Positions 1 through 64,000 of a stretch of DNA of 64,000 nt are shown here, in pieces. Every line of letters starts with the position of its first letter. Within the stretch, counting starts at the first letter, position 1. The stretch is from Limisphaerales bacterium (GTDB taxonomy: Bacteria > Verrucomicrobiota > Verrucomicrobiia > Limisphaerales > AAA164-E04). The stretch lies in NCBI GenBank assembly GCA_965242585.1, contig OZ251460.1:1244869-1308868 (forward strand), read 5' to 3'. The translations under genes and the position numbers were made by a program. Under the pieces are notes generated by a model that was not told where the DNA came from, made no database searches, and worked only from the letters and a program-made list of their open reading frames with translations.

Positions 1-220
1 ATGTCGCGGTTGGGGGAAGGGGGCTTTGTTAGCGTCGCATGTTTCCGCTTAGGAGATTTATCATTGTCCGGGGGATGAGTATATGTAGGAGCGCAGGTGG
101 TTGGATGAATGGACCGGGTGATCTTATTTTCGGAGTTCGGCTATGAGCAGTGAATGCGGATTGGACCCGGCTGGCTAGCAAAACTTCCGCGCTAATGGAA
201 CAGTGAGAAGCGCCGTGTAA

Positions 221-1747
221 TTAGAAATTACGGCGTGAAGGAGTGGTGTTAGGTTGAGAGGCAAGTTCGGGAAAAGTTGCGGCGAGTTCCAATGTGTCGC
301 CGTGTTTTTTCTGTTGAGTTTGTAGGTTGTCGAAGAGTGTTTTCATTCTCTCCAATTGTTCTGGTTGCCGGGCAAGATCGTGTTGTTCGTGGGGATCGGC
401 GGCCAAGTGGTAGAGACGTTTGACTTTGATCTTTGGGTAGAGGATAAGTTTCCAACCATCTTGTCGAAGGGCGCGTTGGGTGTCCATATAGGCGCTGTAA
501 ACGGGGGTGTTTCTTTTGACGGCTTGACGACCAGAAAGAAGGGGAAGCAGGGAACGGAATTCTATGTCTTGGCGTTGGAAGTCGCCAGCTAAATCCAGGC
601 ACGTAGCCATGAGGTCTTGCAAGAAGATGGGTTCGGCAATTTGTGTGCCGGGGGTTGCTTTCGGTCCGGCAATAAGGAACGGCACGCGGAGGGAGTGATC
701 ATACATGTTTTGCTTGCCTAGTAATCCGTGATGGCCGCAGGCGAGTCCGTGGTCGGCGGTATAGATGATCCATGTGTTTTTTCGGAGTCCTTGGGCTTTG
801 AGTTCGTCCAGGATTCTTCCGATTTGTTCGTCTAAGTGGGAGATGATGGCGTAGTATTCCCGGCGGTGAACTTTAACTGCGTATTTTGTGCGCGGGTAGA
901 CGGCAAGGGCTTCGTCGCGAAGATTGGGTTGGAGTCCGGATGTGACGTGGGGATATTGGGGCTGGAAGGGGAGGGGAATGGAGATGTTTTGCAGGGGGTA
1001 GCGGTCGAGAAATTCTTGGGGGCTTTGCCGCGGGTCGTGAGGAGCGTTGAAGGCGAGGTACATGAAGAAGGGTTTTGCGTTGCCGTCAGCGGTTTTTTTG
1101 CCGGCGTCGCGGAGGAATCTTACAGCATCGTCGGCGAGAACTTCGGACCAGTGTTTGCCGCCTTGCCAGAAGCCGCCGAATTTGGGGTCGGCGGGGTTCC
1201 ACAGGTCTGGTTGACCTTCAATGGGGCGGTGATAGCCGAGGGGGCGTTTGTCTTTTGGCATTCCGGGGCGAACGCGGGCGACGTGGTTGAAGAGGTGTTC
1301 GGGGGGGACGCCAACGTGCCATTTCCCGGTGAAGTAGGTTTCGTATCCGAGCGATTGCATTCGGCGGGGCCAGAGGGAGTCGTGGAATTGGTTTTGTTGG
1401 GTGGTGATTTGTTTTTTGAGGTTTCGCATAGTTTGGCTGGCGGCGTGGGCTCGCCAAAGTGTTTTGCCGGTGACGAGCATGGTTCTGGAGGCGACGCAGA
1501 CGGCGCCCGTCCAGGATCCCATGTTGAAGCAATGGGTGAATTGGACGCTTTGGCGGGTAAGTTGGTCTAGGCGCGGAGTTTGAACCGTTGGATCGTCCTT
1601 TGGTCCCAAGGTGTCGTAGGCTTGGTCGTCGGCGAAGAGGAAGAGAATGTTGGGTTTGGTTTCAGCGGCCGAGGTGGTTCCCGCGAGAAAAACGAAGGCA
1701 AGACTGAAACACCCTGTCCAGCGAGAGTGAAAAAGATTGAAAGTCAT
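221..1747 (-). CDS. Secreted sulfatase (formylglycine-dependent arylsulfatase family)
   Basis: 508-aa ORF with an N-terminal signal peptide. Sulfatase blocks are NILFLFADDQ, C-V-A-S-R-TMLVTG (CxAxR variant of the FGly motif), GKWH, FNAPHDP and TADHG. Confidence 0.9.
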   Translation of the reverse strand: MTFNLFHSRWTGCFSLAFVFLAGTTSAAETKPNILFLFADDQAYDTLGPKDDPTVQTPRLDQLTRQSVQFTHCFNMGSWTGAVCVASRTMLVTGKTLWRAHAASQTMRNLKKQITTQQNQFHDSLWPRRMQSLGYETYFTGKWHVGVPPEHLFNHVARVRPGMPKDKRPLGYHRPIEGQPDLWNPADPKFGGFWQGGKHWSEVLADDAVRFLRDAGKKTADGNAKPFFMYLAFNAPHDPRQSPQEFLDRYPLQNISIPLPFQPQYPHVTSGLQPNLRDEALAVYPRTKYAVKVHRREYYAIISHLDEQIGRILDELKAQGLRKNTWIIYTADHGLACGHHGLLGKQNMYDHSLRVPFLIAGPKATPGTQIAEPIFLQDLMATCLDLAGDFQRQDIEFRSLLPLLSGRQAVKRNTPVYSAYMDTQRALRQDGWKLILYPKIKVKRLYHLAADPHEQHDLARQPEQLERMKTLFDNLQTQQKKHGDTLELAATFPELASQPNTTPSRRNF

Positions 1748-1866
1748 AAGTCATAGTTTAACTGGGAAATCGATTTTGTAGAAGCTCTTTTTTGGGGAAG
1801 GGATGGGGAGAGCCGGCGGATTGAGTTTTCTACGGGATTATTAGGCGTTTTTGCTGGAGCGGAGAT

Positions 1867-3039
1867 TTAGGCTTTGGGGTTCAGTTGGCTGAGGAATCGG
1901 GCCAAATCGCGGCGGTAGTCGGAGTCAATTTCCATTTGCGTGAGTTGTTTGTGAACCATCGCCAAGCCGTTCGCTCCGGATTCGGCTGACTGTGCGTCGA
2001 CAAATCGCCGGCTGGGATCGGGGTGGAGGAAACGTTGGAGGATGTGGACGAGTTGCCGGTTGACGCGCACGTAGGGAGGCAGGAGTGACTCCAATTGCTG
2101 AGGCAAGGTGAGCTTTAGTTTCAGAAGATCGTTTTCGGTCGCGCCTCGATCCGTGCTAAGTCGTTGGCCGCGAAGCAATTCCAGCCCTACCAGTCCTACG
2201 GCGTAAATGTCGGATTGGACGGTGGCCGGTTTGCGTTCGTGGACTTCCGGCGCCATGTAAAGCGGAGTGCCAATGAGGGGGTTTGTTGGTTCGTCCATCA
2301 TGACGGCGCGTCCGAAGTCGATTAACTTGACGTAGCCAAGCGGGTCGATCATGGCGTTGCTCAGCTTGATATCGCAGTGGAGATAGCGGGCGGCGTGGAG
2401 AGTTTCCAAGCCGGAGAGCATCTGCCGCATCACATAAACGGCAACGCCGGGCTGGATGCAGAGCTTGTTGTCGTAAAGATTGAGTATGGTTTGGACGCGC
2501 TTGTTAGCGCGGGTGCTGTGCCAGTTTCGATTGAGGTAGCGCTGTTTGCAGAGTTTCAAAAAGGCGCGAAGATTCATGCCCTCAATCATCTCCATTTGGA
2601 TGTATCCGATTCCGTTGGTTTCCTCGTAAATGTCGCAGTCGATGAGGTTGGGCGAGCGAGCGGAATGAAGACGGGAAACTTGCGCCGCAATGCGCCCCAT
2701 GTCCGTCCAGTATTTTTTGACGCTTGAGTAAAGGCCGGGATCGAAGATTTTGACGGCGTGTTGAGTGATGCAGCCGCGCGATCCTTGTCGTTCCGCCAGA
2801 AAGACAACGCCCTGCCGCCCTTCGCCAATCTGACGGTGAAATCGATAGGCGACCGGATAAAAGATGGCGTGGGTGCGCAGGATGGATTGAAAGTTCTCAA
2901 TCAACTGTTTGCGTCCCATTCCAACAAAGTCGTCTCGCTCTTCGGCCGTGTCCGAACCGGAAGACACAGTGGGATCGCGCAAAGTGGTCTCCGCATCGGG
3001 AGGAAAATCCTTCGGATTGTTGAGCGCAGGAGGAATCAT
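1867..3039 (-). CDS. Hanks-type serine/threonine protein kinase
   Basis: 390-aa ORF with an ATG start. It has the glycine loop GEGRQGVV, AVKIF (catalytic Lys), the catalytic loop HCDIKLSNAMI, DFG and APE. Confidence 0.85.
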   Translation of the reverse strand: MIPPALNNPKDFPPDAETTLRDPTVSSGSDTAEERDDFVGMGRKQLIENFQSILRTHAIFYPVAYRFHRQIGEGRQGVVFLAERQGSRGCITQHAVKIFDPGLYSSVKKYWTDMGRIAAQVSRLHSARSPNLIDCDIYEETNGIGYIQMEMIEGMNLRAFLKLCKQRYLNRNWHSTRANKRVQTILNLYDNKLCIQPGVAVYVMRQMLSGLETLHAARYLHCDIKLSNAMIDPLGYVKLIDFGRAVMMDEPTNPLIGTPLYMAPEVHERKPATVQSDIYAVGLVGLELLRGQRLSTDRGATENDLLKLKLTLPQQLESLLPPYVRVNRQLVHILQRFLHPDPSRRFVDAQSAESGANGLAMVHKQLTQMEIDSDYRRDLARFLSQLNPKA

Positions 3040-3168
3040 GGATTGTTAACTGCCGTCAAAGCATATAAGCGCAACGCTTGAAAGTCGTATTGAGAATGAA
3101 AAAAAATCAAGTTTCTCCACGAATTTGTTTTTTTGAAACTAAACAAGATTCTCGCGCTGAAAGGGAAG

Positions 3169-3420
3169 TCAATCTATTTTCGCCGCGGCTTTATCTAAAT
3201 AATCTTTAATGATTCTTTGGGCAGTGACGTACATGAGGTATTCTTCAGCGTTGATGCCCATCTCTTCTGGATCAAATTCGTTTGCGTAGACCTCGATGAT
3301 TCTCATCGCGATTTCTCGCTCTTCTTTGCTGGGTTTGGGGTCGTTGAATTTGGCGCATCCTCCCGTCCATGCGACAACGGCGATCCAAAGGAATAATTTC
3401 AATTTCTTGGTCATAAACAA
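3169..3420 (-). CDS. Small putative lipoprotein
   Basis: 83-aa ORF. It has a hydrophobic leader ending in a lipobox-like WTGGC. I recognise no family. Confidence 0.45.
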   Translation of the reverse strand: MFMTKKLKLFLWIAVVAWTGGCAKFNDPKPSKEEREIAMRIIEVYANEFDPEEMGINAEEYLMYVTAQRIIKDYLDKAAAKID

Positions 3421-3450
3421 AATCGAAAACTTTGCAAGCCAACGGTTGGT

Positions 3451-4947
3451 TCAATTCGTTCTTTTCACGCTTGGAACACCGGCGCGGTAACGGTTTAGCA
3501 AGGATTTGAGGGCTTTTGCTTTTTCGGGATGAGCGGCGAGAAGGTTGACGGTTTGTTTGGGGTCTGTGCGCAGGTTGAAGAGTTCGGCGGGCTCTTGATG
3601 CGGTTGGACGCCCAGAGTTTCCAAAATTGTTTTCGGTTCACGGTTGTCGGCTCCGCTGGGAGCGTCGATAAAAACCCAGTCGCCTTGCCGAATGGCGAAT
3701 TTGCCTCTGCCGCTGTGATGAACGACGGCTTCCCTGATGGGCTCGGCGAGTTTCTCCGAACGGAGCGCCGGCAGAATATTGTAAGAATCTTCAGCAGCGT
3801 TCGGCGGAAGGTCGTAATCAATGATGGCGGCGACGGTGGCCATTAGGTCGGTGAGGCAGATGATTTCCGTTGAAGTGGAATTGGAAGGAATTTGGCCGGG
3901 CCAGCGAGCGAGGAAGGGAACTCGATGTCCGCCTTCGTAAAGGTCTCGTTTGCATCCGCGGTTTCCGGCGCTGCTCCAATGGTTGTAGGTTTGGATATGA
4001 CCGTAGGTGTTGGTTTCGGCGCCGTTGTCTGCGGTGAAGATGACGAGTGTGTTGTCCGCCACGCCGGAGCGTTTCAACTGAGCCAAAATGCTTCCCACTG
4101 CGTCATCCAATTCCAGCACAAAGTCGCCGAAGACTCCGCAACCGCTTTTTCCCAAAAACTCTTTGTTTGGATTGATGGGGCGGTGCGGGCAAATGGGGGC
4201 GAAGAAGACGAAGAAAGGCCGCCGGGCTTGCGCGCTTCGTTCAATAAAAGCGTTCGTTTTTTCCACCCAAGCGGGAATCATTTGCTCAAAAGTGAAGCCG
4301 GGTTGCTGAAAGCCTTTGTTGTTGTTGGGTCCGACAATGTGGGCGGGGATGTGCGTATAATCAAAAGGTTCTGAAGGCTCCGCCAAGACGTGGCGATTTT
4401 CCATGAACGCCCAAGCCGGCTGGGCGAGCGCAAAGGAATAGGTGAAGCCGGCGTCTAGCGGGCAATAGAGGGCGGGTTTTGACCAGTCGATGTTGAGCGG
4501 ATTCACCTTGCCGTCGGGATTCTTCAATGGCCAGCGGCGTCCCAAATGCCATTTGCCAAAGTGTCCCGTTTCGTAGCCGCTGGCCGCAAGCATGGCCGGA
4601 AGCGTCAATCGCTTTGGTTCGATGAGAGGTTCCGAGGCGCCGTTTAGCACGCCGCTTTTGAGTCGAGTGCGCCAACAATACCGGCCGGTCAGCACACCGT
4701 AGCGAGTGGGCGTGCAAACGCCCGAGGGCGAATGCGCGTCGACAAAACGAATGCCTTCGCCGGCCAAACGATCCAAGTGCGGCGTTTGGATTTTGGAGTC
4801 TGGATTGTTGCAAGAAAGATCGCCGAAACCCAAGTCGTCGGCCAAAATCAGAATGATGTTCGGGCGCTTTGAATCGGCGGCAACACCGGTAAAAGTCAGA
4901 AGCGCTAAAAATGCGCCAATTAATATTTTGCTCATAATCTTGTTCAT
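3451..4947 (-). CDS. Secreted sulfatase
   Basis: 498-aa ORF with a signal peptide. Motifs are NIILILADDLGFGD, CTPTRYGVLTGRY, GKWHLG and TADNGA. Confidence 0.92.
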   Translation of the reverse strand: MNKIMSKILIGAFLALLTFTGVAADSKRPNIILILADDLGFGDLSCNNPDSKIQTPHLDRLAGEGIRFVDAHSPSGVCTPTRYGVLTGRYCWRTRLKSGVLNGASEPLIEPKRLTLPAMLAASGYETGHFGKWHLGRRWPLKNPDGKVNPLNIDWSKPALYCPLDAGFTYSFALAQPAWAFMENRHVLAEPSEPFDYTHIPAHIVGPNNNKGFQQPGFTFEQMIPAWVEKTNAFIERSAQARRPFFVFFAPICPHRPINPNKEFLGKSGCGVFGDFVLELDDAVGSILAQLKRSGVADNTLVIFTADNGAETNTYGHIQTYNHWSSAGNRGCKRDLYEGGHRVPFLARWPGQIPSNSTSTEIICLTDLMATVAAIIDYDLPPNAAEDSYNILPALRSEKLAEPIREAVVHHSGRGKFAIRQGDWVFIDAPSGADNREPKTILETLGVQPHQEPAELFNLRTDPKQTVNLLAAHPEKAKALKSLLNRYRAGVPSVKRTN

Positions 4948-5119
4948 AACTTAGAAAATTCATGCGCTCGAAATAGCGGCGGCAACGTTGGCAAACGGCA
5001 TCGGCTCTGGCGGAATCCTAATGTAACTTTCCCAACGTCGTTCTCGTCATTATTTCTGCGGGCGCCAAACATTGGCTGAAGATTGAACAAAACGTCGAAC
5101 CAAAAGTCTAACCTTTTGT

Positions 5120-6160
5120 ATGAAGACATTACTTCTTATTTTGATTGCCGCGGCCGTCGCGCTTCCCGCTATGGCCGAAGACCGTGAAAAACGCGAGCGT
5201 CCGGAAAAATCTTCCGAACGCCGGGAGTTTCACGAAGAAAAAGATGCCGCTCACAAAGAAGAGCGCCACAAAGAACAGGAAATTCGCAAACGTCGGCAAG
5301 ACCTCGAACGCCGGAAACATGAGCATCGACGCCTAGCAGAGGCTGAAGAAAATCGAGAAATCCAGCGGCGCATCATGGCTGAAGAGGAAGAAAGAGAGAA
5401 AGTCCGCCGAAAAGCAATCCGAGAACGTCGTGAACTTCACGCCGCCGAGAGAGAACACTTCCGCCGCCGAGAACACGCTGATGAGGAAAAACAACGAGAA
5501 TTCCGTCCAGAAATCCGCCTGCAATGGGTAAGAGGAATAAGGGAGCGCGCCCGCCATTTTGATTTGCGCGAACGCGAACTGGCTCTCAAAGAAAAAGAAC
5601 TGTCCCTCAAAGAGCGCGAAATCGAATTGAAGTCGCGCGAAATCAAGTTGGATCTGCGCGAGCTGGATTTGCGCAAACACGAACTGGCTCTCAAAGAAAA
5701 AGCGATGGAGATGGAGAAAAAAGCAAAGGCGATGTATCAAAAAATGCACCAACCAAAAGCCAAGTCCCACACGATTAAAATCGAAACCAAGCCTCACACA
5801 CTAGAAATCGATCCTCTGACGCTTGATGACATCGGAGATAAAGTGAAATTCGGAACCGGCGACGGCGTTATTACGGCATTTAAACACGATGACGTGGTAG
5901 TGATTCGGAATCACGATTTGTTGACTGAAGAGGTGAAACAACGTGTTAAGAAACACTTGGAAGCAGTGGAAAACTCGGTTGAAGATGCGAAAGATCAAGC
6001 CTCAGAAGTTCAAAAGCAATCGCTTCCAAAAGCAAAAGAAGCACTCCAAAAGGCGAAGGAAGCAGTCATCATTCGAAAGACAACTTCCCGCGACGATAGC
6101 GAAGGAATTGACGCTGTGAACTCATCGACCAAACCTGAAAAAGGGAAAGTTCAACAATAG
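5120..6160 (+). CDS. Secreted, highly charged (E/R/K-rich) coiled-coil protein
   Basis: 346-aa ORF with signal peptide MKTLLLILIAAAVALPAMA. It contains a long heptad-like E/K/R/L segment (LALKEKELSLKEREIELKSREIKLDLRELDLRKHELALKEK). The terminator at 6213-6247 follows it. Confidence 0.7.
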   Translation: MKTLLLILIAAAVALPAMAEDREKRERPEKSSERREFHEEKDAAHKEERHKEQEIRKRRQDLERRKHEHRRLAEAEENREIQRRIMAEEEEREKVRRKAIRERRELHAAEREHFRRREHADEEKQREFRPEIRLQWVRGIRERARHFDLRERELALKEKELSLKEREIELKSREIKLDLRELDLRKHELALKEKAMEMEKKAKAMYQKMHQPKAKSHTIKIETKPHTLEIDPLTLDDIGDKVKFGTGDGVITAFKHDDVVVIRNHDLLTEEVKQRVKKHLEAVENSVEDAKDQASEVQKQSLPKAKEALQKAKEAVIIRKTTSRDDSEGIDAVNSSTKPEKGKVQQ

Positions 6161-6212
6161 AATCGCTGACGCATTTTTAAACGAATCAGAGTATTCGGCA
6201 GATTGTTAGAAC

Positions 6213-6247
6213 ATGGCCGTCTCGTTAGAGATGGCCATTTGTTTTTT
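6213..6247 (+). terminator. Rho-independent terminator downstream of the 5120-6160 gene
   Basis: 11-bp stem ATGGCCGTCTC / GAGATGGCCAT with one G-U pair and loop GTTA. It is followed by TTGTTTTTTC. Confidence 0.7.
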
Positions 6248-6278
6248 CTGAACCGTCGAGAATTCTAGCAGATGGATT

Positions 6279-6389
6279 TCACATGTTTTTGGGAAATGCT
6301 GGTTTTGTAAAAGCTAGGTTGTTTATCGCCGGCGCAAAGTTGACGCCAAGCTTCTTTTGGAGCTTCTTGTCGTATTGATCTTTAGTCAT
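6279..6389 (-). CDS. Mini-ORF (36 aa) in the AT-rich islet
   Basis: Hand-translated as MTKDQYDKKLQKKLGVNFAPAINNLAFTKPAFPKNM. A GGAAAG Shine-Dalgarno-like site lies about 8 nt upstream. It starts 4 nt after the stop of the preceding mini-ORF. It is below the ORF-track size cutoff. Confidence 0.3.
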   Translation of the reverse strand: MTKDQYDKKLQKKLGVNFAPAINNLAFTKPAFPKNM

Positions 6390-6393
6390 TATC

Positions 6394-6552
6394 TTACTTT
6401 CCATCTAGTAGTTTTTGTTTGCGCTCTCCAAGAATCTTGATTGCCTTGTAGAGATGTTTCTGAGATTTGGAGTCGTCTTTGTTTAGTTAAATAAGCTCCC
6501 CTATACCAAACTGCAGCTTGGCGATCTTTTCAATTTCCCTCTTGCTGTTCAT
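6394..6552 (-). pseudogene. Mini-ORF interrupted by one in-frame TAA (21 aa + 30 aa)
   Basis: Hand-translated as MNSKREIEKIAKLQFGIGELI-TAA-LNKDDSKSQKHLYKAIKILGERKQKLLDGK-TAA, all in one frame. The second half has no start codon. AAAGGAAAAG lies upstream of the ATG. Confidence 0.3.
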
Positions 6553-6664
6553 CTTTTCCTTTCTCTTCAAAGTAATCTCCAACATCCAATAGATTTGGAT
6601 CCAATACCTGACTCTCATACAGAGCGTCAGATTGCTCTTCTGTTAGTTTGTCTAGTTCAATCAT
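6530..6664 (-). CDS. Mini-ORF (44 aa, acidic) in the AT-rich islet
   Basis: Hand-translated as MIELDKLTEEQSDALYESQVLDPNLLDVGDYFEEKGKDEQQEGN. AAGGAAA lies 4-5 nt upstream of the ATG. Its 3' end overlaps the start of the next mini-ORF. Confidence 0.35.
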   Translation of the reverse strand: MIELDKLTEEQSDALYESQVLDPNLLDVGDYFEEKGKDEQQEGN

Positions 6665-6774
6665 CTAGTTTCCTTTCTTATAGTGTTTCATCTTATTCTT
6701 TCTAGCCACCGATTGTGTATTGCGGTGACATACAAGAAAGTTTGTCTAAGCAAACTCCTCCAAACACATTCATC

Positions 6775-7320
6775 TTAGTGATCTATGATTACCCAGCTGT
6801 CGTCTTCACATGTCCATACAAACTCAAAGTTACCAGATCTAGAATATTCTGGCTTGATGATGCTGTATGGGCATTTCATACCCTTCTCCTGATACAGCTT
6901 GAATCTTCTCTTCATCTGCCCTTGCATACATCCAAGTAGCTTGTCTTCGCTGCATACATCTGGATCCAAAAAACCTTCTCGCAAAGCAGCTAATCCTAGC
7001 TGTCTACTGTCAAAAGATTTTCCTTTATACTTCTGTAGCACTCTTTCTCCAGCAACACTCCATGATGAAGAGAAGCTCATTGAGAAGTTGTATCCTTTTA
7101 TTTCTGTAAGATACTTGGATTCACCATCTGGATTCAAAGATTTCTTTGGTTTTGTATCCAGTCCATCTTCTTTGTTTTTCTGTCTTAGTTTGTAAAGAGA
7201 TTCACAAAGATCTCGCTCTTTTTTTGCATCTCCAAAACCATATTCTATCGCCTTGATCTTTTTCTCGAGATCTTTGATTCTTGTCTCGAGCTCACGATCT
7301 AGATTGTTCCTATTGTTCAT
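6775..7320 (-). CDS. Hypothetical protein (AT-rich islet)
   Basis: 181-aa ORF with a coiled-coil-like N-terminus and a Cys-containing C-terminal half. I recognise no family. The composition is clearly more AT-rich than the flanks. Confidence 0.55.
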   Translation of the reverse strand: MNNRNNLDRELETRIKDLEKKIKAIEYGFGDAKKERDLCESLYKLRQKNKEDGLDTKPKKSLNPDGESKYLTEIKGYNFSMSFSSSWSVAGERVLQKYKGKSFDSRQLGLAALREGFLDPDVCSEDKLLGCMQGQMKRRFKLYQEKGMKCPYSIIKPEYSRSGNFEFVWTCEDDSWVIIDH

Positions 7321-7393
7321 TGTATACTTTTGTTATATTTGTTTGATAGCTCCCGTGTTGTATTTGGGAACATAGAAAATGAGCAAACAAGGA

Positions 7394-7438
7394 CAGATGC
7401 GGCTGCTAGATGCGGCTCTAGATTACCGCCCGCATCTG
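7394..7438. repeat. Inverted repeat CAGATGCGG / CCGCATCTG with a nested direct repeat AGATGCGGCT x2
   Basis: The inverted arms are at 7394-7402 and 7430-7438. The direct 10-mers are at 7395-7404 and 7408-7417. It lies between the prepilin-like gene stop and the 6775-7320 gene start. Confidence 0.6.
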
Positions 7439-7570
7439 CCCTGTCTGCAAAATTTATCTTGTTGTTCATACCACTAGCAGCTGGTATTCGCTAGATTAGC
7501 CCTTCAAGATTGCCTCAAGCTCTTTTTCAAGCAGGATGATTGCGCAGTGTTTGCGAGTGCGGTGTTTGGT

Positions 7571-8365
7571 TTAAGGATTTCCTTGAGCGGCGGCGTAACC
7601 TTGTTGCATGTATTTCAAATCACGGCCGTTGGGGGCTTTGACGCCGTAGGTTTGGCCGTCAGACATTTGGAAGGTGGATTCGTCTAGCCAACGGTGAAGT
7701 TCCACGTGGCCGTCGGCAAAGGCCAGGCAGTTCTTTTCGCCGTGCCGTATAGCAATGGGATCCCACCAAGCGTCGGTAAAAGGATAGGGAAGAAGCCATC
7801 CACCCCAATTGCTCCCTCCCACGTCGGTTTCTTCTTCCAAAAATACGTATTTTGTCGATGGCGTTCGAAGTTGGCTGAATTGAACAATGGCTTCGGGATT
7901 GTAAGGCGGGCCGTTCATGCTGCATGGGATCGCATAGCTTCTCCAGGCTTTGCCTTGGTTGACTTTTTGGCTTTTCAAAGGCGAATTGCGGCGGTCGGAG
8001 AGGCAGTGATAAACTTTAGGGTCTTCTAAGTAGTCCCATAGCAGTCCATCTTTGAGACCGCGAATTGCGTCTTCAACAGAGCCGCCGGGACCGGCGGGTT
8101 GACCGTTTTCTTTCTGCTTGCGGCCTACCCAGTCGCCGGCTTTGCGTCCGTGGTCGTGGGCGCCGACGATTTTGTCCCGGTTGTCTCCATAGTAAAGAAT
8201 CCAGGCTAGGATAAGGTTCTTTTCGTTGTTTCGGCAGAAGGCTTCCCTGCTTGCTTCTTTGGCTCGAGACAGGGCGGGAAGTAGCATGCCGGCGAGAATT
8301 GCGATGATGGCAATCACAACGAGAAGCTCTATAAGCGTAAAGGCTTGGCGCGCAGGATGTTTCAT
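7571..8365 (-). CDS. Prepilin-type N-terminal cleavage/methylation domain protein with C-terminal H-X9-DG motif
   Basis: [31 protein letters not shown] is a type IV pilin-like leader. The C-terminal [17 protein letters not shown] fits H-X9-DG. I placed the start at ATG 8365 (MKHPARQAF) rather than at the longer track ORF. Confidence 0.85.
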
Positions 8366-8436
8366 TGGTTTGAATTTGCAGTGAAAGTTGGCGGTTGCGG
8401 ACAAAAGCATCCAGATTAGTGGTTTTTTATTGGCTT

Positions 8437-9879
8437 TTATTCGGAAGTCCAAATGCGGCGCTTGTTGGATGCGCCATATTCTTCGGGAATGTTCCAGAAG
8501 TAACCTTCGCGGATGACTTCCGCGTGTTTTTGGGAAAGTTTTTCTCCCAGTTCTTTGAAGAGCTCAGGTTGCGCGGAGGCTAGATTTTGTTGTTGCCGCA
8601 AGTCGTTTTTCAGATTGAAGAGCTGGAGAGAGGTTGGGCGGCTGGTTTTGATTTGGAGCATGTCGTCTCGGACAAGTGGATGGGTTTTAGGTCGTTGCGC
8701 GTCGTTGGAGTGGGCAATGAGGCTCCATTGGCCGACGCGCAGGGACAGAGACGGATTGACTCGATAAAAAAACCAGTAGAGTGGTTGGCGTCGCTGAAAT
8801 GTTTCCGACTTTCCGGCGAGGAGGGGAAGGATGCTGGCGCCGTCCAAAGCGCGATCGCTCGGCGGTTGAAGGCCGGCAATATCGCAAACGGTTGGAAAGT
8901 AATCTACCCCGCTGATGGGGACGGAGGATTCTGTTCCCGGCTGAATATTGCCGGGCCAGCGAAAGATTCCAGGCACTCGATGGCCTCCTTCCCAGAGGTT
9001 TGACTTTTGTCCCCGAAGGCCGGATCGCGAGAAATTATTCAACGGACCGTTGTCCGAAGTGAGGAAAACGACGGTATCTTCGGCGAGGTCGGATTCTTTG
9101 AGATAGGTGAGAAGACGGCCGACGGCGCCATCCACGTTTTCGACGTTGGCGTGATAATCCGCCTGTTTTCGGCTCAAATCAGGATAAAGCTCTTGATACT
9201 TTTTCACCAAGTCTGGCGGAGAGGCAATTGGAGTGTGAGGTTCGTGAAACCAGACACAGGCAAAAAATGGTTTTAGCGGCTGGTCTGCGGCAATGCGGTC
9301 GAGCCAAGAGACAGTTTCGGAGACGACGATTTGGCAGGAATACCCTTCCTGTTTTCCGACCGGCGCGCCGTTTCGAATGAAGTTGACAGGGTTGTGGTGA
9401 TTGGGCGCGGCATTGTTATCCGTTCCGAAGGAATGGTCGAAGCCTTGATCGGCGGGAGAAGGTTGATCGGATTGGAGCTGGGATAAATGCCATTTTCCAA
9501 AATGTCCGGTATGGTAGCCGGCTTTCTTCAATAATTCTGCGAGCGTCACTGCTTCAGATCGAAGGTGCATCACGTGGTTTTTGGGGAGGTAGCTGTAAAG
9601 GCCGCTTCGGGCGGGAATCCTTCCGGTCAGAAGCCCGGCTCGAGAGGGTGAGCAATTGGGCGCGGCGGAATGGCAATCGGTGAAGCGCATTCCTTCGGCG
9701 GCAAGTTGATCCATGCGGGGCGTTTGGATTCGACTGCCGTAACAGCCCAAATCCGTCCAACCAGCGTCGTCCAGAAGTATTAGAAGAAAATTCGGCTTTT
9801 CTTTCCCGGCAAGGGCAACCTTACAGAAAATTAGCAGCAGGAGGGTGTAAATGGTGTAAAACGTGAGTCTAAATTTCAT
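8437..9879 (-). CDS. Secreted sulfatase
   Basis: 480-aa ORF with a signal peptide. Motifs are [42 protein letters not shown] and SDNGP. Confidence 0.92.
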
Positions 9880-10088
9880 TGATTTAGTTAGTTATCAAAA
9901 GTCAATTGCTCGCATTGTTATGATACTATTATTCTCATTGTAGATATGCGATTCCCCTTACCTACATCGTAGTATACCTTTTCTTGTCAAGTAATGTTCG
10001 GGCTGGTAATGAAAGAGTGGAGTGTCTTCATTGTTAAAGCAAGAGGAGAGCGCCGGCGGGTGGAAAAGTTGGAAGAGGGAAATGATTT

Positions 10089-10535
10089 TCAAGAGGGGAT
10101 TTTGGCTTTCAGTTCTTCCACTTGACGTTTCAGATGCAGGTTTTCCAAACACGAGAAAATGCGGCAGTTGAGCAAAATGGGATTGAATAATTTGGGCATG
10201 TAATCAATCGCGCCTTTTTCAATGCAAGTGGCAATGCTTTCGATTTTATCCACTGCCGTGATCATAATGACCGGGATTTCGGCGATTTTGGGATTCTGTT
10301 TGATTGCCTCTAGAGTTTGGTAGCCGTCCAGCACGGGCATTTGAATGTCCAAAAGAATCAAGTCGACGGGTTTGTCTTGTAGGATGTCGAGCGCTTCCTG
10401 GCCGTTTTCGCATTGCAGGATGTTTTCAAATCCGATTTGGGCAAGGTGACGAGTCATCAATACGCGCATCATTCTGGTGTCTTCCACGACGAGGACGACG
10501 CGATCTTTGTATTCTGCGGGGATTTCTTGGGCCAT
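10089..10535 (-). CDS. Single-domain CheY-like response regulator
   Basis: 148 aa from ATG 10535 (MAQEIPAEYKDRVVLVVEDT...). The receiver signatures are VVED, LILLDIQMP (phospho-acceptor Asp) and ITA...K. The longer track ORF overlaps gcvPB and was rejected. Confidence 0.85.
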   Translation of the reverse strand: MAQEIPAEYKDRVVLVVEDTRMMRVLMTRHLAQIGFENILQCENGQEALDILQDKPVDLILLDIQMPVLDGYQTLEAIKQNPKIAEIPVIMITAVDKIESIATCIEKGAIDYMPKLFNPILLNCRIFSCLENLHLKRQVEELKAKIPS

Positions 10536-10537
10536 AT

Positions 10538-12004
10538 TTAGTTTGCGTTTACCTCCAGGATGCCGATGGCGGCGGTCTCGTCTTTCACAACTTTTGCGAC
10601 TTTGGTAGAGTGGGGTGCGGTTTCGATGGTGAACGGCGCTACGGCCGCTTCTCTGGCAACTCGCCGAAATTGTTCGATCATATGGTCCAGAGAGTTTTTG
10701 GTTTCTGTTTCTGTGGGTTCGATTAACATTGCGGCGTCGTATTCTTTTGCGAAGTGCACGCAGCCGGCGCCGACCAGCGTTGGGGGATGAATGCCGAAGT
10801 CGATCAATCGTTTGACGAAGTCGAACGCGCTGGTGGTCAACGAACCGCCGCTTAGCAGGCACTCGTGCATGCAGGGTTGATCAAAAATCGGGGGGAGAAG
10901 GTCCGCCAGTTTAACTTGCAGATAGTTGGCGTTTAGCACGGCGTTTTCCGATGCCAGTCGGAGTCCCTTTGCTCCTTGGGTAAGCAGGTAGCAGTAAGCT
11001 CGGAGCAACACTTCGGTGTGTCCGTAGTGGGATTTGATTCGCCCGATAGAGTTGGGACGGTCAAAATTTGGCGACGGCCGTCCGTCCTCCTTCTGGTTTC
11101 TTTGGATGACGGGCAGGGGAAGGTAGGGTTCTAGAAAAGCTTTGACACCCACTGGGCCGGCGCCCGGTCCGCCGCCGCCGTGGGGGGTTGAGAGAGTTTT
11201 GTGTGTGTTGATGTGGATCACGTCGAATCCCATGTCGCCGGGACGGACAAGCCCCATCAGCGCATTGAGGTTGGCGCCGTCGTAGTAAAGCAGGGAGCCG
11301 TTTTCGTGAATTTTCCTCGCAATTTGAACGATGTTTTTCTCAAACAAACCCAAAGTCGAGGGATTGGTGAGCATGAGGGCGGCGACTCGGTTGGTAAGCG
11401 CTTTGTCCATCTCGTCGATATTCATCAGCCCTTCGGGCGTGGTAGGCACGATTTGACAATCGTAACCGACCATAGCTGCGCTGGCGGGATTTGTTCCGTG
11501 TGCCGAGTCTGGAGTTAGGATGAGGTCGCGGCGTTCCCCTTTTTTTTCAAAGTGTTTTCGAATCATCAGGAGACCGGTGAATTCTCCGTGGGCTCCGGCG
11601 GCCGGATGCAGTGTAACTGCGTCCATACCGGTCAGCTCCGCAATAAAGCCCTGCAGCTCAAAGAATGCGTCCCAGATTCCTTGCAGGCTGGATTCGGGCT
11701 GCATGGGATGCGCTTTGGCGAAGCCATCCAGTTGGGCGAGGGCGTCGTTGCGTTTGGGATTATATTTCATCGTGCACGAACCCAAAGGATAGGGTCCGTT
11801 GTCGACGCCATAAGCTTGACGACTCAGGTTGGTAAAGTGGCGAACGACTTCGTGCTCGGAAAGTTCGGGCAAGTCTAGAGCTTTCTGCCGGACGGCGTCT
11901 GTTTCCAACCAGTGTGAAACGTCGATATCCTCGAAGTCGGGATCCGAAATTCCGGAGCCGCTGACTCCGGAGCGGCTGATGTCAAAAATTCCTGAATTTA
12001 GCAT
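10538..12004 (-). CDS. gcvPB: Glycine dehydrogenase (decarboxylating) subunit 2
   Basis: 488-aa ORF with typical P-protein C-terminal-subunit blocks (LGSCTMKYNP, HINTHKTLSTPHGGGGPG with the PLP lysine). It lies directly after gcvPA. Confidence 0.93.
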   Translation of the reverse strand: MLNSGIFDISRSGVSGSGISDPDFEDIDVSHWLETDAVRQKALDLPELSEHEVVRHFTNLSRQAYGVDNGPYPLGSCTMKYNPKRNDALAQLDGFAKAHPMQPESSLQGIWDAFFELQGFIAELTGMDAVTLHPAAGAHGEFTGLLMIRKHFEKKGERRDLILTPDSAHGTNPASAAMVGYDCQIVPTTPEGLMNIDEMDKALTNRVAALMLTNPSTLGLFEKNIVQIARKIHENGSLLYYDGANLNALMGLVRPGDMGFDVIHINTHKTLSTPHGGGGPGAGPVGVKAFLEPYLPLPVIQRNQKEDGRPSPNFDRPNSIGRIKSHYGHTEVLLRAYCYLLTQGAKGLRLASENAVLNANYLQVKLADLLPPIFDQPCMHECLLSGGSLTTSAFDFVKRLIDFGIHPPTLVGAGCVHFAKEYDAAMLIEPTETETKNSLDHMIEQFRRVAREAAVAPFTIETAPHSTKVAKVVKDETAAIGILEVNAN

Positions 12005-12016
12005 ATTGACGGGAAA

Positions 12017-13396
12017 TTAGTTGAGCGCGTGAAGCGCTTGCGCAAAGTGGCCGGCATATTCGTCTAGTTCGGTTTTTGTTTTCAATTCGGTGACGGCGAC
12101 CAGAAGCCGCTGTGAATTTTGCGATTCCCATTCAGAACAATCAATGCCTCCGAATATCCGTTTCTCCAGCAGGCGCGCAAGGAGTTTTGAGACGTCGCAA
12201 GGGAGTTCGAGCAAAAATTCGTTGAAAAACGATCCCGACTTGGCTCTTCGGACGCCCGGCAATTGAGCGAGCTGTGCCTCCAAATAATGCGCTTTGGCCA
12301 TGTTCAACTCGGCAACGCGGCAGAAGCCGAGCTCGCCGAGCGTGCTGAGGTAAACGCTGACTCGGAGCGCCAAAATGGCTTGGTTGGAGCAGATGTGGCT
12401 GGTGGCTTGGTGTCGAGCGACATGTTGTTCCCGTTCCTCTTTTACCAAAGCAAAGGCCGGTTCTCCTTTCAAATCCTGGCAGATGCCGACGATTCTTCCG
12501 GGGAGGAATTCTTCGTGTTCCGTCCGAGTGGCGATGACTCCCAAATAAGGACCTCCGGCGTTGAGTTCCAGTCCAAGCGGCTGCGCCTCGCAACAGACAA
12601 TGTCTGCGCCGTCTTGACCGGGAGGCGAAAGACAGCCGACGATCAAAGGATTGATGCTGGCAACGGTCTGCGCCGCCGCCGAATGGGAGAGTTGGCTAAT
12701 TGCCGCAATTTTTTCAAGAACGCCAAAGCGATTCGGAGATTGAACGACAATGCCGGCAGCGGGTTCTTCGGCCAGCAATTGCCGCGCGGCCTCGACGTCC
12801 ATTCGGCCTGTGTCCGGTTCGGCAGGCACGGGGACGAGTTTGACTTTTCGACCTCGAAGATAGGTTTTCAAAACTTGGAGGGATTGCGGCCAAAGGCTGG
12901 CCGACACCAACAACCGGTTCCGTTTGGAAATGCGGCAGGCCATCCAGGATGCCTCGGCAATAGCGGTCGAGCCGTCGTAGACCGAGCAGTTAACTGCGGG
13001 CCGTCCTAGAATTCTGCCGATAAGTTGCTGAAAATCATAAAGGACGCGGAGAATTCCTTGGCTCATTTCCGGTTGATACGGCGTGTAGGCCGTCAGAAAT
13101 TCCCCGCGCGAGGCAATGGCGCGAACCGTTTCGGGAATGTAATGCTGGTAAGCGCCGCCGCCGAGATAGGAACTGTGGGTTGTGATCGTGGCGTTTTGTT
13201 GCGCCAGAGATTCCAGTTTTCTTCTCAACGTCCATTCAGGCAAGGGACTCGGCAGATTGAGAGGGCGTTGCAAGCGGATAGAAGGGTCGATGGCGCCGAG
13301 CAGGTCCTCAACAGAATTCAAACCCATCTCCTTGAGCATCAAGGAGCGATCCGTCTTCGTGTGGACATTGTAACCCACTAATACATCGTTGCGCAT
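12017..13396 (-). CDS. gcvPA: Glycine dehydrogenase (decarboxylating) subunit 1
   Basis: 459-aa ORF with YLGGGAYQHYIP and TAYTPYQPE(M)SQG blocks. There is a 12-nt gap to gcvPB. Confidence 0.93.
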   Translation of the reverse strand: MRNDVLVGYNVHTKTDRSLMLKEMGLNSVEDLLGAIDPSIRLQRPLNLPSPLPEWTLRRKLESLAQQNATITTHSSYLGGGAYQHYIPETVRAIASRGEFLTAYTPYQPEMSQGILRVLYDFQQLIGRILGRPAVNCSVYDGSTAIAEASWMACRISKRNRLLVSASLWPQSLQVLKTYLRGRKVKLVPVPAEPDTGRMDVEAARQLLAEEPAAGIVVQSPNRFGVLEKIAAISQLSHSAAAQTVASINPLIVGCLSPPGQDGADIVCCEAQPLGLELNAGGPYLGVIATRTEHEEFLPGRIVGICQDLKGEPAFALVKEEREQHVARHQATSHICSNQAILALRVSVYLSTLGELGFCRVAELNMAKAHYLEAQLAQLPGVRRAKSGSFFNEFLLELPCDVSKLLARLLEKRIFGGIDCSEWESQNSQRLLVAVTELKTKTELDEYAGHFAQALHALN

Positions 13397-13482
13397 TGCC
13401 GAGCAGTATTATGTTTTTTGAACAGAAATAAAGAAATTTTTTGCAGAGATCTGAGCGGGGCGAAGGATGGCTGCTAGCAAAT

Positions 13483-14652
13483 TCAACGTTTCCCGAATGC
13501 CGAGATGATTTCTCGGGCTGCTTGGCGCGAAGCACCCGGCGGACCAAGCGATGAGGCCACTCGATCCAGCGCCGCCGCGATCCGAACTCTTTCTTCTGAA
13601 TCCAGCAGTCGAAGGGCTTCTTGGGCAATGGCTTTTGGCGTCGCGGCGTTCTGAATGAGTTCCGGGAAAATGGTTTCACCGGCGAGGATGTTGGGCATGG
13701 CAATATACCGAATCTTTACGGCCCATTTTGCGATTTGGTAGTCCAGCCAAGGCAGTTTGTAGATCACGACGGCAGGCACTCTTAAGTAAGCGCATTCGCG
13801 AGTCACCGCGCCCGAAGCGGCGATGGCGACGGTCGAACGTTGGAGAACTTCCGCCGCGTTGCCGACTTGCCGTTTGACGTCTGGGGGGAGCATTGTCTGA
13901 AAACGTTGCATCAAGTCTGGATGGGGAGTGACGACGGTTGCTTGGCATTTTTGGAAGCGGCGAAGTTTTTCAAACGCTTCCAGCATCAGCGGCAAGTGTC
14001 GTCCGATTTCCTGCGGGCGGCTTCCGGGAAGCAAGGCGATTTGCGGCGGAGAACTGGACGACGCGGAAGCATTCGCACGGGGAGAGAAATGGCGGAAGCG
14101 CGTCGCCATTGGGTCGCCGACGTATTTTACTGGGAGCTTGGGGAAACGCTCGCGATACCAGTTTTTCTCGAAAGGAAAAATGCTGATCACCAGATCAACC
14201 GTGGACGCCAGCACTGCGGCCCGGCCGGCGCGCGAAGCCCAAACTTGGGGAGGAACGTAGTAAATAATTCGCGGCGTCCAATTGGCAAATAAATTTGATC
14301 TTTTGTCGCTCCAAGAACGAAGCGCTTTGGCGAAACGAAGATTAAAACCTCCGTAATCCACTAGAATGATCCATTGGGGTTGTCTTTGCTTGGCTTCCTT
14401 TAAAACTTGGCGAAAAATTCTTTTGAAGTGAAAAAATCTTCGCATGACGTCGAACAGGCCGAAGACTGTCAAACGGGTCATGTTCTCCAAAAGATCCACT
14501 CCCGCGTCCTTGAGTTTGGGACCGCCAATGCCAAAAAAACTCGGAATCAACTCGCCTTTTCCAATGGCGCGCCGGATTTCAGACACCAAATCGGCCGCCA
14601 AAGCATCGCCGCTTGGCTCTCCCGCCAAGATCATGACCTTGCCTCGTTGCAT
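13483..14652 (-). CDS. lpxB: Lipid-A-disaccharide synthase
   Basis: It has the ILAGEPSGD N-terminus and LPGSR, with overall LpxB length. I chose the start at ATG 14652 (MQRGKVMILAGEPSGD). The track ORF extends to 14769. Confidence 0.85.
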   Translation of the reverse strand: MQRGKVMILAGEPSGDALAADLVSEIRRAIGKGELIPSFFGIGGPKLKDAGVDLLENMTRLTVFGLFDVMRRFFHFKRIFRQVLKEAKQRQPQWIILVDYGGFNLRFAKALRSWSDKRSNLFANWTPRIIYYVPPQVWASRAGRAAVLASTVDLVISIFPFEKNWYRERFPKLPVKYVGDPMATRFRHFSPRANASASSSSPPQIALLPGSRPQEIGRHLPLMLEAFEKLRRFQKCQATVVTPHPDLMQRFQTMLPPDVKRQVGNAAEVLQRSTVAIAASGAVTRECAYLRVPAVVIYKLPWLDYQIAKWAVKIRYIAMPNILAGETIFPELIQNAATPKAIAQEALRLLDSEERVRIAAALDRVASSLGPPGASRQAAREIISAFGKR

Positions 14653-14931
14653 TGCCTCTGAATTTTGAAACTTTGTCCAACCGCGTCGGAGCAGTCTCTG
14701 CTCAGCGGAGAATGAAGATAAAGCGAGCGTTGTTCCAGTGTCACGTTGCTTTCTCGCCGGCGCCGACAAATTTCTGTGTATCGCTTCCCTTTTTTAACAT
14801 GCCCAGAAAAGTAAAAGCCGGAGGCGGGAAATCCAAGCGGGGAAACTCTGAGAATTCAAAGTGGCTTTTTGTAAATTCTCCCCTTACACTCCTTCCCGCC
14901 ACAAGCAAATCGCAAAAGAAACCAAACAGCA

Positions 14932-15849
14932 ATGGCGTTGACAAACGCAGTAACCTTGAGCGGCGTTTCCAAGTCCTACGGAAAACACCGGGCGGTAGAA
15001 AATCTGGATTTGCGGGTACCCGAAAGGAGCGTTTACGGATTCATCGGGCCGAATGGTTCGGGCAAAACCACGATCCTTCGAATGATCTTGCGCATTATCC
15101 ATCCGGACGAAGGGGCAATCGAAGTGATGGGGCGAACAAGCACGCGGGCGGCAAACGACCAAATCGGATATCTCCCCGAAGAGCGGGGACTTTACAAAAA
15201 AATGACCGTCCAGCGGCTGTTGCTCTATTATGCAAAGCTCAAACAAACCCCAAAAGCAGAGGCGAAACAACAGATAGACCGCTGGTTGCAACGAATGGAA
15301 CTGCTGGACTGGAGAAGCAAAAAGATCGAAACGCTGTCCAAGGGCATGGCGCAAAAGGTTCAATTCATCGCCACGGTAATTTCCCGCCCCAAACTCGTTA
15401 TCTTGGACGAACCGTTTTCCGGCTTAGATCCCGTCAACTTGAATGTGATTCGAGAATCGATTGTGTCGCTGCGAAAAGAAGGGACAACCGTCATTCTTTC
15501 CACCCACGACATGGAAATGGCCGAGCGAATGTGCGATTCGATTTTCATGATTTATCAGGGGAAAAAGGTGTTGAACGGCACCTTGCAATCCATTCAGCAA
15601 CGATACGGCGAAGATACCATTCGAATGTCCGTGGACGGCGACAAACGAAAAGTAGCGGCGTTGACGGGCGTCGAAGATTGGAGGGATTTTGGGCAATATC
15701 AGGAGATTCGGTTTTCCGGAGACGCGCAAACGCTCTTGCAACAGTTAGCAAATACGGTGCGTCTCAAATCCTTCGCGGTAACGAAACCGTCGCTGCACGA
15801 CATTTTTGTTCGAATTGCCTCGCCCCAGAAACCGGCCGCCAATGAATAA
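14932..15849 (+). CDS. ABC transporter ATP-binding protein (ABC-2/NatA-like)
   Basis: It has Walker A GPNGSGKTT, the signature LSKGMAQK and Walker B LVILDEP. Its stop overlaps the start of the permease gene. Confidence 0.9.
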   Translation: MALTNAVTLSGVSKSYGKHRAVENLDLRVPERSVYGFIGPNGSGKTTILRMILRIIHPDEGAIEVMGRTSTRAANDQIGYLPEERGLYKKMTVQRLLLYYAKLKQTPKAEAKQQIDRWLQRMELLDWRSKKIETLSKGMAQKVQFIATVISRPKLVILDEPFSGLDPVNLNVIRESIVSLRKEGTTVILSTHDMEMAERMCDSIFMIYQGKKVLNGTLQSIQQRYGEDTIRMSVDGDKRKVAALTGVEDWRDFGQYQEIRFSGDAQTLLQQLANTVRLKSFAVTKPSLHDIFVRIASPQKPAANE

Positions 15850-17161
15850 AATCATCACAATTGCGTCCACCGAATACGTCAACGCGCTTCGAAGCAAAGC
15901 GTTTCTCATCGGTCTTTTGGCGATGCCGCTTATGGTAGGGTTGATGATCATCGTGCCGCAACTCACCAAAGACAAAGTAGACCTTTCTGACCGAAAGTTC
16001 GCGATAGTCGACTTCAGCGGACGGCTTGGCGCAGTTATCGTTCAGCAAGCCGAAGAGCGCAACAAAACCGGCGTCTTTTCCAACGGAGATGACGAAAGAA
16101 CAAAGCGCCGACAAGCGCAACCCCGGTTCCTCCCCGAACTGATTGCGCTGGGAAACGCCACTTGGGAAGACCACGTCCTGCAATTGTCGAATCGCGTTCG
16201 CGACAAAGAAATATTTGCCTTTGTCTTGATTAGCGGAACAGTGTCGGATTGGGGCGACGAAGGACGCATTGCCTATCACACCCAAACGCCGACTTTCCAA
16301 GCGTTGCCCTCGTGGTTGGAGCGAATCATCAATCAAGAAGTGCGGCGAATTCGATTTGAGCGGGAAGGATTGGATTCGCAGCTGATCCAAGAAATCACCC
16401 GGCAAGTCAACGTTGAGCGGCTTGGATTGGCTTCGCAAAGCGAATCAGGAGAAATCCAAGCGGCGAAAAAAGAAAACCAAATCGCCACCTTTGCCATTCC
16501 CGCTGTTTCCATGCTCTTGCTTTTCATGATGGTAATGTCCAGCACGCCGGCCCTGCTAAACAGCGTTTTGGAAGAGAAAATGCAGAAAATCATCGAAGTG
16601 TTGCTTTCATCCGTCACGCCGTTTCAATTGATGATGGGAAAACTGCTGGCAACGGTGTCGGTGGCCGCAACTCTTTCGGCTCTCTATCTGGTTGCCTTGA
16701 CTTGGGTTGCTGGGAATCGCGGCTTTTTGGAGTTGATTCCGCTTCCTTTGTTCTTTTGGTTCTTCTTCTTTTTAATTCTCGCCATTTTGATTTTTGGCTC
16801 CATATTTCTCGCCATCGGATCCACTTGCAACGAAATTCAGGATGCGCAAAGTTTGATGGTTCCCGCCATGCTTTTGGTGATGATTCCGGTGATGACCTGG
16901 TTGCCGATTCTTCAATCACCGACGGGGACCTTCGCTCGTTGGATGTCTCTCTTCCCTCCGGCTACGCCAATGTTGATGATGCTTCGAATGGCGATCCCGC
17001 CGGGGTTGCCTTGGTGGGAAATTCTCCTCGGAGTCGGCGTAGCGATTGGTTTTACACTTTTGACGGTGGCAAGCGCCGCCAAAATCTTCCGCATCGGCGT
17101 CCTTTCACAAGGACAAACGCCCTCCTTTGGCCGAATGCTCCAATGGTTGCTGTCCAAATAA
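15842..17161 (+). CDS. ABC-2 family transporter permease
   Basis: It has one N-terminal TM, a large loop, then about 5 C-terminal TM helices. The start ATG 15842 overlaps the ATPase stop (ATGAATAA), which suggests coupling. Confidence 0.8.
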   Translation: MNKIITIASTEYVNALRSKAFLIGLLAMPLMVGLMIIVPQLTKDKVDLSDRKFAIVDFSGRLGAVIVQQAEERNKTGVFSNGDDERTKRRQAQPRFLPELIALGNATWEDHVLQLSNRVRDKEIFAFVLISGTVSDWGDEGRIAYHTQTPTFQALPSWLERIINQEVRRIRFEREGLDSQLIQEITRQVNVERLGLASQSESGEIQAAKKENQIATFAIPAVSMLLLFMMVMSSTPALLNSVLEEKMQKIIEVLLSSVTPFQLMMGKLLATVSVAATLSALYLVALTWVAGNRGFLELIPLPLFFWFFFFLILAILIFGSIFLAIGSTCNEIQDAQSLMVPAMLLVMIPVMTWLPILQSPTGTFARWMSLFPPATPMLMMLRMAIPPGLPWWEILLGVGVAIGFTLLTVASAAKIFRIGVLSQGQTPSFGRMLQWLLSK

Positions 17162-17296
17162 TCCCAACTTTGACGCAGCGGTGCTTTGAATCTGGGAAAA
17201 ACAAAGCCGAGAATTTCATCGATACCCGTCGGAATGTTTCCGTTTTTGGCGGGGTTGATGCTGGAATCGCCGGACTCATCCCAACAACAGACAATT

Positions 17297-18961
17297 ATGT
17301 TTGGAAGCCGTAGGCCGAGAATGTGGCGTTGGACGCGCGCAGCGGCGATTTTCGTTTCAGCGGCGCTGTTAACGCTGTCGATTAGTCGGTTGGATCCGAC
17401 GGCTTTTTGGTTGGCGCTACAAGGAGCGAATCCGCTGGGGCTGTTGCTGGCCTTGGGAATTTTCGGGGCGAGTCTCTTCTTCGCTTCATGGCGGTGGCAT
17501 CTAATGTTGCGCATTGGGGGGAACGCGGTGCATCCGGGAGCCAGTGTTCGAAGCGCCCTCATTGGCCATTGCGCTCACACGTTTTTATTTGGAGCGGTGG
17601 GCGGCGACGTGGCGAAGTCGTGGATTTACGCCCGTTGGTACCAATTAAAAAGCGCGGAAGTGTTGGGCGCGGCGCCCTTGGATCGTTTGATGGCTTTGGC
17701 GGGGGCGATTGCCTTTGGTCTTTTGACGATGGGCTTGGGGATTTTTTCGGGCGGATTTGAGCCTCTGCGCGATCGCTCGTTGCTGTTGCCGGTGGTTTGG
17801 ATTTTTGGAGTAACGGGGATTGCGGCTTTGACGGCGCTGGCCGTCTCCCAATGGCGCGGAACGCGATTTCAATCGCTGGATCGTTTTCGAAAAACTTTGA
17901 GGCAAAGTGGAGCGAAGTTATTGCAGGATCGAAGCGCGCTGTTCAAGAGCGGTTTGGCCGCCTTCGGCGTGCATGCTTGTTTGAGTTTCACAATGGCAGT
18001 TTGTTTGGCTTCGGTTTCTGAGGCGGAGATTCCCTGGCTTTCGGCGCTGTGGTTGTTCCCGGTCATCTCAATGATTTCAGGGCTACCGATCGGAGTAGGA
18101 GGCGCCGGATGGAGAGAAGGCTCGGCGCTGGTTCTTTTGGGCTTCTTCGGAATTCCGGCGGAGGACGCAGTGGCCGCGGCCTTGTTCAATCTGATGATTG
18201 GCTTCGCTTGGTGCGCAGTGGGTTTTGCAACCTGGAGGCGCGGCGAAGCAGAGTTAGCGCCGATAAAAAACAAAACTTTGCCGCGGACGATTTCCGTAGT
18301 GATCCCGACGTGGAACGAAGCGGATTCATTGGCGAAAACAGTGCGCTCCGCCAAATGTTTGCCTGAGGTCAAGGAAATTCTGCTGGCAGACGGAGGCAGC
18401 AAGGATAGAACGCTGGAGATTGGAAGATCGTTGGGCTGCCTGATTTTTCAAACGGCGAAAGGGCGGGGAACCCAAATGCGGACAGCGGCTCGATGCGCCT
18501 CAGGCGACGTCGTTTTGCTACTGCACGCAGACACAGTGTTGCCAAAGGACGGCGGACGGCTTTTGTTGAATGTGTTTCGAGATCGACGGGTGGTCGGCGG
18601 GGGGTTTTGGAAGCGGTTTGACCGGCCAAGCGTTTGGACTTGGGGATCGCGGCTTCGTTGTTTGATCCGATTGTATCCCGGCGGCCTCGTGCTGGGAGAT
18701 CAAGCTATGTTCGTTCGAAGAACAGTGCTGGAAACACTGGGCGGCGTGCCGGACATTCCCTTGATGGAAGAGTTTGAATTATGCCGCCGGTTAAACCAGA
18801 CAGGACGCTTATCCTTGGCGGACGGAACGGTAGTCACTTCAGCGCGAAAGTTTCACCAACTGGGCGGGTGGAAAACATATTGGTTAATGTGGCAAGTAAC
18901 CGTTCGTTACTACTTAGGCGCGCCAGTTCATAAGTTGGCGGAAATATATTCCGGGAAGTAG
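17297..18961 (+). CDS. Fusion: flippase-like multi-TM domain (UPF0104/LPG-synthase TM family) + family-2 glycosyltransferase
   Basis: The N-terminal ~330 aa are polytopic. The C-terminal part is a GT2 (ISVVIPTWNEADSL ... LLADGGSKDRT ... LLLHADTVLP). The start is uncertain: the track begins at TTG 17186, and I chose ATG 17297. Confidence 0.75.
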   Translation: MFGSRRPRMWRWTRAAAIFVSAALLTLSISRLDPTAFWLALQGANPLGLLLALGIFGASLFFASWRWHLMLRIGGNAVHPGASVRSALIGHCAHTFLFGAVGGDVAKSWIYARWYQLKSAEVLGAAPLDRLMALAGAIAFGLLTMGLGIFSGGFEPLRDRSLLLPVVWIFGVTGIAALTALAVSQWRGTRFQSLDRFRKTLRQSGAKLLQDRSALFKSGLAAFGVHACLSFTMAVCLASVSEAEIPWLSALWLFPVISMISGLPIGVGGAGWREGSALVLLGFFGIPAEDAVAAALFNLMIGFAWCAVGFATWRRGEAELAPIKNKTLPRTISVVIPTWNEADSLAKTVRSAKCLPEVKEILLADGGSKDRTLEIGRSLGCLIFQTAKGRGTQMRTAARCASGDVVLLLHADTVLPKDGGRLLLNVFRDRRVVGGGFWKRFDRPSVWTWGSRLRCLIRLYPGGLVLGDQAMFVRRTVLETLGGVPDIPLMEEFELCRRLNQTGRLSLADGTVVTSARKFHQLGGWKTYWLMWQVTVRYYLGAPVHKLAEIYSGK

Positions 18962-19018
18962 CGCCAAGCTGGAAAAGAGAACACTAATCTCTTCTCATTT
19001 CACTTTTGACTAAACTAT

Positions 19019-19038
19019 TACTAATTACTAAATACTAA
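19019..19038 (+). repeat. Three tandem 7-bp units TACTAA(T/A) just upstream of panB-moaC
   Basis: TACTAA occurs at 19019, 19026 and 19033. These lie 10-29 nt upstream of ATG 19048. Confidence 0.6.
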
Positions 19039-19047
19039 TTATGAGAA

Positions 19048-20289
19048 ATGAATAAGGTTTCCATTGAAAAAATTCGCTCCTTCAAAGGCAAGGAACAATT
19101 GCCGGTCTTGACGGCCTATGATTATCCAATGGCAAAGATCTTAGACGAACTAGGGATGCCGATGCTGTTGGTGGGAGATTCATTAGGCATGGTGGTGTTG
19201 GGGTATCCAGATACCACTCATGTGACAATGGAAGATATGGAACATCATGTCCGATCGGTGGCGCGCGCAAGGCCGGCGGCTTTCATCGCGGCCGACTTGC
19301 CTTATGGAAGCTGCAAAACCCCCGAAACTGCCGTGTCAAACAGTCGTCGTTTGCTCGCCGCCGGCGCCGACGCCGTCAAAGCCGAAGGCGCCTTGTCCAT
19401 CGAGCCGCAAATCCGAGCCATTGCCGACAGCGGCATTCCGTTCATGGGGCACATTGGCATGTTGCCGCAGCGCGTCAAGACCGAAGGCGGCTATCGGGTC
19501 AAAGGCAAAGCGGAGGCGGAAAGGATGAGACTTATTCAAGAGGCGGTTTTGCTGGATGACTTGGGCGCCTTTGCCATCGTGTTAGAATTAGTATTGCCGT
19601 CCGCCGCTGCCGCAATCACTAAGCGCGTTCAATGCCCGACAATCGGCATTGGATCGGGAACGGAATGCGACGGGCAGATTTTAGTGAGTCACGACTTGGT
19701 AGGCGGGTTTCCTTGGTTCACTCCTCGATTTGTGAAGCCGCAATTGAACGCGGCGCAACTCATCAAAGAAGCGATCCAGAGATGGCGGCAAGAAGTGCGC
19801 ACTTTCCAAAACACCGCGCAGCCCAAACCGGCACGGTTAACTCATCTCAACCGCTCTGGCGAGGCGTCGATGGTCGATGTTTCCCGGAAACCTGTTTCCC
19901 TGCGCTCGGCAAGGGCCGGCGGCGCTGTTTTTCTGCGTCCCGAAACAATCCAACTTATCCAGTCGGACGAAATCGCAAAAGGCAACGTCTTGGCTACGGC
20001 GCGGTTGGCCGGCATCTTGGCCGCCAAGAAGACCGGAGAGCTCATTCCGCTGGCCCACCCGCTTTCGCTGGCCCACGCCGAAGTTTCGTTTGAAACGCCC
20101 CCCTCGCTCGACCGTATTTTGATTTTTGCTTCTGCCAAGATTTCTTCGCAAACAGGCGTCGAAATGGAAGCGTTGACGGCGGTTAGCATGGCGGCTTTGA
20201 CGATTTACGACATGTGCAAAGCCGTCGACCCGGAAATGCGAATCGGAGACGTCCGGTTGATTTCCAAAGAGAAAACTTCCGCGGAGTAA
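19048..20289 (+). CDS. In-frame fusion: 3-methyl-2-oxobutanoate hydroxymethyltransferase (PanB) + cyclic pyranopterin monophosphate synthase (MoaC)
   Basis: Residues 1 to ~255 carry PanB blocks (LTAYDYP, GDSLGMVVLG, ADLPYGS, GHIGMLPQ, PTIGIGSGTECDGQILV). Residues ~265-413 carry MoaC blocks (LTHLNRSGEASMVDVS, KGNVLATARLAGILAAKKT, LIPLAHPL, TGVEMEALTAVSMAALTIYDMCKA). There is no stop or frameshift between them. Confidence 0.85.
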   Translation: MNKVSIEKIRSFKGKEQLPVLTAYDYPMAKILDELGMPMLLVGDSLGMVVLGYPDTTHVTMEDMEHHVRSVARARPAAFIAADLPYGSCKTPETAVSNSRRLLAAGADAVKAEGALSIEPQIRAIADSGIPFMGHIGMLPQRVKTEGGYRVKGKAEAERMRLIQEAVLLDDLGAFAIVLELVLPSAAAAITKRVQCPTIGIGSGTECDGQILVSHDLVGGFPWFTPRFVKPQLNAAQLIKEAIQRWRQEVRTFQNTAQPKPARLTHLNRSGEASMVDVSRKPVSLRSARAGGAVFLRPETIQLIQSDEIAKGNVLATARLAGILAAKKTGELIPLAHPLSLAHAEVSFETPPSLDRILIFASAKISSQTGVEMEALTAVSMAALTIYDMCKAVDPEMRIGDVRLISKEKTSAE

Positions 20290-20334
20290 GGAGTTCTTCT
20301 TTTACATCGTCCAATAAAGGACTATAATTTTCGA

Positions 20335-20817
20335 ATGCAAATCAACGCAGGAATCATTGCCGTATCCGATAGAGCGGCGCAGGGTTTGTACGATGATTTG
20401 GGCGGTCCCGCCTTGAAGGAAGCATCTGTTGGCTATGGTTGGACGGTGGTCGGCGACGCAGTGGTTGCGGACGAAAAACGGGAAATTCAACGAGCGGTCA
20501 AAGAGATGATTCAACGAGGAAGCAACCTTGTGCTGACAACCGGCGGCACAGGAGTCGCCGCTCGCGACGTTACTCCGGAAGCTGTCCGCGAAATCGCCGC
20601 CCGCGAGCTGCCGGGCTTTGGAGAAGTGATGCGAATGGAATCCATGAAGATCACTCCGAACGGCATCCTTTCGCGAAGTCTTGCCGTCGCAGTGGACAAA
20701 GCGCTCGTCCTCTGCTTGCCCGGCAAACCCAAAGCCGCTGTCCAATGCTTGAGCTTTGTCGTCGGCGCCATTCCGCACTGCGTCGAAGTTCTTCAGGAAG
20801 TTCCCACAAGTTGTTAG
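20335..20817 (+). CDS. mog: Molybdopterin adenylyltransferase MogA/MoaB family
   Basis: 160-aa ORF with IIAVSDRAAQGLYDDLGGPAL and VLTTGGTGVAARDVTPEA, typical of the MogA/MoaB fold. Confidence 0.85.
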   Translation: MQINAGIIAVSDRAAQGLYDDLGGPALKEASVGYGWTVVGDAVVADEKREIQRAVKEMIQRGSNLVLTTGGTGVAARDVTPEAVREIAARELPGFGEVMRMESMKITPNGILSRSLAVAVDKALVLCLPGKPKAAVQCLSFVVGAIPHCVEVLQEVPTSC

Positions 20818-20934
20818 GCGGCCGAATTGGTTTTCCGCGCTTGCGCGTTTCGATGCTTCCGCTTGACATCGGCAACAGATCGCCGAAGACTATAAGGGCG
20901 GTTCGGGCGGAAGGGAACCAGCAGCCTCGCGCTT

Positions 20935-22377
20935 ATGTCCAATCCTAAAAGTAGTGAATTAATGGAGAAGATTGTCTCCGTGTGCAAACGTCGCGGATTC
21001 ATTTTTCCCTCCTCGGAAATCTATGGCGGCGTCAACGGATTTTGGGACTACGGACCTCTCGGCGCCGAACTGAAGCGCAATGTCAAAGATTGCTGGTGGC
21101 AAAGCATGACTCGCGAGCGCGAGGACGTCGTCGGCCTAGATGCCAGCATCATCCTGCATCCCAAAGTTTGGGAAGCCAGCGGACATGCCGACACCTTCAG
21201 CGATCCGATGATCGACTGCAAAAAGTGCAAAGGACGGTTCCGGGCCGATCAACTGGATTCCAGCGCTTGCCTTGAAAAACCCGGCAAAACGGTCGCCGAT
21301 TGCGAAGCCGAAAAAACCGAACCACGCGCATTCAATCTTATGTTCAAGACTTGGGTCGGGCCGGTAGAATCCGAAGAAAACATTGCTTGGCTGCGACCGG
21401 AAACCGCCCAAGCCATCTTCGCTCAATTCAAGAACGTCCTCGACGTCTCCCGCCAAAAAATTCCTTTTGGCATTTGCCAAATCGGCAAGGCCTTTCGCAA
21501 CGAAATCAACCCTCGAAACTACACTTTTCGGTCGAGAGAATTTGAACAAATGGAACTGGAATTCTTCATCAAACCAGACAAAGTCGCCCAAGCCCAAAAC
21601 GGCCCTCCGCCCAAAAACGCCGCCGCCGAAACCCCGCTCCCCAACTGGGGCTGGAAACAGTGGCTCCAATACTGGATTCAGCAACGTCTGCGTTGGTACG
21701 AAAGCATCGGACTGCCCGCCGAATCTCTACAATTGCACTGGCAAACCAGCGACGAGCTCGCCCACTATGCGCGGGCAACCGTCGATATTCTATTTCAATT
21801 TCCCTTCGGAGCGCAGGAACTGGAAGGCATCGCCGCCCGCGGCGATTACGACTTGCGCCAACACCAAGAACACAGCGGAAAATCCCTTGAGTATTTTGAC
21901 GCTGACGCAAAAACAAAATACCTGCCGCACGTCATCGAGCCGAGTGCTGGTGTTGACCGATTAGTTCTCGCCCTATTGTGCAACGCCTACAGCGAAGAAA
22001 AAATCCCCAACGCCAAAGGCCAACTGGAAAACCGCGTCGTTATGAAGTTTCATCCCCAAATCGCCCCCTTCAAAATCGGCATATTTCCCTTGCTAAAAAA
22101 CAAGCCCGCGCTGGTGGATAAAGCCAAAGAAATTTACAACTCTCTTAAAACCCAATTCACCGCTATCTACGATGAAACCGGCTCCATCGGAAAACGCTAC
22201 GCCCGACAAGACGAAGCCGGAACACCATATTGCGTCACCATTGACTTTGACACCATCGGCAACGGAAACTCCGCCGAAACCATAAACACCGTCACCCTGC
22301 GCGAACGAGACACCACAAAACAAATTCGAGTAGCTATTGACGACTTGCCTTCTTTACTAAAAGAAAAACTCGCCTAA
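20935..22377 (+). CDS. glyQS: Glycine--tRNA ligase (alpha2 type)
   Basis: 480-aa ORF with CKRRGFIFPSSEIYGG, FWDYGPLG, WLRPETAQ and FRNEI(N)PR class II motifs, plus a C-terminal anticodon-binding domain. Confidence 0.93.
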   Translation: MSNPKSSELMEKIVSVCKRRGFIFPSSEIYGGVNGFWDYGPLGAELKRNVKDCWWQSMTREREDVVGLDASIILHPKVWEASGHADTFSDPMIDCKKCKGRFRADQLDSSACLEKPGKTVADCEAEKTEPRAFNLMFKTWVGPVESEENIAWLRPETAQAIFAQFKNVLDVSRQKIPFGICQIGKAFRNEINPRNYTFRSREFEQMELEFFIKPDKVAQAQNGPPPKNAAAETPLPNWGWKQWLQYWIQQRLRWYESIGLPAESLQLHWQTSDELAHYARATVDILFQFPFGAQELEGIAARGDYDLRQHQEHSGKSLEYFDADAKTKYLPHVIEPSAGVDRLVLALLCNAYSEEKIPNAKGQLENRVVMKFHPQIAPFKIGIFPLLKNKPALVDKAKEIYNSLKTQFTAIYDETGSIGKRYARQDEAGTPYCVTIDFDTIGNGNSAETINTVTLRERDTTKQIRVAIDDLPSLLKEKLA

Positions 22378-22708
22378 ACTTTTCGCTTCCTCTCGCGGCC
22401 TCCAATCGACAGAATTCCGCAATTCTGCGCCCCATCGAAAAATCCGCAAATCCAAACCATTTGCCAGAAAAACATAAAAAATTCCATCGGCAAAAAAAGT
22501 TGAAAAAAATCGTGCAACCCATTCAAAAATGCCGCAAATTGTCCTCGATTCCTAAACTTCTGTCGCGAGATTCCGTGAGAATCAGGCCTGGCGGCCACGA
22601 ATCAGAAAGAACAACAGTGTATTTATTCGACGACATGAAAAACTCCTTTTTTATTGGAACTGGTTGGCTCGCATAGCCAAAGCAAGCAACACTCAACGCA
22701 ACGTAGCA

Positions 22709-22912
22709 ATGAAAACGACAACAACGACATCAAAGACAAATGGAAAAACAGCGATCCTCGCCATTGTAGCAGCCGCAGCCCTGTTGGTTCCCCAAACCAT
22801 CGGGCCGTCAGCGCAATCTACCGGCACACCGAATCTGCCTGAACCTCCACCGCAGCGAGAAGTCGTTCTTCCGCCCTTCCCGTCCGGCGCTTTTAACAGT
22901 TGCATAGAGTAA
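22709..22912 (+). CDS. Small secreted hypothetical protein
   Basis: 67 aa from ATG 22709. It has a T-rich N-terminus, a hydrophobic signal-like segment AILAIVAAAALLV and a Pro-rich tail. I recognise no family. Confidence 0.4.
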   Translation: MKTTTTTSKTNGKTAILAIVAAAALLVPQTIGPSAQSTGTPNLPEPPPQREVVLPPFPSGAFNSCIE

Positions 22913-22959
22913 TACTATTCGAGGCTGGGAACAATCGCGCAAGGCGACAGAAGAAGCAT

Positions 22960-23328
22960 ATGCGGAAACGCATCGAAGAGGTTTTTAACCCTAAATTTGA
23001 TCGTATCAATGCTTTGATTGCGGCTAGACTCAAGTTAATGAACGATCTGGAAGCCGAAATTAGGAGAATTGAGACAAGCCCGGGGTACTACGCTGCGTAT
23101 GTCACCAGCTTGGTCGATTTACAACCATACCTAGACAAAATCAATCGATTGGAGGACGATATTCAAGATGTATGGAATCAACTTCGTAAGTTAAGAGAGC
23201 AAAAATCTTCACTTTTGAATCTCGAAGCCAAGTGGATAGACTGGTTAGATGAGAAAACTGCAAGAGAAGTGAACGCAGCATGGGAAGAGTACGAGAATTG
23301 CGCTGACAGCGAAACAAACGATAATTAG
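22960..23328 (+). CDS. Hypothetical coiled-coil protein
   Basis: 122 aa from ATG 22960; the track ORF opens at TTG 22900. It is heptad-rich and acidic, and lies in lower-GC DNA. Confidence 0.5.
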   Translation: MRKRIEEVFNPKFDRINALIAARLKLMNDLEAEIRRIETSPGYYAAYVTSLVDLQPYLDKINRLEDDIQDVWNQLRKLREQKSSLLNLEAKWIDWLDEKTAREVNAAWEEYENCADSETNDN

Positions 23329-23366
23329 AATTGTTAGTAAAAGAAAACAGAAAGGATTCTTTGATC

Positions 23367-24341
23367 ATGAGAAAGCAAGGTTACGTAATCACTGGGATGG
23401 GCATAGTTGCCCTAATGGGAGTCTTTTGGCTGGCGCATCTTGGCAAGGAAAAAGCAATAACGGCAAAGGCCGACAAAACAGAAGGCCAAGTCGAAGAGAC
23501 AACGGAGGCACAAAAAACGGAGAAGAAGCACGCCTTTGCCGAGTTTGTGGAAGCCCTGCCTGCGGCACTGGAGACTTTGACTGAGGCCGAAACGGAGGCG
23601 GAAGCAAAACGAAAAAAGAGGCAAGCCTACTTGAACAGCCCGCACGGCAACGATCGGGAAACTATTTTGAGTGGGTTGGAGATTAAAGGAGACCCAGAGT
23701 TGACTGCGGCGCTCAAAAAAGACGCCGAAATAGAGTTGACGATTTACGAATCATTAGATGCGCAAGGCCGGGCTTTAGCCGACTTAGACGATTGGATTTT
23801 TCGGCAAGAATCTAAGCGAAGTAGCGCACAGAGGACAGAGGCCTATTTGGAAGCCCAACGCACGACAATCAGCTTTGAAGAATTCCGCCGAGTGACGGCT
23901 CGATATGAAAAAGATAAACCGGCCAGTTTTGCTACCATCGCCGAAGCGAAGGCAATGAAGGCAATTTCTAAAATCAAAACCGGCTGGGAAACAGAGCCGG
24001 AGCCTTGGCAAGAAGTGGCCTCCTTCCTAAGAGACCGCCGAGACTTCTCCCAAACAGAACTAAACCAAGGCGACCCCGAAGACCCCCACTGGCATGCCGA
24101 TCATATCCAGTGGATTGAGCAAACCGCCCAAACCATCGGCATCCCCTTAGACAACCCCGATGACGAAAGCTGGATTGCGGAGAAAATCGCCGCCGCCAAA
24201 GAACAACGCTATCAAGACTTAGACGCCCCCTTGATTGAAGAACTCAAAAAGATCGACGAAGAAACAGCCGCTGAAGCCGAAGCTTGGGCGCGAGAAAGAA
24301 GTAGCCACCCAACGCAACCATCTAATCAAAAAACAGAGTAA
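23367..24341 (+). CDS. Hypothetical membrane-anchored acidic protein
   Basis: 324 aa from ATG 23367. It has a single N-terminal TM (VITGMGIVALMGVFWLAHL) followed by an E/A/K-rich region. I recognise no family. Confidence 0.55.
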   Translation: MRKQGYVITGMGIVALMGVFWLAHLGKEKAITAKADKTEGQVEETTEAQKTEKKHAFAEFVEALPAALETLTEAETEAEAKRKKRQAYLNSPHGNDRETILSGLEIKGDPELTAALKKDAEIELTIYESLDAQGRALADLDDWIFRQESKRSSAQRTEAYLEAQRTTISFEEFRRVTARYEKDKPASFATIAEAKAMKAISKIKTGWETEPEPWQEVASFLRDRRDFSQTELNQGDPEDPHWHADHIQWIEQTAQTIGIPLDNPDDESWIAEKIAAAKEQRYQDLDAPLIEELKKIDEETAAEAEAWARERSSHPTQPSNQKTE

Positions 24342-24613
24342 ACAGTGGCGAGTGCAACGAGAACAAGAGCGGCGTTATCGGGAAGAGATGGCGCGCCAGC
24401 GCAAAGAGCGCACACAAGCTCGCCAAGCCCAACAACAAGCAGAAGAACCCTCCGATTCAACATCTCAATAAGTTTGCGCTTGGAGAGAGAATTGAGGGAG
24501 GGGTTTGGTAGAAGAAAACGGCACGATTCTTTCCCGCCGGCCGGCTTTCTCTGAGAAGTTCTGTAAGGGACTGTTTTGTAAAGTTCGTTTTGTTGTTTTT
24601 TTTGTTGAAGGTT

Positions 24614-25231
24614 TCAGGCGAGCGGGCGCCAAGGTCCGTAGTTGAGGAGTTGGACTTCGGGGCGGTTTTCTTGGAGGTGGAGGATGCTAACGCTGGCATA
24701 GCTGAATTCAAAGGCGGCCATTTGGCGCACCGGCATTTTAAGAAGCAGGGCGAGCAACATGCGAAGGACGCCGCCGTGGGCAAAGACGCCGATTCGATTT
24801 CCGTTTTCAGGGCGGAGGAGGATGTTCCAGATTTCTTGAATGCGGGCGCGGAATTGTTCGATGGGTTCAGCGTTGGGAATGGCGTTGGATTCCAGCAAAT
24901 GAAGCCAATCGCGGGCGCTTTTTCCGTATTTTTCCTGCACTTCTTTCCAGCGGAGTCCAGTCCAATCGCCGAAGTCCACTTCCCGCAGGCCGTTCAAAAG
25001 AACGGGTTTCACCCATTCTCGACAGGGCGCGGCGGTTTGGACGGCTCGTTTCATCGGGCTGGAGAAGCATGAATCAAAAGGGCGCCGCTGTAAAAAGTTA
25101 GCCAGCGAACGTGCTTGGGCTTGGCCTCGTTTGGAGAGTTCCATGTCGATTCGTCCGCCAAAAGTTTGGTGATAGGCGGTTTCCACTTCGGCGTGCCGCA
25201 TCAAATAGAAAGCTCGAAATTGCCGGCTCAT
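24614..25231 (-). CDS. Histidine phosphatase (phosphoglycerate mutase-like) family protein
   Basis: It has the LMRHAE catalytic-His motif near the N-terminus and a later HGGV. Its start overlaps the rph stop by 4 nt. Confidence 0.8.
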   Translation of the reverse strand: MSRQFRAFYLMRHAEVETAYHQTFGGRIDMELSKRGQAQARSLANFLQRRPFDSCFSSPMKRAVQTAAPCREWVKPVLLNGLREVDFGDWTGLRWKEVQEKYGKSARDWLHLLESNAIPNAEPIEQFRARIQEIWNILLRPENGNRIGVFAHGGVLRMLLALLLKMPVRQMAAFEFSYASVSILHLQENRPEVQLLNYGPWRPLA

Positions 25232-26028
25232 TGTCCGGTGGATAGCGCGTTCGGCGGGGGCGCGATGGCTTTTTTTTGCAGGTTACAGAGGGAGGTAATG
25301 CCGTTTTGGGCCAAGTTGATCATTTGTTCGAGGGCGTGAGTATTGAAGGTGGTTTTTTCGCCGGTGCCTTGGATTTCCACGAATTCTTGTTCCGAAGACA
25401 TGACGACGTTGATATCCACTTCGGCGGCGGCGTCTTCTTGGTAGCGAAGGTCGAGGAGGGGAGAGCCGTTGACGATTCCAACGCTGACAGCGGCGATGGA
25501 TTTGACGATGGGTGATTTTTGGAGTCGGCCTTCTTTGAGCAAGCGGTCGACGGCAAGAGAAAGAGCCACAAAGCTGCCGGTCACGGCGGCGGTTCGAGTG
25601 CCTCCGTCGGCTTGGATCACGTCGCAGTCGATCCAGATTGTGCGGGCGCCGATGGCTTCCAAATTGACGGCGGTGCGCATGGAACGGCCGATAAGTCGCT
25701 GGATTTCCTGCGAGCGTCCGTCGATTTTGCCGCGGGTGCTGTCCCGCATTTTGCGGTTGATGGTTGAGTAGGGGAGCATTGTGTATTCGGCGGTGATCCA
25801 TCCGCCTGGGGCGTTTTGCTCTTTCATCCAGCGAGGCACTTTGTCTTCGATAGTGGCGGCGCAGAGGACGCGGGTGTTGCCCCATTCAATTAGCGTGGAG
25901 CCGGTGGCGTGGGGGGCGATGTGGTTTTGAAAGTGAATCGGCCGGAGTTGATCGTATTGACGTTGGTCTGCGCGCGGGAACGGAGGGAATGTTTCGGCAA
26001 GTTTTGATGCGTCGTCCATATTTTTCAA
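25228..26028 (-). CDS. rph: Ribonuclease PH
   Basis: RNase PH blocks are LRPIHFQ, GSTLIEWGNTRVLCAA, DSTRGKIDGRSQEIQRLIGRS and CDVIQADGGTRTA. The start may be the internal Met 4. Confidence 0.9.
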   Translation of the reverse strand: MKNMDDASKLAETFPPFPRADQRQYDQLRPIHFQNHIAPHATGSTLIEWGNTRVLCAATIEDKVPRWMKEQNAPGGWITAEYTMLPYSTINRKMRDSTRGKIDGRSQEIQRLIGRSMRTAVNLEAIGARTIWIDCDVIQADGGTRTAAVTGSFVALSLAVDRLLKEGRLQKSPIVKSIAAVSVGIVNGSPLLDLRYQEDAAAEVDINVVMSSEQEFVEIQGTGEKTTFNTHALEQMINLAQNGITSLCNLQKKAIAPPPNALSTGQ

Positions 26029-26225
26029 ACCGTAGTAAAGAACTTTGCCTAAGGCAACGAGAAACGGAAAAGAAGTTTTGGTTTTGCTCTGGCGTAGGCA
26101 GTCCCGGACAAAATAATTGAAGGCGCGGTCGATGAAATCGCAGTCTGTATAAAAGGTCTGGCAGAGGAAAGCCGGAACGGAAATTCGATCTTGAAAACCA
26201 CTTGGGCAAAAGTAGGATTTGCGCC

Positions 26226-28115
26226 ATGTTCGTACGCATTTGTCTTTCGATTTTGTGGCTGAGTGGTTTTACGATTTCAGGATTTGCGGCGGAGAGGCCG
26301 AACATTCTTTGGCTTTCCGCAGAAGATATTAGCCCGCATCTTGGGTGTTTTGGCGATCCCCACGCCATCACGCCGCATTTGGATCGTCTGGCTGCGGAAG
26401 GAGTGCGCTACAAGAGAGCGTTTACTACGGCGGGAGTGTGCGCCCCCTGTCGGAGCGGGATCATCACCGGAATGTATCAAACCACCTTGGGCACGCATCA
26501 CATGCGTTGCCGGGCAAAGTTGCCGTCATTCATCAAGCCTTTTCCCGTTTATTTGCGGGAGAACGGCTACTATTGCTCCAACAATCTCAAGGAAGATTAT
26601 CAGTTTGAGACACCGGCGGAGACTTGGGATGATTCCAGCGGCCGGGCGCATTGGCGAGGTCGACCGAAGAAAGATCAGCCTTTTTTTGCGGTTTTCAATT
26701 TCTCGGGTTGCCACGAAAGCGGCATTGCCAACGAAAGCAAGTATCGCGCGGTGACCGCGGGACTGACGCCGGAACAACGACAGAATGCGAACTCCTTGAC
26801 CAATCTTCCGCCTTACTATCCGGACACTCCGATAGCGCGGGAGGATTGGAAGCGAAACTACGAGCTGATTACGGCAATGGACGCTTGGGCGGGGCAACTC
26901 ATTCAGCAGTTGAAAGAGGACGGACTTTACGAGAACACCATCATTTTTTTCTGGTCCGATCACGGCGTTGGCCTACCGCGGGCCAAACGTTGGCTCTATG
27001 ATTCAGGAACCCACATCCCGTTGATTGTCCGCATCCCGGAGAAATGGCGAAGAGACGGGCAAGGCGCGCCGAATTCCGAAACGAAGCGATTAATCAGTTC
27101 CATTGACTTCGGCCCCACGGTGCTTCGTTTAGCCGGAATTGAGATTCCCAAACACGTTCAGGGCAGGCCGTTTCTTGGCCCCAATCTGCCGGCGGCGCGC
27201 CGATTCGTTTACGGAGCGCGGGATCGAATGGACGAACGCTACGACATTATTCGCACGGTTCGAGATCAACGATACAAATACATCCGAAATTACGAACCCC
27301 AGAAGACGTTTTATCAATATATGAACACTTCGGAAAAAGGAGCGACGATGAAAGAACTGCGGCGGCGCCACGAAGCGGGCGTTCTTCGACAATCTGCCGA
27401 ACGCTTTTTCTCCCCCGTAAAACCAGTGGAGGAGCTTTACGACACGGCCGCCGACCCGCACGAAATGAACAATTTGGCCGCCGATCCCCGTCACCAAAAA
27501 CGGTTGCAGACAATGCGAGCAGTTCATTTGGCTTGGGTCAAGGAAACGAAGGACCTCGGATTAATTGCGGAACCGCTTCTGGTCGATCTAGAAAAGAAAA
27601 TCGGCCATCGCTACGGAATTCTGCGAAGCGAAGGCGGGGAAGAACTCGCCCGCCGTACGGCTCGCGCGGCGGTTTCGGCATCCGGAGAACGACAAAATCT
27701 ATCGGCACTGATTGACGCCCTCGGCGATGAAGCGGCGGCAGTGCGCTACTGGGGCGCCGTTGGAATCGCCAACATCGGCAAAGCGGCGGCGAGGGCGGAA
27801 CCCGCCGTTCGTCAAGCTCTTCTCGACTCGTCCCCCGTAGTTCAAACCGCGGCCGCCTATGCGCTTTGTCGTCTCGGCAAACCCGCCGACGCTTTGCCCG
27901 TCTTGACCTCCGTTTTAGCGAACGGCGGACAATGGGAACGACTGCACGCGGCCATCGTTCTGGACGAAATCGATGAACAAGCCCGGCCGGTCATTGACGA
28001 ATTGCGAAAAGCCCTGCAACCGCGCAAAGAACTTTACGCCGGCGGCAAATACACCGTCCGCGTCGTCAATCGCGCTTTGAACGAACTTGAAGGCACTCAC
28101 CGTAGCGTGCGCTAA
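26226..28115 (+). CDS. Sulfatase with C-terminal HEAT/armadillo-like repeat extension
   Basis: It has a signal peptide from ATG 26226. Sulfatase motifs are NILWLSAEDISPHLG, CAPCRSGIITG and SDHGVG. The C-terminal ~170 aa look like HEAT repeats (AAVRYWGAVGIANIG, SSPVVQTAAAYALCRLGKP, RLHAAIVLDEI). Confidence 0.85.
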   Translation: MFVRICLSILWLSGFTISGFAAERPNILWLSAEDISPHLGCFGDPHAITPHLDRLAAEGVRYKRAFTTAGVCAPCRSGIITGMYQTTLGTHHMRCRAKLPSFIKPFPVYLRENGYYCSNNLKEDYQFETPAETWDDSSGRAHWRGRPKKDQPFFAVFNFSGCHESGIANESKYRAVTAGLTPEQRQNANSLTNLPPYYPDTPIAREDWKRNYELITAMDAWAGQLIQQLKEDGLYENTIIFFWSDHGVGLPRAKRWLYDSGTHIPLIVRIPEKWRRDGQGAPNSETKRLISSIDFGPTVLRLAGIEIPKHVQGRPFLGPNLPAARRFVYGARDRMDERYDIIRTVRDQRYKYIRNYEPQKTFYQYMNTSEKGATMKELRRRHEAGVLRQSAERFFSPVKPVEELYDTAADPHEMNNLAADPRHQKRLQTMRAVHLAWVKETKDLGLIAEPLLVDLEKKIGHRYGILRSEGGEELARRTARAAVSASGERQNLSALIDALGDEAAAVRYWGAVGIANIGKAAARAEPAVRQALLDSSPVVQTAAAYALCRLGKPADALPVLTSVLANGGQWERLHAAIVLDEIDEQARPVIDELRKALQPRKELYAGGKYTVRVVNRALNELEGTHRSVR

Positions 28116-28160
28116 TTCTTTTTCACCCACACCTCCATGATACGACGATAAAAAATAGAA

Positions 28161-29900
28161 ATGACTACCATAAACCTAGATTACCAACCCGACGCGGCTT
28201 ACTATGGCGATTGCGAGGAAATCATCCAAGCGTGGAAAGAGCAAGGGGTGCAGGGCATCATCGATTTGATTTACCTCGACCCGCCCTTCAACTCCAACCG
28301 CAACTACGGCGCGCCCACCTCCAAAAACAAAAAGAGCGACAGCGGCTCCATCGCCGCATTCTCGGACATGTGGACTTACGACCAACCAGCCCGCGAACGA
28401 GTCGACCGCATCTGCAACCAACAGAAACTCCATCCCGCCCGCCAACTCATCCAGTGCTTGAAGCCGTATTTGGAAGCCAACGACCCCGGCATGCTGGCTT
28501 ACCTCGCTTACATGGCCGACCGCCTGCGCCTGTTAAAAGGATTACTCCGAGACACGGGAAGCATCTATCTGCATTGCGACCCTCATGCCAACTACTACCT
28601 GCGAATGCTCATGGACAGCATCTTCGGCGCAGAAAACTTTCGAAATGAAATTGTGTGGCTCAGAAAGCAAGGAGAGCGCCATAACCTAGCTAGATTAAGA
28701 ATGCCAAGTTCGCACGATGTGATTCTGTGGTATAACAAATCAAAAAAAGCCAAATACAACATTCAGTTCACTCCCTACTCAGATGACTACATCAAGAAAA
28801 ACTACAAATACAAAGATAAAAAGGGAGTCTACGCAACTTTCCCTTGCACTAATGATAAGGGCGGAAATCGAGAATACGAATTTAAAGGAATAACGAGAGC
28901 ATGGAGATTTTCACAAGCAAGAATGCAAAAAATGCACGACGAAAACTTATTAGTTCAAGCAACAGAAAAATCACCATTTCGATACAAAAAATATCTTGAT
29001 AAAACCGCTGGCATAAAAATTGAAGATGTATGGGTTGATATTCCACAAGTGCGGGGGGAAGAATGGCTTGGTTACCCTACCCAAAAGCCGTTGGCTTTGC
29101 TGGACCGCATCATCCAAGCGTCCACGAACGAAGGTGATATTGTGCTGGATCCGTTCTGCGGTTGTGGCACAGCCATGCACTCTGCCGTCAACAACAAGCG
29201 CCGGTTCATTGGCATGGATATTTCGGTGTTCACTATTTACGAAGTGGCGCGCAAACGACTCCAAAGAGAATGCGGGTTGGATGTTCCCATTTACGGTATT
29301 CCCACCAACTTTGAAGGCGCCAAACTGCTGGCGAAACAAGACAAATTCAAATTTGAAGCGTGGGCGGCGGAGTCGTTGAACTTTGGCAACATCGGCATCC
29401 GTTCCAAAACAATCCAAAGATGCGACGGCGGCATAGACGGCAAAGGCTGGCTTTACGGCCAAACCGAATACGGCGAAGACGAAATCATCGTCCAAGTCAA
29501 AGGCGGAGGATTTACTATCGATCAAGTCCGAGCCTTCAAAGACCGAATCAACTCTCTGCCCGGTGTTGCGGCGGGCATTTTCATCACTTTGGACGGCGAC
29601 AATCGCAAGGCGCCCAATGGTTTCCGCTGGACGAAGGGAATGGAAAGAGAGGCGTTGGATTGCGGCACTTTTAAGATGCCGAATGGCGAGCAATCCTTCC
29701 GCAGAATGCAACACTGGTCGGTGCGAGATAGATTCCAAGGCGAGGACGGCGTCTATCCCAAGATGCCGATAACGATTAATCCAGACAACGACAAACCGAT
29801 GGTAGAGATTGGCTCGACCATTCCCAACAAACCATTAGCGTTGGCAAACAAGCAGTCCCAACGACGTCGGCGCAACAGGAAAGAAGCCCCTCTCTTTTGA
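28161..29900 (+). CDS. Beta-class N6A/N4C DNA methyltransferase fused to a C-terminal Mrr-type (PD-(D/E)xK) nuclease domain
   Basis: Motif IV (IYLDPPFNSN) precedes motif I (VLDPFCGCGTAMHSA), which is the beta-class order. FRNEIVW is present. The C-terminal part has FEAWAAE, CDGGIDGKG, IIVQVKGG and AGIFITLDG, a Mrr_cat-like pattern. Confidence 0.8.
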   Translation: MTTINLDYQPDAAYYGDCEEIIQAWKEQGVQGIIDLIYLDPPFNSNRNYGAPTSKNKKSDSGSIAAFSDMWTYDQPARERVDRICNQQKLHPARQLIQCLKPYLEANDPGMLAYLAYMADRLRLLKGLLRDTGSIYLHCDPHANYYLRMLMDSIFGAENFRNEIVWLRKQGERHNLARLRMPSSHDVILWYNKSKKAKYNIQFTPYSDDYIKKNYKYKDKKGVYATFPCTNDKGGNREYEFKGITRAWRFSQARMQKMHDENLLVQATEKSPFRYKKYLDKTAGIKIEDVWVDIPQVRGEEWLGYPTQKPLALLDRIIQASTNEGDIVLDPFCGCGTAMHSAVNNKRRFIGMDISVFTIYEVARKRLQRECGLDVPIYGIPTNFEGAKLLAKQDKFKFEAWAAESLNFGNIGIRSKTIQRCDGGIDGKGWLYGQTEYGEDEIIVQVKGGGFTIDQVRAFKDRINSLPGVAAGIFITLDGDNRKAPNGFRWTKGMEREALDCGTFKMPNGEQSFRRMQHWSVRDRFQGEDGVYPKMPITINPDNDKPMVEIGSTIPNKPLALANKQSQRRRRNRKEAPLF

Positions 29901-30210
29901 TTTCGGTAAACCGCTGGTCAACATCGGCCACACTTTCTGATTCTCACTTTTGCGATTTGGGGACTGATGCCGTTCAACGAAACTATAAAATCATCAGTGG
30001 CCTATTTAGAGCTGCGACCTTGGACTGGGAAGCGGAGAGACCACCAGAAGTTCCATCGCTTTGCCGGCTTGCCAGAATTAGCGAATTGGTTGCCCCGCAA
30101 AGAAATGCTTGCCAAACTAAAAAAACTTTTTCGTTTGACAAACTAAACGAAATCTATGCAGGCGATATTTACAAAACCAGAAGGAGCAAAATGTTTGTGC
30201 CAAGCTTGGG

Positions 30211-31122
30211 TTATTCTGAAAAAAGGGCGGCGGCGAATTCTTTGGCTTGAAAAGGTTGTAGATCATCTGCTTGTTCGCCTACGCCGATGAATTTGACGGG
30301 GACGCCGAGTTCTTGCTGGATGGAAACGAGCATACCGCCGCGGCTGGTGCCGTCAAGTTTTGTGATAACGAGGCCGGTGAGCGGGGTGGTTTTGTTAAAT
30401 TCCCGGGCTTGATTGAGGGCGTTTCTTCCGGTGGAAGCGTCTAGAACCAACAGCACTTCGTGAGGCGCTCCGGGAAGTTTTTTCGCAACGACGCGGTGGA
30501 GTTTTTCCAGTTCTTTCATCAGGTTGTGTTTGGTGTGAAGCCGTCCGGCGGTGTCCAGCAACAGGTAGTCGCTGTGTTTTGCCATGGCGGCGGCAATGGC
30601 GTCGTGGGCGACGGAAGCCGGGTCCGAACCGTAGTTGCCGGCGGTGATTGGGATTTCGAGCCGACGGCTCCAAAGTTTGAGTTGATCAATTGCGGCGGCG
30701 CGAAAGGTATCGCAGGCGGCCATCCAGGGTTTGACGCTGTTTTCTTTGAGGCGGTGAGCCAACTTGGCGCAAGTGGTTGTTTTTCCGGTTCCATTGACGC
30801 CGACTAGGGAGACGATTGTGAGTCCTTCGTTTTGTTGGCGCAGAGAGGCGTCTTTTTGACCGAGCGCGGCTTCGACTTCTCGGCTGGCGATGGCGAAGAG
30901 GTTAGTCCCGTTGAGTCCTTGGGTTTCGTAAGCTTTTTTGGCGGCGTCCAGGATGCGTTGGGACATGGGAAGTCCAAAATCTGCCGCTAAGAGGGCTGCT
31001 TCGAGATTCTCGGCACTTTCTTTCGTCAGCTTGGGCGAGAGGGTAGCGATGCGCTTAATTTCTTGCGATAGCGCGGATTGAGTTTTTCTGAGGCCGTTCT
31101 TAAATTTTTGAAAAAGTCTCAT
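30211..31122 (-). CDS. ftsY: Signal recognition particle receptor FtsY (short form)
   Basis: SRP GTPase NG-domain motifs are GVNGTGKTTT, DTAGR and TKLDG. Confidence 0.93.
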   Translation of the reverse strand: MRLFQKFKNGLRKTQSALSQEIKRIATLSPKLTKESAENLEAALLAADFGLPMSQRILDAAKKAYETQGLNGTNLFAIASREVEAALGQKDASLRQQNEGLTIVSLVGVNGTGKTTTCAKLAHRLKENSVKPWMAACDTFRAAAIDQLKLWSRRLEIPITAGNYGSDPASVAHDAIAAAMAKHSDYLLLDTAGRLHTKHNLMKELEKLHRVVAKKLPGAPHEVLLVLDASTGRNALNQAREFNKTTPLTGLVITKLDGTSRGGMLVSIQQELGVPVKFIGVGEQADDLQPFQAKEFAAALFSE

Positions 31123-31170
31123 ATTGGCTTGCGGTTGTCTGTTTTGGCGAAATTTTTCTGCGTTGTTTTG

Positions 31171-31692
31171 TCAACTGGAATCGGAGGAAAGCCGATCCGC
31201 TTTGGGAACTGGCGTTCGGGCGGGGCGCATGAGATCCTGTCGAATGCGGTCGAGAATGCCGTTCACGAATCGTCCGCTGTCTTCGGTGGAAAATCGCTTG
31301 GAGATGTCGATAGCCTCGTTGATGCTGACGACTGGGGGAATATCCTCTCGGTAGTGCATTTCGTAGATGGCGAGGCGCAGGACGTTCCGGTCGACGACGG
31401 CCATGCGGTGGATGTCCCAGTGTTTCGCATGTTGTTTGATGGTGCGGTCAATTGTCTCCAAGTGTTCGAGAACGCCCTTGATAAGCCCGTCGCCGAAGAG
31501 TCGGACGGAGGCCTCTTCAGGGGTCGTTTCTTTGCGGGGAACGTCTGAGTTGCCGGAAGAAGGCTTGGTTTGGGCGGTTTTTTGTGAAGTCCAGAAACGA
31601 TCCAAAGCCTCTTCCAAATCCGGCAAGGGATTGAAGTCGTGCTGGAACAGAAACTGAACCGCTTTTTCTCTGGCTTCTCGGCGTGAGCGCAT
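31171..31692 (-). CDS. nusB: Transcription antitermination factor NusB
   Basis: It has the MRSRREAREKAVQFLFQ N-terminus and a conserved NEAIDISKRF...FVNGILD C-terminal block. Confidence 0.88.
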   Translation of the reverse strand: MRSRREAREKAVQFLFQHDFNPLPDLEEALDRFWTSQKTAQTKPSSGNSDVPRKETTPEEASVRLFGDGLIKGVLEHLETIDRTIKQHAKHWDIHRMAVVDRNVLRLAIYEMHYREDIPPVVSINEAIDISKRFSTEDSGRFVNGILDRIRQDLMRPARTPVPKADRLSSDSS

Positions 31693-31790
31693 TGGATGGT
31701 TGTGCGAATTGATTTGGAGGTTTTAACGGCTACCACAACTCTTGCCAATTTGGGATTGGGACGGCAAGCAATGGAGAAGCGAACGAGCCT

Positions 31791-32939
31791 TCAGTATTGA
31801 GGCACGTCGGGGTCAATTTCTTCCGACCATGCCATGATGCCTCCTCGAACGCTTTTCACGTGCTTAAATCCTTGCTCTCGGAGGAATCGCAACGCCTTGA
31901 GCGAGCGTCCGCCTTTTTTGCAGTGAAGATAGTAGGATTGATTGGGATCCAACTCGACAAATCGCTGCGGCAGTTGGCTCAGCGGGAACTGCGGCACTCC
32001 GTCCACGCGGGCAATTTCGAGTTCGTCCGGCTCGCGAACGTCAATCACTTGGATGCCGAGCGCAGCGTCTTGCAAGGCTTTTTGCATATCTTGGACGGTG
32101 ACTTCGTCTGGGTGCGTTTTTTCGGTTTTCGGCTCTTTGGGGACGCCGCAGAATTGTTGATAATCAATCAGCTTTGTGACCGAGGGGTTTTTGCCGCAAA
32201 CGGGGCATTCAGGATCGCGGCGGAGTTTCAATTCGCGAAACTTCATGTCCAGAGCGTTATAGAGAAGCAGGCGGCCGATCAGCGGAACGCCTCGTCCCAA
32301 GACGAGCTTGAGAATTTCAGTGGCTTGAATGCAACCGATGATGCCGGGCAAAATGCCGAGCACGCCGCCTTCCGCACAGCTGGGAACCATTCCCGGCGGC
32401 GGCGGTTCCGGGTAAAGGCAACGATAGCACGGCCCGCCAAGTTCGGGCGCAAACACGCTGGATTGTCCTTCGAATCGAAAAATGGAACCGTAGACGTTGG
32501 GCTTTTTGAGCAAAACGCAAGCATCGTTGGTCAAGTAGCGGGTGGGGAAGTTGTCGGTGCCGTCGACAACGACGTCGTACTTTGCAATGACGTTCATTGC
32601 GTTGTCGCTGGTCAGCGCGGCGTTGTAAAGTTCAACTTCCACCTCCGGATTGATGTCGTTAAGCGTTTCCCGCGCAGATTCACCTTTTGGTCTGCCGACG
32701 TCTTCCGTGCCGTGAAGGATTTGCCGTTGGAGGTTCGAAAAGTCAACGGTGTCGAAATCAACCAAACCGAGTTTGCCGATTCCGGCGGCGGCCAAATACA
32801 AGGCAATTGGAGAGCCGAGCCCTCCCGCTCCAACGCAAAGCACGGAAGCGGCGCGAATTTTCCTTTGACCTTCCATGCCCACTTCAGACAAAATGAGGTG
32901 TCTTGAGTATCGCCGTATTTCGTCGTTCGACAGTTCCAT
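31791..32939 (-). CDS. moeB: Molybdopterin-synthase adenylyltransferase (MoeB/ThiF) with C-terminal rhodanese domain
   Basis: It has RYSRHLIL, the GAGGLGSP nucleotide loop and CxxC pairs (CYRCLYP, CPVCG). The C-terminal rhodanese has the active-site HCKKGGRS. Confidence 0.88.
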   Translation of the reverse strand: MELSNDEIRRYSRHLILSEVGMEGQRKIRAASVLCVGAGGLGSPIALYLAAAGIGKLGLVDFDTVDFSNLQRQILHGTEDVGRPKGESARETLNDINPEVEVELYNAALTSDNAMNVIAKYDVVVDGTDNFPTRYLTNDACVLLKKPNVYGSIFRFEGQSSVFAPELGGPCYRCLYPEPPPPGMVPSCAEGGVLGILPGIIGCIQATEILKLVLGRGVPLIGRLLLYNALDMKFRELKLRRDPECPVCGKNPSVTKLIDYQQFCGVPKEPKTEKTHPDEVTVQDMQKALQDAALGIQVIDVREPDELEIARVDGVPQFPLSQLPQRFVELDPNQSYYLHCKKGGRSLKALRFLREQGFKHVKSVRGGIMAWSEEIDPDVPQY

Positions 32940-33012
32940 ATTGCAAAGTCAATTGGGGGACGATGTTAGGGATGCGGCGAAGAAAATCAAGCTGACAACG
33001 AAAGTTTTCCTG

Positions 33013-33864
33013 ATGGATGCAAACTTGCAAACAGCGGCGGCTCGGATTCGCGGCGCAGTTTCCGAAATGCCGTCTTTGGCGATTGTGTTAGGATCCGGCT
33101 TCCAAACAATCGCGGACGGCTGGACGGTCGAAGCTCGATTTTCTTTCGCCGACCTTCCGGGTTTCTTTGCGCCCGCAACGCCCGGCCACGAGCAAGCGGC
33201 CATTTTGGTAGCCGCCGCAGAAGGGTGTCGAACCGTATTTGTCTCCGGCCGAATGCACTTCTACGAAGGTCATCCCATAGCAACGGTGACGCTCCCCATC
33301 CGGGTGCTGGCTCGTTGCGGCGTGCAAGCAGTAGTGTTAACCAACGCCGCTGGAGGCATTCGGCAAGATTGGCAAGTCGGCGATCTTGTGTGTTTGAGCG
33401 ATCACATCAACTTCATGGGAGACAATCCTTTGCGCGGCCAAAACTGGACGGGCAATGGCGGCAAGTTTGCGGACTTATGCGGCCTGTATAGCGAACGACT
33501 CAATAGTTGCTTGGAGCGCAACGGCGGAAAACACGGATTTACCATGCGCCGGGGCGTGTATGTGGGCGTTTCCGGTCCGAGCTTTGAAACCCCCGCCGAG
33601 ATTCGGATGTTCGAGCGTTGGGGAGGCGATTTGGTGGGAATGAGCGCCGTGCCGGAATCTATCGTCGCCCGACAATGCGGTCTCGAAGTGGCGGGGTTGT
33701 CGTATATCGCTAATCTTGCAGCAGGTCGGGCCAAGTCTGAAATAAAACATAAGGAAGTTTTGGAAGAACTGCGTCGATCTGGGAAAAGGCTCGCCAAGTT
33801 TTTCTTAGACTTCTGTCTCGAAGCCGGCTTTCCTGAGAAAAGTGGTTGTTTGCCCGTTAACTAA
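33013..33864 (+). CDS. Purine nucleoside phosphorylase (trimeric PNP-I family)
   Basis: Blocks are LGSGF, SGRMHFYEGH, LTNAAGG, GPSFETPAE and VGMS. I chose the start at ATG 33013; the track ORF begins at 32875 and overlaps moeB. Confidence 0.88.
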   Translation: MDANLQTAAARIRGAVSEMPSLAIVLGSGFQTIADGWTVEARFSFADLPGFFAPATPGHEQAAILVAAAEGCRTVFVSGRMHFYEGHPIATVTLPIRVLARCGVQAVVLTNAAGGIRQDWQVGDLVCLSDHINFMGDNPLRGQNWTGNGGKFADLCGLYSERLNSCLERNGGKHGFTMRRGVYVGVSGPSFETPAEIRMFERWGGDLVGMSAVPESIVARQCGLEVAGLSYIANLAAGRAKSEIKHKEVLEELRRSGKRLAKFFLDFCLEAGFPEKSGCLPVN

Positions 33865-34211
33865 CTTGTGCTTGCCCTCTCGTGAAATATCTGATAAGAA
33901 CAGCGGCGCCAAAGTTTACAATAAAGTCTAATATGTATAATACAGAGGACAGAAAGGTATTATATGATTGATTTGATTTTATGCAATCGTGCTTTATGGG
34001 GTAAGCGCATTCCTATTATGATATTGAAACAATTGACATGGGATCCATTTTCATTAAAAATAGCTAAAAACGCCGAAGGATCTTTGAATTTCCAACGGAT
34101 TAGCATTAGGATGGTCGTGGCCGTTATGTTGTCTATAAAGAGAGTAAAAAGATGGATATATTCCCGTGTTTTCTCTCCGGCGAAGACGAAAAACAAAGGA
34201 GTTTGTTGAAA

Positions 34212-35264
34212 ATGAAGGCAGGCATTGTTGGCGCCTCCGGGTATTCCGGTGAGGAGATTGTTGGGCGGTTGCTTCGGCATCCCGAAGTGGAGATAGGGTT
34301 TGCGACTTCGCGTCAATACGCAGGAAGATCGCTAGCGTCCGTCTTTCCCCGATTCGCCATCTTTCCCGGTGCGGAACGAATTGTTTTTCGCCAGCCGGAT
34401 GTTGATTATATGGCGAGATCGGCCGAGATGGTTTTCCTGGCTTTGCCGCATGGTATGGCTTCTGAGTTTGCCTTGCCTCTTTTGCAAAAGGGAGTGCGGG
34501 TAATTGATCTAAGTGCCGATTTTCGTTTGGAAAAAGCGGAGATTTACGAAGAGTTTTACGGCCGGCCGCATCCGTCGCCGGAGCTTTTGGAACAGGCTGT
34601 TTACGGCATGCCGGAGCTTTATCGCAAGCAAATCCGGAGCGCCAATCTTATCGCCAGTCCCGGATGTTATCCCACAAGCGTCATTTTGCCTTGTTGGCCG
34701 TTGTTGCGAGAAGGATTAATCCGCCCGACGAGCATTATTGCGGATTCCTTAAGTAGCCCCAGCGGCGCAGGTCGCAAAGCGGACTTGGCGTTTCTTTTTG
34801 TGGAATGCAACGAAAGTCTCCGCCCTTACGGAATGCCTAAGCACAGGCATTTGCCGGAGATGGAGCAGGAGCTTTCCAAGGCGGCGGGACAAGCGTTGCG
34901 AGTGCAATTTACGCCGCATCTTGCTCCCGTCAGCCGGGGCATTTTGACTACGCTCTACCTTGCTCCCCAAGCCGAATTGGCTTCGGAAGAGGCTTTGTCT
35001 TTCTTACAATCTGAAATCCGCAATGCCTTCGACTCTGCTTACGGAAGCGAGCCCTTTGTCCGGCTTTTGGGAGAGGCGGACTTTCCCGACACAAAGAACG
35101 TTGCGAATACGAACATATTGGAAATTGCCTGGCGGTTGGACTCTCGCACGGGGCGTCTGGTTGTGATGAGCGCGGAGGATAACTTGGTCAAAGGGGCGGG
35201 GGGACAGGCGTTGCAGTGTATGAATCTAATGGCAGGCTTTCCTGAAACAACCGGCTTGATTTAA
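34212..35264 (+). CDS. argC: N-acetyl-gamma-glutamyl-phosphate reductase
   Basis: It has the GASGYSGEE Rossmann N-terminus (start ATG 34212) and the active-site SPGCYPTS. Confidence 0.9.
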   Translation: MKAGIVGASGYSGEEIVGRLLRHPEVEIGFATSRQYAGRSLASVFPRFAIFPGAERIVFRQPDVDYMARSAEMVFLALPHGMASEFALPLLQKGVRVIDLSADFRLEKAEIYEEFYGRPHPSPELLEQAVYGMPELYRKQIRSANLIASPGCYPTSVILPCWPLLREGLIRPTSIIADSLSSPSGAGRKADLAFLFVECNESLRPYGMPKHRHLPEMEQELSKAAGQALRVQFTPHLAPVSRGILTTLYLAPQAELASEEALSFLQSEIRNAFDSAYGSEPFVRLLGEADFPDTKNVANTNILEIAWRLDSRTGRLVVMSAEDNLVKGAGGQALQCMNLMAGFPETTGLI

Positions 35265-35316
35265 TGCCGGCGGTTTGCTATCCACGACGGGAAGATACGG
35301 GAATGATTGGAATTAT

Positions 35317-36513
35317 ATGAAACTCAATTGCTTTATAGTTTGCTTGTTTTTATGGAGTGCCGTCAGCGGCTTATGCGAGGTCGGTAAATCAACGGAATCA
35401 CCGGATGTGGAGAGGCAAATTGCGGTCCTTCAAGCGGTTGGCAAAGAAGGCAGCGGCAACGAGCGAGCCAAGGCCGCCCTCCGGAAATTAGAGCAGGCCG
35501 ACAGCCGATCTTTGCTTAAAGTTTTGGAAGCGATGGAAGAAGCCGAGGATCTAGGCTTGAATTGGCTACGGGCGGCGGCGGACACAATTATTGACCGCGA
35601 GTTGGCCTCCCAGCGCCCTTTGCCGCTTATTGAATTGGGTGAATTTCTTTTGGACGCCAGTCATCATCCCCGCGCCCGTCGTTATGCCTACGAGCTGCTT
35701 GTGCGGCTTGCGCCCGAAGCGGCGGCGCGCTTGCTCCCCGGAATGCTTTATGATCCAAGCATGGAACTGCGGCGCGACGCCGTCCAACGGCTGTTGGAAG
35801 AAGCGTCGGGAAAAAACTCGGCACAAGAAACGGTGTTGAGAACGCTCATTTATCGGCAAGCGCTTGGAGCGGCGCGGGAGGTCGATCAAATCCAATCCAT
35901 CGCGGACGAACTGCGCCGCTTGGGACAAGAAGTGGATTTGCCGAGACACTTTGGATTCTTGATGCGCTGGAAGGTAATCGGGCCGTTCGAGAACGCAAAT
36001 CGTCTAGGTTTCAATCGGGTGTTTCCGCCGGAAAACGAGATAAATTGGAATGCCGACTATTTGGGAAAGGAAGCAGCGAGGGCAAAGTGGCAGGATTTTG
36101 TCACCAACGACAAATATGGAATGGTGGACGTCAATCGCGTCTTTGGCCCCCTCAAAGAGGCCGTCGCTTATGCTTACGCCGAATTTGAAAGCCCCGAAGC
36201 CAGGCCGATAGAGCTTCGGCTCGGTTGCAAAAATGCTTGGAAAATCTGGCTGAACGGAGAGTTTTTGTTCGGACGAGATGAATATCATCGAGGCATGAAG
36301 ATTGATCAGTACCAAGTAAGAGGGCATTTGAAGCCGGGAAAAAACGAGATTCTGCTCAAAATCTGCCAAAACGAGCAAATGGAGGATTGGACGGTTCAAT
36401 GGCAGTTTCAACTCAGAGTCTGCGATAAAAACGGCACGGCTATCTTGAGTCAAAACCGCCTGCCGACCCCGATTGCCGCCAGAACAAAAAACACTCGCTC
36501 CACAATTCAATAA
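35317..36513 (+). CDS. Secreted protein: HEAT-like helical N-domain + C-terminal beta-sandwich module
   Basis: It has a signal peptide from ATG 35317. The N-half is helical and repeat-like. The C-half (WKVIGPF ... AYAYAEF ... KIWLNGEF ... LKPGKNEILLK) resembles the C-terminus of the 3141-aa TPR protein. Confidence 0.65.
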   Translation: MKLNCFIVCLFLWSAVSGLCEVGKSTESPDVERQIAVLQAVGKEGSGNERAKAALRKLEQADSRSLLKVLEAMEEAEDLGLNWLRAAADTIIDRELASQRPLPLIELGEFLLDASHHPRARRYAYELLVRLAPEAAARLLPGMLYDPSMELRRDAVQRLLEEASGKNSAQETVLRTLIYRQALGAAREVDQIQSIADELRRLGQEVDLPRHFGFLMRWKVIGPFENANRLGFNRVFPPENEINWNADYLGKEAARAKWQDFVTNDKYGMVDVNRVFGPLKEAVAYAYAEFESPEARPIELRLGCKNAWKIWLNGEFLFGRDEYHRGMKIDQYQVRGHLKPGKNEILLKICQNEQMEDWTVQWQFQLRVCDKNGTAILSQNRLPTPIAARTKNTRSTIQ

Positions 36514-36527
36514 AACGGAAAACAGAC

Positions 36528-37784
36528 ATGAAAAAGTTGAGAACCTTTATTTTGGTTTTTGTAGTTTTGAGATGGGGAAGTGCCATCGGCCTGCAAAGCG
36601 CGGACGCCCCCGATCTTCGATCTCTTTCCGAATGGCGGCACTTTCGAGGCACGGACGCCTCCGGTATTGTCCGAAGCGGAAAACCGCCCGTTTTGCTGGA
36701 TGCGGGAAAACACATCGCTTGGAAAGCGACGCTGCCGGGTCGAGGTTTGTCTAGCCCAATCGTGGTTGACGACCGAATTTTTCTCAGTTGCGCCAGCGGA
36801 GTCAATCAAGATCGGCTGCACGTTCGCTGCCATTCGACAAAAGATGGAACACTGCTTTGGGAGTGCCAGTTTTGGGCGACGGGACGAACCATGTGCCACG
36901 AAAAAACAAGCGTTGCCGCACCCACGCCGGCCTCCGACGGCAAACAAATCTACGTTCTATTTTCCTCCAACGATGTGTTTTGTCTGGATTTAGACGGCCG
37001 GCTGCAATGGCTACGCGGGCTGACGGCGGATTATCCCAACGCCAGCAACAGCTTGGGCATGGCCTCCTCGCCGATTGTCGTGGGGAACACTTTGGTCATT
37101 CAAAGCGAAAACGACAGCGAGTCTTTTGCCGTGGGACTGGACGTGGAAAACGGCAAGAACCGTTGGCGATTGGACCGCCCCAAAGCCGCCAACTGGACCT
37201 CGCCCGTTCTTTTGGAAGACGCCGCCGAAACGGGGCGAAAGATTGTGGCCATGCAATCCAGCAAAGGCATTTCTGCAATTGATCCGGCCACTGGAAAAAC
37301 GGTATGGAACTACTCAGACGGAGCGGCCACCATCCCTTCCAGCGTCGTCGCCGAAGGCATTTTGCTGGTGCCTTCGCGAGGCATTACGGCCTTGCGTCCC
37401 CGATCTGATTCCAATGAACCTGAAGAATTGTGGCGTTCCAGCCGGCTTCGTCCCGCTACGCCAAGCCCGGTTGTGCTTGGCGGCCGCATCTTCACAATCA
37501 ACCAAGCTGGAGTTCTTACTTGCGGAGATTTGCGCAATGGCCAAAGGCTTTGGCAACTAAGGTTAAAAGGCCCTTTCAGTAGTACGCCGGTGGGATGGGG
37601 CAAATATCTCTACCTTGTCAACGAAAACGGTCTGCTCCAAGTTGTCGACACCGAACCGAAAGAAGAAGGCGTTGTCGTCAGCCAAATGGATTTGGCCGAA
37701 ACCATTCTCTGCACTCCGGCCATTTATGGAGACGCTCTTTACCTGCGCAGCGACCGACACTTGTGGAAGATTGCCGAACCTTGA
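36528..37784 (+). CDS. PQQ-like/BamB-like beta-propeller repeat protein
   Basis: 418 aa with a signal peptide. It has repeated W/G-rich blades (GTLLW, GRLQW, GKNRW, GKTVW, GQRLW). It starts 14 nt after the preceding gene. Confidence 0.75.
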   Translation: MKKLRTFILVFVVLRWGSAIGLQSADAPDLRSLSEWRHFRGTDASGIVRSGKPPVLLDAGKHIAWKATLPGRGLSSPIVVDDRIFLSCASGVNQDRLHVRCHSTKDGTLLWECQFWATGRTMCHEKTSVAAPTPASDGKQIYVLFSSNDVFCLDLDGRLQWLRGLTADYPNASNSLGMASSPIVVGNTLVIQSENDSESFAVGLDVENGKNRWRLDRPKAANWTSPVLLEDAAETGRKIVAMQSSKGISAIDPATGKTVWNYSDGAATIPSSVVAEGILLVPSRGITALRPRSDSNEPEELWRSSRLRPATPSPVVLGGRIFTINQAGVLTCGDLRNGQRLWQLRLKGPFSSTPVGWGKYLYLVNENGLLQVVDTEPKEEGVVVSQMDLAETILCTPAIYGDALYLRSDRHLWKIAEP

Positions 37785-37840
37785 TCCTCCGCATGCTTTC
37801 TTGTTTAAATGAACAACGAAGATCGCAACGATAAAACCAG

Positions 37841-38089
37841 ATGGAAACGAACGACAAAATAAAAGCGCTCAAAGAACAAGCTTTGGACTGGATTAAGAAA
37901 GAACTTTCATATAATCCAGAGCATGTCCCAATAGGTATTGAAGATGCATTTCTGGAAGAGGATTGGGGAGAGCTAGAATCATACCTAGGTTGGTCCTCGG
38001 ACTGCCCAGACCCTTTACGCAATATTCTGCAAAGAATTCTAAACGAAATTCGGCTACAAGAATTTCGTAATAAACGTGGAAAACAATAA
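37841..38089 (+). CDS. Hypothetical small acidic protein
   Basis: 82-aa ORF in an AT-rich spacer. I recognise no family. Confidence 0.35.
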   Translation: METNDKIKALKEQALDWIKKELSYNPEHVPIGIEDAFLEEDWGELESYLGWSSDCPDPLRNILQRILNEIRLQEFRNKRGKQ

Positions 38090-38183
38090 CTAACTATTCG
38101 CATACCGACGAGGCGTTTTGGCATCAGGTTTCTTAGGTTTTTTGGATTGTTGGTTTAGGAAACCAGAAGTTGCAAAAGAGAAA

Positions 38184-39401
38184 CTATATTTTTACATTGT
38201 CGGCGATCTGTTGGACGTCTTTGTCGCCGCGGCCGGAAAGATTGGCGATGATAAGTTCCTCTGAAGACATCTTTGGCGCTTGTTCTAAAACAGCGGCGAT
38301 GGCGTGGGAAGATTCCAGAGCGGGGATAATGCCTTCCAATTGAGAAAGTTTCAAACAAGCCGCAAGCGCTTGGTTGTCGGTAGCGTAGCCATATTCCGCT
38401 CGTTGTTGATCTCTTAGCCAAGCGTGTTCAGGGCCGACTGCGGCATAGTCTAGTCCGGCGGAAATGCTGTGAGTGCGCTGAATTTGTCCGTGTTCGTCTT
38501 GGAGAATGTAGGACTTTGTGCCTTGCAAAACGCCGATTGATCCGCCTTGAAACCGAGCCGCATGTCGTTCCGCTTGCATGCCTTGGCCGCCCGCTTCGAT
38601 TCCCAGCAGCCGAACGTTTTTGTCTTTCAAAAAGGGATAGAAAAGCCCGATAGCGTTGGAACCGCCGCCAACGCAGGCAACGAGGAGACTGGGAAGCCGT
38701 TCCTCTTTTTCCAGGATTTGTTGTCGCGCTTCGTCGCCGATAATCCGTTGAAAGTTGCGCACCATTACTGGGTAGGGATGCGCTCCGTAGGCGGTTCCGA
38801 GAATGTAGTGAGTGTTGCGGACGTTGGTTACCCAATCGCGCATGGCTTCGTTGACGGCCTCTTTGAGAGTTCGCTGGCCGGCGTTCACGGGACGAACTTC
38901 GGCGCCGAGCATTTTCATTCGAAAAACGTTGAGCGCTTGGCGTTCGCAGTCGAGCTCTCCCATGTAAACTACGCATTTTAGGCCAAACATGGCGGCGACC
39001 GTGGCCGTGGCGACTCCGTGTTGGCCGGCGCCTGTCTCGGCGATGATCCGGGTTTTTTCCATGCGCTTGGCGAGAAGGATTTGCCCCATGCAGTTGTTGA
39101 TCTTGTGCGCTCCGGTGTGAAGCAAGTCTTCTCGTTTGAGGTAGATTTTGGCACCGCCGAGGGATTGGCTCAGCCTCTCCGCAAAATAAAGCGGCGTCGG
39201 CCTTCCGCAGAACTCGCGCAGATAGTATTGAAGTTCGTTTTGGAACTCGGTGTCTTCCTGAGCCCGTCGGTATTCCTCTTCCAACTCTTGCAAGGGATGC
39301 ATCAAGGTTTCCGGCACATAACGGCCGCCGTAAGTACCGAAGTGGCCTTTCTTGTCGGGAATCGCTTGGGGAGTCGCGGAGTTTTGGGCGCTGTCGATCA
39401 T
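38184..39401 (-). CDS. trpB: Tryptophan synthase beta chain
   Basis: Blocks are [31 protein letters not shown] (PLP Lys) and GGGSNAIG. Confidence 0.93.
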
Positions 39402-39510
39402 CTCGCCACTTTATCCTGAATCTTGCAGAATGCCAATGTTTCTCTGGGCCTCCACTATCGCCAACGCCTCCGACTTCTATGCCGCAACTGAATGCGAAAG
39501 CGAAGAGACC

Positions 39511-40224
39511 TCAGCGGGAATGCTTCCAAAGAGATTTTAAAGCGCGAGCGCCGTCGCGGATGCGAATTTTCTTGCCTTCTTTGGAAGTGCGGCCTCGATA
39601 GCCGATAGGCACTTCCACCAAACGAAGCTCGTCTTTCCGAACGAGTTTGGCGAGTTTGGCCGTCACTTCCGGGCAGAACTCGAAGCCGTCTTCGGTCAAA
39701 TCAATGCGTTCCAGCGCCTCCCGTTTGAACAATTTGTAACAAGTTGCCTCGTCGCTCAGCTGCAAACCAGTCAAACGATTGCTAACCCACGTCAGCAGTC
39801 GATTGCCCAGCGTATGCCAGCGAGGGTTTTCCTTAGTCTGCGAGTTTTGAAAAAATCGCGAGCCGTACACTGCGTCGGCTCGTCCTTCCAAAACAGGCGC
39901 CAACAGTTTTGGATAATCTTCCGGTCGATATTCCAAATCGGCGTCTTGAATCAAAATCAAAGGCGCGTCCAAATGTTGCAACGCGGTTCGGACGGCCGCG
40001 CCTTTGCCGCGATTTCGTTCGTGACGCGCTGTTTTCACGCGCCGGTCTTGGCGCCGCCAATGCTCCAGTTTCTCCCATGAACCGTCGCTGGAACCGTCGT
40101 CCACCGCCGCCAACTGCGAGCATTCCGGCCGAGCCAGCACGCGCTCAAAAACAGCGTCCAACCAGCGTTCCTCGTTAAACACTGGCATCGCAATTCCAAG
40201 CAAAGACCTTGCGCGAACCTCCAT
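39511..40224 (-). CDS. Family-2 glycosyltransferase (polyprenol-phosphate sugar transferase-like)
   Basis: Blocks are MPVFNEE, AVDDGSSDGS and IQDADLEY (DxD). It is 237 aa. Confidence 0.8.
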   Translation of the reverse strand: MEVRARSLLGIAMPVFNEERWLDAVFERVLARPECSQLAAVDDGSSDGSWEKLEHWRRQDRRVKTARHERNRGKGAAVRTALQHLDAPLILIQDADLEYRPEDYPKLLAPVLEGRADAVYGSRFFQNSQTKENPRWHTLGNRLLTWVSNRLTGLQLSDEATCYKLFKREALERIDLTEDGFEFCPEVTAKLAKLVRKDELRLVEVPIGYRGRTSKEGKKIRIRDGARALKSLWKHSR

Positions 40225-40311
40225 CGTCCTAGCCGTCTAAAAACCAAATTGACGTTGCTGCGGCTGGATTGCTTTTCCGGCGCAAACTAAAGCGGAGACA
40301 GACCGCTTCCT

Positions 40312-41628
40312 TCATTCTTTTGGCGGCTTGCTTGGCGATGCGGGGGCAAACTCTTTTGGCCAAGCCTTAATCACCGCATGCACCAAAGTAGCCAGTGGGA
40401 TCGCAAAGAACACTCCCCAAAACCCCCACAGCCCTCCGAAGATCAAGATGGCAAAAATAATGGCCACCGGATGCAAACTGGTGACGTCGGACAACAGAAT
40501 CGGCGCCAGAACGTTCCCGTCCAAAATTTGAATGACGGTGTAAGCGGCTAAAATCCAAAACACTTCCCAAAACACTTTTTGATTCCAGTTGCCGGCCGAA
40601 TCCAGCGCCGCGTGGTCAAACGCGGCCAAAGTGATCGGAATATACATAATGGCCGCGCCCACATACGGAATTAGAACCGACAACCCCACAAAAAGAGAAA
40701 GCAACAACGCCGTCTTCAATTCAAACAGACGAAAAGTAGCGTAAGTCACCGACCATACAATAATAATCTCCCAAAACTTGCCGCGAATGTAATTGCCGGT
40801 TTGCACATTGACGTCCCGCCAAACCTGCGTCGCCAGCGAGCGATCCTTCGGCAAAAATTGAATCACCCACGCAATTATCTTTTCTTTGTCCTTGAGCATG
40901 AAAAAAACCAAAACCGGAATCAGCACCAAATACACAATCCACACCACCACATTCCTGAAGGCATTGAGCAACTGCGCCACGATAACCTGCCCAATATTCG
41001 TAATTTCCTCTACAAACTTCTCCCCTAAATCAATATTCAACCATCCCAAAGCGCCGCTGTTTGCTCCCGTGTTTGTCGTGCCTTCCACTCCCGTCTCCTG
41101 CATGCGCCCCGAATCCATAAATCCATACGGCAAAAGAGGCGCAAAGTTGGCATTTTCCATTCCCGTTTCCTTTGGCGGTTCCGATTCTGCAACAGACTTC
41201 GCCCCCTTGCCGGTTTCTTTTGCTTCTTCATCCATGGTTTGCCCAAGCTTTGCCAGCCAATCCGGCGCCGAATCTGCCAAATTAGCGAACGAAGTTTTCA
41301 CCGTGTTAATGATTTTCGGACTGCCTTCCACCACAAAACTTTGCACTTGGTTCACAATGGCCGGCAACAGCACAAAACAAAGAAACAAAATTCCTACCAA
41401 AAACCCGATGAAAACAGCCGTCACGGCGAACAATCGAGGCAGGCCGTATCGTTGCATTCGCAGAGAAATGCCGTCCAGCAGATAGGCAATCACCACGGCC
41501 GCAAGAAAAGGCGCCAGCATGCCGCCGAAAAAGTAAATCACTACCATGCCGACAAGCAACAACACTCCCAAAAGCGCCACTTGCGGATTGGACAGCTGGC
41601 GTCTCAGCCAACGCTTAATCGCTTCCAT
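40312..41628 (-). CDS. AI-2E family transporter (PerM-like permease)
   Basis: 438-aa polytopic protein with the typical AI-2E C-terminal pattern (IPYVGA, LHPVAIIFAILIFGGLWGFWGVFFAIPLA). It has an inserted hydrophilic loop. Confidence 0.8.
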   Translation of the reverse strand: MEAIKRWLRRQLSNPQVALLGVLLLVGMVVIYFFGGMLAPFLAAVVIAYLLDGISLRMQRYGLPRLFAVTAVFIGFLVGILFLCFVLLPAIVNQVQSFVVEGSPKIINTVKTSFANLADSAPDWLAKLGQTMDEEAKETGKGAKSVAESEPPKETGMENANFAPLLPYGFMDSGRMQETGVEGTTNTGANSGALGWLNIDLGEKFVEEITNIGQVIVAQLLNAFRNVVVWIVYLVLIPVLVFFMLKDKEKIIAWVIQFLPKDRSLATQVWRDVNVQTGNYIRGKFWEIIIVWSVTYATFRLFELKTALLLSLFVGLSVLIPYVGAAIMYIPITLAAFDHAALDSAGNWNQKVFWEVFWILAAYTVIQILDGNVLAPILLSDVTSLHPVAIIFAILIFGGLWGFWGVFFAIPLATLVHAVIKAWPKEFAPASPSKPPKE

Positions 41629-41719
41629 ACGCGGTATCTCTTTTGCGCTCCCGCTTTGCCACCCGGCGCGACGGAAAAATCCTTCCCTTCCTTTACTTCA
41701 AATCCCGCCCGCCCGCAAA

Positions 41720-41828
41720 CCTAAACTTGAATCTTGCAACGACGGCCGGCAATCGGCATAAATAAATCCTTTATATGGCAGAAACATTCCGAGCCTTGTT
41801 GCCGCAAATCGATGCGCTAAGCGCCAAC
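41720..41828 (+). repeat. Left copy of a ~108-bp diverged direct repeat (copy of the 5' end of the COG4889-like gene)
   Basis: Hand alignment to 43785-43891 gives about 86% identity (13 mismatches and a 2-bp indel). Long identical runs include AAACTTGAATCTTGCAAC, CAATCGGCATAA, AAACATTCCGAG and CAAATCGATGCGCTAAGCGCCAAC. Confidence 0.85.
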
Positions 41829-41912
41829 ACTTGGCAATCTGGCAAATGCCTCTTCAATCTAATTCTCCGCCGCGCCAATTTATCGGTCCAAACATGGAAA
41901 ATAATCCGCTAA
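41775..41912 (+). pseudogene. 45-codon remnant mimicking the N-terminus of the COG4889-like protein
   Basis: It starts MAETFRALLPQIDALSAN, versus MAKTFRELLQQIDALSAN at 43838. It then diverges to unrelated sequence and stops. Confidence 0.6.
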
Positions 41913-42053
41913 TAAATGCGAGAAAGATGGCGGAAAAGATTAATGCGGGGTTTCGGGGGATTGTGGGATGTTTTTCGTCTGAAAGCGCAAAACCCGCCGA
42001 AATCGCCTTGAAATGTGCAATTTCAGCATAGTTATTTTGTTCGCAAATATAGT

Positions 42054-42989
42054 ATGGCGTCAAACGGGAAGACCGAAATGACAATCTGCGAATCCATCGC
42101 AAACCGCAAAGCGGCGTGGCAATCCGACGACGGCGCGTCCGCGCTTTACCGCGACGACGCTTTCGCGCTTATGAAGGACATCCCAACCGACAGCGTCGAC
42201 TGCGTCTGGACCGACCCGCCTTATCTGCTTTCCAACGACGGCGTCACCTGCGTGGCGGGCAAGCGCGTCAGCGTCAACAAGGGCGACTGGGACAGAAGCG
42301 GCGGCGTTGAAAACGACCACGAATTCAACCTGTCTTGGCTAAGCGAATGCCACCGCATCTTAAAGCCCGCGGGAACGATATGGGTAACCGGAACGCTGCA
42401 CATATACCTCAGCGTAGGCATGGCGATGATGCAGCTGGGCTATCGCATTCTGAACGACATCATTTGGGAAAAGACTAATCCTCCCCCCAACCTTGGCTGC
42501 CGTTGCTTCGCGCACTCCACCGAAACCCTGCTGTGGGCGACCAAAGCTCCCAAGGGCAGCAAGCGCAAATACACCTTCCACTACAAGGAAATGAAAGCCG
42601 AAAACGGCGGCAAGCAGATGAAGACCGTTTGGCGCTTCCCCGCCGCCGGTCGCCAAGAAAAGCGATTTGGCAAGCACCCCACGCAAAAACCCGTCGCGCT
42701 TATAGACCGATGCCTGCGGGCCAGCACCAACCCGGGCGATTTGGTGGTGGATCCTTTTGCCGGCTCCGCTACTACCGGCGTGACAGCGATAAGGCTGGGT
42801 CGCCGTTTTATCGGCAGTGAACAGGTGAAGGAGTATGCCGAGTTGGGGGCTAGGCGGTTGGAAGAAGTGGGATGTGGCGTAACTAACGCTATTTCCATCC
42901 CGGAAACCGCCGATTTCAAGATGCAACAGCAGTTACTGGAGTCGTCGGCTCAATACCAACCATCAGCCAATAGGGAGGTGCCTGGATGA
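42054..42989 (+). CDS. Beta-class N6-adenine DNA methyltransferase, DpnA/M.HinfI-like
   Basis: Blocks recalled from DpnA are TDPPYLLSNDG, VSVNKGDWD, HEFN, LKPAGTIWVTG, NPPPNLGCRCFAHSTETLLWATK, GKQMKTVW, GKHPTQKP, VVDPFAGSATTGV and RLGRRFIG. I chose the start at ATG 42054; the track opens at GTG 42015. Confidence 0.85.
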   Translation: MASNGKTEMTICESIANRKAAWQSDDGASALYRDDAFALMKDIPTDSVDCVWTDPPYLLSNDGVTCVAGKRVSVNKGDWDRSGGVENDHEFNLSWLSECHRILKPAGTIWVTGTLHIYLSVGMAMMQLGYRILNDIIWEKTNPPPNLGCRCFAHSTETLLWATKAPKGSKRKYTFHYKEMKAENGGKQMKTVWRFPAAGRQEKRFGKHPTQKPVALIDRCLRASTNPGDLVVDPFAGSATTGVTAIRLGRRFIGSEQVKEYAELGARRLEEVGCGVTNAISIPETADFKMQQQLLESSAQYQPSANREVPG

Positions 42990-43783
42990 CGCTTATTCCT
43001 ACTGACGAATCCGGGAACAGCCCCAGTTGGCGGACTATTTTCGAGCGTTACGAAATCGCTGACCACGACTTCGACACTGCGCCCTTTCCCATATCAGCAG
43101 ATCAAATCAAGCGGGCTTGCCAGCACTTTACAAAAACCGGTGAAAAGGAAGTACGGATACTGTGCAAGCAGGACACGCGAGAGTCCCGCCCCCAAGTCTT
43201 TCGGGATCGAGGGCTTTTCATCCTGCCCGTTAAGAATGGAGAGTATGTCATCGTCAAAGGCGAGGGCTACATCGACGTACCAGACATTACTTTCCCTTTG
43301 CAGGATTACCAGAGTGCCTTTCCGTTCAAGTTGGAAACTTCGGGAGTAGGCAATTCGGAAATGCAGTACTTGGATCGGGCTTATGCGCTGAGCCTAGTTC
43401 GACATTTTGTCGGGGATGATTCTCTCGTGCTTACGATTCGCGGGAGGAAATACACTCCTCAGTTTGACTTCTTGGTTAATGGGTTCCCCATCCGTGCACA
43501 AAGTGTGCAGACCGAAGTTGACGGCGGCTACGAAGGCAAATCCCAAGTTGTCTTGGTCGAAGCCAAAGGATCGAATGCGGACAACACCATCATCCGCCAG
43601 CTCTACTACCCGTTTCGCCAATGGCAGAACCACACGGCAAAGCCCGTGTCAACGCTCTTCTTTCAGCGAACAAGCGATGACGAATACCGCATATGGCAGT
43701 TCGTCTTCGACGACCCCGCCGATTACGGCAGCATCCGCCTGCTGAAATCCGCCCGCTACAAAATTGCAACGGCGTATCGCTGA
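42986..43783 (+). CDS. Putative type II restriction endonuclease (cognate of the 42054-42989 methyltransferase)
   Basis: 265-aa ORF whose ATG overlaps the methyltransferase stop (ATGA). A candidate PD-(D/E)xK core is EVDGGYEG...VVLVEAKG. I recognise no family, so the call rests on context. Confidence 0.55.
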   Translation: MTLIPTDESGNSPSWRTIFERYEIADHDFDTAPFPISADQIKRACQHFTKTGEKEVRILCKQDTRESRPQVFRDRGLFILPVKNGEYVIVKGEGYIDVPDITFPLQDYQSAFPFKLETSGVGNSEMQYLDRAYALSLVRHFVGDDSLVLTIRGRKYTPQFDFLVNGFPIRAQSVQTEVDGGYEGKSQVVLVEAKGSNADNTIIRQLYYPFRQWQNHTAKPVSTLFFQRTSDDEYRIWQFVFDDPADYGSIRLLKSARYKIATAYR

Positions 43784-43784
43784 A

Positions 43785-43891
43785 CCCAAACTTGAATCTT
43801 GCAACAACAGCAGACAATCGGCATAAGCAAATCCTTTATGGCAAAAACATTCCGAGAACTGTTGCAACAAATCGATGCGCTAAGCGCCAAC
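43785..43891 (+). repeat. Right copy of the ~108-bp diverged direct repeat
   Basis: See the 41720-41828 entry. It covers 53 bp upstream plus the first 18 codons of the COG4889-like gene. Confidence 0.85.
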
Positions 43892-46800
43892 CCCGCCGAA
43901 AAAGGACGACTGTTCGAGCAGTTGACCAAGGCTTTCCTAGAACAAGAAAAAGCCAACCGCGCCCGATTCAAACAAGTCTGGCTCTGGAACCAATGGCCAA
44001 ACCGCGGCCAACAAACAGACATCGGCATCGACCTTGTAGCCGAAACATACGACGGCCAACTCATCGCCATCCAATGCAAATTCATTTCTCCATCCACAGG
44101 CCGCATCGACCGAAACCCTCAAAAAGTGACCAACTTCACAACCGCTCTCAACAGCAGGCAATGGAACTTTGCCGAAGGCATCTTTGTCTCCACCTGCGAT
44201 CATTGGACGAAAGAAGCTGAAAACGCCCTAAATCACAGCAAAATTCACGTCTCCCGCTGGAGTTGCGAAATCTTTGAACAATCTTCCATTGACTGGCGAC
44301 ACTTCACGCTCTCGCCCCAGCCCAAACCTCCGCACGAATATCAAGAAACCTCTCTCCAATTAAAAGAAGAATTGGCAGCATATAAAACCTCTCCCCAACT
44401 CCCGCAACGCGCCGTCAAAACTCTGCGCGAATATCAAGAAACCGCCTTGGCCGCCGTCCTCGAAGGCTTTGAAACCGCCGACCGCGGCAAACTCATCATG
44501 GCCTGCGGCAGTGGCAAAACCTTAGTCGCCCTCCGCATCGCCGAAGCTTTGGCGCCCAACGGCACCATCCTGTTCCTCACGCCTTCCATTTCCCTGCTCG
44601 CCCAATCTCTGATGGACTGGGACGCCGACGCTCAATCCCCTTTGCGCATCTTTTCTGTTTGTTCCGATACCTCCGCAGACCAACGCAAAAGCCAAAACGA
44701 CCCTTTGCATACGCCGCTCCTCGAAATCAAAATCCCGCCCACAACCAATCCCCAAAAACTCGCCGCCGCATTCCACAAAAACCAAAACCACCAACCCAAC
44801 GCCAAAGGCTTGACCGTGATTTTCTGCACCTACCAAAGCCTCGAAGTCATCCACCAAGCCCAAACAACCAAACAAAACCCCTTGCCGTCATTAGACCTAA
44901 TTATCTGCGACGAAGCCCACCGCACCACCGGCCAATCCGATCCCAATGCGAACAAAAAAACCGAAACCAAAGGCTTCCAACGCGTCCACGACCCCGAATT
45001 CATTGGCGCCGGCAAACGCCTTTATATGACCGCCACGCCCCGCATTTACGGAGACCGCGCCCAGCGCAAAGCCGCCGCCAAACAAATCCTGCTCGCATCC
45101 ATGGACGACGAAAAACTCTTTGGCAAAAACTTTTACCAACTCGGCTTTGGCGAGGCCATTCAAAGAAACATCCTCTGCGATTACAAAGTAATCATCCAGC
45201 ACGTCGATGTAGAGCAAGCCCGCCATATTCTAGACGACAGTTATTTTGATGCCGAGCTCCGCAAGTCAAACAATGCTGACCAAGACAGCGAAATCATCAA
45301 ACTCCTCGACAACGGCGCCCGAATGATCGGTTGCTGGAACGCTTTGCGCAAACACGGCGAAGCCAACACCTTTGCCGAAAACGAAAAACCCGCCCGCCGA
45401 GCCGTCGCCTTCAGCAACCGCATCGCCCAATCCAAAAGCTTTGAAAAATATTTCCCCACCGTCATCCAGCATTGTCAAGAACACCAAGCAAACGACGCCG
45501 GCCAAGCTCTTGAATGCGAAACCAAACACGTCGACGGCACCCAACTTTCCCGCCACCGCGCCGATGCCCTTCAATGGCTTCGTGATAAACCCGCAGACGG
45601 CCAATGCAAAATCCTCACCAACGCCCGCTGTCTGACCGAAGGAATCGATGTCCCCGCATTAGACGCCGTTCTTTTTCTCCAACCCAGAGAATCCGAAATC
45701 GACGTCGTCCAAGCCGTTGGCCGAGTCATGCGCCAAGCCGAAGACGAAGACAAAAAGCGCGGCTACATCATCATTCCCATTGTCATCGCCAAAGGCAAAG
45801 ACGGAAGCGAAGCCCTCAACTCCAGCGTTTATCAAACCGTCTGGCAAGTTATCAACGCCATCAAAGCTCACGACGACCGCTTTGCCGCCGTCATCAACCA
45901 ACTTGCCATTGAGCAAAAAGACTACCTCCAACAAAAAGACATCGGACAAGAAAACCAGCAGACCTCAACCGACAACGACCAACACCTCCAAACCCACATC
46001 CAATTCGTCAATGCGCCCGCCGTCTTGAAAAAACTTCTCCTCGCCAAAATCGTCAACACCTACTCCGACCGAAATTACTGGAATCGCTGGATCTCCACCA
46101 CCCACGAAGTCGTTCAACAAGTCACCGACAAGCTAAACAATCCCAAACAACAACCCCAATCCAAGCCCATCTTGGACCGCTTTTTCAAAGCCCTTGAACA
46201 CAACGTCCAAGGCATGCCCGTCAAAGACGAGGACGCCATTGAAATGCTGGCTTTGCATTATGTGAGCAAGCCGGTTTTTGACCATTTGTTCCCTACCACC
46301 AGCCCGCTTTCCGATGCGCTCAATGCCGTAATCCATGACCTCAAACCATACGGCCTTGCCGAAGAACTGGAGAGCCTGCAACCCCTTTTCTGGCAAGCGC
46401 AACTCAGCGCCAAAGACGCCCCCAGCAACGCCGCCAAACAAAAAATCATCAACTACTTTTACGAATCCTTCTTCCGCCGAACGATGCCGCGCCAAGTGCA
46501 GAGTTTAGGCATTGCGTATTCTCCCATTGAAGCGGTGGACTACCTGCTGCACGCCGTGCAAGACCTGCTCCAAACTCACTGGCCGCCGCAACCCAACGGC
46601 CGCCCGACTACTCTGGGAAGTCCCGGCGTTCACATCATCGAGCCGTTTGCCGGCACGGGAACATTCCTCGCCCGCTTGATGGCCGACCACTCGCTCATCT
46701 CGGACGAAGAGTTGGACTTCAAATATCAACATGAAATCTTCGGCAACGAAATTCTGCTGCTGGCTTATCACGCCGCCAACGCCAACATTGCCGCCGCTTA

Positions 46801-46984
46801 CCAAGAACGCACTGGCAAAACCAAACCATTCAACAATCTCTGGTTCGGCGACACTTTTCGCGCTTATGAAACGATGCATCAAGCGCAACCGCCGCTGAAC
46901 CTGCCCGGCTTTGAAGACAATCACAAAATCTTGCAACATCAAAAGACCGCCAAAATCCGCGTCATCCTCGGCAACCCACCATGA
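43838..46984 (+). pseudogene. Type ISP-like (COG4889) Mrr-nuclease / SF2 helicase / gamma-N6A-methyltransferase gene, truncated inside motif IV
   Basis: Nuclease: DIGIDLVAE...IAIQCK. Helicase: ACGSGKT, LIICDEAHRTTG, MTATPR, QAVGRVMR. Methyltransferase motif I is IIEPFAGTGTF. The ORF ends ...VILGNPP-TGA, so motifs V-VIII and the target-recognition domain are missing. Confidence 0.8.
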
Positions 46985-47074
46985 TTTAAAAAAGTTCGAT
47001 TCTCGGTTGACAAATCCAAAGAAGCGGCGGAAATTGATTTCGGACGGTTCATTAGTTGGCAAGAAAGGAAAGTC

Positions 47075-48145
47075 ATGAGTGCAGAAGAAACGGCAATTGA
47101 GCGGGTCGAAAAGAAATTGGAAAAGATCGAAAAGAAGGTGGACAGCATCAACACCGCTCTTTACGGCATTGGCAACCCTCACGGAGGATTGTTCGGGGAA
47201 TTTAAGGCATTGGAAGTCAAAATTGACGGCGTTGAAAGCAAGTTAGAAGCCAAGATTGACGGCGTAGAGAGGATTTTTGACAAAATGTCTGGACTCTTCA
47301 AATGGTCTGTCGGCATAGCCTCAGTTCCGTTCTGTGCGATAGCCATTCCGATTTTCATTGAAATCGTCTTGCCGATAATTCGGAAATGGATGGGTTTTTC
47401 GGTTATTGCGATTGCGATAATTTGGACGGCCACCACCGCCCAAGCGCAACTTTACATCGACGTTTATCCATCCCAAGACAACCCCGACAGCGAAATCGTT
47501 TGGATTTTTAGCGGCTCTTCCACCGCTCATTACGGAAGCAGCATTCGAAGCAGCCAAAATTATCACGCGCGAGACTCTTGGAAACACGATGATGTAGGCG
47601 AATCTCTTTATTTAGCCAATAAGCCAACGAACCAGTTAGTTTCTCTTTCTCCACTGTTTTCCAACACCAACAATCCAACAGACATCGAGTCCATTCAAAA
47701 AAGAATTCCGGGAAGCGATAGAACGCAAGATTTTGACGCCATCGTTACCAACGCGCCGACCGTAACCATTGGAAGCACGAGCAGACCCATCGGCAAGATT
47801 TTTATGAACGACGCCGATGTTGACGAGATTGGCATTCGCATTACTCCTCCCAATCTGGTTTTTACCAACGGGCAAACATCTCGCTGGTTTGGCGCCGGAA
47901 TTTTGAACAAACCGCACAGCGATTTTGCTCCTAGTGAGTACCTAGAGAATCCGCTGGTAAGTTACACCACTCATGCTACAGCGATAGGTGCTCCTTATTT
48001 TGCTGAGAGACAGCGCAACGGTGTTCGATTACGAATACACCATTCGTTCATCCCTGAACCTGCGGGATATGCTTTGGTGTTTGGATTATTTGCGATTGGT
48101 TTCATATTTTTCCGACGATTGTTTCTAAAGAATTCATCAAATTAA
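47075..48145 (+). CDS. Composite ORF: XhlA-like coiled-coil/TM module joined in frame to a signal-peptide + PEP-CTERM protein
   Basis: The N-terminal 105 aa are a coiled coil with KIDGVE repeats plus one TM. An internal Met at 47390 starts MGFSVIAIAIIWTATTAQAQ, which looks like a signal peptide. The C-terminus IPEPAGYALVFGLFAIGFIFFRR is a PEP-CTERM sorting signal. Confidence 0.6.
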   Translation: MSAEETAIERVEKKLEKIEKKVDSINTALYGIGNPHGGLFGEFKALEVKIDGVESKLEAKIDGVERIFDKMSGLFKWSVGIASVPFCAIAIPIFIEIVLPIIRKWMGFSVIAIAIIWTATTAQAQLYIDVYPSQDNPDSEIVWIFSGSSTAHYGSSIRSSQNYHARDSWKHDDVGESLYLANKPTNQLVSLSPLFSNTNNPTDIESIQKRIPGSDRTQDFDAIVTNAPTVTIGSTSRPIGKIFMNDADVDEIGIRITPPNLVFTNGQTSRWFGAGILNKPHSDFAPSEYLENPLVSYTTHATAIGAPYFAERQRNGVRLRIHHSFIPEPAGYALVFGLFAIGFIFFRRLFLKNSSN

Positions 48146-48148
48146 GAA

Positions 48149-48364
48149 ATGCAAGACACTATTCCAAAGCATTATCGGCGGTATCCAGGATCTTTTTGGC
48201 GGGGGTTTATTAGCGTTCTGGGAGGCGCAAGCATCCTGCATGGATCGTTTGACCCTCCCCGATACCCTAGAGACGCCCAACGACAAGACCTAGAACGCAT
48301 CGGACAAGACATGTATCGAGCATTCGAACAATACGATAATGAAACACGAACAAAACAAACCTAA
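48149..48364 (+). CDS. Hypothetical 71-aa protein
   Basis: The ORF starts 1 codon after the stop of the previous ORF, and its end overlaps the next ORF. I recognise no family. Confidence 0.35.
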   Translation: MQDTIPKHYRRYPGSFWRGFISVLGGASILHGSFDPPRYPRDAQRQDLERIGQDMYRAFEQYDNETRTKQT

Positions 48365-48830
48365 CGATCCGAATGAGGAAAATAAGGAATCGGAAGAGGA
48401 ATCCGAGTCTCCAGACCAAAAATTGCCGGCCAAAACTGATTCGGACAAACCAGATGTCTTGAAAGAACAAACAAGTGGTGTTCATCTTTCAAGTCTCTCT
48501 GCATCCATTCAACAATCACCTTTGCCGCCTGCGGACATGTTTCGTGATTACGAGATGACTCTACCCGGAAGCGGCGACCGCATTCTTGGTATGGCCGAGA
48601 AAGAGCAAAATCATCGCATCAACTGGGACAACGAATCTTTGAAAAGATCTGATAGTGAAACAAAACGAGGGCAATGGTTTGGCTTCATTATCGCGATATT
48701 TTGCATCATCGTTACAGCTTTCCTTGCTTACAACGAGCAGCGTTTAGTGCCGTCCATATTGGTAGGCACAGGCACATGCGCTATCGTCTGGCAATTCATT
48801 CAAAAGAAAAGGAAACATGATGGTTTTTGA
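48339..48830 (+). CDS. DUF2335-like membrane protein
   Basis: It has an acidic N-terminus, then PPADMFRDYEMTLPGSGDRILGMAEKEQNHRINWDNE followed by two TM helices. I recall this pattern from the DUF2335 family. Confidence 0.6.
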   Translation: MKHEQNKPNDPNEENKESEEESESPDQKLPAKTDSDKPDVLKEQTSGVHLSSLSASIQQSPLPPADMFRDYEMTLPGSGDRILGMAEKEQNHRINWDNESLKRSDSETKRGQWFGFIIAIFCIIVTAFLAYNEQRLVPSILVGTGTCAIVWQFIQKKRKHDGF

Positions 48831-49297
48831 AAAAGCGAAAAGAAGCCGCCCGCATTGAATTGCCGCGCAGTTTGCCAGAGTTTCAACGAGTCTCTGAGAT
48901 GGGAAAACAACTGGCCGAACTGCATCTCAACTATGAAAAGATGGAGCCGTTGGAATTGGAGATTGATCGAGCCGCTGATTTTGACGAAAACAACCCGGCG
49001 CATTTTGAAGTGGAAAAAATGAAATACGGCGGGAAGCGGCCAAACTTGGATAAAACCGTGATTCATTTCAATCGGTGGTTGACTTTTCGGGGCATTCCTC
49101 TGGAGTGCCATAACTATCGGCTGGGCGCGCGGAGTGCGTTGGACTGGCTAGTCAACCGCTACTGCGTCAAAACCGACCGCCGCTCTCAAATCACCAAGAA
49201 TCCCAATGCGTGGAATGCCGGCCGCTACCTCTTTGATTTGATTCCGAGAATCGCCCGCCTTTCATTGCAGACGCCATGTCTGACGCAGAAAAGATAG
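48827..49297 (+). pseudogene. Detached C-terminal fragment of the Type ISP-like (COG4889) protein
   Basis: It has no ATG and opens at TTG. It carries LAELHLNYE, FEVEKMKY, GIPLECHNYRLGARSALDWLVNRYCVKTDRRSQITKNPNAW, which I recognise as the conserved extreme C-terminus of COG4889/Type ISP-like enzymes. It is in the same reading phase as 43838. Confidence 0.7.
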
Positions 49298-49507
49298 GCG
49301 CGTCGTTGCGGGGGGTGTACGAATGAGGAATTACGAATGGGAAAGGAAAAGCCGAGCCATTAGTTTTTATTAGAAATAAACCTCAGAGGGTGAGGATTGA
49401 AGATTTACGGCGGGTTGAACGCCGTTGGCTCGGCATAAATTCTTTATCTTCAAAAATTCATACTCGCTCAGGTTTAGAAAGGCAAATGTTAATTTTCTAC
49501 TGAATTT

Positions 49508-49678
49508 CTACTGAAACGCTTTCCATGCCTCGTCTTCCTCGGGTTTGTTCCAGTCTTCGGCCAAACTTTTTTCGCTCAGCAAAGCGCGCTGTTTTACGAA
49601 CAAGTAGAAATCATAAACTTCCCGCTGGGCGTCTTCGGGCAAATCCCGCAAATCAATTGGTTTTATTTGGTGTGGCAT
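49508..49678 (-). CDS. Antitoxin-like mini-protein (DUF2281-like), 56 aa
   Basis: Hand-translated as MPHQIKPIDLRDLPEDAQREVYDFYLFVKQRALLSEKSLAEDWNKPEEDEAWKAFQ. The 'LP.EAQ.EV.DF..FL' and 'LAEDW..PEEDEAW' strings resemble type II antitoxins. It is below the track size cutoff. Confidence 0.5.
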   Translation of the reverse strand: MPHQIKPIDLRDLPEDAQREVYDFYLFVKQRALLSEKSLAEDWNKPEEDEAWKAFQ

Positions 49679-49699
49679 GTTCTCAAACTTGGTTTTTTG

Positions 49700-51085
49700 C
49701 TAATGCACGTTTTGTTGAAATTGTTGGAGATAGGGTTGGTAAGCGGGGTCGTCTTTCCAATGGCGGCGCTGGGGATTGTTGGGCAAAACAACTCCTTCAA
49801 CATAGTCTTTGCCTTCACGGCTGGCGTCTAGCGATGTTTTCCATTTCGTGTAAATTTGCAAAAGCCGTTGGCTAACGGGATCGTTTTCGTTGTACAGATT
49901 GCGGGTTTCTTCATCGTCGTTGGCGAGGTTGTACAGTTCAAAAGTCTTGTTTTGCGCCATCAGTTTATGATCGCCGTCAATCACCACGCCGCGGTTGCGA
50001 TGATGAAAGAAAAGCGGTTGGGGGCGAACGGCAATCTCTCGTTCAAATAAAGGCATCAGGCTGATTCCGTCTTGGGGTTGCAACATAGAAGAGTAGGGGA
50101 GGGCGGCGGCTTCGGCGATGGTGGGGAAAATATCCATTGTGCCGGCGCGAAAAGAAGTTGTGCGAGGCTTTTGGATGACGGCGGGCCATTCAATGATTCC
50201 GGGAACGCGAAGGCCTCCTTCGTACATTGTGCCTTTATGGCCGCGCAAGTGGCCGACGGTTTCTTTTCCATAGCCGGGCAGTCCGCCGTTGTCGCTGTTG
50301 AACCAAAGAAGAGTGTTGCGGGCAATGCCGAGTTGTCGCAGGCCGTTTCGCAGAGCGCCGATGCTACGATCCATCGCTTTGAGTTCGCCAAGGTGATGTT
50401 GATGTTTTTCCGGCAGATTTTGGAAGGGGGCGCGGTCGGTTTCGTCGGCAATCATCGGCGAATGCGGAGATCCATACCAGATGACGAGGAAAAACGGTTT
50501 GCCGGAGTTTTGGTTGGCTTGGAGAAATTTGAGAGCTTCGCGGACGATGATTTCGGAGGAATCGCCGCGATGCTGTTCAATAGTTCCTTGTCGGCTAATC
50601 AGCGGATCATAATCAAAGAAGTTGCTGACGCTAAACCACGTGTCAAAACCAAAGGTGCCGGGATGGTGAGAATCTTCTTTGAGGATGGGAATTCCCGGTC
50701 CGCGCAGGCCGTTCAAATGCCATTTTCCAAAGTGAGCGGTGGCGTAGCCATTGTCTCGGAGGGCTTGGGCGACGGTTCTTTCTTGGAGACGCAAAGGGTA
50801 GCCGTGGTCAAAAACGCCGGCGCGGTCGTTGCTTCTGCCGGTGAGAACAGTGGCGCGAGTGGGGGAACAGTTGGAAGCGCCGGCGTAAAAGTGAGTGAAG
50901 CGCAGGCCGTTGGCCGCCATCGCGTCGAGGTTCGGAGTTTTGAGATGGGGATGGTTTTGGTAGCCGGTTTGTCCCCAGCCTTGGTCGTCGGTCATCACGA
51001 GAATGATATGAGGACGTTCCGCCGCTTGAATGGACGCCGTGCAAGCTAGTAAGAGAGCGATGTATGATTTTATGGAATATTTCAT
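49700..51085 (-). CDS. Secreted sulfatase
   Basis: 461-aa ORF with a signal peptide. Motifs are HIILVMTDDQGWGQTGY, CSPTRATVLTGR, GKWHLNG, GSPHSP and SDNGG. Confidence 0.92.
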   Translation of the reverse strand: MKYSIKSYIALLLACTASIQAAERPHIILVMTDDQGWGQTGYQNHPHLKTPNLDAMAANGLRFTHFYAGASNCSPTRATVLTGRSNDRAGVFDHGYPLRLQERTVAQALRDNGYATAHFGKWHLNGLRGPGIPILKEDSHHPGTFGFDTWFSVSNFFDYDPLISRQGTIEQHRGDSSEIIVREALKFLQANQNSGKPFFLVIWYGSPHSPMIADETDRAPFQNLPEKHQHHLGELKAMDRSIGALRNGLRQLGIARNTLLWFNSDNGGLPGYGKETVGHLRGHKGTMYEGGLRVPGIIEWPAVIQKPRTTSFRAGTMDIFPTIAEAAALPYSSMLQPQDGISLMPLFEREIAVRPQPLFFHHRNRGVVIDGDHKLMAQNKTFELYNLANDDEETRNLYNENDPVSQRLLQIYTKWKTSLDASREGKDYVEGVVLPNNPQRRHWKDDPAYQPYLQQFQQNVH

Positions 51086-51108
51086 GGAGTTGTCGTGTTA
51101 TCTGCTTT

Positions 51109-54100
51109 TTATTGCGGGTTAGTGAAAGGGGATTGGATGGCAACGCCGTCGGCATTTTCCACAATTCGGGCGTTGAAAAACCAAGAGTCTCGGAGGTTGT
51201 CCACTCGGACGGTCAAAATGTTTTTACCGGCTTTTAATGAAGCTTGGGCGCGGTTTGGGGAAGTCGGTTGATCCACGGGGAAGAGGTGGATTGCTTGGCC
51301 GTTGAGCCAAACCATTCCGGGATCGTCGCTTTCAAAAGCCAAAGTGACGGAGCACACATCCGGGCTAACCAGAGCGGTGCGGGCATAGGCAGATTTTCCT
51401 ATGGATTGGTTTCCTTTGCGGCTGAGGATGGAGTCGAAGGTTTCGCCTTCTTCAAGCCCTATGATGTGAGTATCGATTGGATTGTACCCTTTAAACTTGA
51501 TGAAGTCGAAGTAGGAGTCGAGAGATTGGTCTATGCCGTGTCCAAGGAGGAAGTTGTGATAGGAAGTGAGAGCTTTAGATTTGTTCCGTTCGAGTTCTTG
51601 TTGTTGGAGTATAAGTAGGGAAGATCCGAGGGATTCGGAGTTTTCGAGGAGTTCTTTGAGTGGTTGATGTCGCCGTCCTGTACGCCGCCCACCGACGATT
51701 ATAGAGCGGAAGTTGTCGAAGTTTACAAGCTGTTTGAGGTTGAAGAGTTTGTCGAGGTAAATAAAGCCGAAGGTGTCTTTGGGGTGGATGTGTTTTGTCC
51801 AAGCGGCAGGATCAGTTGGCGGTTTTGAAGAGATGTGAAGGCTGTAGGGGCCGGCGATTTGCCACGATTGGATCATAGTAGACAGTCGCTCTGCTTCTTT
51901 CCGCTGTTCCGGGCGAAGGGCGAAGGGTTTTGGCGTTGGTTGGGTTCCTAGTTTTTCGTGGATTTCGCGATAGATGCCGACGAGCATGGGAATTGAAGAA
52001 AGCTCGGATTGCTTGGCAATGTGGGTCTCAAGGGCGGATTGAAATGCGGGCAGGTTTTGTTGATCCACGGAGATATAGAGGGTTTGCAAAAAGTCGTGGC
52101 CTTTTTGCTGATGTTCTGAGGGGAGTTTGACAAAGTTGGAGAGTGCGCCGTCAAAGTCGCCGGCCGTTAGTTGGACTTCGGGCAGTTTTTGCAAGGCGTA
52201 TTGTTTGTGGTTTTCTTCGTAGTCACCGTCGGCCAGTTGATTGAGAAAGGCGAGAGCGGCTTTGTGTTGTTGGGTGGTTTGGCAAATGGCGACGAGGTGT
52301 TTTAGCGGTTCGGCGCTGAGATCGGGATTTTTGGCAAGTTTGGCGAGTTCTTGCGCGGCGATGTTGGATTTTCCTTGAAAATGCGCGGCGAGGAATCGGT
52401 AGTAGGCTTGCCGGGGTTTGCTGGAAATTGGGTCGTTGATTGCCTCAATCAGTTGGGCGGCGGTTTCTTCGGAGGCGATTTTGAACAGGGCTTCGAGACG
52501 ATGCGGTTCGGCGAGCAAGATGGCTCTGTTTTCCTGAAAATGTTTCAGCACTTCTGCGTCGGTTTGGGGTGTTGTTGGTTTGGATTCGATCTCGAATTCA
52601 CTGGGAACCGGCGGCAGAGAACCTGAACGGTGGAAACTGGATCGGATTCGCTCAAGAATTTCTGTGGGGACTCCGGGCGGAAAGTGAAAAGTTGGGAAGT
52701 CGTCGATGATTTCTCCTGGCGGGACGGGCACTAAGGGAACGTTTCTGCCGAAGGGATGCTTGCGGGCTTGGTCGATCAAGGGATGCGGCTCTGCTTGGTC
52801 GAGGAGTTCTTTAAGCTCGCTGTGCATTTGAACTAGGTCGGAAAAGTCTTCTTGCACCTCGCTACGGTTGCGTTCGTTGCTTTTGTCCCAGTGGTTTTGG
52901 TAAAGGGCGAGGGTTTTTTGCGGTTTATCCAAGTGGATGTAGCACTCGGCCAAGTCTTGGATATGATCGTAGGAAAGCGGGGCGATTTTGCGGGAGGCTT
53001 CTAGCCAAGCGGCTGCGGTTTCGTAAAGTTCGTTGGACAACAACCATTCAGAGAGGTCTTGGAGTTGGTAGCTGTCGCGTTGTATGTTGCGGGCTTTTTC
53101 GAAGGTTTTGAGGGCGTTTTCCTTTTGGTTTTGGAGGGCGTAGCACTTGCCCATGTTGACAAAGAGTTCTTCTCTTAAGCGCTTGTCTTTTCGATATTTT
53201 TTAAGGCTGTTTTCGTAGTGGGCGAGCGCTTTTTCGTATTGTTCTTCATAGAAGAAGAGGTTGCCGATTTTGATTTCGACGTCGCCGTCGCCTCTCCAGT
53301 CCAGAAGTTTGTCGATAGCGGCTTGGGCTCGTTTTGGCGCTTGATGTTTCAGGTAGAAGCCGATGACTTTCACTTGGTTGTCGGCTTCTTGGTAAAGTGT
53401 TGAAGATGGCGGAAGTTTCTCAATAAGTTGAAAGGCTTCGTCCGTTTGTCCGTTTTCTGCCAACCAACGGACTCGATTTAGAATGTAATCTTGGTTAAAA
53501 GGGTTTTGTCGCATTAGTTGTTGGTAGAGTTCGCCGGCGGGTTCTTTTAGTTTCGCATTGGCGTAAGTTCTAGCGAGCAATCTGAGGATTTCTTGATTGG
53601 GAGGATCTTCGGCTTCGGCGCGTTTTCGAAAGCCGTCGAGGAGGCGTTTTTGTTTTGCCTTCACTTCGGAGGGGGCTTCGTTTCGGAAATTGCGTCTTAT
53701 ATTGTGAAAGTTGCGTCCTACATTTCGGAAGTTTCGTTCTATATCGCGGAAGAAAGAGCTGCGTCTGTGATTTTCCGTATAGCGGAAGTGGTTCCATGCA
53801 ATGTCGATGAGGGTGTCGAAGTCGTCCGAATCCGTAAAAAGCGCAAAGACTGCGTTCATATCGTAAGGGTTGAGGTAGCCACGGTCTTTGTGTTTGAGAA
53901 ACAGCTTACGGGCTTCTTCAAGGTAGTCGTTGCTGCGAAGAAAGTTGAAGTATTGTTTGAAAGTTGGGGCGTCGGCGCGTTGTTCAAATTGTTTGGCATA
54001 CGTTTCTTTGGCCGCTTTGGGGTTGCCTCGTTTGGCGTCAAACTGGGCCAGTCGGAGTTCGGCGGCCGGCTTCCGGGAGGCATCGGCAAGTTCTATCGCT

Positions 54101-57100
54101 TTGAGAAGTGAAACGCGGGCGTCGGCGTGTTTTCCGGCGCGTTCTTGATAATCGGCGAGGAATCTGTATCGGCCTTCCGTTTCCTTTTGGGACGCCCAAG
54201 AAGAGAGCATGGCAAGTGCCTGCGACTGTTTCCCCGCGTTGAACATAGCGCCGGCGTAGAGTTGCCGGTACATTTGGTTGTCCGGTTCGTTTTCTATAAG
54301 TTGGCGGGCTAGTTCCACGGCCTTTTCCGGCTGATTGTTTCTGATCAAGGCGTCGGCATAGACTTTCCGATGCGATAGGTTGTTCGGTTCGTTTTCTATA
54401 AGTTGGCGGGCTAGTTCCACGGCCTTTTCCGGGTTGTCGTTTCTGAAGTGGATTTGAATTAGTTCGGAAACCAGTTTTGTTGTATTGCTCGAACCTCGAG
54501 CGAGGACGCGGGACAAAAAGGCTTCTCGGCGGTTTTCGGATTGATCGAAATAGTCCCAGCGATAATGGTTGGCAATGGCGAGGAATAACTCTATGTCGGC
54601 GTCCGTATAGGTTTCTTTATCAATGGCTTCGTTAACTATATTTTGCAGTTGGTTGTATTGCACGTAAGTTTCGGCAACAATTCGATTAAATTCCTGCTGT
54701 TCATAAGACGGCGGTCCGGCACTACGCCGTCGCTGTCTCTTACTATTTGGGGAATGCTTGCGAACTAAGGCTTCCACCTCGTCCCATAGACCGTACTCTC
54801 CGAAGGTATTGACTGCCTGGCGCATAAAATGCCAAACAGGACCCCCGTGTCCGGTCTGCTCTTCAATCCAGTCTTTGTAGAGTTTTTTGCCGCGGTCAAG
54901 ATCGCCTTTAGCCATGTAGATTTTTGCCAAGCGCCCTTTGTCGTAATAGTTCTGTTGGAGCATCGGATCCTGGATGTCTTCAAGGACGTCGTCGATTCGC
55001 CCGGTGACTTCCGCAATGTCAAGCAGGTCATTAAAGGCGTTGGGATTCTGCCCGGTGTTGACGGCTTTCGTCAAATGTTCAATAGCGTCGTCAAAGCGTT
55101 TTTCGAAGATGGCAATTTGAGCAGTGAGAGAGCCGGATAGAGGATCGTTGGCGTTCTTTTCTATCAACTCCCGGTTGATTTCCTTAAGTTCGTCCAAGCG
55201 TCCCGTAGAGGCGTACACTCCGGTTAGGTGTTGGAGAGTGTAGCTGTCGATACCGCTTTGCGCGTGAAGGAGAGGGGAGGAAGTGAGCCAGTTTTTGTAC
55301 AAGGCAACGGCGTCTTCGTGTTTGCCAAGTTTGAGATACACATCGGCCAGCTGGCGGTGCATCCAAGTGTGTCCGGGAGATAGTTGAATCGCTTTTTTGT
55401 AAAGCTCGGCCGCTTTTTCCAGCTCGCCGCTTTGTTGGAATCGGTTGGCCAGTTGCTGGAGTTGATTGGGGTCTCTCATTCGTTTGGCGAGATTTTCCTC
55501 GATCTTGAGAATTTGTCTTCCTTGGCCGCTTCGTTGGTAAAGGTTTCGCAACTCCCAGCTAATTTGCTGGTAAACGTTGGGATGGGTTTTGAGCAGTTGT
55601 TCGTAAATAGAAGTGGCCTTGTTGAAGTTGCCGGTGTCGGAATAAAAACGGGCGAGCTGTTGTTTGGCTTGTACAAGATGAGGACGCCTTTGGATGAGGG
55701 TTTTATAGACTTCGATGGCTTTGTCGTTCTGATTGTTTAAGGCATATAAGGCGGCTAGGTTTTCGTGCAAGCGGACGGAACCGGGCTGTTTGGCGAGTCG
55801 TTCGGCAAATTCCTGAATCAACTCTTCGCTACGACCGGCTTGAACGTAATAGTGATGCAGGTTTTGAAGAAGGCCTCCGACGGAGCGAAGGATAGTAGAA
55901 GAAGCGATGCCGCGAGGGTAGCTGCGGTAACGGTAGCTCTGGCTCGAACCGCCATAGGAGGAACGATCCCAAGCTTCTCGGGCCAAAGCGATGGCGCGCT
56001 TGTAGTTTTCTTCGTTGGCATAGATGTTGGCAAGGAGGGCCAGCGCCTCCCCGTTGCGGCTGATTCCCGACAAGTGTTCTTCCAAAAGTTCTTTGGCCCG
56101 TTTGTTTTCTCCAGCATTGGACAAGGGGCGAATCGCCTCGACAAGTTCTGCAGGTGAAAAACGCCGCTGGATCATTTGCCGGATATAAGAGGATGCTTCT
56201 TCGTAGCGTTCGCAACGAATGGAAACACTTGCTTTGGCCGAAAGGATTTTGCGGGATTGGGAGGAAAACCGTCGTTCTGCTTGATCGTAAAGTTGCATCA
56301 TGGCATCGCAGTCGTCCCGGGATTCGGCAATGTGGAGAGCGAGGTTGAACCACTCTACACGATCACCAGCGGCGTCCTTCAGTTCGTTTAGCCATCGCTG
56401 CGCTTCGTCAAGTTCAGAATCCGCAAGATAAGAAGTGATGAGTAGTTTGGCGGACAACCACGCCTTGTCTTTGGCGTCACGGCTTTTGGCGTTGCGCAAT
56501 TGCTTTGCTTGGTTAATCAAGGGTTGCAGGGGGAGGTCGCCATCTTCAGACAAGATTTGAAGCTGGCGCATCGCCTCGGCCTTTTGGTAGTCAACAGAGC
56601 CGATCAACGTCGGCGGGAGGTTTCTAAAAACACTTCCACCATAGTAGCGGGGAGAAGAGGGATGGCGCGGTGGGGGAACGTAAAGTTCCACTCTTGGGCG
56701 TCGAAGAGGAAAGCTGCTGGAAGGTGTCGCAGAATCAGCGGCGAGCATCTCGGCATACAAATTCTTGGCTTTTTCTTTATCTCCTTTCTGGGTGTAGAGA
56801 CGGGCCAGGCTGGCGATGGAAAAAGAAGCGGAGTTGCCTTGGGTTTTCTTTTGAGCTTTTTCGTAGAGTGCAATGGCTTCTTCTAGTTGGCCGCGTTGTT
56901 GCATAAGGCCGGCGAGTGTGAAGAGCGGTTGGACGTCGTTTGGATTTTCTTCCAGCATTTGATTCGTCAAGGCGATGGCTTTTTCGCTTTCTTGATTCTG
57001 AAAGTAAAGTGGGATGAGCGTTTGCCTTGCTTGATTCTGGTATTGGGGCTGAGTTTCCGCCAGTTTTTCCAAAAGAGAAGCGGCTTTGTCGAGTTGGCGT

Positions 57101-60100
57101 CGGCTGGCGTAGTAGGATGCGGTCTGTTGTATAAGCGCGGCGTCGTTCGGCGCCAGTTGTAGGATTTCTTCCGCCATTTTGAGGGCGTCGTCGATGCGTC
57201 TGCAAGATTCATAGACGAGCATAAGATCGCGTTTGGCTTGGGTGTTTTTAGGTTGGTCGTTGGCTTTTTTTACAAACTGTTCGATAAGAACGTCTTCACT
57301 GTTGCTGTTTTGGGATAAGGAGGCCATGAAGCGGATCACTTGCGGTCGGATTTCCTGAAAAGTTCCTTGCGGGAAAGCGCCATAGTATCGTCGGCTGTAG
57401 GAGATGGGAACATGGTAAGAGATGTGTTGAACGCCGGAGGGAAACGAGAATGGACCGTAGGGAGGCATATAAGGGGGAAAGTATTGACGGAGCGTTTGAG
57501 TGCTTTGTCGCCGCTGGCGAATGGTTTTCTTTTTTGTTTCTTCGGGGAGTGTCTGTTGTTGTCGGTCGCCCAGTTTCAGCAGTTTTTGCAGTTGTTCCAC
57601 AGCCTCGATGGAACGTTCGTTTTCAGCCAGCATTTGGGCGTATTCCCAGCGGCGTTGATAGTTGGATTCGTCTAGTTCCACGGCTTGCCGTTTGTATTCA
57701 AGGGCTTCGTTGGGGAGGTTTTCTCGCTGAAAAATGTCGGCGAGGCGGTCGTAAGCCTTTGGATCTTGAGAGGCGGTCGCCTTTTCGCCGGCAACGCTCG
57801 GTGAATAGTCTTCTACCATTTGTTTCCAGGTTTCGCGGGCTTTGGCGAGATCTCCGATTTGAGCGTAGATGTTGCCTAATTTTTCGTATTCGTAGGCGGA
57901 TGGTTTTCCTCTATGGGCAATCAGTTGTTCGTAGTATCCGATGACTTTGGGAAAGTCGTGGGCTTCGTAGGCGGCGCGAACTAGGGCTTGCAAGGCGGGA
58001 GCTTTGTCGTCCACGTTTTGAAGTCCTTCCTCTAATACGGCCAATGATTTTGTAGGAAGGCCGGTTTCTTGATAAATGTGCGCAAGTTCTCTGTAGGCGG
58101 AGAGCTTTTTTGGGGTATTGCGGCGGCGGCGGGTAAAGTCGGCGATAAGTTCGTCTGTCGTGTTTTGCAGTTGGTGAATTTGGGCGAGCTGAGCAACGGC
58201 ATTTAGGCGGGAGCCGTCATCGGCGGTGGTGTCCAACATTTTTTGGAAGGCGATCTGAGCCTCGCCCCATCGTTTTTGTTGCTTGAGGGCTTCGCCGTGT
58301 TGGCGGTGGTAGTCTGGTTCGTTCGGTTTCAACCGGAGAGCGTAGCGGTATTGTTGGAGTCCTTTTTCGGGACGTTGGTAAAGAGTATAGACTTGGGCGA
58401 GATTGATTCGAGATTCGGCGTCTGCCGGGGCCAGTTCGACGATTTTTTCGGCAGTAGCGAGGGCTTCGTCTCGGAGATCCAGGGCAAGGTAGATGTCTAG
58501 GAGTTCTTGATGGTATGCGCGGGCGCGCGTTTTGTCATCGGCGGCGAGCTGGAGGAGTTCTTCAATCGCTTTGTTGGTAAGGCGGTTTGCGCGGTAAGCG
58601 CGGATCAAGTCTCGGCGGAAGTCGGCGTTGTCTGGTTGGAGTTGGGTTCGTTTTTCCAAGAGCGACAGGGCGGATTCTCGTTGGCCGGCGTGTTGGTAGA
58701 GTTTGGCTAGGCGGCTGAGGACAGAGATGGAGTCGGGGTTTTCGAGCAGTTCTTTTTCCCATTCCGCCTGCTTTTCTGGGAGAATTCCGAGTTGGGACCA
58801 AGCGTCTAGTCGGCCGCTTTCGCCGCGGTTTTGAAAATAGGCATTCTCGGTTTGGTTGGCGAGGTCGCCGAAGATATTGGCGGCTTCTTCGAATTTTTCC
58901 TGACGCATGAGATTGCGGGCAAGTTGCAGGGCGAAGTCGAGATTTTCAGGGGATTTTTTGATTGCAGTTTTCCAGAGTTTCTCGGCTTCTTCGGTTTGCT
59001 GGTGGGCGTCGAGGATGGAGGCAACTTCGGCATATTCGGAGCCCGAAGCGGTGTTGATTAGTGTGGATTCCCAAGCGGCGACGGCTTGGTCGTTTTCTCC
59101 TTTGGCGAAGAGCAATTGAGCTAGGCGAAAAGACCATTCTTTGTTGGGTGTCGTGTTTTTTGCGCCGCCGAATTTTTGCGAAGTAGCGAGGGCTTGGCGG
59201 TAGCAACGGATGGCGTCTTCGGGGAATTCGTAAAGTTCGTACCAGGCGGCTAGTTCGGCCCATTGCCCGGCGGCGGGTGTTGGATGGTTGTTGGTTTTTT
59301 GTGTGGAGATTAGCCGTTCCCAGGTTTGTTTGGCGAGTTCGACGTTGCCGTTTTGCCAATGCGCTTCTCCCAGGCGGCGGAGATAATCGGAGTCGTTTGG
59401 AAACAGCTGGATCAATTTTTCGAAGGTGTTCCCCAATTTTTCCGGTTGTTGGAGGCGTTGGTAAAGGGCGATGAGTTTTTCGAAAGTGGGCGCGTGGCGG
59501 GGGTTGCGTTCGAGAATGACGCGGTATTCGCTTTCCGCTTTGTCGAGACGGTTCATGCGCAGGTGCGTTTCTGCCAAAAGGTCGCGGAATTCGAGGTCGG
59601 CGGGGTTTTGCCGCAATCGAGCCAAGATGTATTTGACCAATCCGGCAAGGTCTCCCATGTCTTCGTAAACTTGGACGAGGCGCAGTTTGACGTCTTCAAA
59701 CAGCCAGTTGCCGGGGGAGACGAGTTCCAAAGCGGCTTCGTAAGAGGCAATGGCTTCGGGAAACCGTTCTGCTTGGAGCTGGCAGTTGCCGATGGAGCGT
59801 AGCGCCCGGCAACGTCGGTAAGGCTCCCGTTCAGAAAGCGCGGCGATGCGTTGGTAGATTTGAATGGCTTCGTCCCAAAGGCGGTTTTCTTCGTAAATGG
59901 CGCCGAGTTCGATTTGAGCGAAGAGGTCGTCCGGCGATTGCGCGGCAATTTGTTTCCAAACCTCGACGGCCCGTTCGGTGTTTCCTTCCCGTAGGAAGAG
60001 GTTGCCCAAGATGCGGGAGACTTGGCTTCGTTCTTCCAAGTCGGACAAGTCCACAAGCGCTTGGGTGAGCAGTGGAATGCCTTTTTGATTTTCGCCTTGC

Positions 60101-60534
60101 CGGTAGTAGAGGGTGCCGAGGAGGCGGTTGAACTCTGGCGAAGCGGCGAACGTTGTTGCGGGAGCGGCGGCGTTGTTCGCGGTTTGTCGGACGCTTTCGA
60201 GTGTTTCAACGGCTTCGGCGGTTTTGAATTGCCGGGCGTAGATTTGCCCGAGGAGGATTGCGGCGGCGCTTCCGGTCTCGGTGTTTGCCAAACGGGGAGA
60301 GAGCTTTTCCACCCATGCGTCGATGCCTTCCCACCGGAGATAGCTCTCGAAGACTTGGTCAAACGCGCGTTTCTGAAACGGATTGCGTTCCAAAATCTGT
60401 TCGTAGCGTTCGCGAATTTGTGCGTCCCGCGTTCCGAGGTTTTCCAACGGCTCTGCCGCCGTCGCTTGAAAAAGTCCCCACGCTGACGCAAACGCCAGTC
60501 CAACGCAAATAAGATGGTTGCCTGCGGTTTTCAT
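51109..60534 (-). CDS. Giant (3141 aa) secreted tetratricopeptide-repeat protein with C-terminal beta-sandwich module
   Basis: It is an uninterrupted 9.4-kb ORF with signal peptide MKTAGNHLICVGLAFASAWGLFQATAA. It has dozens of 34-aa TPR-like units (A..Y...L...P....). The C-terminus has WQIAGPY ... MVWLNGQ ... LKAGKNILTV. It lies directly downstream of BatA-like vWA genes. Confidence 0.85.
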   Translation of the reverse strand: MKTAGNHLICVGLAFASAWGLFQATAAEPLENLGTRDAQIRERYEQILERNPFQKRAFDQVFESYLRWEGIDAWVEKLSPRLANTETGSAAAILLGQIYARQFKTAEAVETLESVRQTANNAAAPATTFAASPEFNRLLGTLYYRQGENQKGIPLLTQALVDLSDLEERSQVSRILGNLFLREGNTERAVEVWKQIAAQSPDDLFAQIELGAIYEENRLWDEAIQIYQRIAALSEREPYRRCRALRSIGNCQLQAERFPEAIASYEAALELVSPGNWLFEDVKLRLVQVYEDMGDLAGLVKYILARLRQNPADLEFRDLLAETHLRMNRLDKAESEYRVILERNPRHAPTFEKLIALYQRLQQPEKLGNTFEKLIQLFPNDSDYLRRLGEAHWQNGNVELAKQTWERLISTQKTNNHPTPAAGQWAELAAWYELYEFPEDAIRCYRQALATSQKFGGAKNTTPNKEWSFRLAQLLFAKGENDQAVAAWESTLINTASGSEYAEVASILDAHQQTEEAEKLWKTAIKKSPENLDFALQLARNLMRQEKFEEAANIFGDLANQTENAYFQNRGESGRLDAWSQLGILPEKQAEWEKELLENPDSISVLSRLAKLYQHAGQRESALSLLEKRTQLQPDNADFRRDLIRAYRANRLTNKAIEELLQLAADDKTRARAYHQELLDIYLALDLRDEALATAEKIVELAPADAESRINLAQVYTLYQRPEKGLQQYRYALRLKPNEPDYHRQHGEALKQQKRWGEAQIAFQKMLDTTADDGSRLNAVAQLAQIHQLQNTTDELIADFTRRRRNTPKKLSAYRELAHIYQETGLPTKSLAVLEEGLQNVDDKAPALQALVRAAYEAHDFPKVIGYYEQLIAHRGKPSAYEYEKLGNIYAQIGDLAKARETWKQMVEDYSPSVAGEKATASQDPKAYDRLADIFQRENLPNEALEYKRQAVELDESNYQRRWEYAQMLAENERSIEAVEQLQKLLKLGDRQQQTLPEETKKKTIRQRRQSTQTLRQYFPPYMPPYGPFSFPSGVQHISYHVPISYSRRYYGAFPQGTFQEIRPQVIRFMASLSQNSNSEDVLIEQFVKKANDQPKNTQAKRDLMLVYESCRRIDDALKMAEEILQLAPNDAALIQQTASYYASRRQLDKAASLLEKLAETQPQYQNQARQTLIPLYFQNQESEKAIALTNQMLEENPNDVQPLFTLAGLMQQRGQLEEAIALYEKAQKKTQGNSASFSIASLARLYTQKGDKEKAKNLYAEMLAADSATPSSSFPLRRPRVELYVPPPRHPSSPRYYGGSVFRNLPPTLIGSVDYQKAEAMRQLQILSEDGDLPLQPLINQAKQLRNAKSRDAKDKAWLSAKLLITSYLADSELDEAQRWLNELKDAAGDRVEWFNLALHIAESRDDCDAMMQLYDQAERRFSSQSRKILSAKASVSIRCERYEEASSYIRQMIQRRFSPAELVEAIRPLSNAGENKRAKELLEEHLSGISRNGEALALLANIYANEENYKRAIALAREAWDRSSYGGSSQSYRYRSYPRGIASSTILRSVGGLLQNLHHYYVQAGRSEELIQEFAERLAKQPGSVRLHENLAALYALNNQNDKAIEVYKTLIQRRPHLVQAKQQLARFYSDTGNFNKATSIYEQLLKTHPNVYQQISWELRNLYQRSGQGRQILKIEENLAKRMRDPNQLQQLANRFQQSGELEKAAELYKKAIQLSPGHTWMHRQLADVYLKLGKHEDAVALYKNWLTSSPLLHAQSGIDSYTLQHLTGVYASTGRLDELKEINRELIEKNANDPLSGSLTAQIAIFEKRFDDAIEHLTKAVNTGQNPNAFNDLLDIAEVTGRIDDVLEDIQDPMLQQNYYDKGRLAKIYMAKGDLDRGKKLYKDWIEEQTGHGGPVWHFMRQAVNTFGEYGLWDEVEALVRKHSPNSKRQRRRSAGPPSYEQQEFNRIVAETYVQYNQLQNIVNEAIDKETYTDADIELFLAIANHYRWDYFDQSENRREAFLSRVLARGSSNTTKLVSELIQIHFRNDNPEKAVELARQLIENEPNNLSHRKVYADALIRNNQPEKAVELARQLIENEPDNQMYRQLYAGAMFNAGKQSQALAMLSSWASQKETEGRYRFLADYQERAGKHADARVSLLKAIELADASRKPAAELRLAQFDAKRGNPKAAKETYAKQFEQRADAPTFKQYFNFLRSNDYLEEARKLFLKHKDRGYLNPYDMNAVFALFTDSDDFDTLIDIAWNHFRYTENHRRSSFFRDIERNFRNVGRNFHNIRRNFRNEAPSEVKAKQKRLLDGFRKRAEAEDPPNQEILRLLARTYANAKLKEPAGELYQQLMRQNPFNQDYILNRVRWLAENGQTDEAFQLIEKLPPSSTLYQEADNQVKVIGFYLKHQAPKRAQAAIDKLLDWRGDGDVEIKIGNLFFYEEQYEKALAHYENSLKKYRKDKRLREELFVNMGKCYALQNQKENALKTFEKARNIQRDSYQLQDLSEWLLSNELYETAAAWLEASRKIAPLSYDHIQDLAECYIHLDKPQKTLALYQNHWDKSNERNRSEVQEDFSDLVQMHSELKELLDQAEPHPLIDQARKHPFGRNVPLVPVPPGEIIDDFPTFHFPPGVPTEILERIRSSFHRSGSLPPVPSEFEIESKPTTPQTDAEVLKHFQENRAILLAEPHRLEALFKIASEETAAQLIEAINDPISSKPRQAYYRFLAAHFQGKSNIAAQELAKLAKNPDLSAEPLKHLVAICQTTQQHKAALAFLNQLADGDYEENHKQYALQKLPEVQLTAGDFDGALSNFVKLPSEHQQKGHDFLQTLYISVDQQNLPAFQSALETHIAKQSELSSIPMLVGIYREIHEKLGTQPTPKPFALRPEQRKEAERLSTMIQSWQIAGPYSLHISSKPPTDPAAWTKHIHPKDTFGFIYLDKLFNLKQLVNFDNFRSIIVGGRRTGRRHQPLKELLENSESLGSSLLILQQQELERNKSKALTSYHNFLLGHGIDQSLDSYFDFIKFKGYNPIDTHIIGLEEGETFDSILSRKGNQSIGKSAYARTALVSPDVCSVTLAFESDDPGMVWLNGQAIHLFPVDQPTSPNRAQASLKAGKNILTVRVDNLRDSWFFNARIVENADGVAIQSPFTNPQ
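54283..54432 (-). repeat. Tandem 102-bp duplication (one TPR unit) inside the giant gene
   Basis: The 48-bp stretch CGGTTCGTTTTCTATAAGTTGGCGGGCTAGTTCCACGGCCTTTTCCGG is identical at 54283-54330 and 54385-54432. It encodes the repeated PEKAVELARQLIENEP(D/N)N. Confidence 0.85.
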
Positions 60535-60614
60535 GTTGATAATTGGATTTATTCCTTTGACTTTATTTGATTCGGTTGTTTGAAGAAAGCAGATTCTTTG
60601 CTTTATTGAAAGGT

Positions 60615-63239
60615 TCAGCCGTAGCGTTGCGCTTTTTCTCGGAACCAGCCGCGCCCGGCAAGGTCAAGCCGCCGCAAGGCCACGTCCAAAAGGAAAAGCA
60701 GCAGGGCGGCGATGAGCAGACTCGGCCAAAGAGCATGGCGAATGGGAACGGATTTGTCTTTGCCAAGGGCGAATAAATCTTCCGTTTCCGGGTTGTATTG
60801 TCCGCCGGTCACGTTGGCGATTTCGCTGAGGAAGTTGGTGTCGGAGCCGAGCCGACGGTATTCCGGTTTGTAGGAAATAGTAAGTCCGCGAGTGATGTCG
60901 GCAAATACTTCGGGCTCGCCGTCTGGGCGGGGAATGGTTTGGCGAATTTTGAAAAGGTAGCTGCCGGTTTGGTTCAGCGCAAAATCGACGGCGTAACGGC
61001 CGGGGCCAGCTTGGCGGACGCTGGTTTTTTCCACCTTGAGGTCGGGACGAATCAGTTGGACGTCTGTGTTGAGGCCGTTGAGAAACTGTCCGGCAACGTG
61101 AAATCGTCCGTCCACGTCCACGCAATCCAGGGCAAGCGAGCCGGTGTTGCCGCGGGATTCTATGGTGGTTTCCGCCCCTTGATTGAGGCTGGAACGGAGC
61201 ACGGACCGAATCAACTGCGCCCAAAACTGGCCGAACTGGGGCCACGAAATCCAATCCGCCGCCCAACGGCTTTTGGCGTCGGAAGTAAAGGCGGCGCAGC
61301 GTCCCAATCCAACTTGCCAGACGGCGAGCAGAGGGTCGCCCCGTTCGGTGACGAGGGAAATTTCTGCGGTGGCTTTAGGCGAGGTGAGGACGTAACCGAA
61401 AAGAAAGGGCGCTTGTTCCCAGTCGATGGAACGGATCACTTGGTGGTCTTTGAAGATTTGGGGAAGAAAGGGCTCTTCCACCAGAGAGGAACGGGAAGCG
61501 CTCATCGTTTCTTTGGTGAAGATTTGCGGAATGTCGTAGGCATCGGTGGTAAAATAGTAGCGGCCCTTGCCCCAACGCGCGATGTCTTGGAGCAGTGCGC
61601 TGTCCGCTCCGTCGCCAACGCCGACGGTGGAAACGGTGACGGTGTCGCCGGCCAGTTGCTCGACGACGCCGGCAAAGTCGCCCGGTTGAGAGTGGCCATC
61701 GGTTAGGAGGATCACGTGTTTGAAGGTTGCGGCAATTCCAAACAGGCTCTCTTGCGCCATAGTCAACGCGGGATAAATGCTGGTGCCGCCGCCTGCCTGA
61801 ATTTGGGAAATGGTTTGGACAATGCCCATTTTGCCGGCGTTTTGGAGATCGACGACGTTGTAGGGGGCGTTGTCGAAGGCAATGACTCCGACGTAGTCTC
61901 GCTCGTTCAACAGCTCGACCGCGGCGATGGAGGCTTCTTTGGCCAGTTCGATTTTGTCGCCGCTCATGCTGCCGGATTTGTCTACGATCAACATCATCGC
62001 CAGGCTGGGAGTGTCCTTCTTTTTTTCCGAGCGCATGCGCAAGGGAAGAACGTCCTCGATGGCGGTTCGATAGTAGCCGCCGAGCCCGAAAGACTCCTCG
62101 CCGCCGATCATCACGAAACCGCCGCCTAAGTCTTCCACATAAGAGCGCAAAAGCCTCATCTGCGGGACGGAAAGTTCGGTTGCCGGCACGTCGGAAAACA
62201 AAATGGCGTCATATTGCGCCAGTTCATCCAGTCTGCCGGGCATGCCGCGTCCTTCGCGGATTTCGACGCGGATGCTTTCCGCTTCCAAAGCCCGGGCAAG
62301 GTAGCGGGCGTCTCGTTCGTTCCTTTCGAGGAGAAGCACGCGAGGCTCGCCGGCCACCGAGACAATGCCGGAGGCCACGTTGTTGTCGGCGTAGAAATCG
62401 CCGTCGGAGGCAGCGACTCGGAGTTCATAGCGAGTGAGCCCTTCCTTTGCCTGTGTTTCGGTGAAGGCGATGGAATTGGCGCCGGGTTGGAGAGTCATTT
62501 GCCGCTCGCCGACTTTGAATCCGTCGCGGTAGAGAGTGAAAGCGGCTTCCGAAGTTTTTGTGGCGTGGGCAATCGCCTCCACTGCGAAGGATTGGCCTTT
62601 CTGGACTTCGATGGGAACGAGCAAGTCTTCCAGCAGCACTTCGTCTCGTTCTTCGGCTTCGTAGGTTTGGGTGAAGACTTTGACGCCCTGGCGGCGGATG
62701 CGTTTGGCGGCCGCCAAAGCATCGCCTTGAGTTTGGTTGCCGTCGGTGAGCAGTAGGACGCGCTTGAAGGCATCGTGGGGAAGGGTTTGCGCCGCCTGCC
62801 GGAGGGCGAGTTCGATGTTCGTTTCGGTTTTCGAGTTGTCGCCGCTTAGTTGAATCGGACTCTCCGAAGCAGACGCAGATTCGCCGGGAACGTCAATCCA
62901 ATCGCTCTTGGCGGCAAACAAAGCAAGGGCGAGTTTTCCGTCGGCGGGTTTTTCGGCGCGGAGGCTCTGGTAAAGATTTGTGATCTGGTTGAGAGCGGAT
63001 TCGGGAACGCTGTCGGAGAGATCGCCGAGAACCCACAGCGCAACCGAACGCGATTTTGAAGTCCAAAGCGCCCCAGCCAATGCCAAGATAAGCAAGAGAA
63101 GAATGACGACGCGAACCAGAAGAGAGAGAATGCGTTGCCCGCGCGAGCTGTCGGTAAGCGTGTAGCGAAGAGCCAGAACCGCCGCCGGAAGCAACAGCCC
63201 CAACCAAAGAAAACCGGGATTTTCAAACTCCAGCGGCAT
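60615..63239 (-). CDS. BatA-N-terminal-domain / von Willebrand factor A domain membrane protein
   Basis: The N-terminus FENPGFLWLGLLLPAAVLALRY plus a second TM is the BatA_N double-TM pattern. The vWA domain has the MIDAS motif DKSGSMSGDK ... LLTDGHS. There is a C-terminal TM. The start overlaps the upstream gene stop by 1 nt. Confidence 0.8.
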   Translation of the reverse strand: MPLEFENPGFLWLGLLLPAAVLALRYTLTDSSRGQRILSLLVRVVILLLLILALAGALWTSKSRSVALWVLGDLSDSVPESALNQITNLYQSLRAEKPADGKLALALFAAKSDWIDVPGESASASESPIQLSGDNSKTETNIELALRQAAQTLPHDAFKRVLLLTDGNQTQGDALAAAKRIRRQGVKVFTQTYEAEERDEVLLEDLLVPIEVQKGQSFAVEAIAHATKTSEAAFTLYRDGFKVGERQMTLQPGANSIAFTETQAKEGLTRYELRVAASDGDFYADNNVASGIVSVAGEPRVLLLERNERDARYLARALEAESIRVEIREGRGMPGRLDELAQYDAILFSDVPATELSVPQMRLLRSYVEDLGGGFVMIGGEESFGLGGYYRTAIEDVLPLRMRSEKKKDTPSLAMMLIVDKSGSMSGDKIELAKEASIAAVELLNERDYVGVIAFDNAPYNVVDLQNAGKMGIVQTISQIQAGGGTSIYPALTMAQESLFGIAATFKHVILLTDGHSQPGDFAGVVEQLAGDTVTVSTVGVGDGADSALLQDIARWGKGRYYFTTDAYDIPQIFTKETMSASRSSLVEEPFLPQIFKDHQVIRSIDWEQAPFLFGYVLTSPKATAEISLVTERGDPLLAVWQVGLGRCAAFTSDAKSRWAADWISWPQFGQFWAQLIRSVLRSSLNQGAETTIESRGNTGSLALDCVDVDGRFHVAGQFLNGLNTDVQLIRPDLKVEKTSVRQAGPGRYAVDFALNQTGSYLFKIRQTIPRPDGEPEVFADITRGLTISYKPEYRRLGSDTNFLSEIANVTGGQYNPETEDLFALGKDKSVPIRHALWPSLLIAALLLFLLDVALRRLDLAGRGWFREKAQRYG

Positions 63240-64000
63240 TACTCAATCAAACGGCGGTGAAAGAGAAACCATTCGGCGATTGAAAGAAACACGGCGAGCA
63301 GCGCGACAAAGAACCAAGGCTCGTAGCCGAGTCGAAAGCCGCCGGTGATTTCTCGAACGGGGATTTCTGATTGGATGGGGAGGGTTGGGCTCGGTTGTAT
63401 TTTGGACTCTTCGGACGAGGCTAAGTTGACGGCAAACAGGGGGTGAATCTCCATCGTTTCTTTTCCGCCGGCTTGGTAATAAAGGCCGACGAGATCCGCT
63501 CGAAGAAGGTCTCCGGGCTCGCTCAGGTCTTGCTCGGAATGGTCGGGGCGGAGAACTTTGGCCACCTTCTCCAAGACCGCGGAGTTTTCCGAATAAATGG
63601 AGCCGTTTGCATCTCCCTGAATTCGAAAAGCGGTCAAGTCGAGGGAAGAAAAGCTTTGGCCGACGGTTGGATTTATCCAGTTGTCCCGGCGGTCTCGTCC
63701 TTGAAAATAGTGGACGGCGTTGGCGATCAAGATGGGAAACGCAACGCGGAGGGGAAGATCGGTGGCCAAAGGATCAAAGGCGAAAATCAGCACTTTTCGC
63801 TTTTCTGCCGCGTCTGCGGGCGCATTGGCGCCGGGGTTGGATTCTTGCAACAGGAGCAGCGGGTTGTCGAAGGAGCGAATCAAAGGGAGAAAGGAGTCCG
63901 GCGCCGTGATTTTTCGGGCGGAGCGGATGGACACATTCTGCAGGGCAAGGTGGCGGTTAATCGGGTGGTTTCGTTCCCAGTCGGTGATGAGTGGGGATTT
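63239..64000 (-). CDS. Bat-operon-like membrane protein, 5'-truncated by the window edge
   Basis: The reading frame stays open to base 64000 (…ITDWERNHPINRHLALQNVSIRSARK…). The track start at 63934 is only an internal GTG. It has a C-terminal TM (WFFVALLAVFLSIAEWFLF). Confidence 0.65.
   Translation of the reverse strand, partial: KSPLITDWERNHPINRHLALQNVSIRSARKITAPDSFLPLIRSFDNPLLLLQESNPGANAPADAAEKRKVLIFAFDPLATDLPLRVAFPILIANAVHYFQGRDRRDNWINPTVGQSFSSLDLTAFRIQGDANGSIYSENSAVLEKVAKVLRPDHSEQDLSEPGDLLRADLVGLYYQAGGKETMEIHPLFAVNLASSEESKIQPSPTLPIQSEIPVREITGGFRLGYEPWFFVALLAVFLSIAEWFLFHRRLIE

Follow-up and report, generated by a model that had tools for sequence, protein, structure and literature searches.

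Probable Insertion of a Type II Restriction-Modification Unit With Long Target Duplication in a Limisphaerales Genome

The R-M Unit and Its Neighbors

The sequence analyzed here (the window) is a 64,000-nt stretch of a Limisphaerales bacterium (GCA_965242585.1, contig OZ251460.1, positions 1,244,869–1,308,868, forward strand), and all coordinates below refer to it. The genome it belongs to (G000) is 4.53 Mb. It was compared with two complete sister genomes of sponge-associated Limisphaerales (G009 and G001) and with further alleles from metagenome contigs. Two sites are involved: the intergenic region between an AI-2E transporter gene and a Type ISP gene (locus 1; contigs L063, L066, and L067), which is occupied in the window, and the 3′ end of a paralogous Type ISP gene (locus 2; contigs L059, L061, and L062). 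Locus 1 in the window contains the following features.

40312–41628, minus strand: AI-2E family transporter gene (Pfam PF01594, E 2.3e-64), left neighbor of the target site
41634–41717, no strand: part of the AI-2E/Type ISP intergenic region that is single-copy here and duplicated in the less-trimmed L063 and L067 (match to their right copy)
41718–41828, plus strand: left copy of the target duplication, 111 bp (57 bp of upstream region and 18 codons), a non-functional remnant
41775–41912, plus strand: dead-end ORF of 45 codons (ORF list), the duplicated gene head running on into the insert
41829–42077, plus strand: leader of the unit, with a promoter-like TTGAAA (42008–42013)-N15-TAGTTA (42029–42034)-TTTTGTTCGCAA and a palindrome, TGAAAT..ATTTCA (42009–42025)
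42078–42989, plus strand: M gene, 303 aa, beta-class amino-methyltransferase, CcrM/HinfI-like (Pfam N6_N4_Mtase, E 4.6e-53)
42986–43783, plus strand: R gene, 265 aa, candidate Type II restriction endonuclease with a PD-(D/E)XK core (Pfam DUF6996+DUF6997; PADLOC REase_II, E 2.9e-31)
43783–43891, plus strand: right copy of the target duplication, 109 bp (functional Type ISP gene head and 55 bp of upstream DNA), abutting the R stop codon
43838–46984, plus strand: Type ISP-like gene (Mrr nuclease, SF2 helicase, coupler, and methyltransferase start; Pfam Mrr_cat_2, ResIII, Helicase_C, and ISP_coupler), the target gene with the duplicated head

The first-pass annotation of this DNA, made from the letters alone, had placed about 1.96 kb with a methyltransferase and an endonuclease gene between two direct repeats. 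The insert measures 1,954 bp (41829–43782) and holds a 249-bp leader in addition to the M and R genes, with no recombinase and no tRNA. M is also recovered by PADLOC as MTase_II (E 3.7e-84), and its best PDB match is CcrM (6pbd, E 3.7e-53). Its score against the NCBIfam CcrM model NF050803 is 228.7 bits, below the cut-off of 830, and it is therefore a related beta-class enzyme and not a demonstrated CcrM equivalog. All alleles have the ATG at 42078, and an in-frame upstream ATG at 42054 is a possible alternative start. The start of R overlaps the stop of M (ATGA).

R has a D179...E192-x-K194 motif that is conserved in 26 homologs. A sequence search against solved structures returned no match, nor did Foldseek at E ≤ 0.001. 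In the AF2 model (pLDDT 89.7), residues 109–262 resemble PD-(D/E)XK nucleases such as BpuSI (Z 7.2) and Hjc (Z 6.7). R is a candidate member of this fold on the basis of VIA-align Z scores of 5–7.3, the motif, and PADLOC. M and R have the same lengths in relatives and are under purifying selection (dN/dS 0.08–0.18; 0.11–0.18 for M and 0.08–0.10 for R). With separate M and R genes and intact catalytic motifs, the unit has the makeup of a Type II R-M system.

The leader is predicted to act as a promoter from its promoter-like motif. A sigma-70 consensus scan gave one match, on the minus strand, and did not flag this motif; L058 and L059 have a similar motif downstream of R. Part of the leader is common to other alleles (41904–42066 to L063 and L067 at locus 1; 41972–42066 to L059 at locus 2). 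We did not find a source for 41829–41903 in the genomes and alleles searched. The 228 bp from 41829 to 42056 had no match in their own genome or in the loci fetched first, and gave three chance-level matches (22–25 bp, E 0.003–0.008) in 301 genomes of the order. Two small ORFs considered as controller proteins (41831–42031, plus strand; 41854–42102, minus strand) matched no NCBIfam family.

By composition, the cassette does not stand out from the genome. Its GC content is 0.539, against 0.525 ± 0.037 in genome windows, and in tetranucleotide distance it is unremarkable, being equalled or exceeded by 35% of random windows. The unit's nearest relatives, at 79% nt and 84% aa identity, are in Dehalococcoidia, another phylum. 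No flanking repeats bracket the M-R pair in relatives from other phyla (24 loci, Dehalococcoidia included).

To the left, the AI-2E transporter gene region is collinear with G009, G001, L063, and L067 at 90–94%. The Type ISP-like gene on the right is truncated at 1048 aa (PADLOC REase_MTase_IIG, positions 2–1034 of 1646). Its ortholog in L063 is intact at 1621 aa, and in G009 a match at the DNA level extends over nearly the full gene length. A 356-aa ORF at 47075–48145 was considered as the missing C-terminus and ruled out, having no similarity to it. There is no tRNA within 36–52 kb, no integrase or transposase among the neighbors scanned, and the repeat search of the window found no inverted terminal repeats.

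Flanking Direct Repeats

The repeat search resolved the flanking repeats into two blocks, 41718–41774/43783–43839 (57 nt, 88%) and 41774–41828/43837–43891 (55 nt, 89%), with a 2-bp indel between the copies that changes the start-to-start spacing from 2065 to 2063. A BLAST of the repeat against the whole 4.5-Mb genome returned exactly two copies, the second at 86% (E 3.8e-31). Overall identity is 86–89%. These searches bear out the diverged direct repeats of about 108 bp, with 13 substitutions and one 2-bp indel, that had been aligned by hand. Each copy consists of the first 18 codons of the Type ISP-like gene, as had been noted, preceded by 55–57 bp rather than 53 bp of upstream DNA. The gene head reads MAETFRALLPQIDALSAN in the left copy (ATG 41775) and MAKTFRELLQQIDALSAN in the right copy (ATG 43838). 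The continuation of the left copy into the 45-codon dead-end ORF was likewise seen, and the 45-aa product has no Pfam family. A weak similarity suspected to carry on about 20 bp to the left of both copies did not hold up: for the right copy it comes from the R gene, whose 3′ end is conserved and occurs in units at the other locus as well, and thus it is not an extension of the repeat.

Empty Sites and a Second Locus

In the sister genomes, matches to the flanks stop at window position 41828 and resume at 43783, with a 108-bp overlap in the relative. Both repeats align there to one copy, and the empty-site sequence runs collinear with the left copy. The single 108-bp segment lies directly upstream of the helicase/Type ISP gene in both G009 (L015, 4123–4230) and G001 (L016, 4103–4210), which is the empty site that the first reading had proposed as a check. 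G009 and G001 carry the unit elsewhere, at locus 2, where it is 89% identical at the nucleotide level over 1.72 kb and sits at the 3′ end of a 1598-aa Type ISP paralog. Here it is flanked by direct repeats of 305 bp (92%) and 183 bp (93%) in the sister genomes. The window's genome has the reciprocal empty site at locus 2, a single 298-bp copy. Among the metagenome alleles, the repeats are 196 bp (L063 and L066) and 194 bp (L067) at locus 1, and 183 bp (L062) and 79 bp (L061) at locus 2, with L059 a deletion variant. A unit of about 1.93 kb is common to both loci (L063 4917–6848 and L059 4917–6853, 85%), and the duplication length for this one unit varies from 79 to 305 bp. Both junctions in the window are bridged without differences by short-read contigs from runs of two studies.

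R-M units inserted with long target duplication were described by Nobusato et al. (2000), as cited in Furuta et al. (2010; reference 37 therein; NAR 38:2428, PMC2853133). Furuta et al. (2010) recognize them by R and M genes within an insert of less than 20 kb, a repeat of more than 30 bp, an empty site, and no mobility gene. All of these apply here: R and M homologs are both inside an insert well under 20 kb that lacks prophage, integrase, transposase, and tRNA target; the flanking repeats (111 and 109 bp) occur nowhere else in the genome; and a related genome has the empty site. The second locus again combines long duplications with a reciprocal empty site. The geometry that had been read as insertion with long target duplication is therefore supported, and we give this reading of locus 1 a probability of about 0.85. 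The unit does not qualify as a transposon, IS, or integrative element, as it has no recombinase, terminal inverted repeats, fixed-length duplication, or att core.

Other routes to the same arrangement were weighed. The intergenic region might have been tandemly duplicated first, with the unit then landing between the copies by chance (the third class of Furuta et al.). We regard this as very unlikely because all five unit-less sequences are single-copy (two at locus 1 and one at locus 2, our own genome having been searched whole), and the coincidence would be required twice, at two unrelated loci. The repeats might also stem from recombination between the heads of two Type ISP paralogs, or from an integrase or transposase acting in trans. 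The genome does encode the 1598-aa paralog, and both loci border Type ISP genes. However, the repeat has no BLAST match to the paralog locus, similarity to which begins at window position 43974, beyond the repeat, and the collinearity of the left copy with the empty site likewise rejects the earlier suggestion of two paralogous gene heads. Repeat lengths of 79–305 bp, with no common target motif and no tRNA, integrase, or inverted terminal repeat, speak against an enzyme in trans, and we consider either route scarcely credible.

Campbell-type integration, in which a circle carrying the unit and one target copy, perhaps released earlier through recombination of the flanking repeats, enters by a single homologous crossover, would produce the same repeat-unit-repeat geometry, and diverged copies would be expected if the circle came from another lineage. 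Amplification and excision of repeat-flanked R-M units via their repeats has been hypothesized (PMC2853133). This route covers only re-integration at a locus already used, not the first arrival at either of two unrelated loci, and we think it improbable. Neither a circle nor an excision or amplification joint occurs in the contigs of four runs, which bridge both junctions, and no contig skips the cassette, a comparison of contigs rather than reads that is blind to rare variants. The empty sites could themselves be secondary, formed by precise excision between the repeats.

Junctions and Trimming of the Repeats

The less-trimmed alleles indicate what the insertion with long target duplication at locus 1 looked like before the present repeats. 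The right repeat copy of L063, L066, and L067 aligns with window positions 41634–41828 (195 bp). The ancestral duplication thus extended about 85 bp further left, as in L063 and L067, and this part is deleted from the right copy in the window's genome. Since the locus-1 metagenome alleles have repeats of 194–196 bp, the 108-bp repeats are what deletions between microhomologies have left of a duplication that measured at least 195 bp. Compared with L063, about 144 bp between ..GCTGAAC and ..GCAAAC are missing from the window's genome. L063 and L067, for their part, lack window positions 41821–41903, a stretch between two CGCTAA repeats.

L063 and L067 have GTATCTTTGTTCGCA in the unit and GTATCTTCTTTGC in the target at their right junction. 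GTATCT(T) is common to unit and target at this junction of the less-trimmed alleles, the one junction compared against both parental sequences. The two targets share no motif. On the left, the unit begins with ACTTGG (41829).

Neither junction of the window's allele is exactly the one found in L063 or L067. The series of trimming by deletion presumes a single ancestral insertion at each locus; differing junctions would also result if independent insertions had entered the same intergenic region.

Ancestry of the Flanks, the Unit, and the Repeat Copies

The left-flank tree groups G000 with L063 (100/100 support, 94% identity), and the units of these two are 87% identical. On the right side, L067 is the nearest to G000 over the first 300 bp of the flank (93.6%, versus 87.6% to L063); over the first 900 bp, G000 is 87–88% identical to L063. 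AU tests reject a single clade of locus-1 units (p 0.002 for the whole unit, 0.02 for M, and 5e-5 for R). The repeat copies within L067 (95%), and those within G009 and G001, share lineage-specific states, so gene conversion or separate events are needed.

These patterns raise the question of how the allele arrived in this genome, which is separate from the first duplication and complementary to the reading above. The window's genome may have received a ready-occupied allele from another Limisphaerales lineage by homologous recombination, with one crossover at or close to the left copy and the other within the Type ISP gene on the right. The 12–14% difference between the copies would then mostly represent the versions of two lineages side by side and not age. 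We hold this to be a plausible account, with a chance somewhat short of even. The right copy differs from the left copy at 13/101 positions, compared with 6/100 from the G009 single copy and also 6/100 from the left copy of L067. The left flank is sister to that of L063, yet the unit and the first 900 bp of the right flank are not, and L063 and L067 share both junctions despite flanks in different clades. However, 7 of the 13 differences are private to the unconstrained left copy, and much of the divergence is therefore explained by decay alone; the informative sites are bunched in a 9-bp variable stretch. Nor does any sampled donor allele match that of the window, because the junctions on both sides differ from those of L063 and L067. 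As the repeats are short and have few informative sites, a differing ancestry of the two copies is suggestive only.

Because the dead left copy has differences all its own and the flanks show a breakpoint of recombination at the insert, repeat divergence is not a clean clock, and dating of the insertion by it was dropped in view of asymmetric decay and recombination. The earlier proposal that the divergence argues for an old event stands in part; some of the divergence is decay of the left copy, and some probably reflects different ancestry after recombination between lineages.

A Model for the Insertion

Homology-facilitated illegitimate recombination and microhomology-mediated template switching are general models of foreign DNA integration. 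In both, microhomology of a few bases occurs at one or both junctions, there is no site specificity, and recipient DNA is duplicated or deleted. Locus 1 would resemble these models in such features, with one junction, GTATCT(T), that can be compared with both parental sequences.

For the insertion with long target duplication, we propose the following course. A self-contained Type II R-M operon of about 2 kb most likely entered the AI-2E/Type ISP intergenic region of about 200 bp and duplicated its target. At first the duplication covered at least 195 bp, namely all of the intergenic region and the first 18 Type ISP codons. Because it spanned both the intergenic region and the gene head, neither neighbor lost its upstream region or its start codon. 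Later, about 144 bp were probably deleted between AAC(C) microhomologies, which removed the spacer behind R and the first ~85 bp of the right copy and left the present repeats of 108–111 bp. The left copy is a decaying remnant that now forms the dead-end ORF. As read from its end products, the joining was probably illegitimate, guided by microhomology (through a template switch or through end-joining of broken DNA), and not site-specific, because GTATCT(T) is common to unit and target at the right junction of the less-trimmed alleles, repeat lengths vary, and the targets lack a motif. The occupied allele appears to have passed later between lineages via homologous recombination in the flanks, which would account for the differing ancestry of the repeat copies and for a unit tree that follows neither locus nor host flank.

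More tentatively, this recombinase-less 2-kb unit may have been copied more than once between two sites bordering Type ISP genes, each time by two microhomology-guided template switches during repair of a break, possibly one made by restriction. We consider this extension possible but rather doubtful. If true, a small clade of sponge symbionts keeps a natural series of fresh, trimmed, and exchanged alleles from which the insertion mechanism could be reconstructed and then tested.

Comparison With Known Systems

This case is a well-documented new example of a known mode of R-M gene movement, and no new kind of element. It resembles the class of Furuta et al. (2010) in having an R and M pair without a mobility gene and repeats of tens to hundreds of bp that are single-copy in a related genome. 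Repeats in that class commonly extend across a start or stop codon, and the target is frequently an R-M gene (PMC2853133). Here the repeats span the translation start at locus 1 or the stop at locus 2, so the target gene stays intact, and the target is itself an R-M gene, as with the Type IIG target reported for H. pylori. Four points set it apart. The host is a sponge-associated member of the Verrucomicrobiota, a phylum absent from their lists; one unit occupies two loci, and complete sister genomes supply the reciprocal empty sites; the trimming of repeats by deletions is displayed by an allele series of 305/183/79 bp and 196/194/108 bp; and the repeat copies (86–89%) are far more diverged than most in their tables.

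How R-M genes move without a recombinase has been a question since 2000, and published cases are mostly single pairwise comparisons. One unit is followed here at two loci, with reciprocal empty sites and repeats of 79–305 bp, through three complete sister genomes and several metagenome contigs, and at least one junction with both parental sequences displays microhomology. Redundant copies are trimmed and occupied alleles are exchanged between lineages, and thus repeat length and divergence are poor guides to the original event. The phenomenon is also extended to sponge-dwelling Verrucomicrobiota.

M itself is closest to the HinfI/CcrM beta-class N6-adenine methyltransferases (GANTC), as the CcrM model and the 6pbd structure are its best sequence matches and the genes lie in M-then-R order with overlapping stop and start codons. 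Unlike CcrM, M scores 229 versus 830 bits and, at 303 aa, lacks the CcrM C-terminal domain. R may resemble R.HinfI, an enzyme of similar length. GANTC is only mildly under-represented in the genome, with an O/E of 0.88–0.89 and a rank of about 95–120 of 1024.

A Restriction-Modification Unit Between Long Direct Repeats

The restriction-modification (R-M) unit of the window consists of a leader, a beta-class methyltransferase gene (M) and a gene for a candidate PD-(D/E)XK endonuclease (R), and lies in the intergenic region between an AI-2E transporter gene and a Type ISP-like gene (locus 1). The first-pass annotation had described two direct repeats of about 108 bp bracketing the pair, and both a repeat search and a whole-genome BLAST confirmed them (86–89% identity). 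The repeat search of the window resolved two stretches separated by a 2-bp shift, 41718-41774 against 43783-43839 (88%) and 41774-41828 against 43837-43891 (89%). In the 4.53-Mb genome, the left segment matches only itself and the right segment (86%, E 3.8e-31). Each copy carries 18 codons (MAETFRALLPQIDALSAN / MAKTFRELLQQIDALSAN), and the left copy reads on into a dead-end ORF of 45 amino acids (41775-41912), both as previously described; the upstream DNA in each copy, claimed to be 53 bp, is present and measures 55–57 bp. The features are as follows.

AI-2E transporter gene: upstream of the cassette, opposite strand
Insert between the repeat copies: 1,954 bp, leader + M + R
Leader: 249 bp
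M: 42078-42989, N6_N4_Mtase (E 4.6e-53); closest matches, CcrM model and structure 6pbd
R: 42986-43783, DUF6996 + DUF6997; PADLOC REase_II (E 2.9e-31)
Type ISP-like gene: downstream of the cassette; Mrr nuclease, SF2 helicase and coupler; matches 2-1034 of a Type IIG model with 1646 positions

The R motif D179...E192-x-K194 is kept in 26 homologs. The AlphaFold model of R is confident (pLDDT 89.7), and its residues 109-262 match the BpuSI nuclease domain (Z 7.2) and Hjc (Z 6.7), as well as DrdV, HsdR and DpnI. The scores are modest and the matches agree consistently, and they point to a predicted PD-(D/E)XK fold. Against six other alleles, dN/dS is 0.11–0.18 for M and 0.08–0.10 for R; both genes are under purifying selection. 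The composition of the cassette shows no sign of foreign origin relative to its own genome. Beyond the genus, the nearest relatives of the unit are in Dehalococcoidia MAGs (84% amino acid and 79% nucleotide identity over the pair), and no flanking repeats were found around them. In two of these loci (L024 and L025, 5121-6773), the pair is 79% identical in DNA and R 84% identical in protein to the Limisphaerales versions. This similarity between Verrucomicrobiota and Chloroflexota implies a fairly recent transfer of the pair between phyla.

Reciprocal Occupied and Empty Sites

The window spans C1:1244869-1308868 of its genome, and the runs holding its sequence are sponge metagenomes. In the complete chromosomes of two sister genomes, G009 and G001, the left-flank match ends at window 41828 and the right-flank match resumes at 43783, and the two matches share 108 bp (4123-4230 and 4103-4210 in their locus-1 regions, L015 and L016). 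Locus 1 of both has no insert, and its single repeat copy sits right at the head of the Type ISP gene; this is the empty site that the first-pass annotation had named as the check. The M-R pair is present in both sister genomes at a different locus (89% identical over window 42057-43783), immediately beyond the 3′ end of a Type ISP paralog (locus 2). There the unit is bracketed by direct repeats of 305 bp (92%) in G009 and 183 bp (93%) in G001, in which the end of the Type ISP paralog is followed by the opening bases of its neighbor, a gene for an SGL-family protein. Locus 2 is empty in the window's genome: the 1598-aa gene is intact there, the SGL gene comes next, and a single 298-bp copy aligns with both G009 flanks. 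A scan of the locus and its neighbors found no recombinase, tRNA or inverted ends. Because the two loci are reciprocally occupied and empty in the window's genome and its sisters, one recombinase-less unit is seen to occupy two unrelated sites, with a long target duplication at both and, for either site, a sister genome in which it is empty. Downstream of locus 2 (L017 12818-13369, L018 3187-3735, L061 8569-9324), a ~200-bp sequence is repeated in tandem in all relatives, in two to three copies that are 70–77% identical.

The geometry had been likened to "insertion with long target duplication," and the window case agrees with such insertions in every defining feature (PMC2853133), a reading that the empty sites also support. 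In such insertions the repeats frequently extend across a start or stop codon, and the targets include R-M genes, one Type IIG gene among them (PMC2853133); the window case is alike in both respects. It is a clean, unusually well-documented example of a known insertion type. Its new features are the phylum, the habitat, the reciprocal occupation of two loci in complete genomes, and the trimming series.

Allele Series and Probable Trimming of the Duplication

Additional alleles, on metagenome contigs, of the R-M unit, taken from contigs encoding the closest R proteins.
L063, L066: locus 1; repeats 196 bp, 86%
L067: locus 1; repeats 194 bp, 95%
L062: locus 2; repeats 183 bp
L061: locus 2; repeats 79 bp
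L059, L060: locus 2; Type ISP gene partly replaced, no repeat
L058: locus 2

Both loci share a segment of ~1.93 kb (L063 4917-6848 equals L059 4917-6853), which spans ~175 bp upstream of M to ~50 bp beyond R. The window leader matches L063 and L067 at 41904-42066 and L059 at 41972-42066, and this seemingly "orphan" leader is mostly part of the unit. The left side of L063 and L067 is without window 41821-41903, a segment bounded on both sides by CGCTAA. On the right side, the window allele is missing ~144 bp of L063, between ..GCTGAAC and ..GCAAAC, which comprise a spacer and the first ~85 bp of the right repeat copy; the right copy of L063 and L067 begins just beyond the transporter start codon. 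At the right junction of these two alleles, the unit sequence is GTATCTTTGTTCGCA, seen in L058, and that of the target is GTATCTTCTTTGC. Since unit and target read alike here, the join falls within 6–7 shared bases.

On the simplest reading, the original duplication at locus 1 would have measured at least 195 bp and taken in the entire intergenic region together with 18 codons. Its redundant, non-functional parts would later have been trimmed by small deletions at microhomologies, with the 108 bp of the window as the leftover. The right-copy starts at locus 2 also vary by allele (L019 6008, 5943, 5861 and 5731), a trimming pattern like that of locus 1. Independent insertions into the same sites are a possible alternative to a trimming series. 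In L058 (2987-3783), the left flank of the unit is the 3′ end of the locus-2 Type ISP paralog and the right flank matches a gene found in the window's genome at C1:376900-377696, which points to a rearrangement or a third context, unless the short-read contig is chimeric.

Ancestry of the Copies

Of 101 aligned positions, 13 differ between the two window copies, and 7 of the 13 changes are found only in the left copy, a dead remnant. With 6/100 differences, the right copy resembles both the single copy of G009 and L067 more than it does its own partner. In the left-flank tree (3.4 kb), the window's genome is sister to L063 (94%, 100/100), and occupied L067 groups with empty G001 and G009. The units of the window and L063 are only 87% identical, and over the first 300 bp of the right flank the window is closest to L067 (93.6% vs. 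87.6% to L063). Alleles do not sort by locus in the unit trees. AU tests, with groups set by locus and a first tree seen beforehand, reject a single clade at either locus: for locus 1, p is 0.002 with the whole unit, 0.02 with M and 5e-5 with R, and for locus 2 it is 0.0004. Both junctions of L063 and L067 are exactly alike, yet their flanks fall in different clades. Together, the repeat differences, trees, AU tests and junctions point to homologous exchange of occupied alleles and unit interiors between lineages, and thus repeat divergence is no clock. An old event had been proposed from this divergence; a softer reading fits better, in which the event was not recent and the divergence owes something both to mixed ancestry and to asymmetric decay of the copies.

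Mode of Insertion

The length of the duplication differs between occurrences of one and the same unit, the duplications leave the start or stop of flanking genes intact, and microhomology is present at the one junction with both parental sequences known. We infer that the unit entered by illegitimate, microhomology-guided joining, which could be template switching during break repair or end-joining across sister copies. The surviving events would be those that duplicated a gene boundary, and the occupied allele would later have spread via homologous recombination. On the proposal of Furuta et al., this insertion mode has its basis in double-strand breaks made by the R-M system itself, and the repeats permit amplification and release of the unit (PMC2853133). 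Contigs of four runs bridge both junctions; no excision joint was found in these contigs, which would not show rare forms.

Neighboring Type ISP Gene and Related R-M Sequences

Downstream of the insert, the Type ISP gene itself (43838-49297) is broken. Its ORF ends at 46984 after 1048 aa. The ~1.85 kb of unrelated DNA after it carries a 356-aa ORF that matches no family and a gene for a DUF2335 protein, and beyond these 48827-49297 encodes a Type_ISP_C tail. The L063 ortholog is an intact 1621-aa gene, and the G009 DNA match covers almost the whole length of the gene. The last 1.1 kb of the broken ORF (45900-46983) is only 65–78% identical to the orthologs in L063, G009 and G001, which are 80–92% identical among themselves. 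This suggests replacement by a distant allele in the window's genome.

Outside the window (C1:1586962-1588578) lies a second, distantly related R-M pair from the same families, with R placed before M (R 21%, M 26% identical to those of the window). Just downstream of the unit in L058 (2688-2954) and L059 (6939-7241), behind a copy of a promoter-like motif, sits a 220-bp piece 83–84% identical to the 5′ end of this pair's R gene; the unit may thus once have been adjacent to the second system. The promoter- or operator-like motif, TTGAAA-N15-TAG(T/C)(A/T)(T/A)-(C/T)TTTGTTCGCA, is conserved upstream of M and repeated downstream of R (window 42008-42046, L058 2590-2630, L059 6840-6880). The copy upstream of M contains the palindrome TGAAAT..ATTTCA, and the motif might serve this R-M family as a regulatory site. 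The strongest 5-mer avoidance in the window's genome is for CCWGG (O/E 0.46), GGWCC (0.56), GCWGC (0.58) and GGGCC/GGCCC (0.58), which fits other restriction systems, past or present, as expected.

Follow-up and report, generated by a model that had tools for sequence, protein, structure and literature searches.

What is left of a restriction-modification gene whose reading frame stops inside a catalytic motif, while its C-terminal end lies 1.85 kb further downstream? This question is raised by a locus on the plus strand of the window, the 64,000-nucleotide stretch of Limisphaerales bacterium DNA that was analysed. The first-pass annotation had taken the two pieces for the ends of a single gene and had offered a choice between a recent replacement of its middle and a retained enzyme. 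The comparison with related contigs leads to a different reading, to which we give somewhat better than even confidence: positions 43838-49297 would represent an inactivated Type ISP restriction-modification gene fused to a dead copy of a stand-alone methyltransferase-TRD paralog (TRD, target-recognition domain), here called M2, and inherited as a recombining relic.

Two fragments of a Type ISP protein

The N-terminal part is encoded by an ORF at 43838-46984 (+), which starts with ATG (an alternative TTG lies upstream at 43799) and runs through 1048 codons without internal stop or frameshift, giving a product of 1048 aa. An N-terminal Mrr-family (PD-(D/E)xK) nuclease domain is present (Pfam Mrr_cat_2 at aa 40-158, E 8e-29), in which DIGIDLVAE...IAIQCK pairs with DTGVDLVAE...VAIQAK in the alignment with LlaBIII. 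It is followed by an SF2 helicase (Pfam ResIII/DEAD at aa 195-402, Helicase_C at aa 519-632), whose motifs I, II, III and VI are present, with GSGKT, DEAH, TATPR and QAVGRVMR aligning with LlaBIII, and by an ISP_coupler domain between helicase and methyltransferase (Pfam, aa 747-861, E 4e-15). The gamma-class N6-adenine methyltransferase (motifs X and I-VIII, including NPPY/F/W) is incomplete: the protein ends with ...IRVILGNPP, and the TGA at 46982-46984 occupies the W position of motif IV (NPPW). Overall, the fragment covers residues 13-1020 of the 1578 of LlaBIII (4xqk; E 3e-173) and positions 2-1034 of the 1646 of the PADLOC profile REase_MTase_IIG, and is 73-83% identical to the proteins P0002-P0005 of related contigs. 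The earlier assignment to a LlaGI/LlaBIII-like gene cut inside motif IV is thus borne out. Homologs do not naturally end at this position: intact relatives comprise 1621-1631 aa and continue NPPWS... past motif IV.

The second ORF, 48827-49297 (+), corresponds to the C-terminal ~150 aa of a Type ISP enzyme, as had been recognised from its sequence. It matches positions 215-339 of the 342 of the Pfam profile Type_ISP_C (E 2e-29), residues 1443-1565 of LlaBIII and positions 1475-1629 of the same PADLOC profile. The ISP-derived part proper spans 48835-49297 and is equivalent to aa ~1460-1614 of P0004; the frame is open from 48821, and its head lacks an ATG. The Type_ISP_C target-recognition domain is not on the N-terminal polypeptide, and its remaining part is found in a separate ORF 1.85 kb downstream. 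With the intact, syntenic P0004 (1621 aa, locus L005) as reference, 1851 bp of the window (46984-48834) replace 1266 bp, or 422 aa, of L005 (10323-11588), so that aa ~1039-1459 of P0004 are absent from the window, and with them motifs V-VIII of the methyltransferase as well as about two thirds of the target-recognition domain. This agrees with the 300-450 aa estimated before, and with the expectation of an unaligned central gap between N coverage up to motif IV and C coverage of the last ~150 aa. Also the impression that the intervening DNA is unrelated and more AT-rich proved correct (GC 0.44-0.48 compared to 0.50-0.57 in the ISP coding parts).

The domain order of Mrr nuclease, SF2 helicase-like ATPase, coupler and gamma-class N6-adenine methyltransferase is that of the Type ISP enzymes LlaGI and LlaBIII, and the C fragment matches the end of their specificity domain. 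Unlike in these enzymes, the gene stops in motif IV and ~420 aa are replaced by three unrelated ORFs; going by this layout, the window gene is a remnant rather than a single complete polypeptide or a working member of the family. The methyltransferase-TRD part is also homologous to Type IIL/IIG enzymes of the MmeI/DrdV kind (PDB 7lo5), in which the two fragments match chain residues 256-450 and 870-1018. However, the window gene has no MmeI-type N-terminal PD-ExK nuclease, and the module is joined to a helicase or, in the paralog, stands alone. LlaGI and LlaBIII themselves are >95% identical in their N-terminal domains and differ in their TRDs (PMC3553950), a pattern that is echoed here by alleles with conserved N parts and deeply diverged methyltransferase-TRD modules.

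The inserted DNA and its junctions

Three ORFs lie between the fragments, as had been counted initially (47075-48145, 48149-48364 and 48339-48830, all +). They are preceded by a short leader at 46985-47042 (+; FKKVRFSVDKSKEAAEIDF), which is homologous to SKKIRFSFDKSIEAAE(S/I)DF in L001/L044 and to SKKIRFSFDKSIESAEIDF in L049, and which defines a common left junction. In L001, L044 and L049, the TGA codon of the window is a TGG (NPPW), and the ORF reads through. In the window, the frame stays open beyond the TGA, directly into the first inserted ORF, and a 3-bp deletion lies beside the stop codon; by these alignments, the window-specific change from TGG to TGA is later than the left junction.

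The first inserted ORF (47075-48145) encodes 356 aa and belongs to a large clade-specific paralog family, for which 160 homologs were found, at least 13 on the 4.5-Mb contig that contains the window. A coiled-coil/XhlA-like part with a TM segment is followed by a signal-peptide-like segment, a domain of ~220 aa and a PEP-CTERM-like tail (IPEPAGYALVFGLFAIGFIFFRR); this architecture recurs at 356-381 aa in P0122, P0123, P0125 and P0127, and the coiled-coil/TM part (47075-47389) is specific to the window within this locus. PEP-CTERM sorting signals consist of a PEP motif, a hydrophobic helix and a basic cluster, and the tail is a candidate for such a signal by eye; the Pfam PEP-CTERM match (positions 2-23 of 24, E 0.85, 10.3 bits) is below the cut-off of 20.7, and a search of NCBIfam for PEP-CTERM gave no match for this ORF. 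Compared to the copies in L001, L044 and L049, dN/dS is 0.34-0.46.

The right half of the insert is the orf71-DUF2335 module (48092-48830, +), which includes the terminal 54 bp of a PEP-CTERM gene (blastn), orf71 (48149-48364), encoding a 71-aa protein without family assignment, and a gene for a DUF2335 membrane protein of a phage 'moron'-type family (48339-48830; Pfam E 5e-15, 55.6 bits vs a cut-off of 25; phrog_3996 E 8e-32), which also has distant phage matches. The pair of orf71 and DUF2335 is kept in L048, L049 and five of six distant metagenome loci, and the orf71 product is 96-99% identical to those of L049 and L048 (dN/dS 0.07-0.09). Since the whole module is 87% identical at the DNA level to the unrelated locus L048 (blastn), a second, later replacement is suggested. 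Homology-facilitated illegitimate recombination combines a one-sided homology anchor with microhomology, and we infer it as the entry mechanism from both ends of the module: the 54-bp PEP-CTERM tail on the left might have served as anchor, and on the right the module meets the ISP C arm (the last ~150 aa) at a GC(G/A)AAAG microhomology.

The strings CATGAT...AAAAAG, which had been pointed out at both junctions, do exist (three in the window compared to 0.2 expected, for a pattern picked after the fact). Point changes and a 3-bp deletion in the window produced the left copy from CCGTGGTCTTCAAAAAAG, still found in L001 and L044. The right copy belongs to the orf71-DUF2335 module as its native 3' end and has homologous sequence at L048. 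Footprints of one event, or a target duplication, were therefore rejected as an explanation for the strings. The shared codon phase of the two fragments fared similarly: both are indeed in frame 2, but their frames differ in L001 and the C fragment is frameshifted in L049, so that the agreement is coincidental.

Shared junctions and the M2 paralog

An identical left junction, NPPWS followed directly by SKKIRFSFDKS, is present in four other independent contigs from different samples (L001/L002, L044 and L049), and the right junction recurs in one of them, L049, as a variant with a 23-nt deletion. The truncated architecture thus occurs in three lineages (window, L001/L002 and L049). An assembly artefact or sequencing error at a junction or at the TGA might be considered, as the window stems from a single contig and TGG and TGA differ by a single base; given the recurrence of both junctions, and as the gene would enter the inserted DNA even if the TGA were an error, this is extremely improbable. 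Because other contigs carry these junctions, the break is, on the comparative evidence, old and shared, neither private nor recent, and the initial choice between a recent replacement and a retained enzyme was too simple.

Where the tail came from is indicated by two of the related loci. In L008, M2 is an intact ORF of 775 aa with its own leader, whose ATG overlaps the stop of the ISP gene, and which resembles an MmeI/DrdV-kind module without nuclease. Compared to the co-resident ISP gene, it is 96.8% identical in the A arm (the methyltransferase N-half), 99.1% in the C arm and 72% in the TRD. L044 carries the junction-bearing cassette as a stand-alone methyltransferase-TRD paralog downstream of a full-length ISP gene; it begins with the same leader as the L008 M2 (MNVVEKVDALF...), followed by the A arm, NPPWS joined to SKKIRF..., and the PEP gene, and the identity of its arms to the full-length ISP gene in front of it is 92.6% and 90.5%. 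In the window, the A arm (46440-46981, +; aa ~876-1038 of P0004) is set off by a sharp drop, at 46440, in sliding identity to L003 and L049, the closest relatives in the N part; this drop coincides with the point where the ISP homology of the stand-alone paralog begins in L008, L043 and L044. As the L044 cassette is a separate paralog with its own start and leader, and the paralog is intact in L008, the C-terminal tail probably derives from a gene (M2) other than that of the N fragment, contrary to the initial assumption of one gene.

The following course of events would account for these observations. The ISP gene of the clade would have been followed by M2 as a translationally coupled, stand-alone paralog, whose A and C arms were held near-identical to the ISP gene via gene conversion. 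The multi-copy PEP-CTERM-like gene and a small membrane-protein gene would then have taken the place of the M2 region that begins right behind NPPWS and extends to the distal TRD. On the lineage that includes the window and L049, the orf71-DUF2335 module would later have displaced the right half of this insert, using PEP-gene homology on one side and, on the other, the microhomology of the C arm. Homologous recombination between the A arms, which are direct repeats, could subsequently have removed the TRD and 3' end that belonged to the ISP gene itself, along with the M2 leader, leaving a still-intact nuclease-helicase-coupler part fused to dead M2, and finally TGG would have become TGA at the fusion point of the window. 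No contig was found in which the orf71-DUF2335 version of the cassette lies behind a live ISP gene, and the step of A-arm recombination is therefore deduced from L044, where the insert is of the other version. In the L044 assembly, the full-length ISP gene falls into three frames and may itself not be live. The locus is often broken: L003 and copy 1 of L008 are frameshifted, and copy 1 of L043 has an internal deletion. The reverse transfer, i.e., insertion first into the ISP gene and then conversion into M2, could also have occurred. The TGA of the window, the frameshifted C fragment of L049 and the frameshifted PEP-CTERM tails of L001, L044 and L049 are signs of decay after fusion.

From the window alone, a single direct replacement within the ISP gene, inherited vertically, would be the simplest reading, with both fragments as the ends of one original gene; the one common left junction fits it, as does the similar nucleotide identity (72-74%) that the window and L001 show in the A arm, the insert and the C arm. 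Yet arms that have been dead since one ancient event should show dN/dS near 1, while 0.16-0.24 is found at dS ~1 (window vs L049: 0.16 for the A arm, 0.17 for the C arm). Moreover, the arms differ from L049 at a dS of 1.03 (A) and 1.11 (C), and the PEP gene at 0.87, compared to 0.20-0.33 for the N3 block adjacent to the A arm (0.20), orf71 and the flanking sulfatase, a three- to fivefold excess of the arms over these blocks. Nor does the identity matrix show the arms of all disrupted copies as one clade apart from the intact alleles: in L044, the A arm of the cassette is closest to L007 and to L044 copy 1 (92%). Together with the paralog's own leader behind a full-length ISP gene in L044, this makes a single replacement improbable. 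Under the fusion of an ISP gene with dead M2, arms that follow the live allele present at the time would be expected to show such mosaic divergence.

At Type I hsdS loci, extra partial or silent specificity copies share conserved arms. Likewise, an expressed specificity module lies here beside a second copy (arms 97-99%, TRD 72% in L008), and arm recombination would change or destroy the expressed gene. In contrast to hsdS loci, the copies are direct rather than inverted repeats, the second one has its own start and forms a complete ORF, and the outcome documented here is a destructive one only. In the loci examined, a recombinase gene was not seen beside the copies.

Selection, predicted activity and implications

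Could the truncated nuclease-helicase-coupler-half-methyltransferase have been retained and repurposed under selection, e.g., as a non-specific translocase or nuclease or with a protein partner? Its 1048 codons are uninterrupted with conserved nuclease and helicase motifs, the lineage-specific N/S ratio of the N fragment (18/25 = 0.72) is close to that of intact relatives (0.56; Fisher p 0.57) and far below the neutral expectation of 2.4-3.4 (p 2e-5), and no relaxation of selection is detectable. At family-conserved positions, the fragments of the window score about like intact P0003. In addition, dN/dS of N3 is 0.26 between the window and L049, which have both junctions in common, the truncated form recurs in three lineages, and the TGA trims the protein exactly where ISP-derived sequence ends. 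However, a live N part that was fused recently and independently in each case would explain the lack of relaxation just as well as continued selection, and low dN/dS might also result from pervasive recombination (aa 400-875 of the window product are 90-98% identical to L003). The protein end is not conserved either, as the ORF in L001 and L049 runs on into a frameshifted PEP gene, and sister alleles at the locus are visibly decaying. Furthermore, no methyltransferase-TRD partner for the N fragment was found within the 64-kb window, and known Type ISP activity needs this part of the enzyme: ATP hydrolysis and translocation start only after TRD and methyltransferase have recognised an unmodified site (PMC4666363). 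Retention of a repurposed enzyme is therefore rather unlikely. Since translocation and cleavage depend on site recognition, and the TRD and a complete methyltransferase are absent, the 1048-aa product most likely neither recognises nor methylates sites and is predicted to be inert; the self-toxicity that had been considered is thus not expected.

Upstream of the ISP gene, a relic stub at 41718-41828 (+) repeats the 57-bp upstream region and first 18 codons of the ISP gene (MAETFRALLPQIDALSAN; direct repeats D1/D2). It is 88-89% identical to 43783-43891, and the same duplicated stub is present at the syntenic locus L005. Relatives carry an intact ISP allele at this chromosomal site, with the gene order AI-2E / stub / M / R / ISP (1621 aa) / sulfatase in L005 and AI-2E / ISP / sulfatase in L007. 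The stub lies upstream of a Type II restriction-modification pair. Its N6/N4 DNA methyltransferase (42015-42989, +; Pfam N6_N4_Mtase E 5e-53, PADLOC MTase_II E 5e-84) adjoins the ISP locus and is separate from the ISP gene. A candidate Type II restriction endonuclease (42986-43783, +; DUF6996/DUF6997 in Pfam, PADLOC REase_II E 3e-31) overlaps with its start the stop of the methyltransferase gene. If the ISP product is inert, the locus would depend for its defence function on this neighbouring Type II pair.

A broader reading, which we regard as quite unlikely, is that the Type ISP systems of this clade are two-gene units of an enzyme and a coupled M2 with gene-converted arms, which could swap specificity modules into the expressed enzyme; in a related scenario, selection would maintain the TRD-less nuclease-helicase that results. 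If the two-gene reading is true, this would constitute a direct-repeat TRD cassette system for a single-chain restriction-modification enzyme, and the allele of the window would represent a recurrent failure mode, in which a cassette with captured foreign genes has recombined into the expressed copy.

A Type ISP gene in two pieces and its intact counterpart

The feature is a pseudogene of the single-chain Type ISP restriction-modification family (ISP) in two pieces, together with three inserted genes. The N fragment (43838-46984; 1048 aa, ATG start) ends with ...KIRVILGNPP, after which comes the stop TGA at 46982-46984; a TTG lying 39 nt before the ATG is a less likely start, because the proteins of relatives begin MAKTFR.... 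It contains the Pfam domains Mrr_cat_2, ResIII/DEAD, Helicase_C and ISP_coupler, was aligned by phmmer against the PDB to LlaBIII residues 13-1020 of 1578 (E 3e-173) and also to LlaGI, and covers positions 2-1034 of the 1646-position single-chain R-M profile of PADLOC; its catalytic motifs are intact and it has zero internal stops. The C fragment, ORF 48827-49297, whose open frame extends from 48821, corresponds to the final third of Pfam Type_ISP_C (profile 215-339 of 342, E 2e-29) and also matches LlaBIII 1443-1565 and PADLOC positions 1475-1629. These matches bear out the first-pass annotation, which had described a Type ISP-like gene stopping after NPP and an ISP C-terminal ORF 1.85 kb downstream. 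The three ORFs that it had placed in lower-GC DNA between the fragments are confirmed by ORF calls and composition (GC 0.44-0.48 in the inserted stretch vs. 0.50-0.57 in ISP coding sequence): a PEP-CTERM-like family gene, here the PEP gene (47075-48145, 356 aa), orf71 (48149-48364, 71 aa) and a DUF2335 gene (48339-48830, 163 aa).

The two nearest genome matches to the window are Limisphaerales (Verrucomicrobiota) MAG chromosomes. The window's order of AI-2E transporter (- strand), ISP region, sulfatase (-) and giant TPR protein (-) recurs at the relatives' loci L005, L007, L008, L043, L044 and L001. L005, which reads AI-2E, ISP 5' stub, Type II methyltransferase (M), endonuclease (R), intact ISP gene (P0004, 1621 aa) and sulfatase, matches the window except for the break; in blastn, window 46984-48834 (1851 bp) occupies the place of L005 10323-11588 (1266 bp, 422 aa). 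Homologs that naturally end at NPP had been named as a possible objection; intact relatives continue here as GNPPWS(V/M)G..., and NPP is therefore no natural end.

Directly past the sulfatase, a 3141-aa TPR-rich ORF (51109-60534, - strand) is kept in syntenic loci. Between the ISP tail and the sulfatase lies a 56-aa ORF (49508-49678, - strand; 77% aa identity in L049) with only a very weak VapB-antitoxin match (E 0.044); L008 and L043 have a PemK-like toxin gene at the corresponding position. Upstream, a second copy of the 57-bp region preceding the ISP gene, together with the gene's first 18 codons, is present at 88-89% identity (41718-41828 vs. 43783-43891), as in L005 (4946-5049 vs. 7129-7239), and in both the Type II methyltransferase/endonuclease pair is bracketed by the two ISP 5' ends. 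In L001, the same pair instead follows the ISP C fragment, and the start of its methyltransferase gene overlaps the stop of the ISP gene. The placement of this pair and the duplicated 5' end suggest tandem duplication or permutation of an ISP-M-R unit. A 20-nt repeat (41983-42002 vs. 43882-43901, 90% identity), whose downstream copy overlaps the last 10 nt of the stub repeat, lies 154 bp past the stub end, and 41829-41982 may be a small insertion into the relic stub.

Shared junctions and the possible origin of the insert

Both junctions recur in related genomes. The homolog P0005 (L001 and L002, two samples) reads ...GNPPWSSKKIRFSFDKSIEAAESDF... and then runs into a homolog of window ORF 47075, and the same left junction and leader are present in L044 and L049. 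Here, the window DNA differs from L001/L002, L044 and L049 only by CCG>CCA, TGG>TGA, a C>T change and a 3-bp deletion; the TGA is therefore a later, window-specific mutation. At the right junction, L001 and L044 keep ISP sequence from about aa 1394-1412 and have a ~150-aa membrane-protein gene after the PEP gene, whereas in the window and L049 the ISP sequence resumes no earlier than about aa 1456-1460 and orf71 and DUF2335 take the place of that membrane-protein gene, the L049 junction being that of the window minus 23 nt. Mis-assembly of the junctions is very unlikely, because independent assemblies reproduce both of them. The short strings CATGAT...AAAAAG at both junctions had been considered as a target-site duplication, a reading which the junction alignments reject.

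Recoding or read-through of the TGA, suggested by the frame that stays open into ORF 47075, found no support and was rejected: relatives have TGG at this codon, ORF 47075 has its own ATG preceded by AAAGGAAAG, and a stop-free 30-codon leader has a roughly 1-in-4 chance in random sequence. A skin- or nifD-type excisable intervening element was rejected as well, the insert being a replacement with 1266 bp lost and a recombinase gene being absent. Promoter and terminator consensus sites were no more frequent across 41.6-49.75 kb than in shuffles, which is uninformative on separate expression of the fragments. Scanning the JGI metagenome contigs with a degenerate 48-nt pattern for this leader gave 0 matches; these organisms seem to be absent from that collection.

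The PEP gene belongs to a clade-restricted family (P0121-P0240) of ~250-380-aa proteins with a PEP-CTERM-like tail; in NCBIfam, no PEP-CTERM match was called, and the insert ORFs and the stand-alone paralog M2 (see below) went unnamed. At least 13 paralogs reside on the window's own 4.5-Mb contig, and the gene is therefore convertible by them. An XhlA-like N-terminal extension is present in the window PEP gene and in P0122, P0123, P0125, P0127 and P0139, and absent from L001, L044 and L049. Two 33-nt tandem units (47210-47275, 76% identity) encode the heptad-like motif KIDGVESKLEA/KIDGVERIFD of the XhlA-like coiled coil, and paralogs carry 2-4 such units. Two long-form family members that were examined adjoin defence-type genes (AAA_15/DUF4276 and PLD-helicase genes in L045; a 540-aa N6_N4 methyltransferase in L047). 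The orf71-DUF2335 module carries 54 bp of PEP-CTERM gene tail and is 87% identical in nucleotides at the unrelated locus L048; orf71 is conserved (96-99% aa identity, dN/dS 0.07-0.09), and DUF2335 is near-neutral (0.6-0.8). These overlapping genes form a conserved pair in unrelated contexts (window 48149-48830; L048 5141-5798; L049 1932-2568; L050-L055), including distant metagenome contigs, and in L048 adjoin a 533-aa N6_N4 methyltransferase and a TnsA-like gene.

A downstream paralog and a proposed history of the locus

The ISP gene is a mosaic, in which N-terminal parts are about 88-92% identical among all alleles and the coupler region falls into two classes, the window grouping with L003 and L049. 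Window 45040-46440 (ISP aa ~400-875) is 90-98% identical to L049 and to L003, which lies at another chromosomal locus (sulfatase/YceI...PdxA), whereas syntenic alleles are only 60-70% identical to the window over aa ~676-850; two coupler classes thus move between loci or genomes. Identity drops sharply at 46440, the start of the methyltransferase module, and this module with its target-recognition domain (TRD) is deeply diverged even between intact alleles, the A arm (methyltransferase N-half, window 46440-46981) having a dS of 0.65-1.2 vs. about 0.2 in the N part. Between the window and L049, which share both junctions, dS and dN/dS are 0.20 and 0.26 in N3 (the coupler-region block just before the A arm), 1.03 and 0.16 in the A arm, 0.87 and 0.46 in the PEP gene, 0.21 and 0.09 in orf71, 0.26 and 0.79 in DUF2335, 1.11 and 0.17 in the C arm (the last ~150 aa of the protein), and 0.33 and 0.11 in the flanking sulfatase. 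With dS ~1 and dN/dS ~0.2, these values rule out that the arms have been drifting neutrally ever since one ancient disruption. The arms resemble copies of live alleles, as would be expected if a resident ISP gene repeatedly converts the arms of a dead cassette, which is seen directly in L044 and L008.

In L008, an intact 775-aa ORF (M2, 14820-17147) follows the ISP gene, its ATG overlapping the ISP stop codon (translationally coupled). It has its own leader, MSAVEEVDALF..., followed by methyltransferase, TRD and C-terminus, and matches Pfam Eco57I and Type_ISP_C. Identity to the co-resident ISP gene is 96.8% in the A arm and 99.1% in the C arm, but only 72% in the TRD; near-identical arms around a divergent TRD are the signature of gene conversion in the arms. 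The close relative L043 has the same paralog (12700-14940), and its first ISP copy (P0006, 9399-12703) has an in-frame TRD deletion joining ...GFQQNAKIL to DKTMLRYNRF... (P0004 aa ~1047 to ~1531), another route to TRD loss in a genome whose N part is otherwise the same as that of L008. In L044, the same leader (as MNVVEKVDALF...), an A arm, the NPPWS|SKKIRF junction and the PEP gene all lie downstream of a full-length ISP gene (frameshifted in the assembly), with which the paralog shares 92.6% and 90.5% identity in its arms.

A five-step history accounts best for these observations. ISP and M2 would have stood in tandem; a PEP gene and a small membrane-protein gene would then have replaced the M2 TRD; in one sub-lineage, the right part of this insert would have been swapped again for the orf71-DUF2335 module; recombination between the directly repeated A arms would have removed the ISP gene's own TRD and 3' end, fusing the live N part to the dead M2; and decay would have followed, leaving the window with its TGA, L049 with a C fragment out of frame, and L001, L044 and L049 with PEP tails that have shifted frame. 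The first two steps draw on observed arrangements, and we infer the other three. The first-pass annotation had read the downstream tail as the end of the same gene as the N fragment; under the ISP/M2 model, it would be the paralog's.

Fate of the truncated protein and dismantling of a defence gene

Continued selection on the truncated N-fragment protein, as a retained enzyme, appears unlikely. The fragment is free of internal stops, with intact catalytic motifs, and its lineage-specific codon changes (N/S = 18/25 = 0.72) do not differ from those of intact relatives (0.56, p 0.57) and are far below the neutral expectation of 2.4-3.4 (p 2e-5). A low N/S and intact motifs would fit a recent fusion just as well as continued selection. 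What speaks against function is, first, that ATP hydrolysis and translocation by Type ISP enzymes start only once an unmodified site has been recognised (PMC4666363). Moreover, the window has no partner methyltransferase-TRD, the protein end varies among fused alleles, and sister alleles at the locus are often broken. A test of family-invariant columns, in which the intact P0003 and the window fragments 'fail' equally many columns, is only weakly informative, because the 60 homologs used as reference fall in a clade separate from that of the Limisphaerales genes.

The correct label is a two-fragment Type ISP pseudogene with three inserted genes; annotation as a nuclease-helicase without a known role should be avoided. 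On its own, the feature is a dead copy of a well-known defence enzyme, valuable mainly for annotation; functionally it is unremarkable, and its moderate interest lies in showing how recombination repeatedly dismantles a defence gene. More useful than the window alone is the comparative picture of how a single-chain restriction enzyme gets dismantled: a downstream paralog with homogenised arms serves as recombination substrate, the replacing DNA comes from a surface-protein gene family with multiple copies and from a small, mobile pair of genes, and the same broken allele circulates among related genomes beside intact ones. In Helicobacter marmotae (L038 12890-13647), a Type ISP homolog that tblastn recovers as several pieces, its methyltransferase N-half interrupted by a gap of ~750 bp, may be another disrupted Type ISP gene.

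A stand-alone paralog as a general Type ISP feature was rejected: among 36 Type ISP loci of diverse genomes, only 1, that of Limisphaerales, has a second copy. The paralog arrangement may be a lead to a cassette-like organisation in Type ISP systems; if it is indeed a specificity-exchange device, cassette-type specificity variation would be extended from Type I hsdS loci to Type ISP enzymes.
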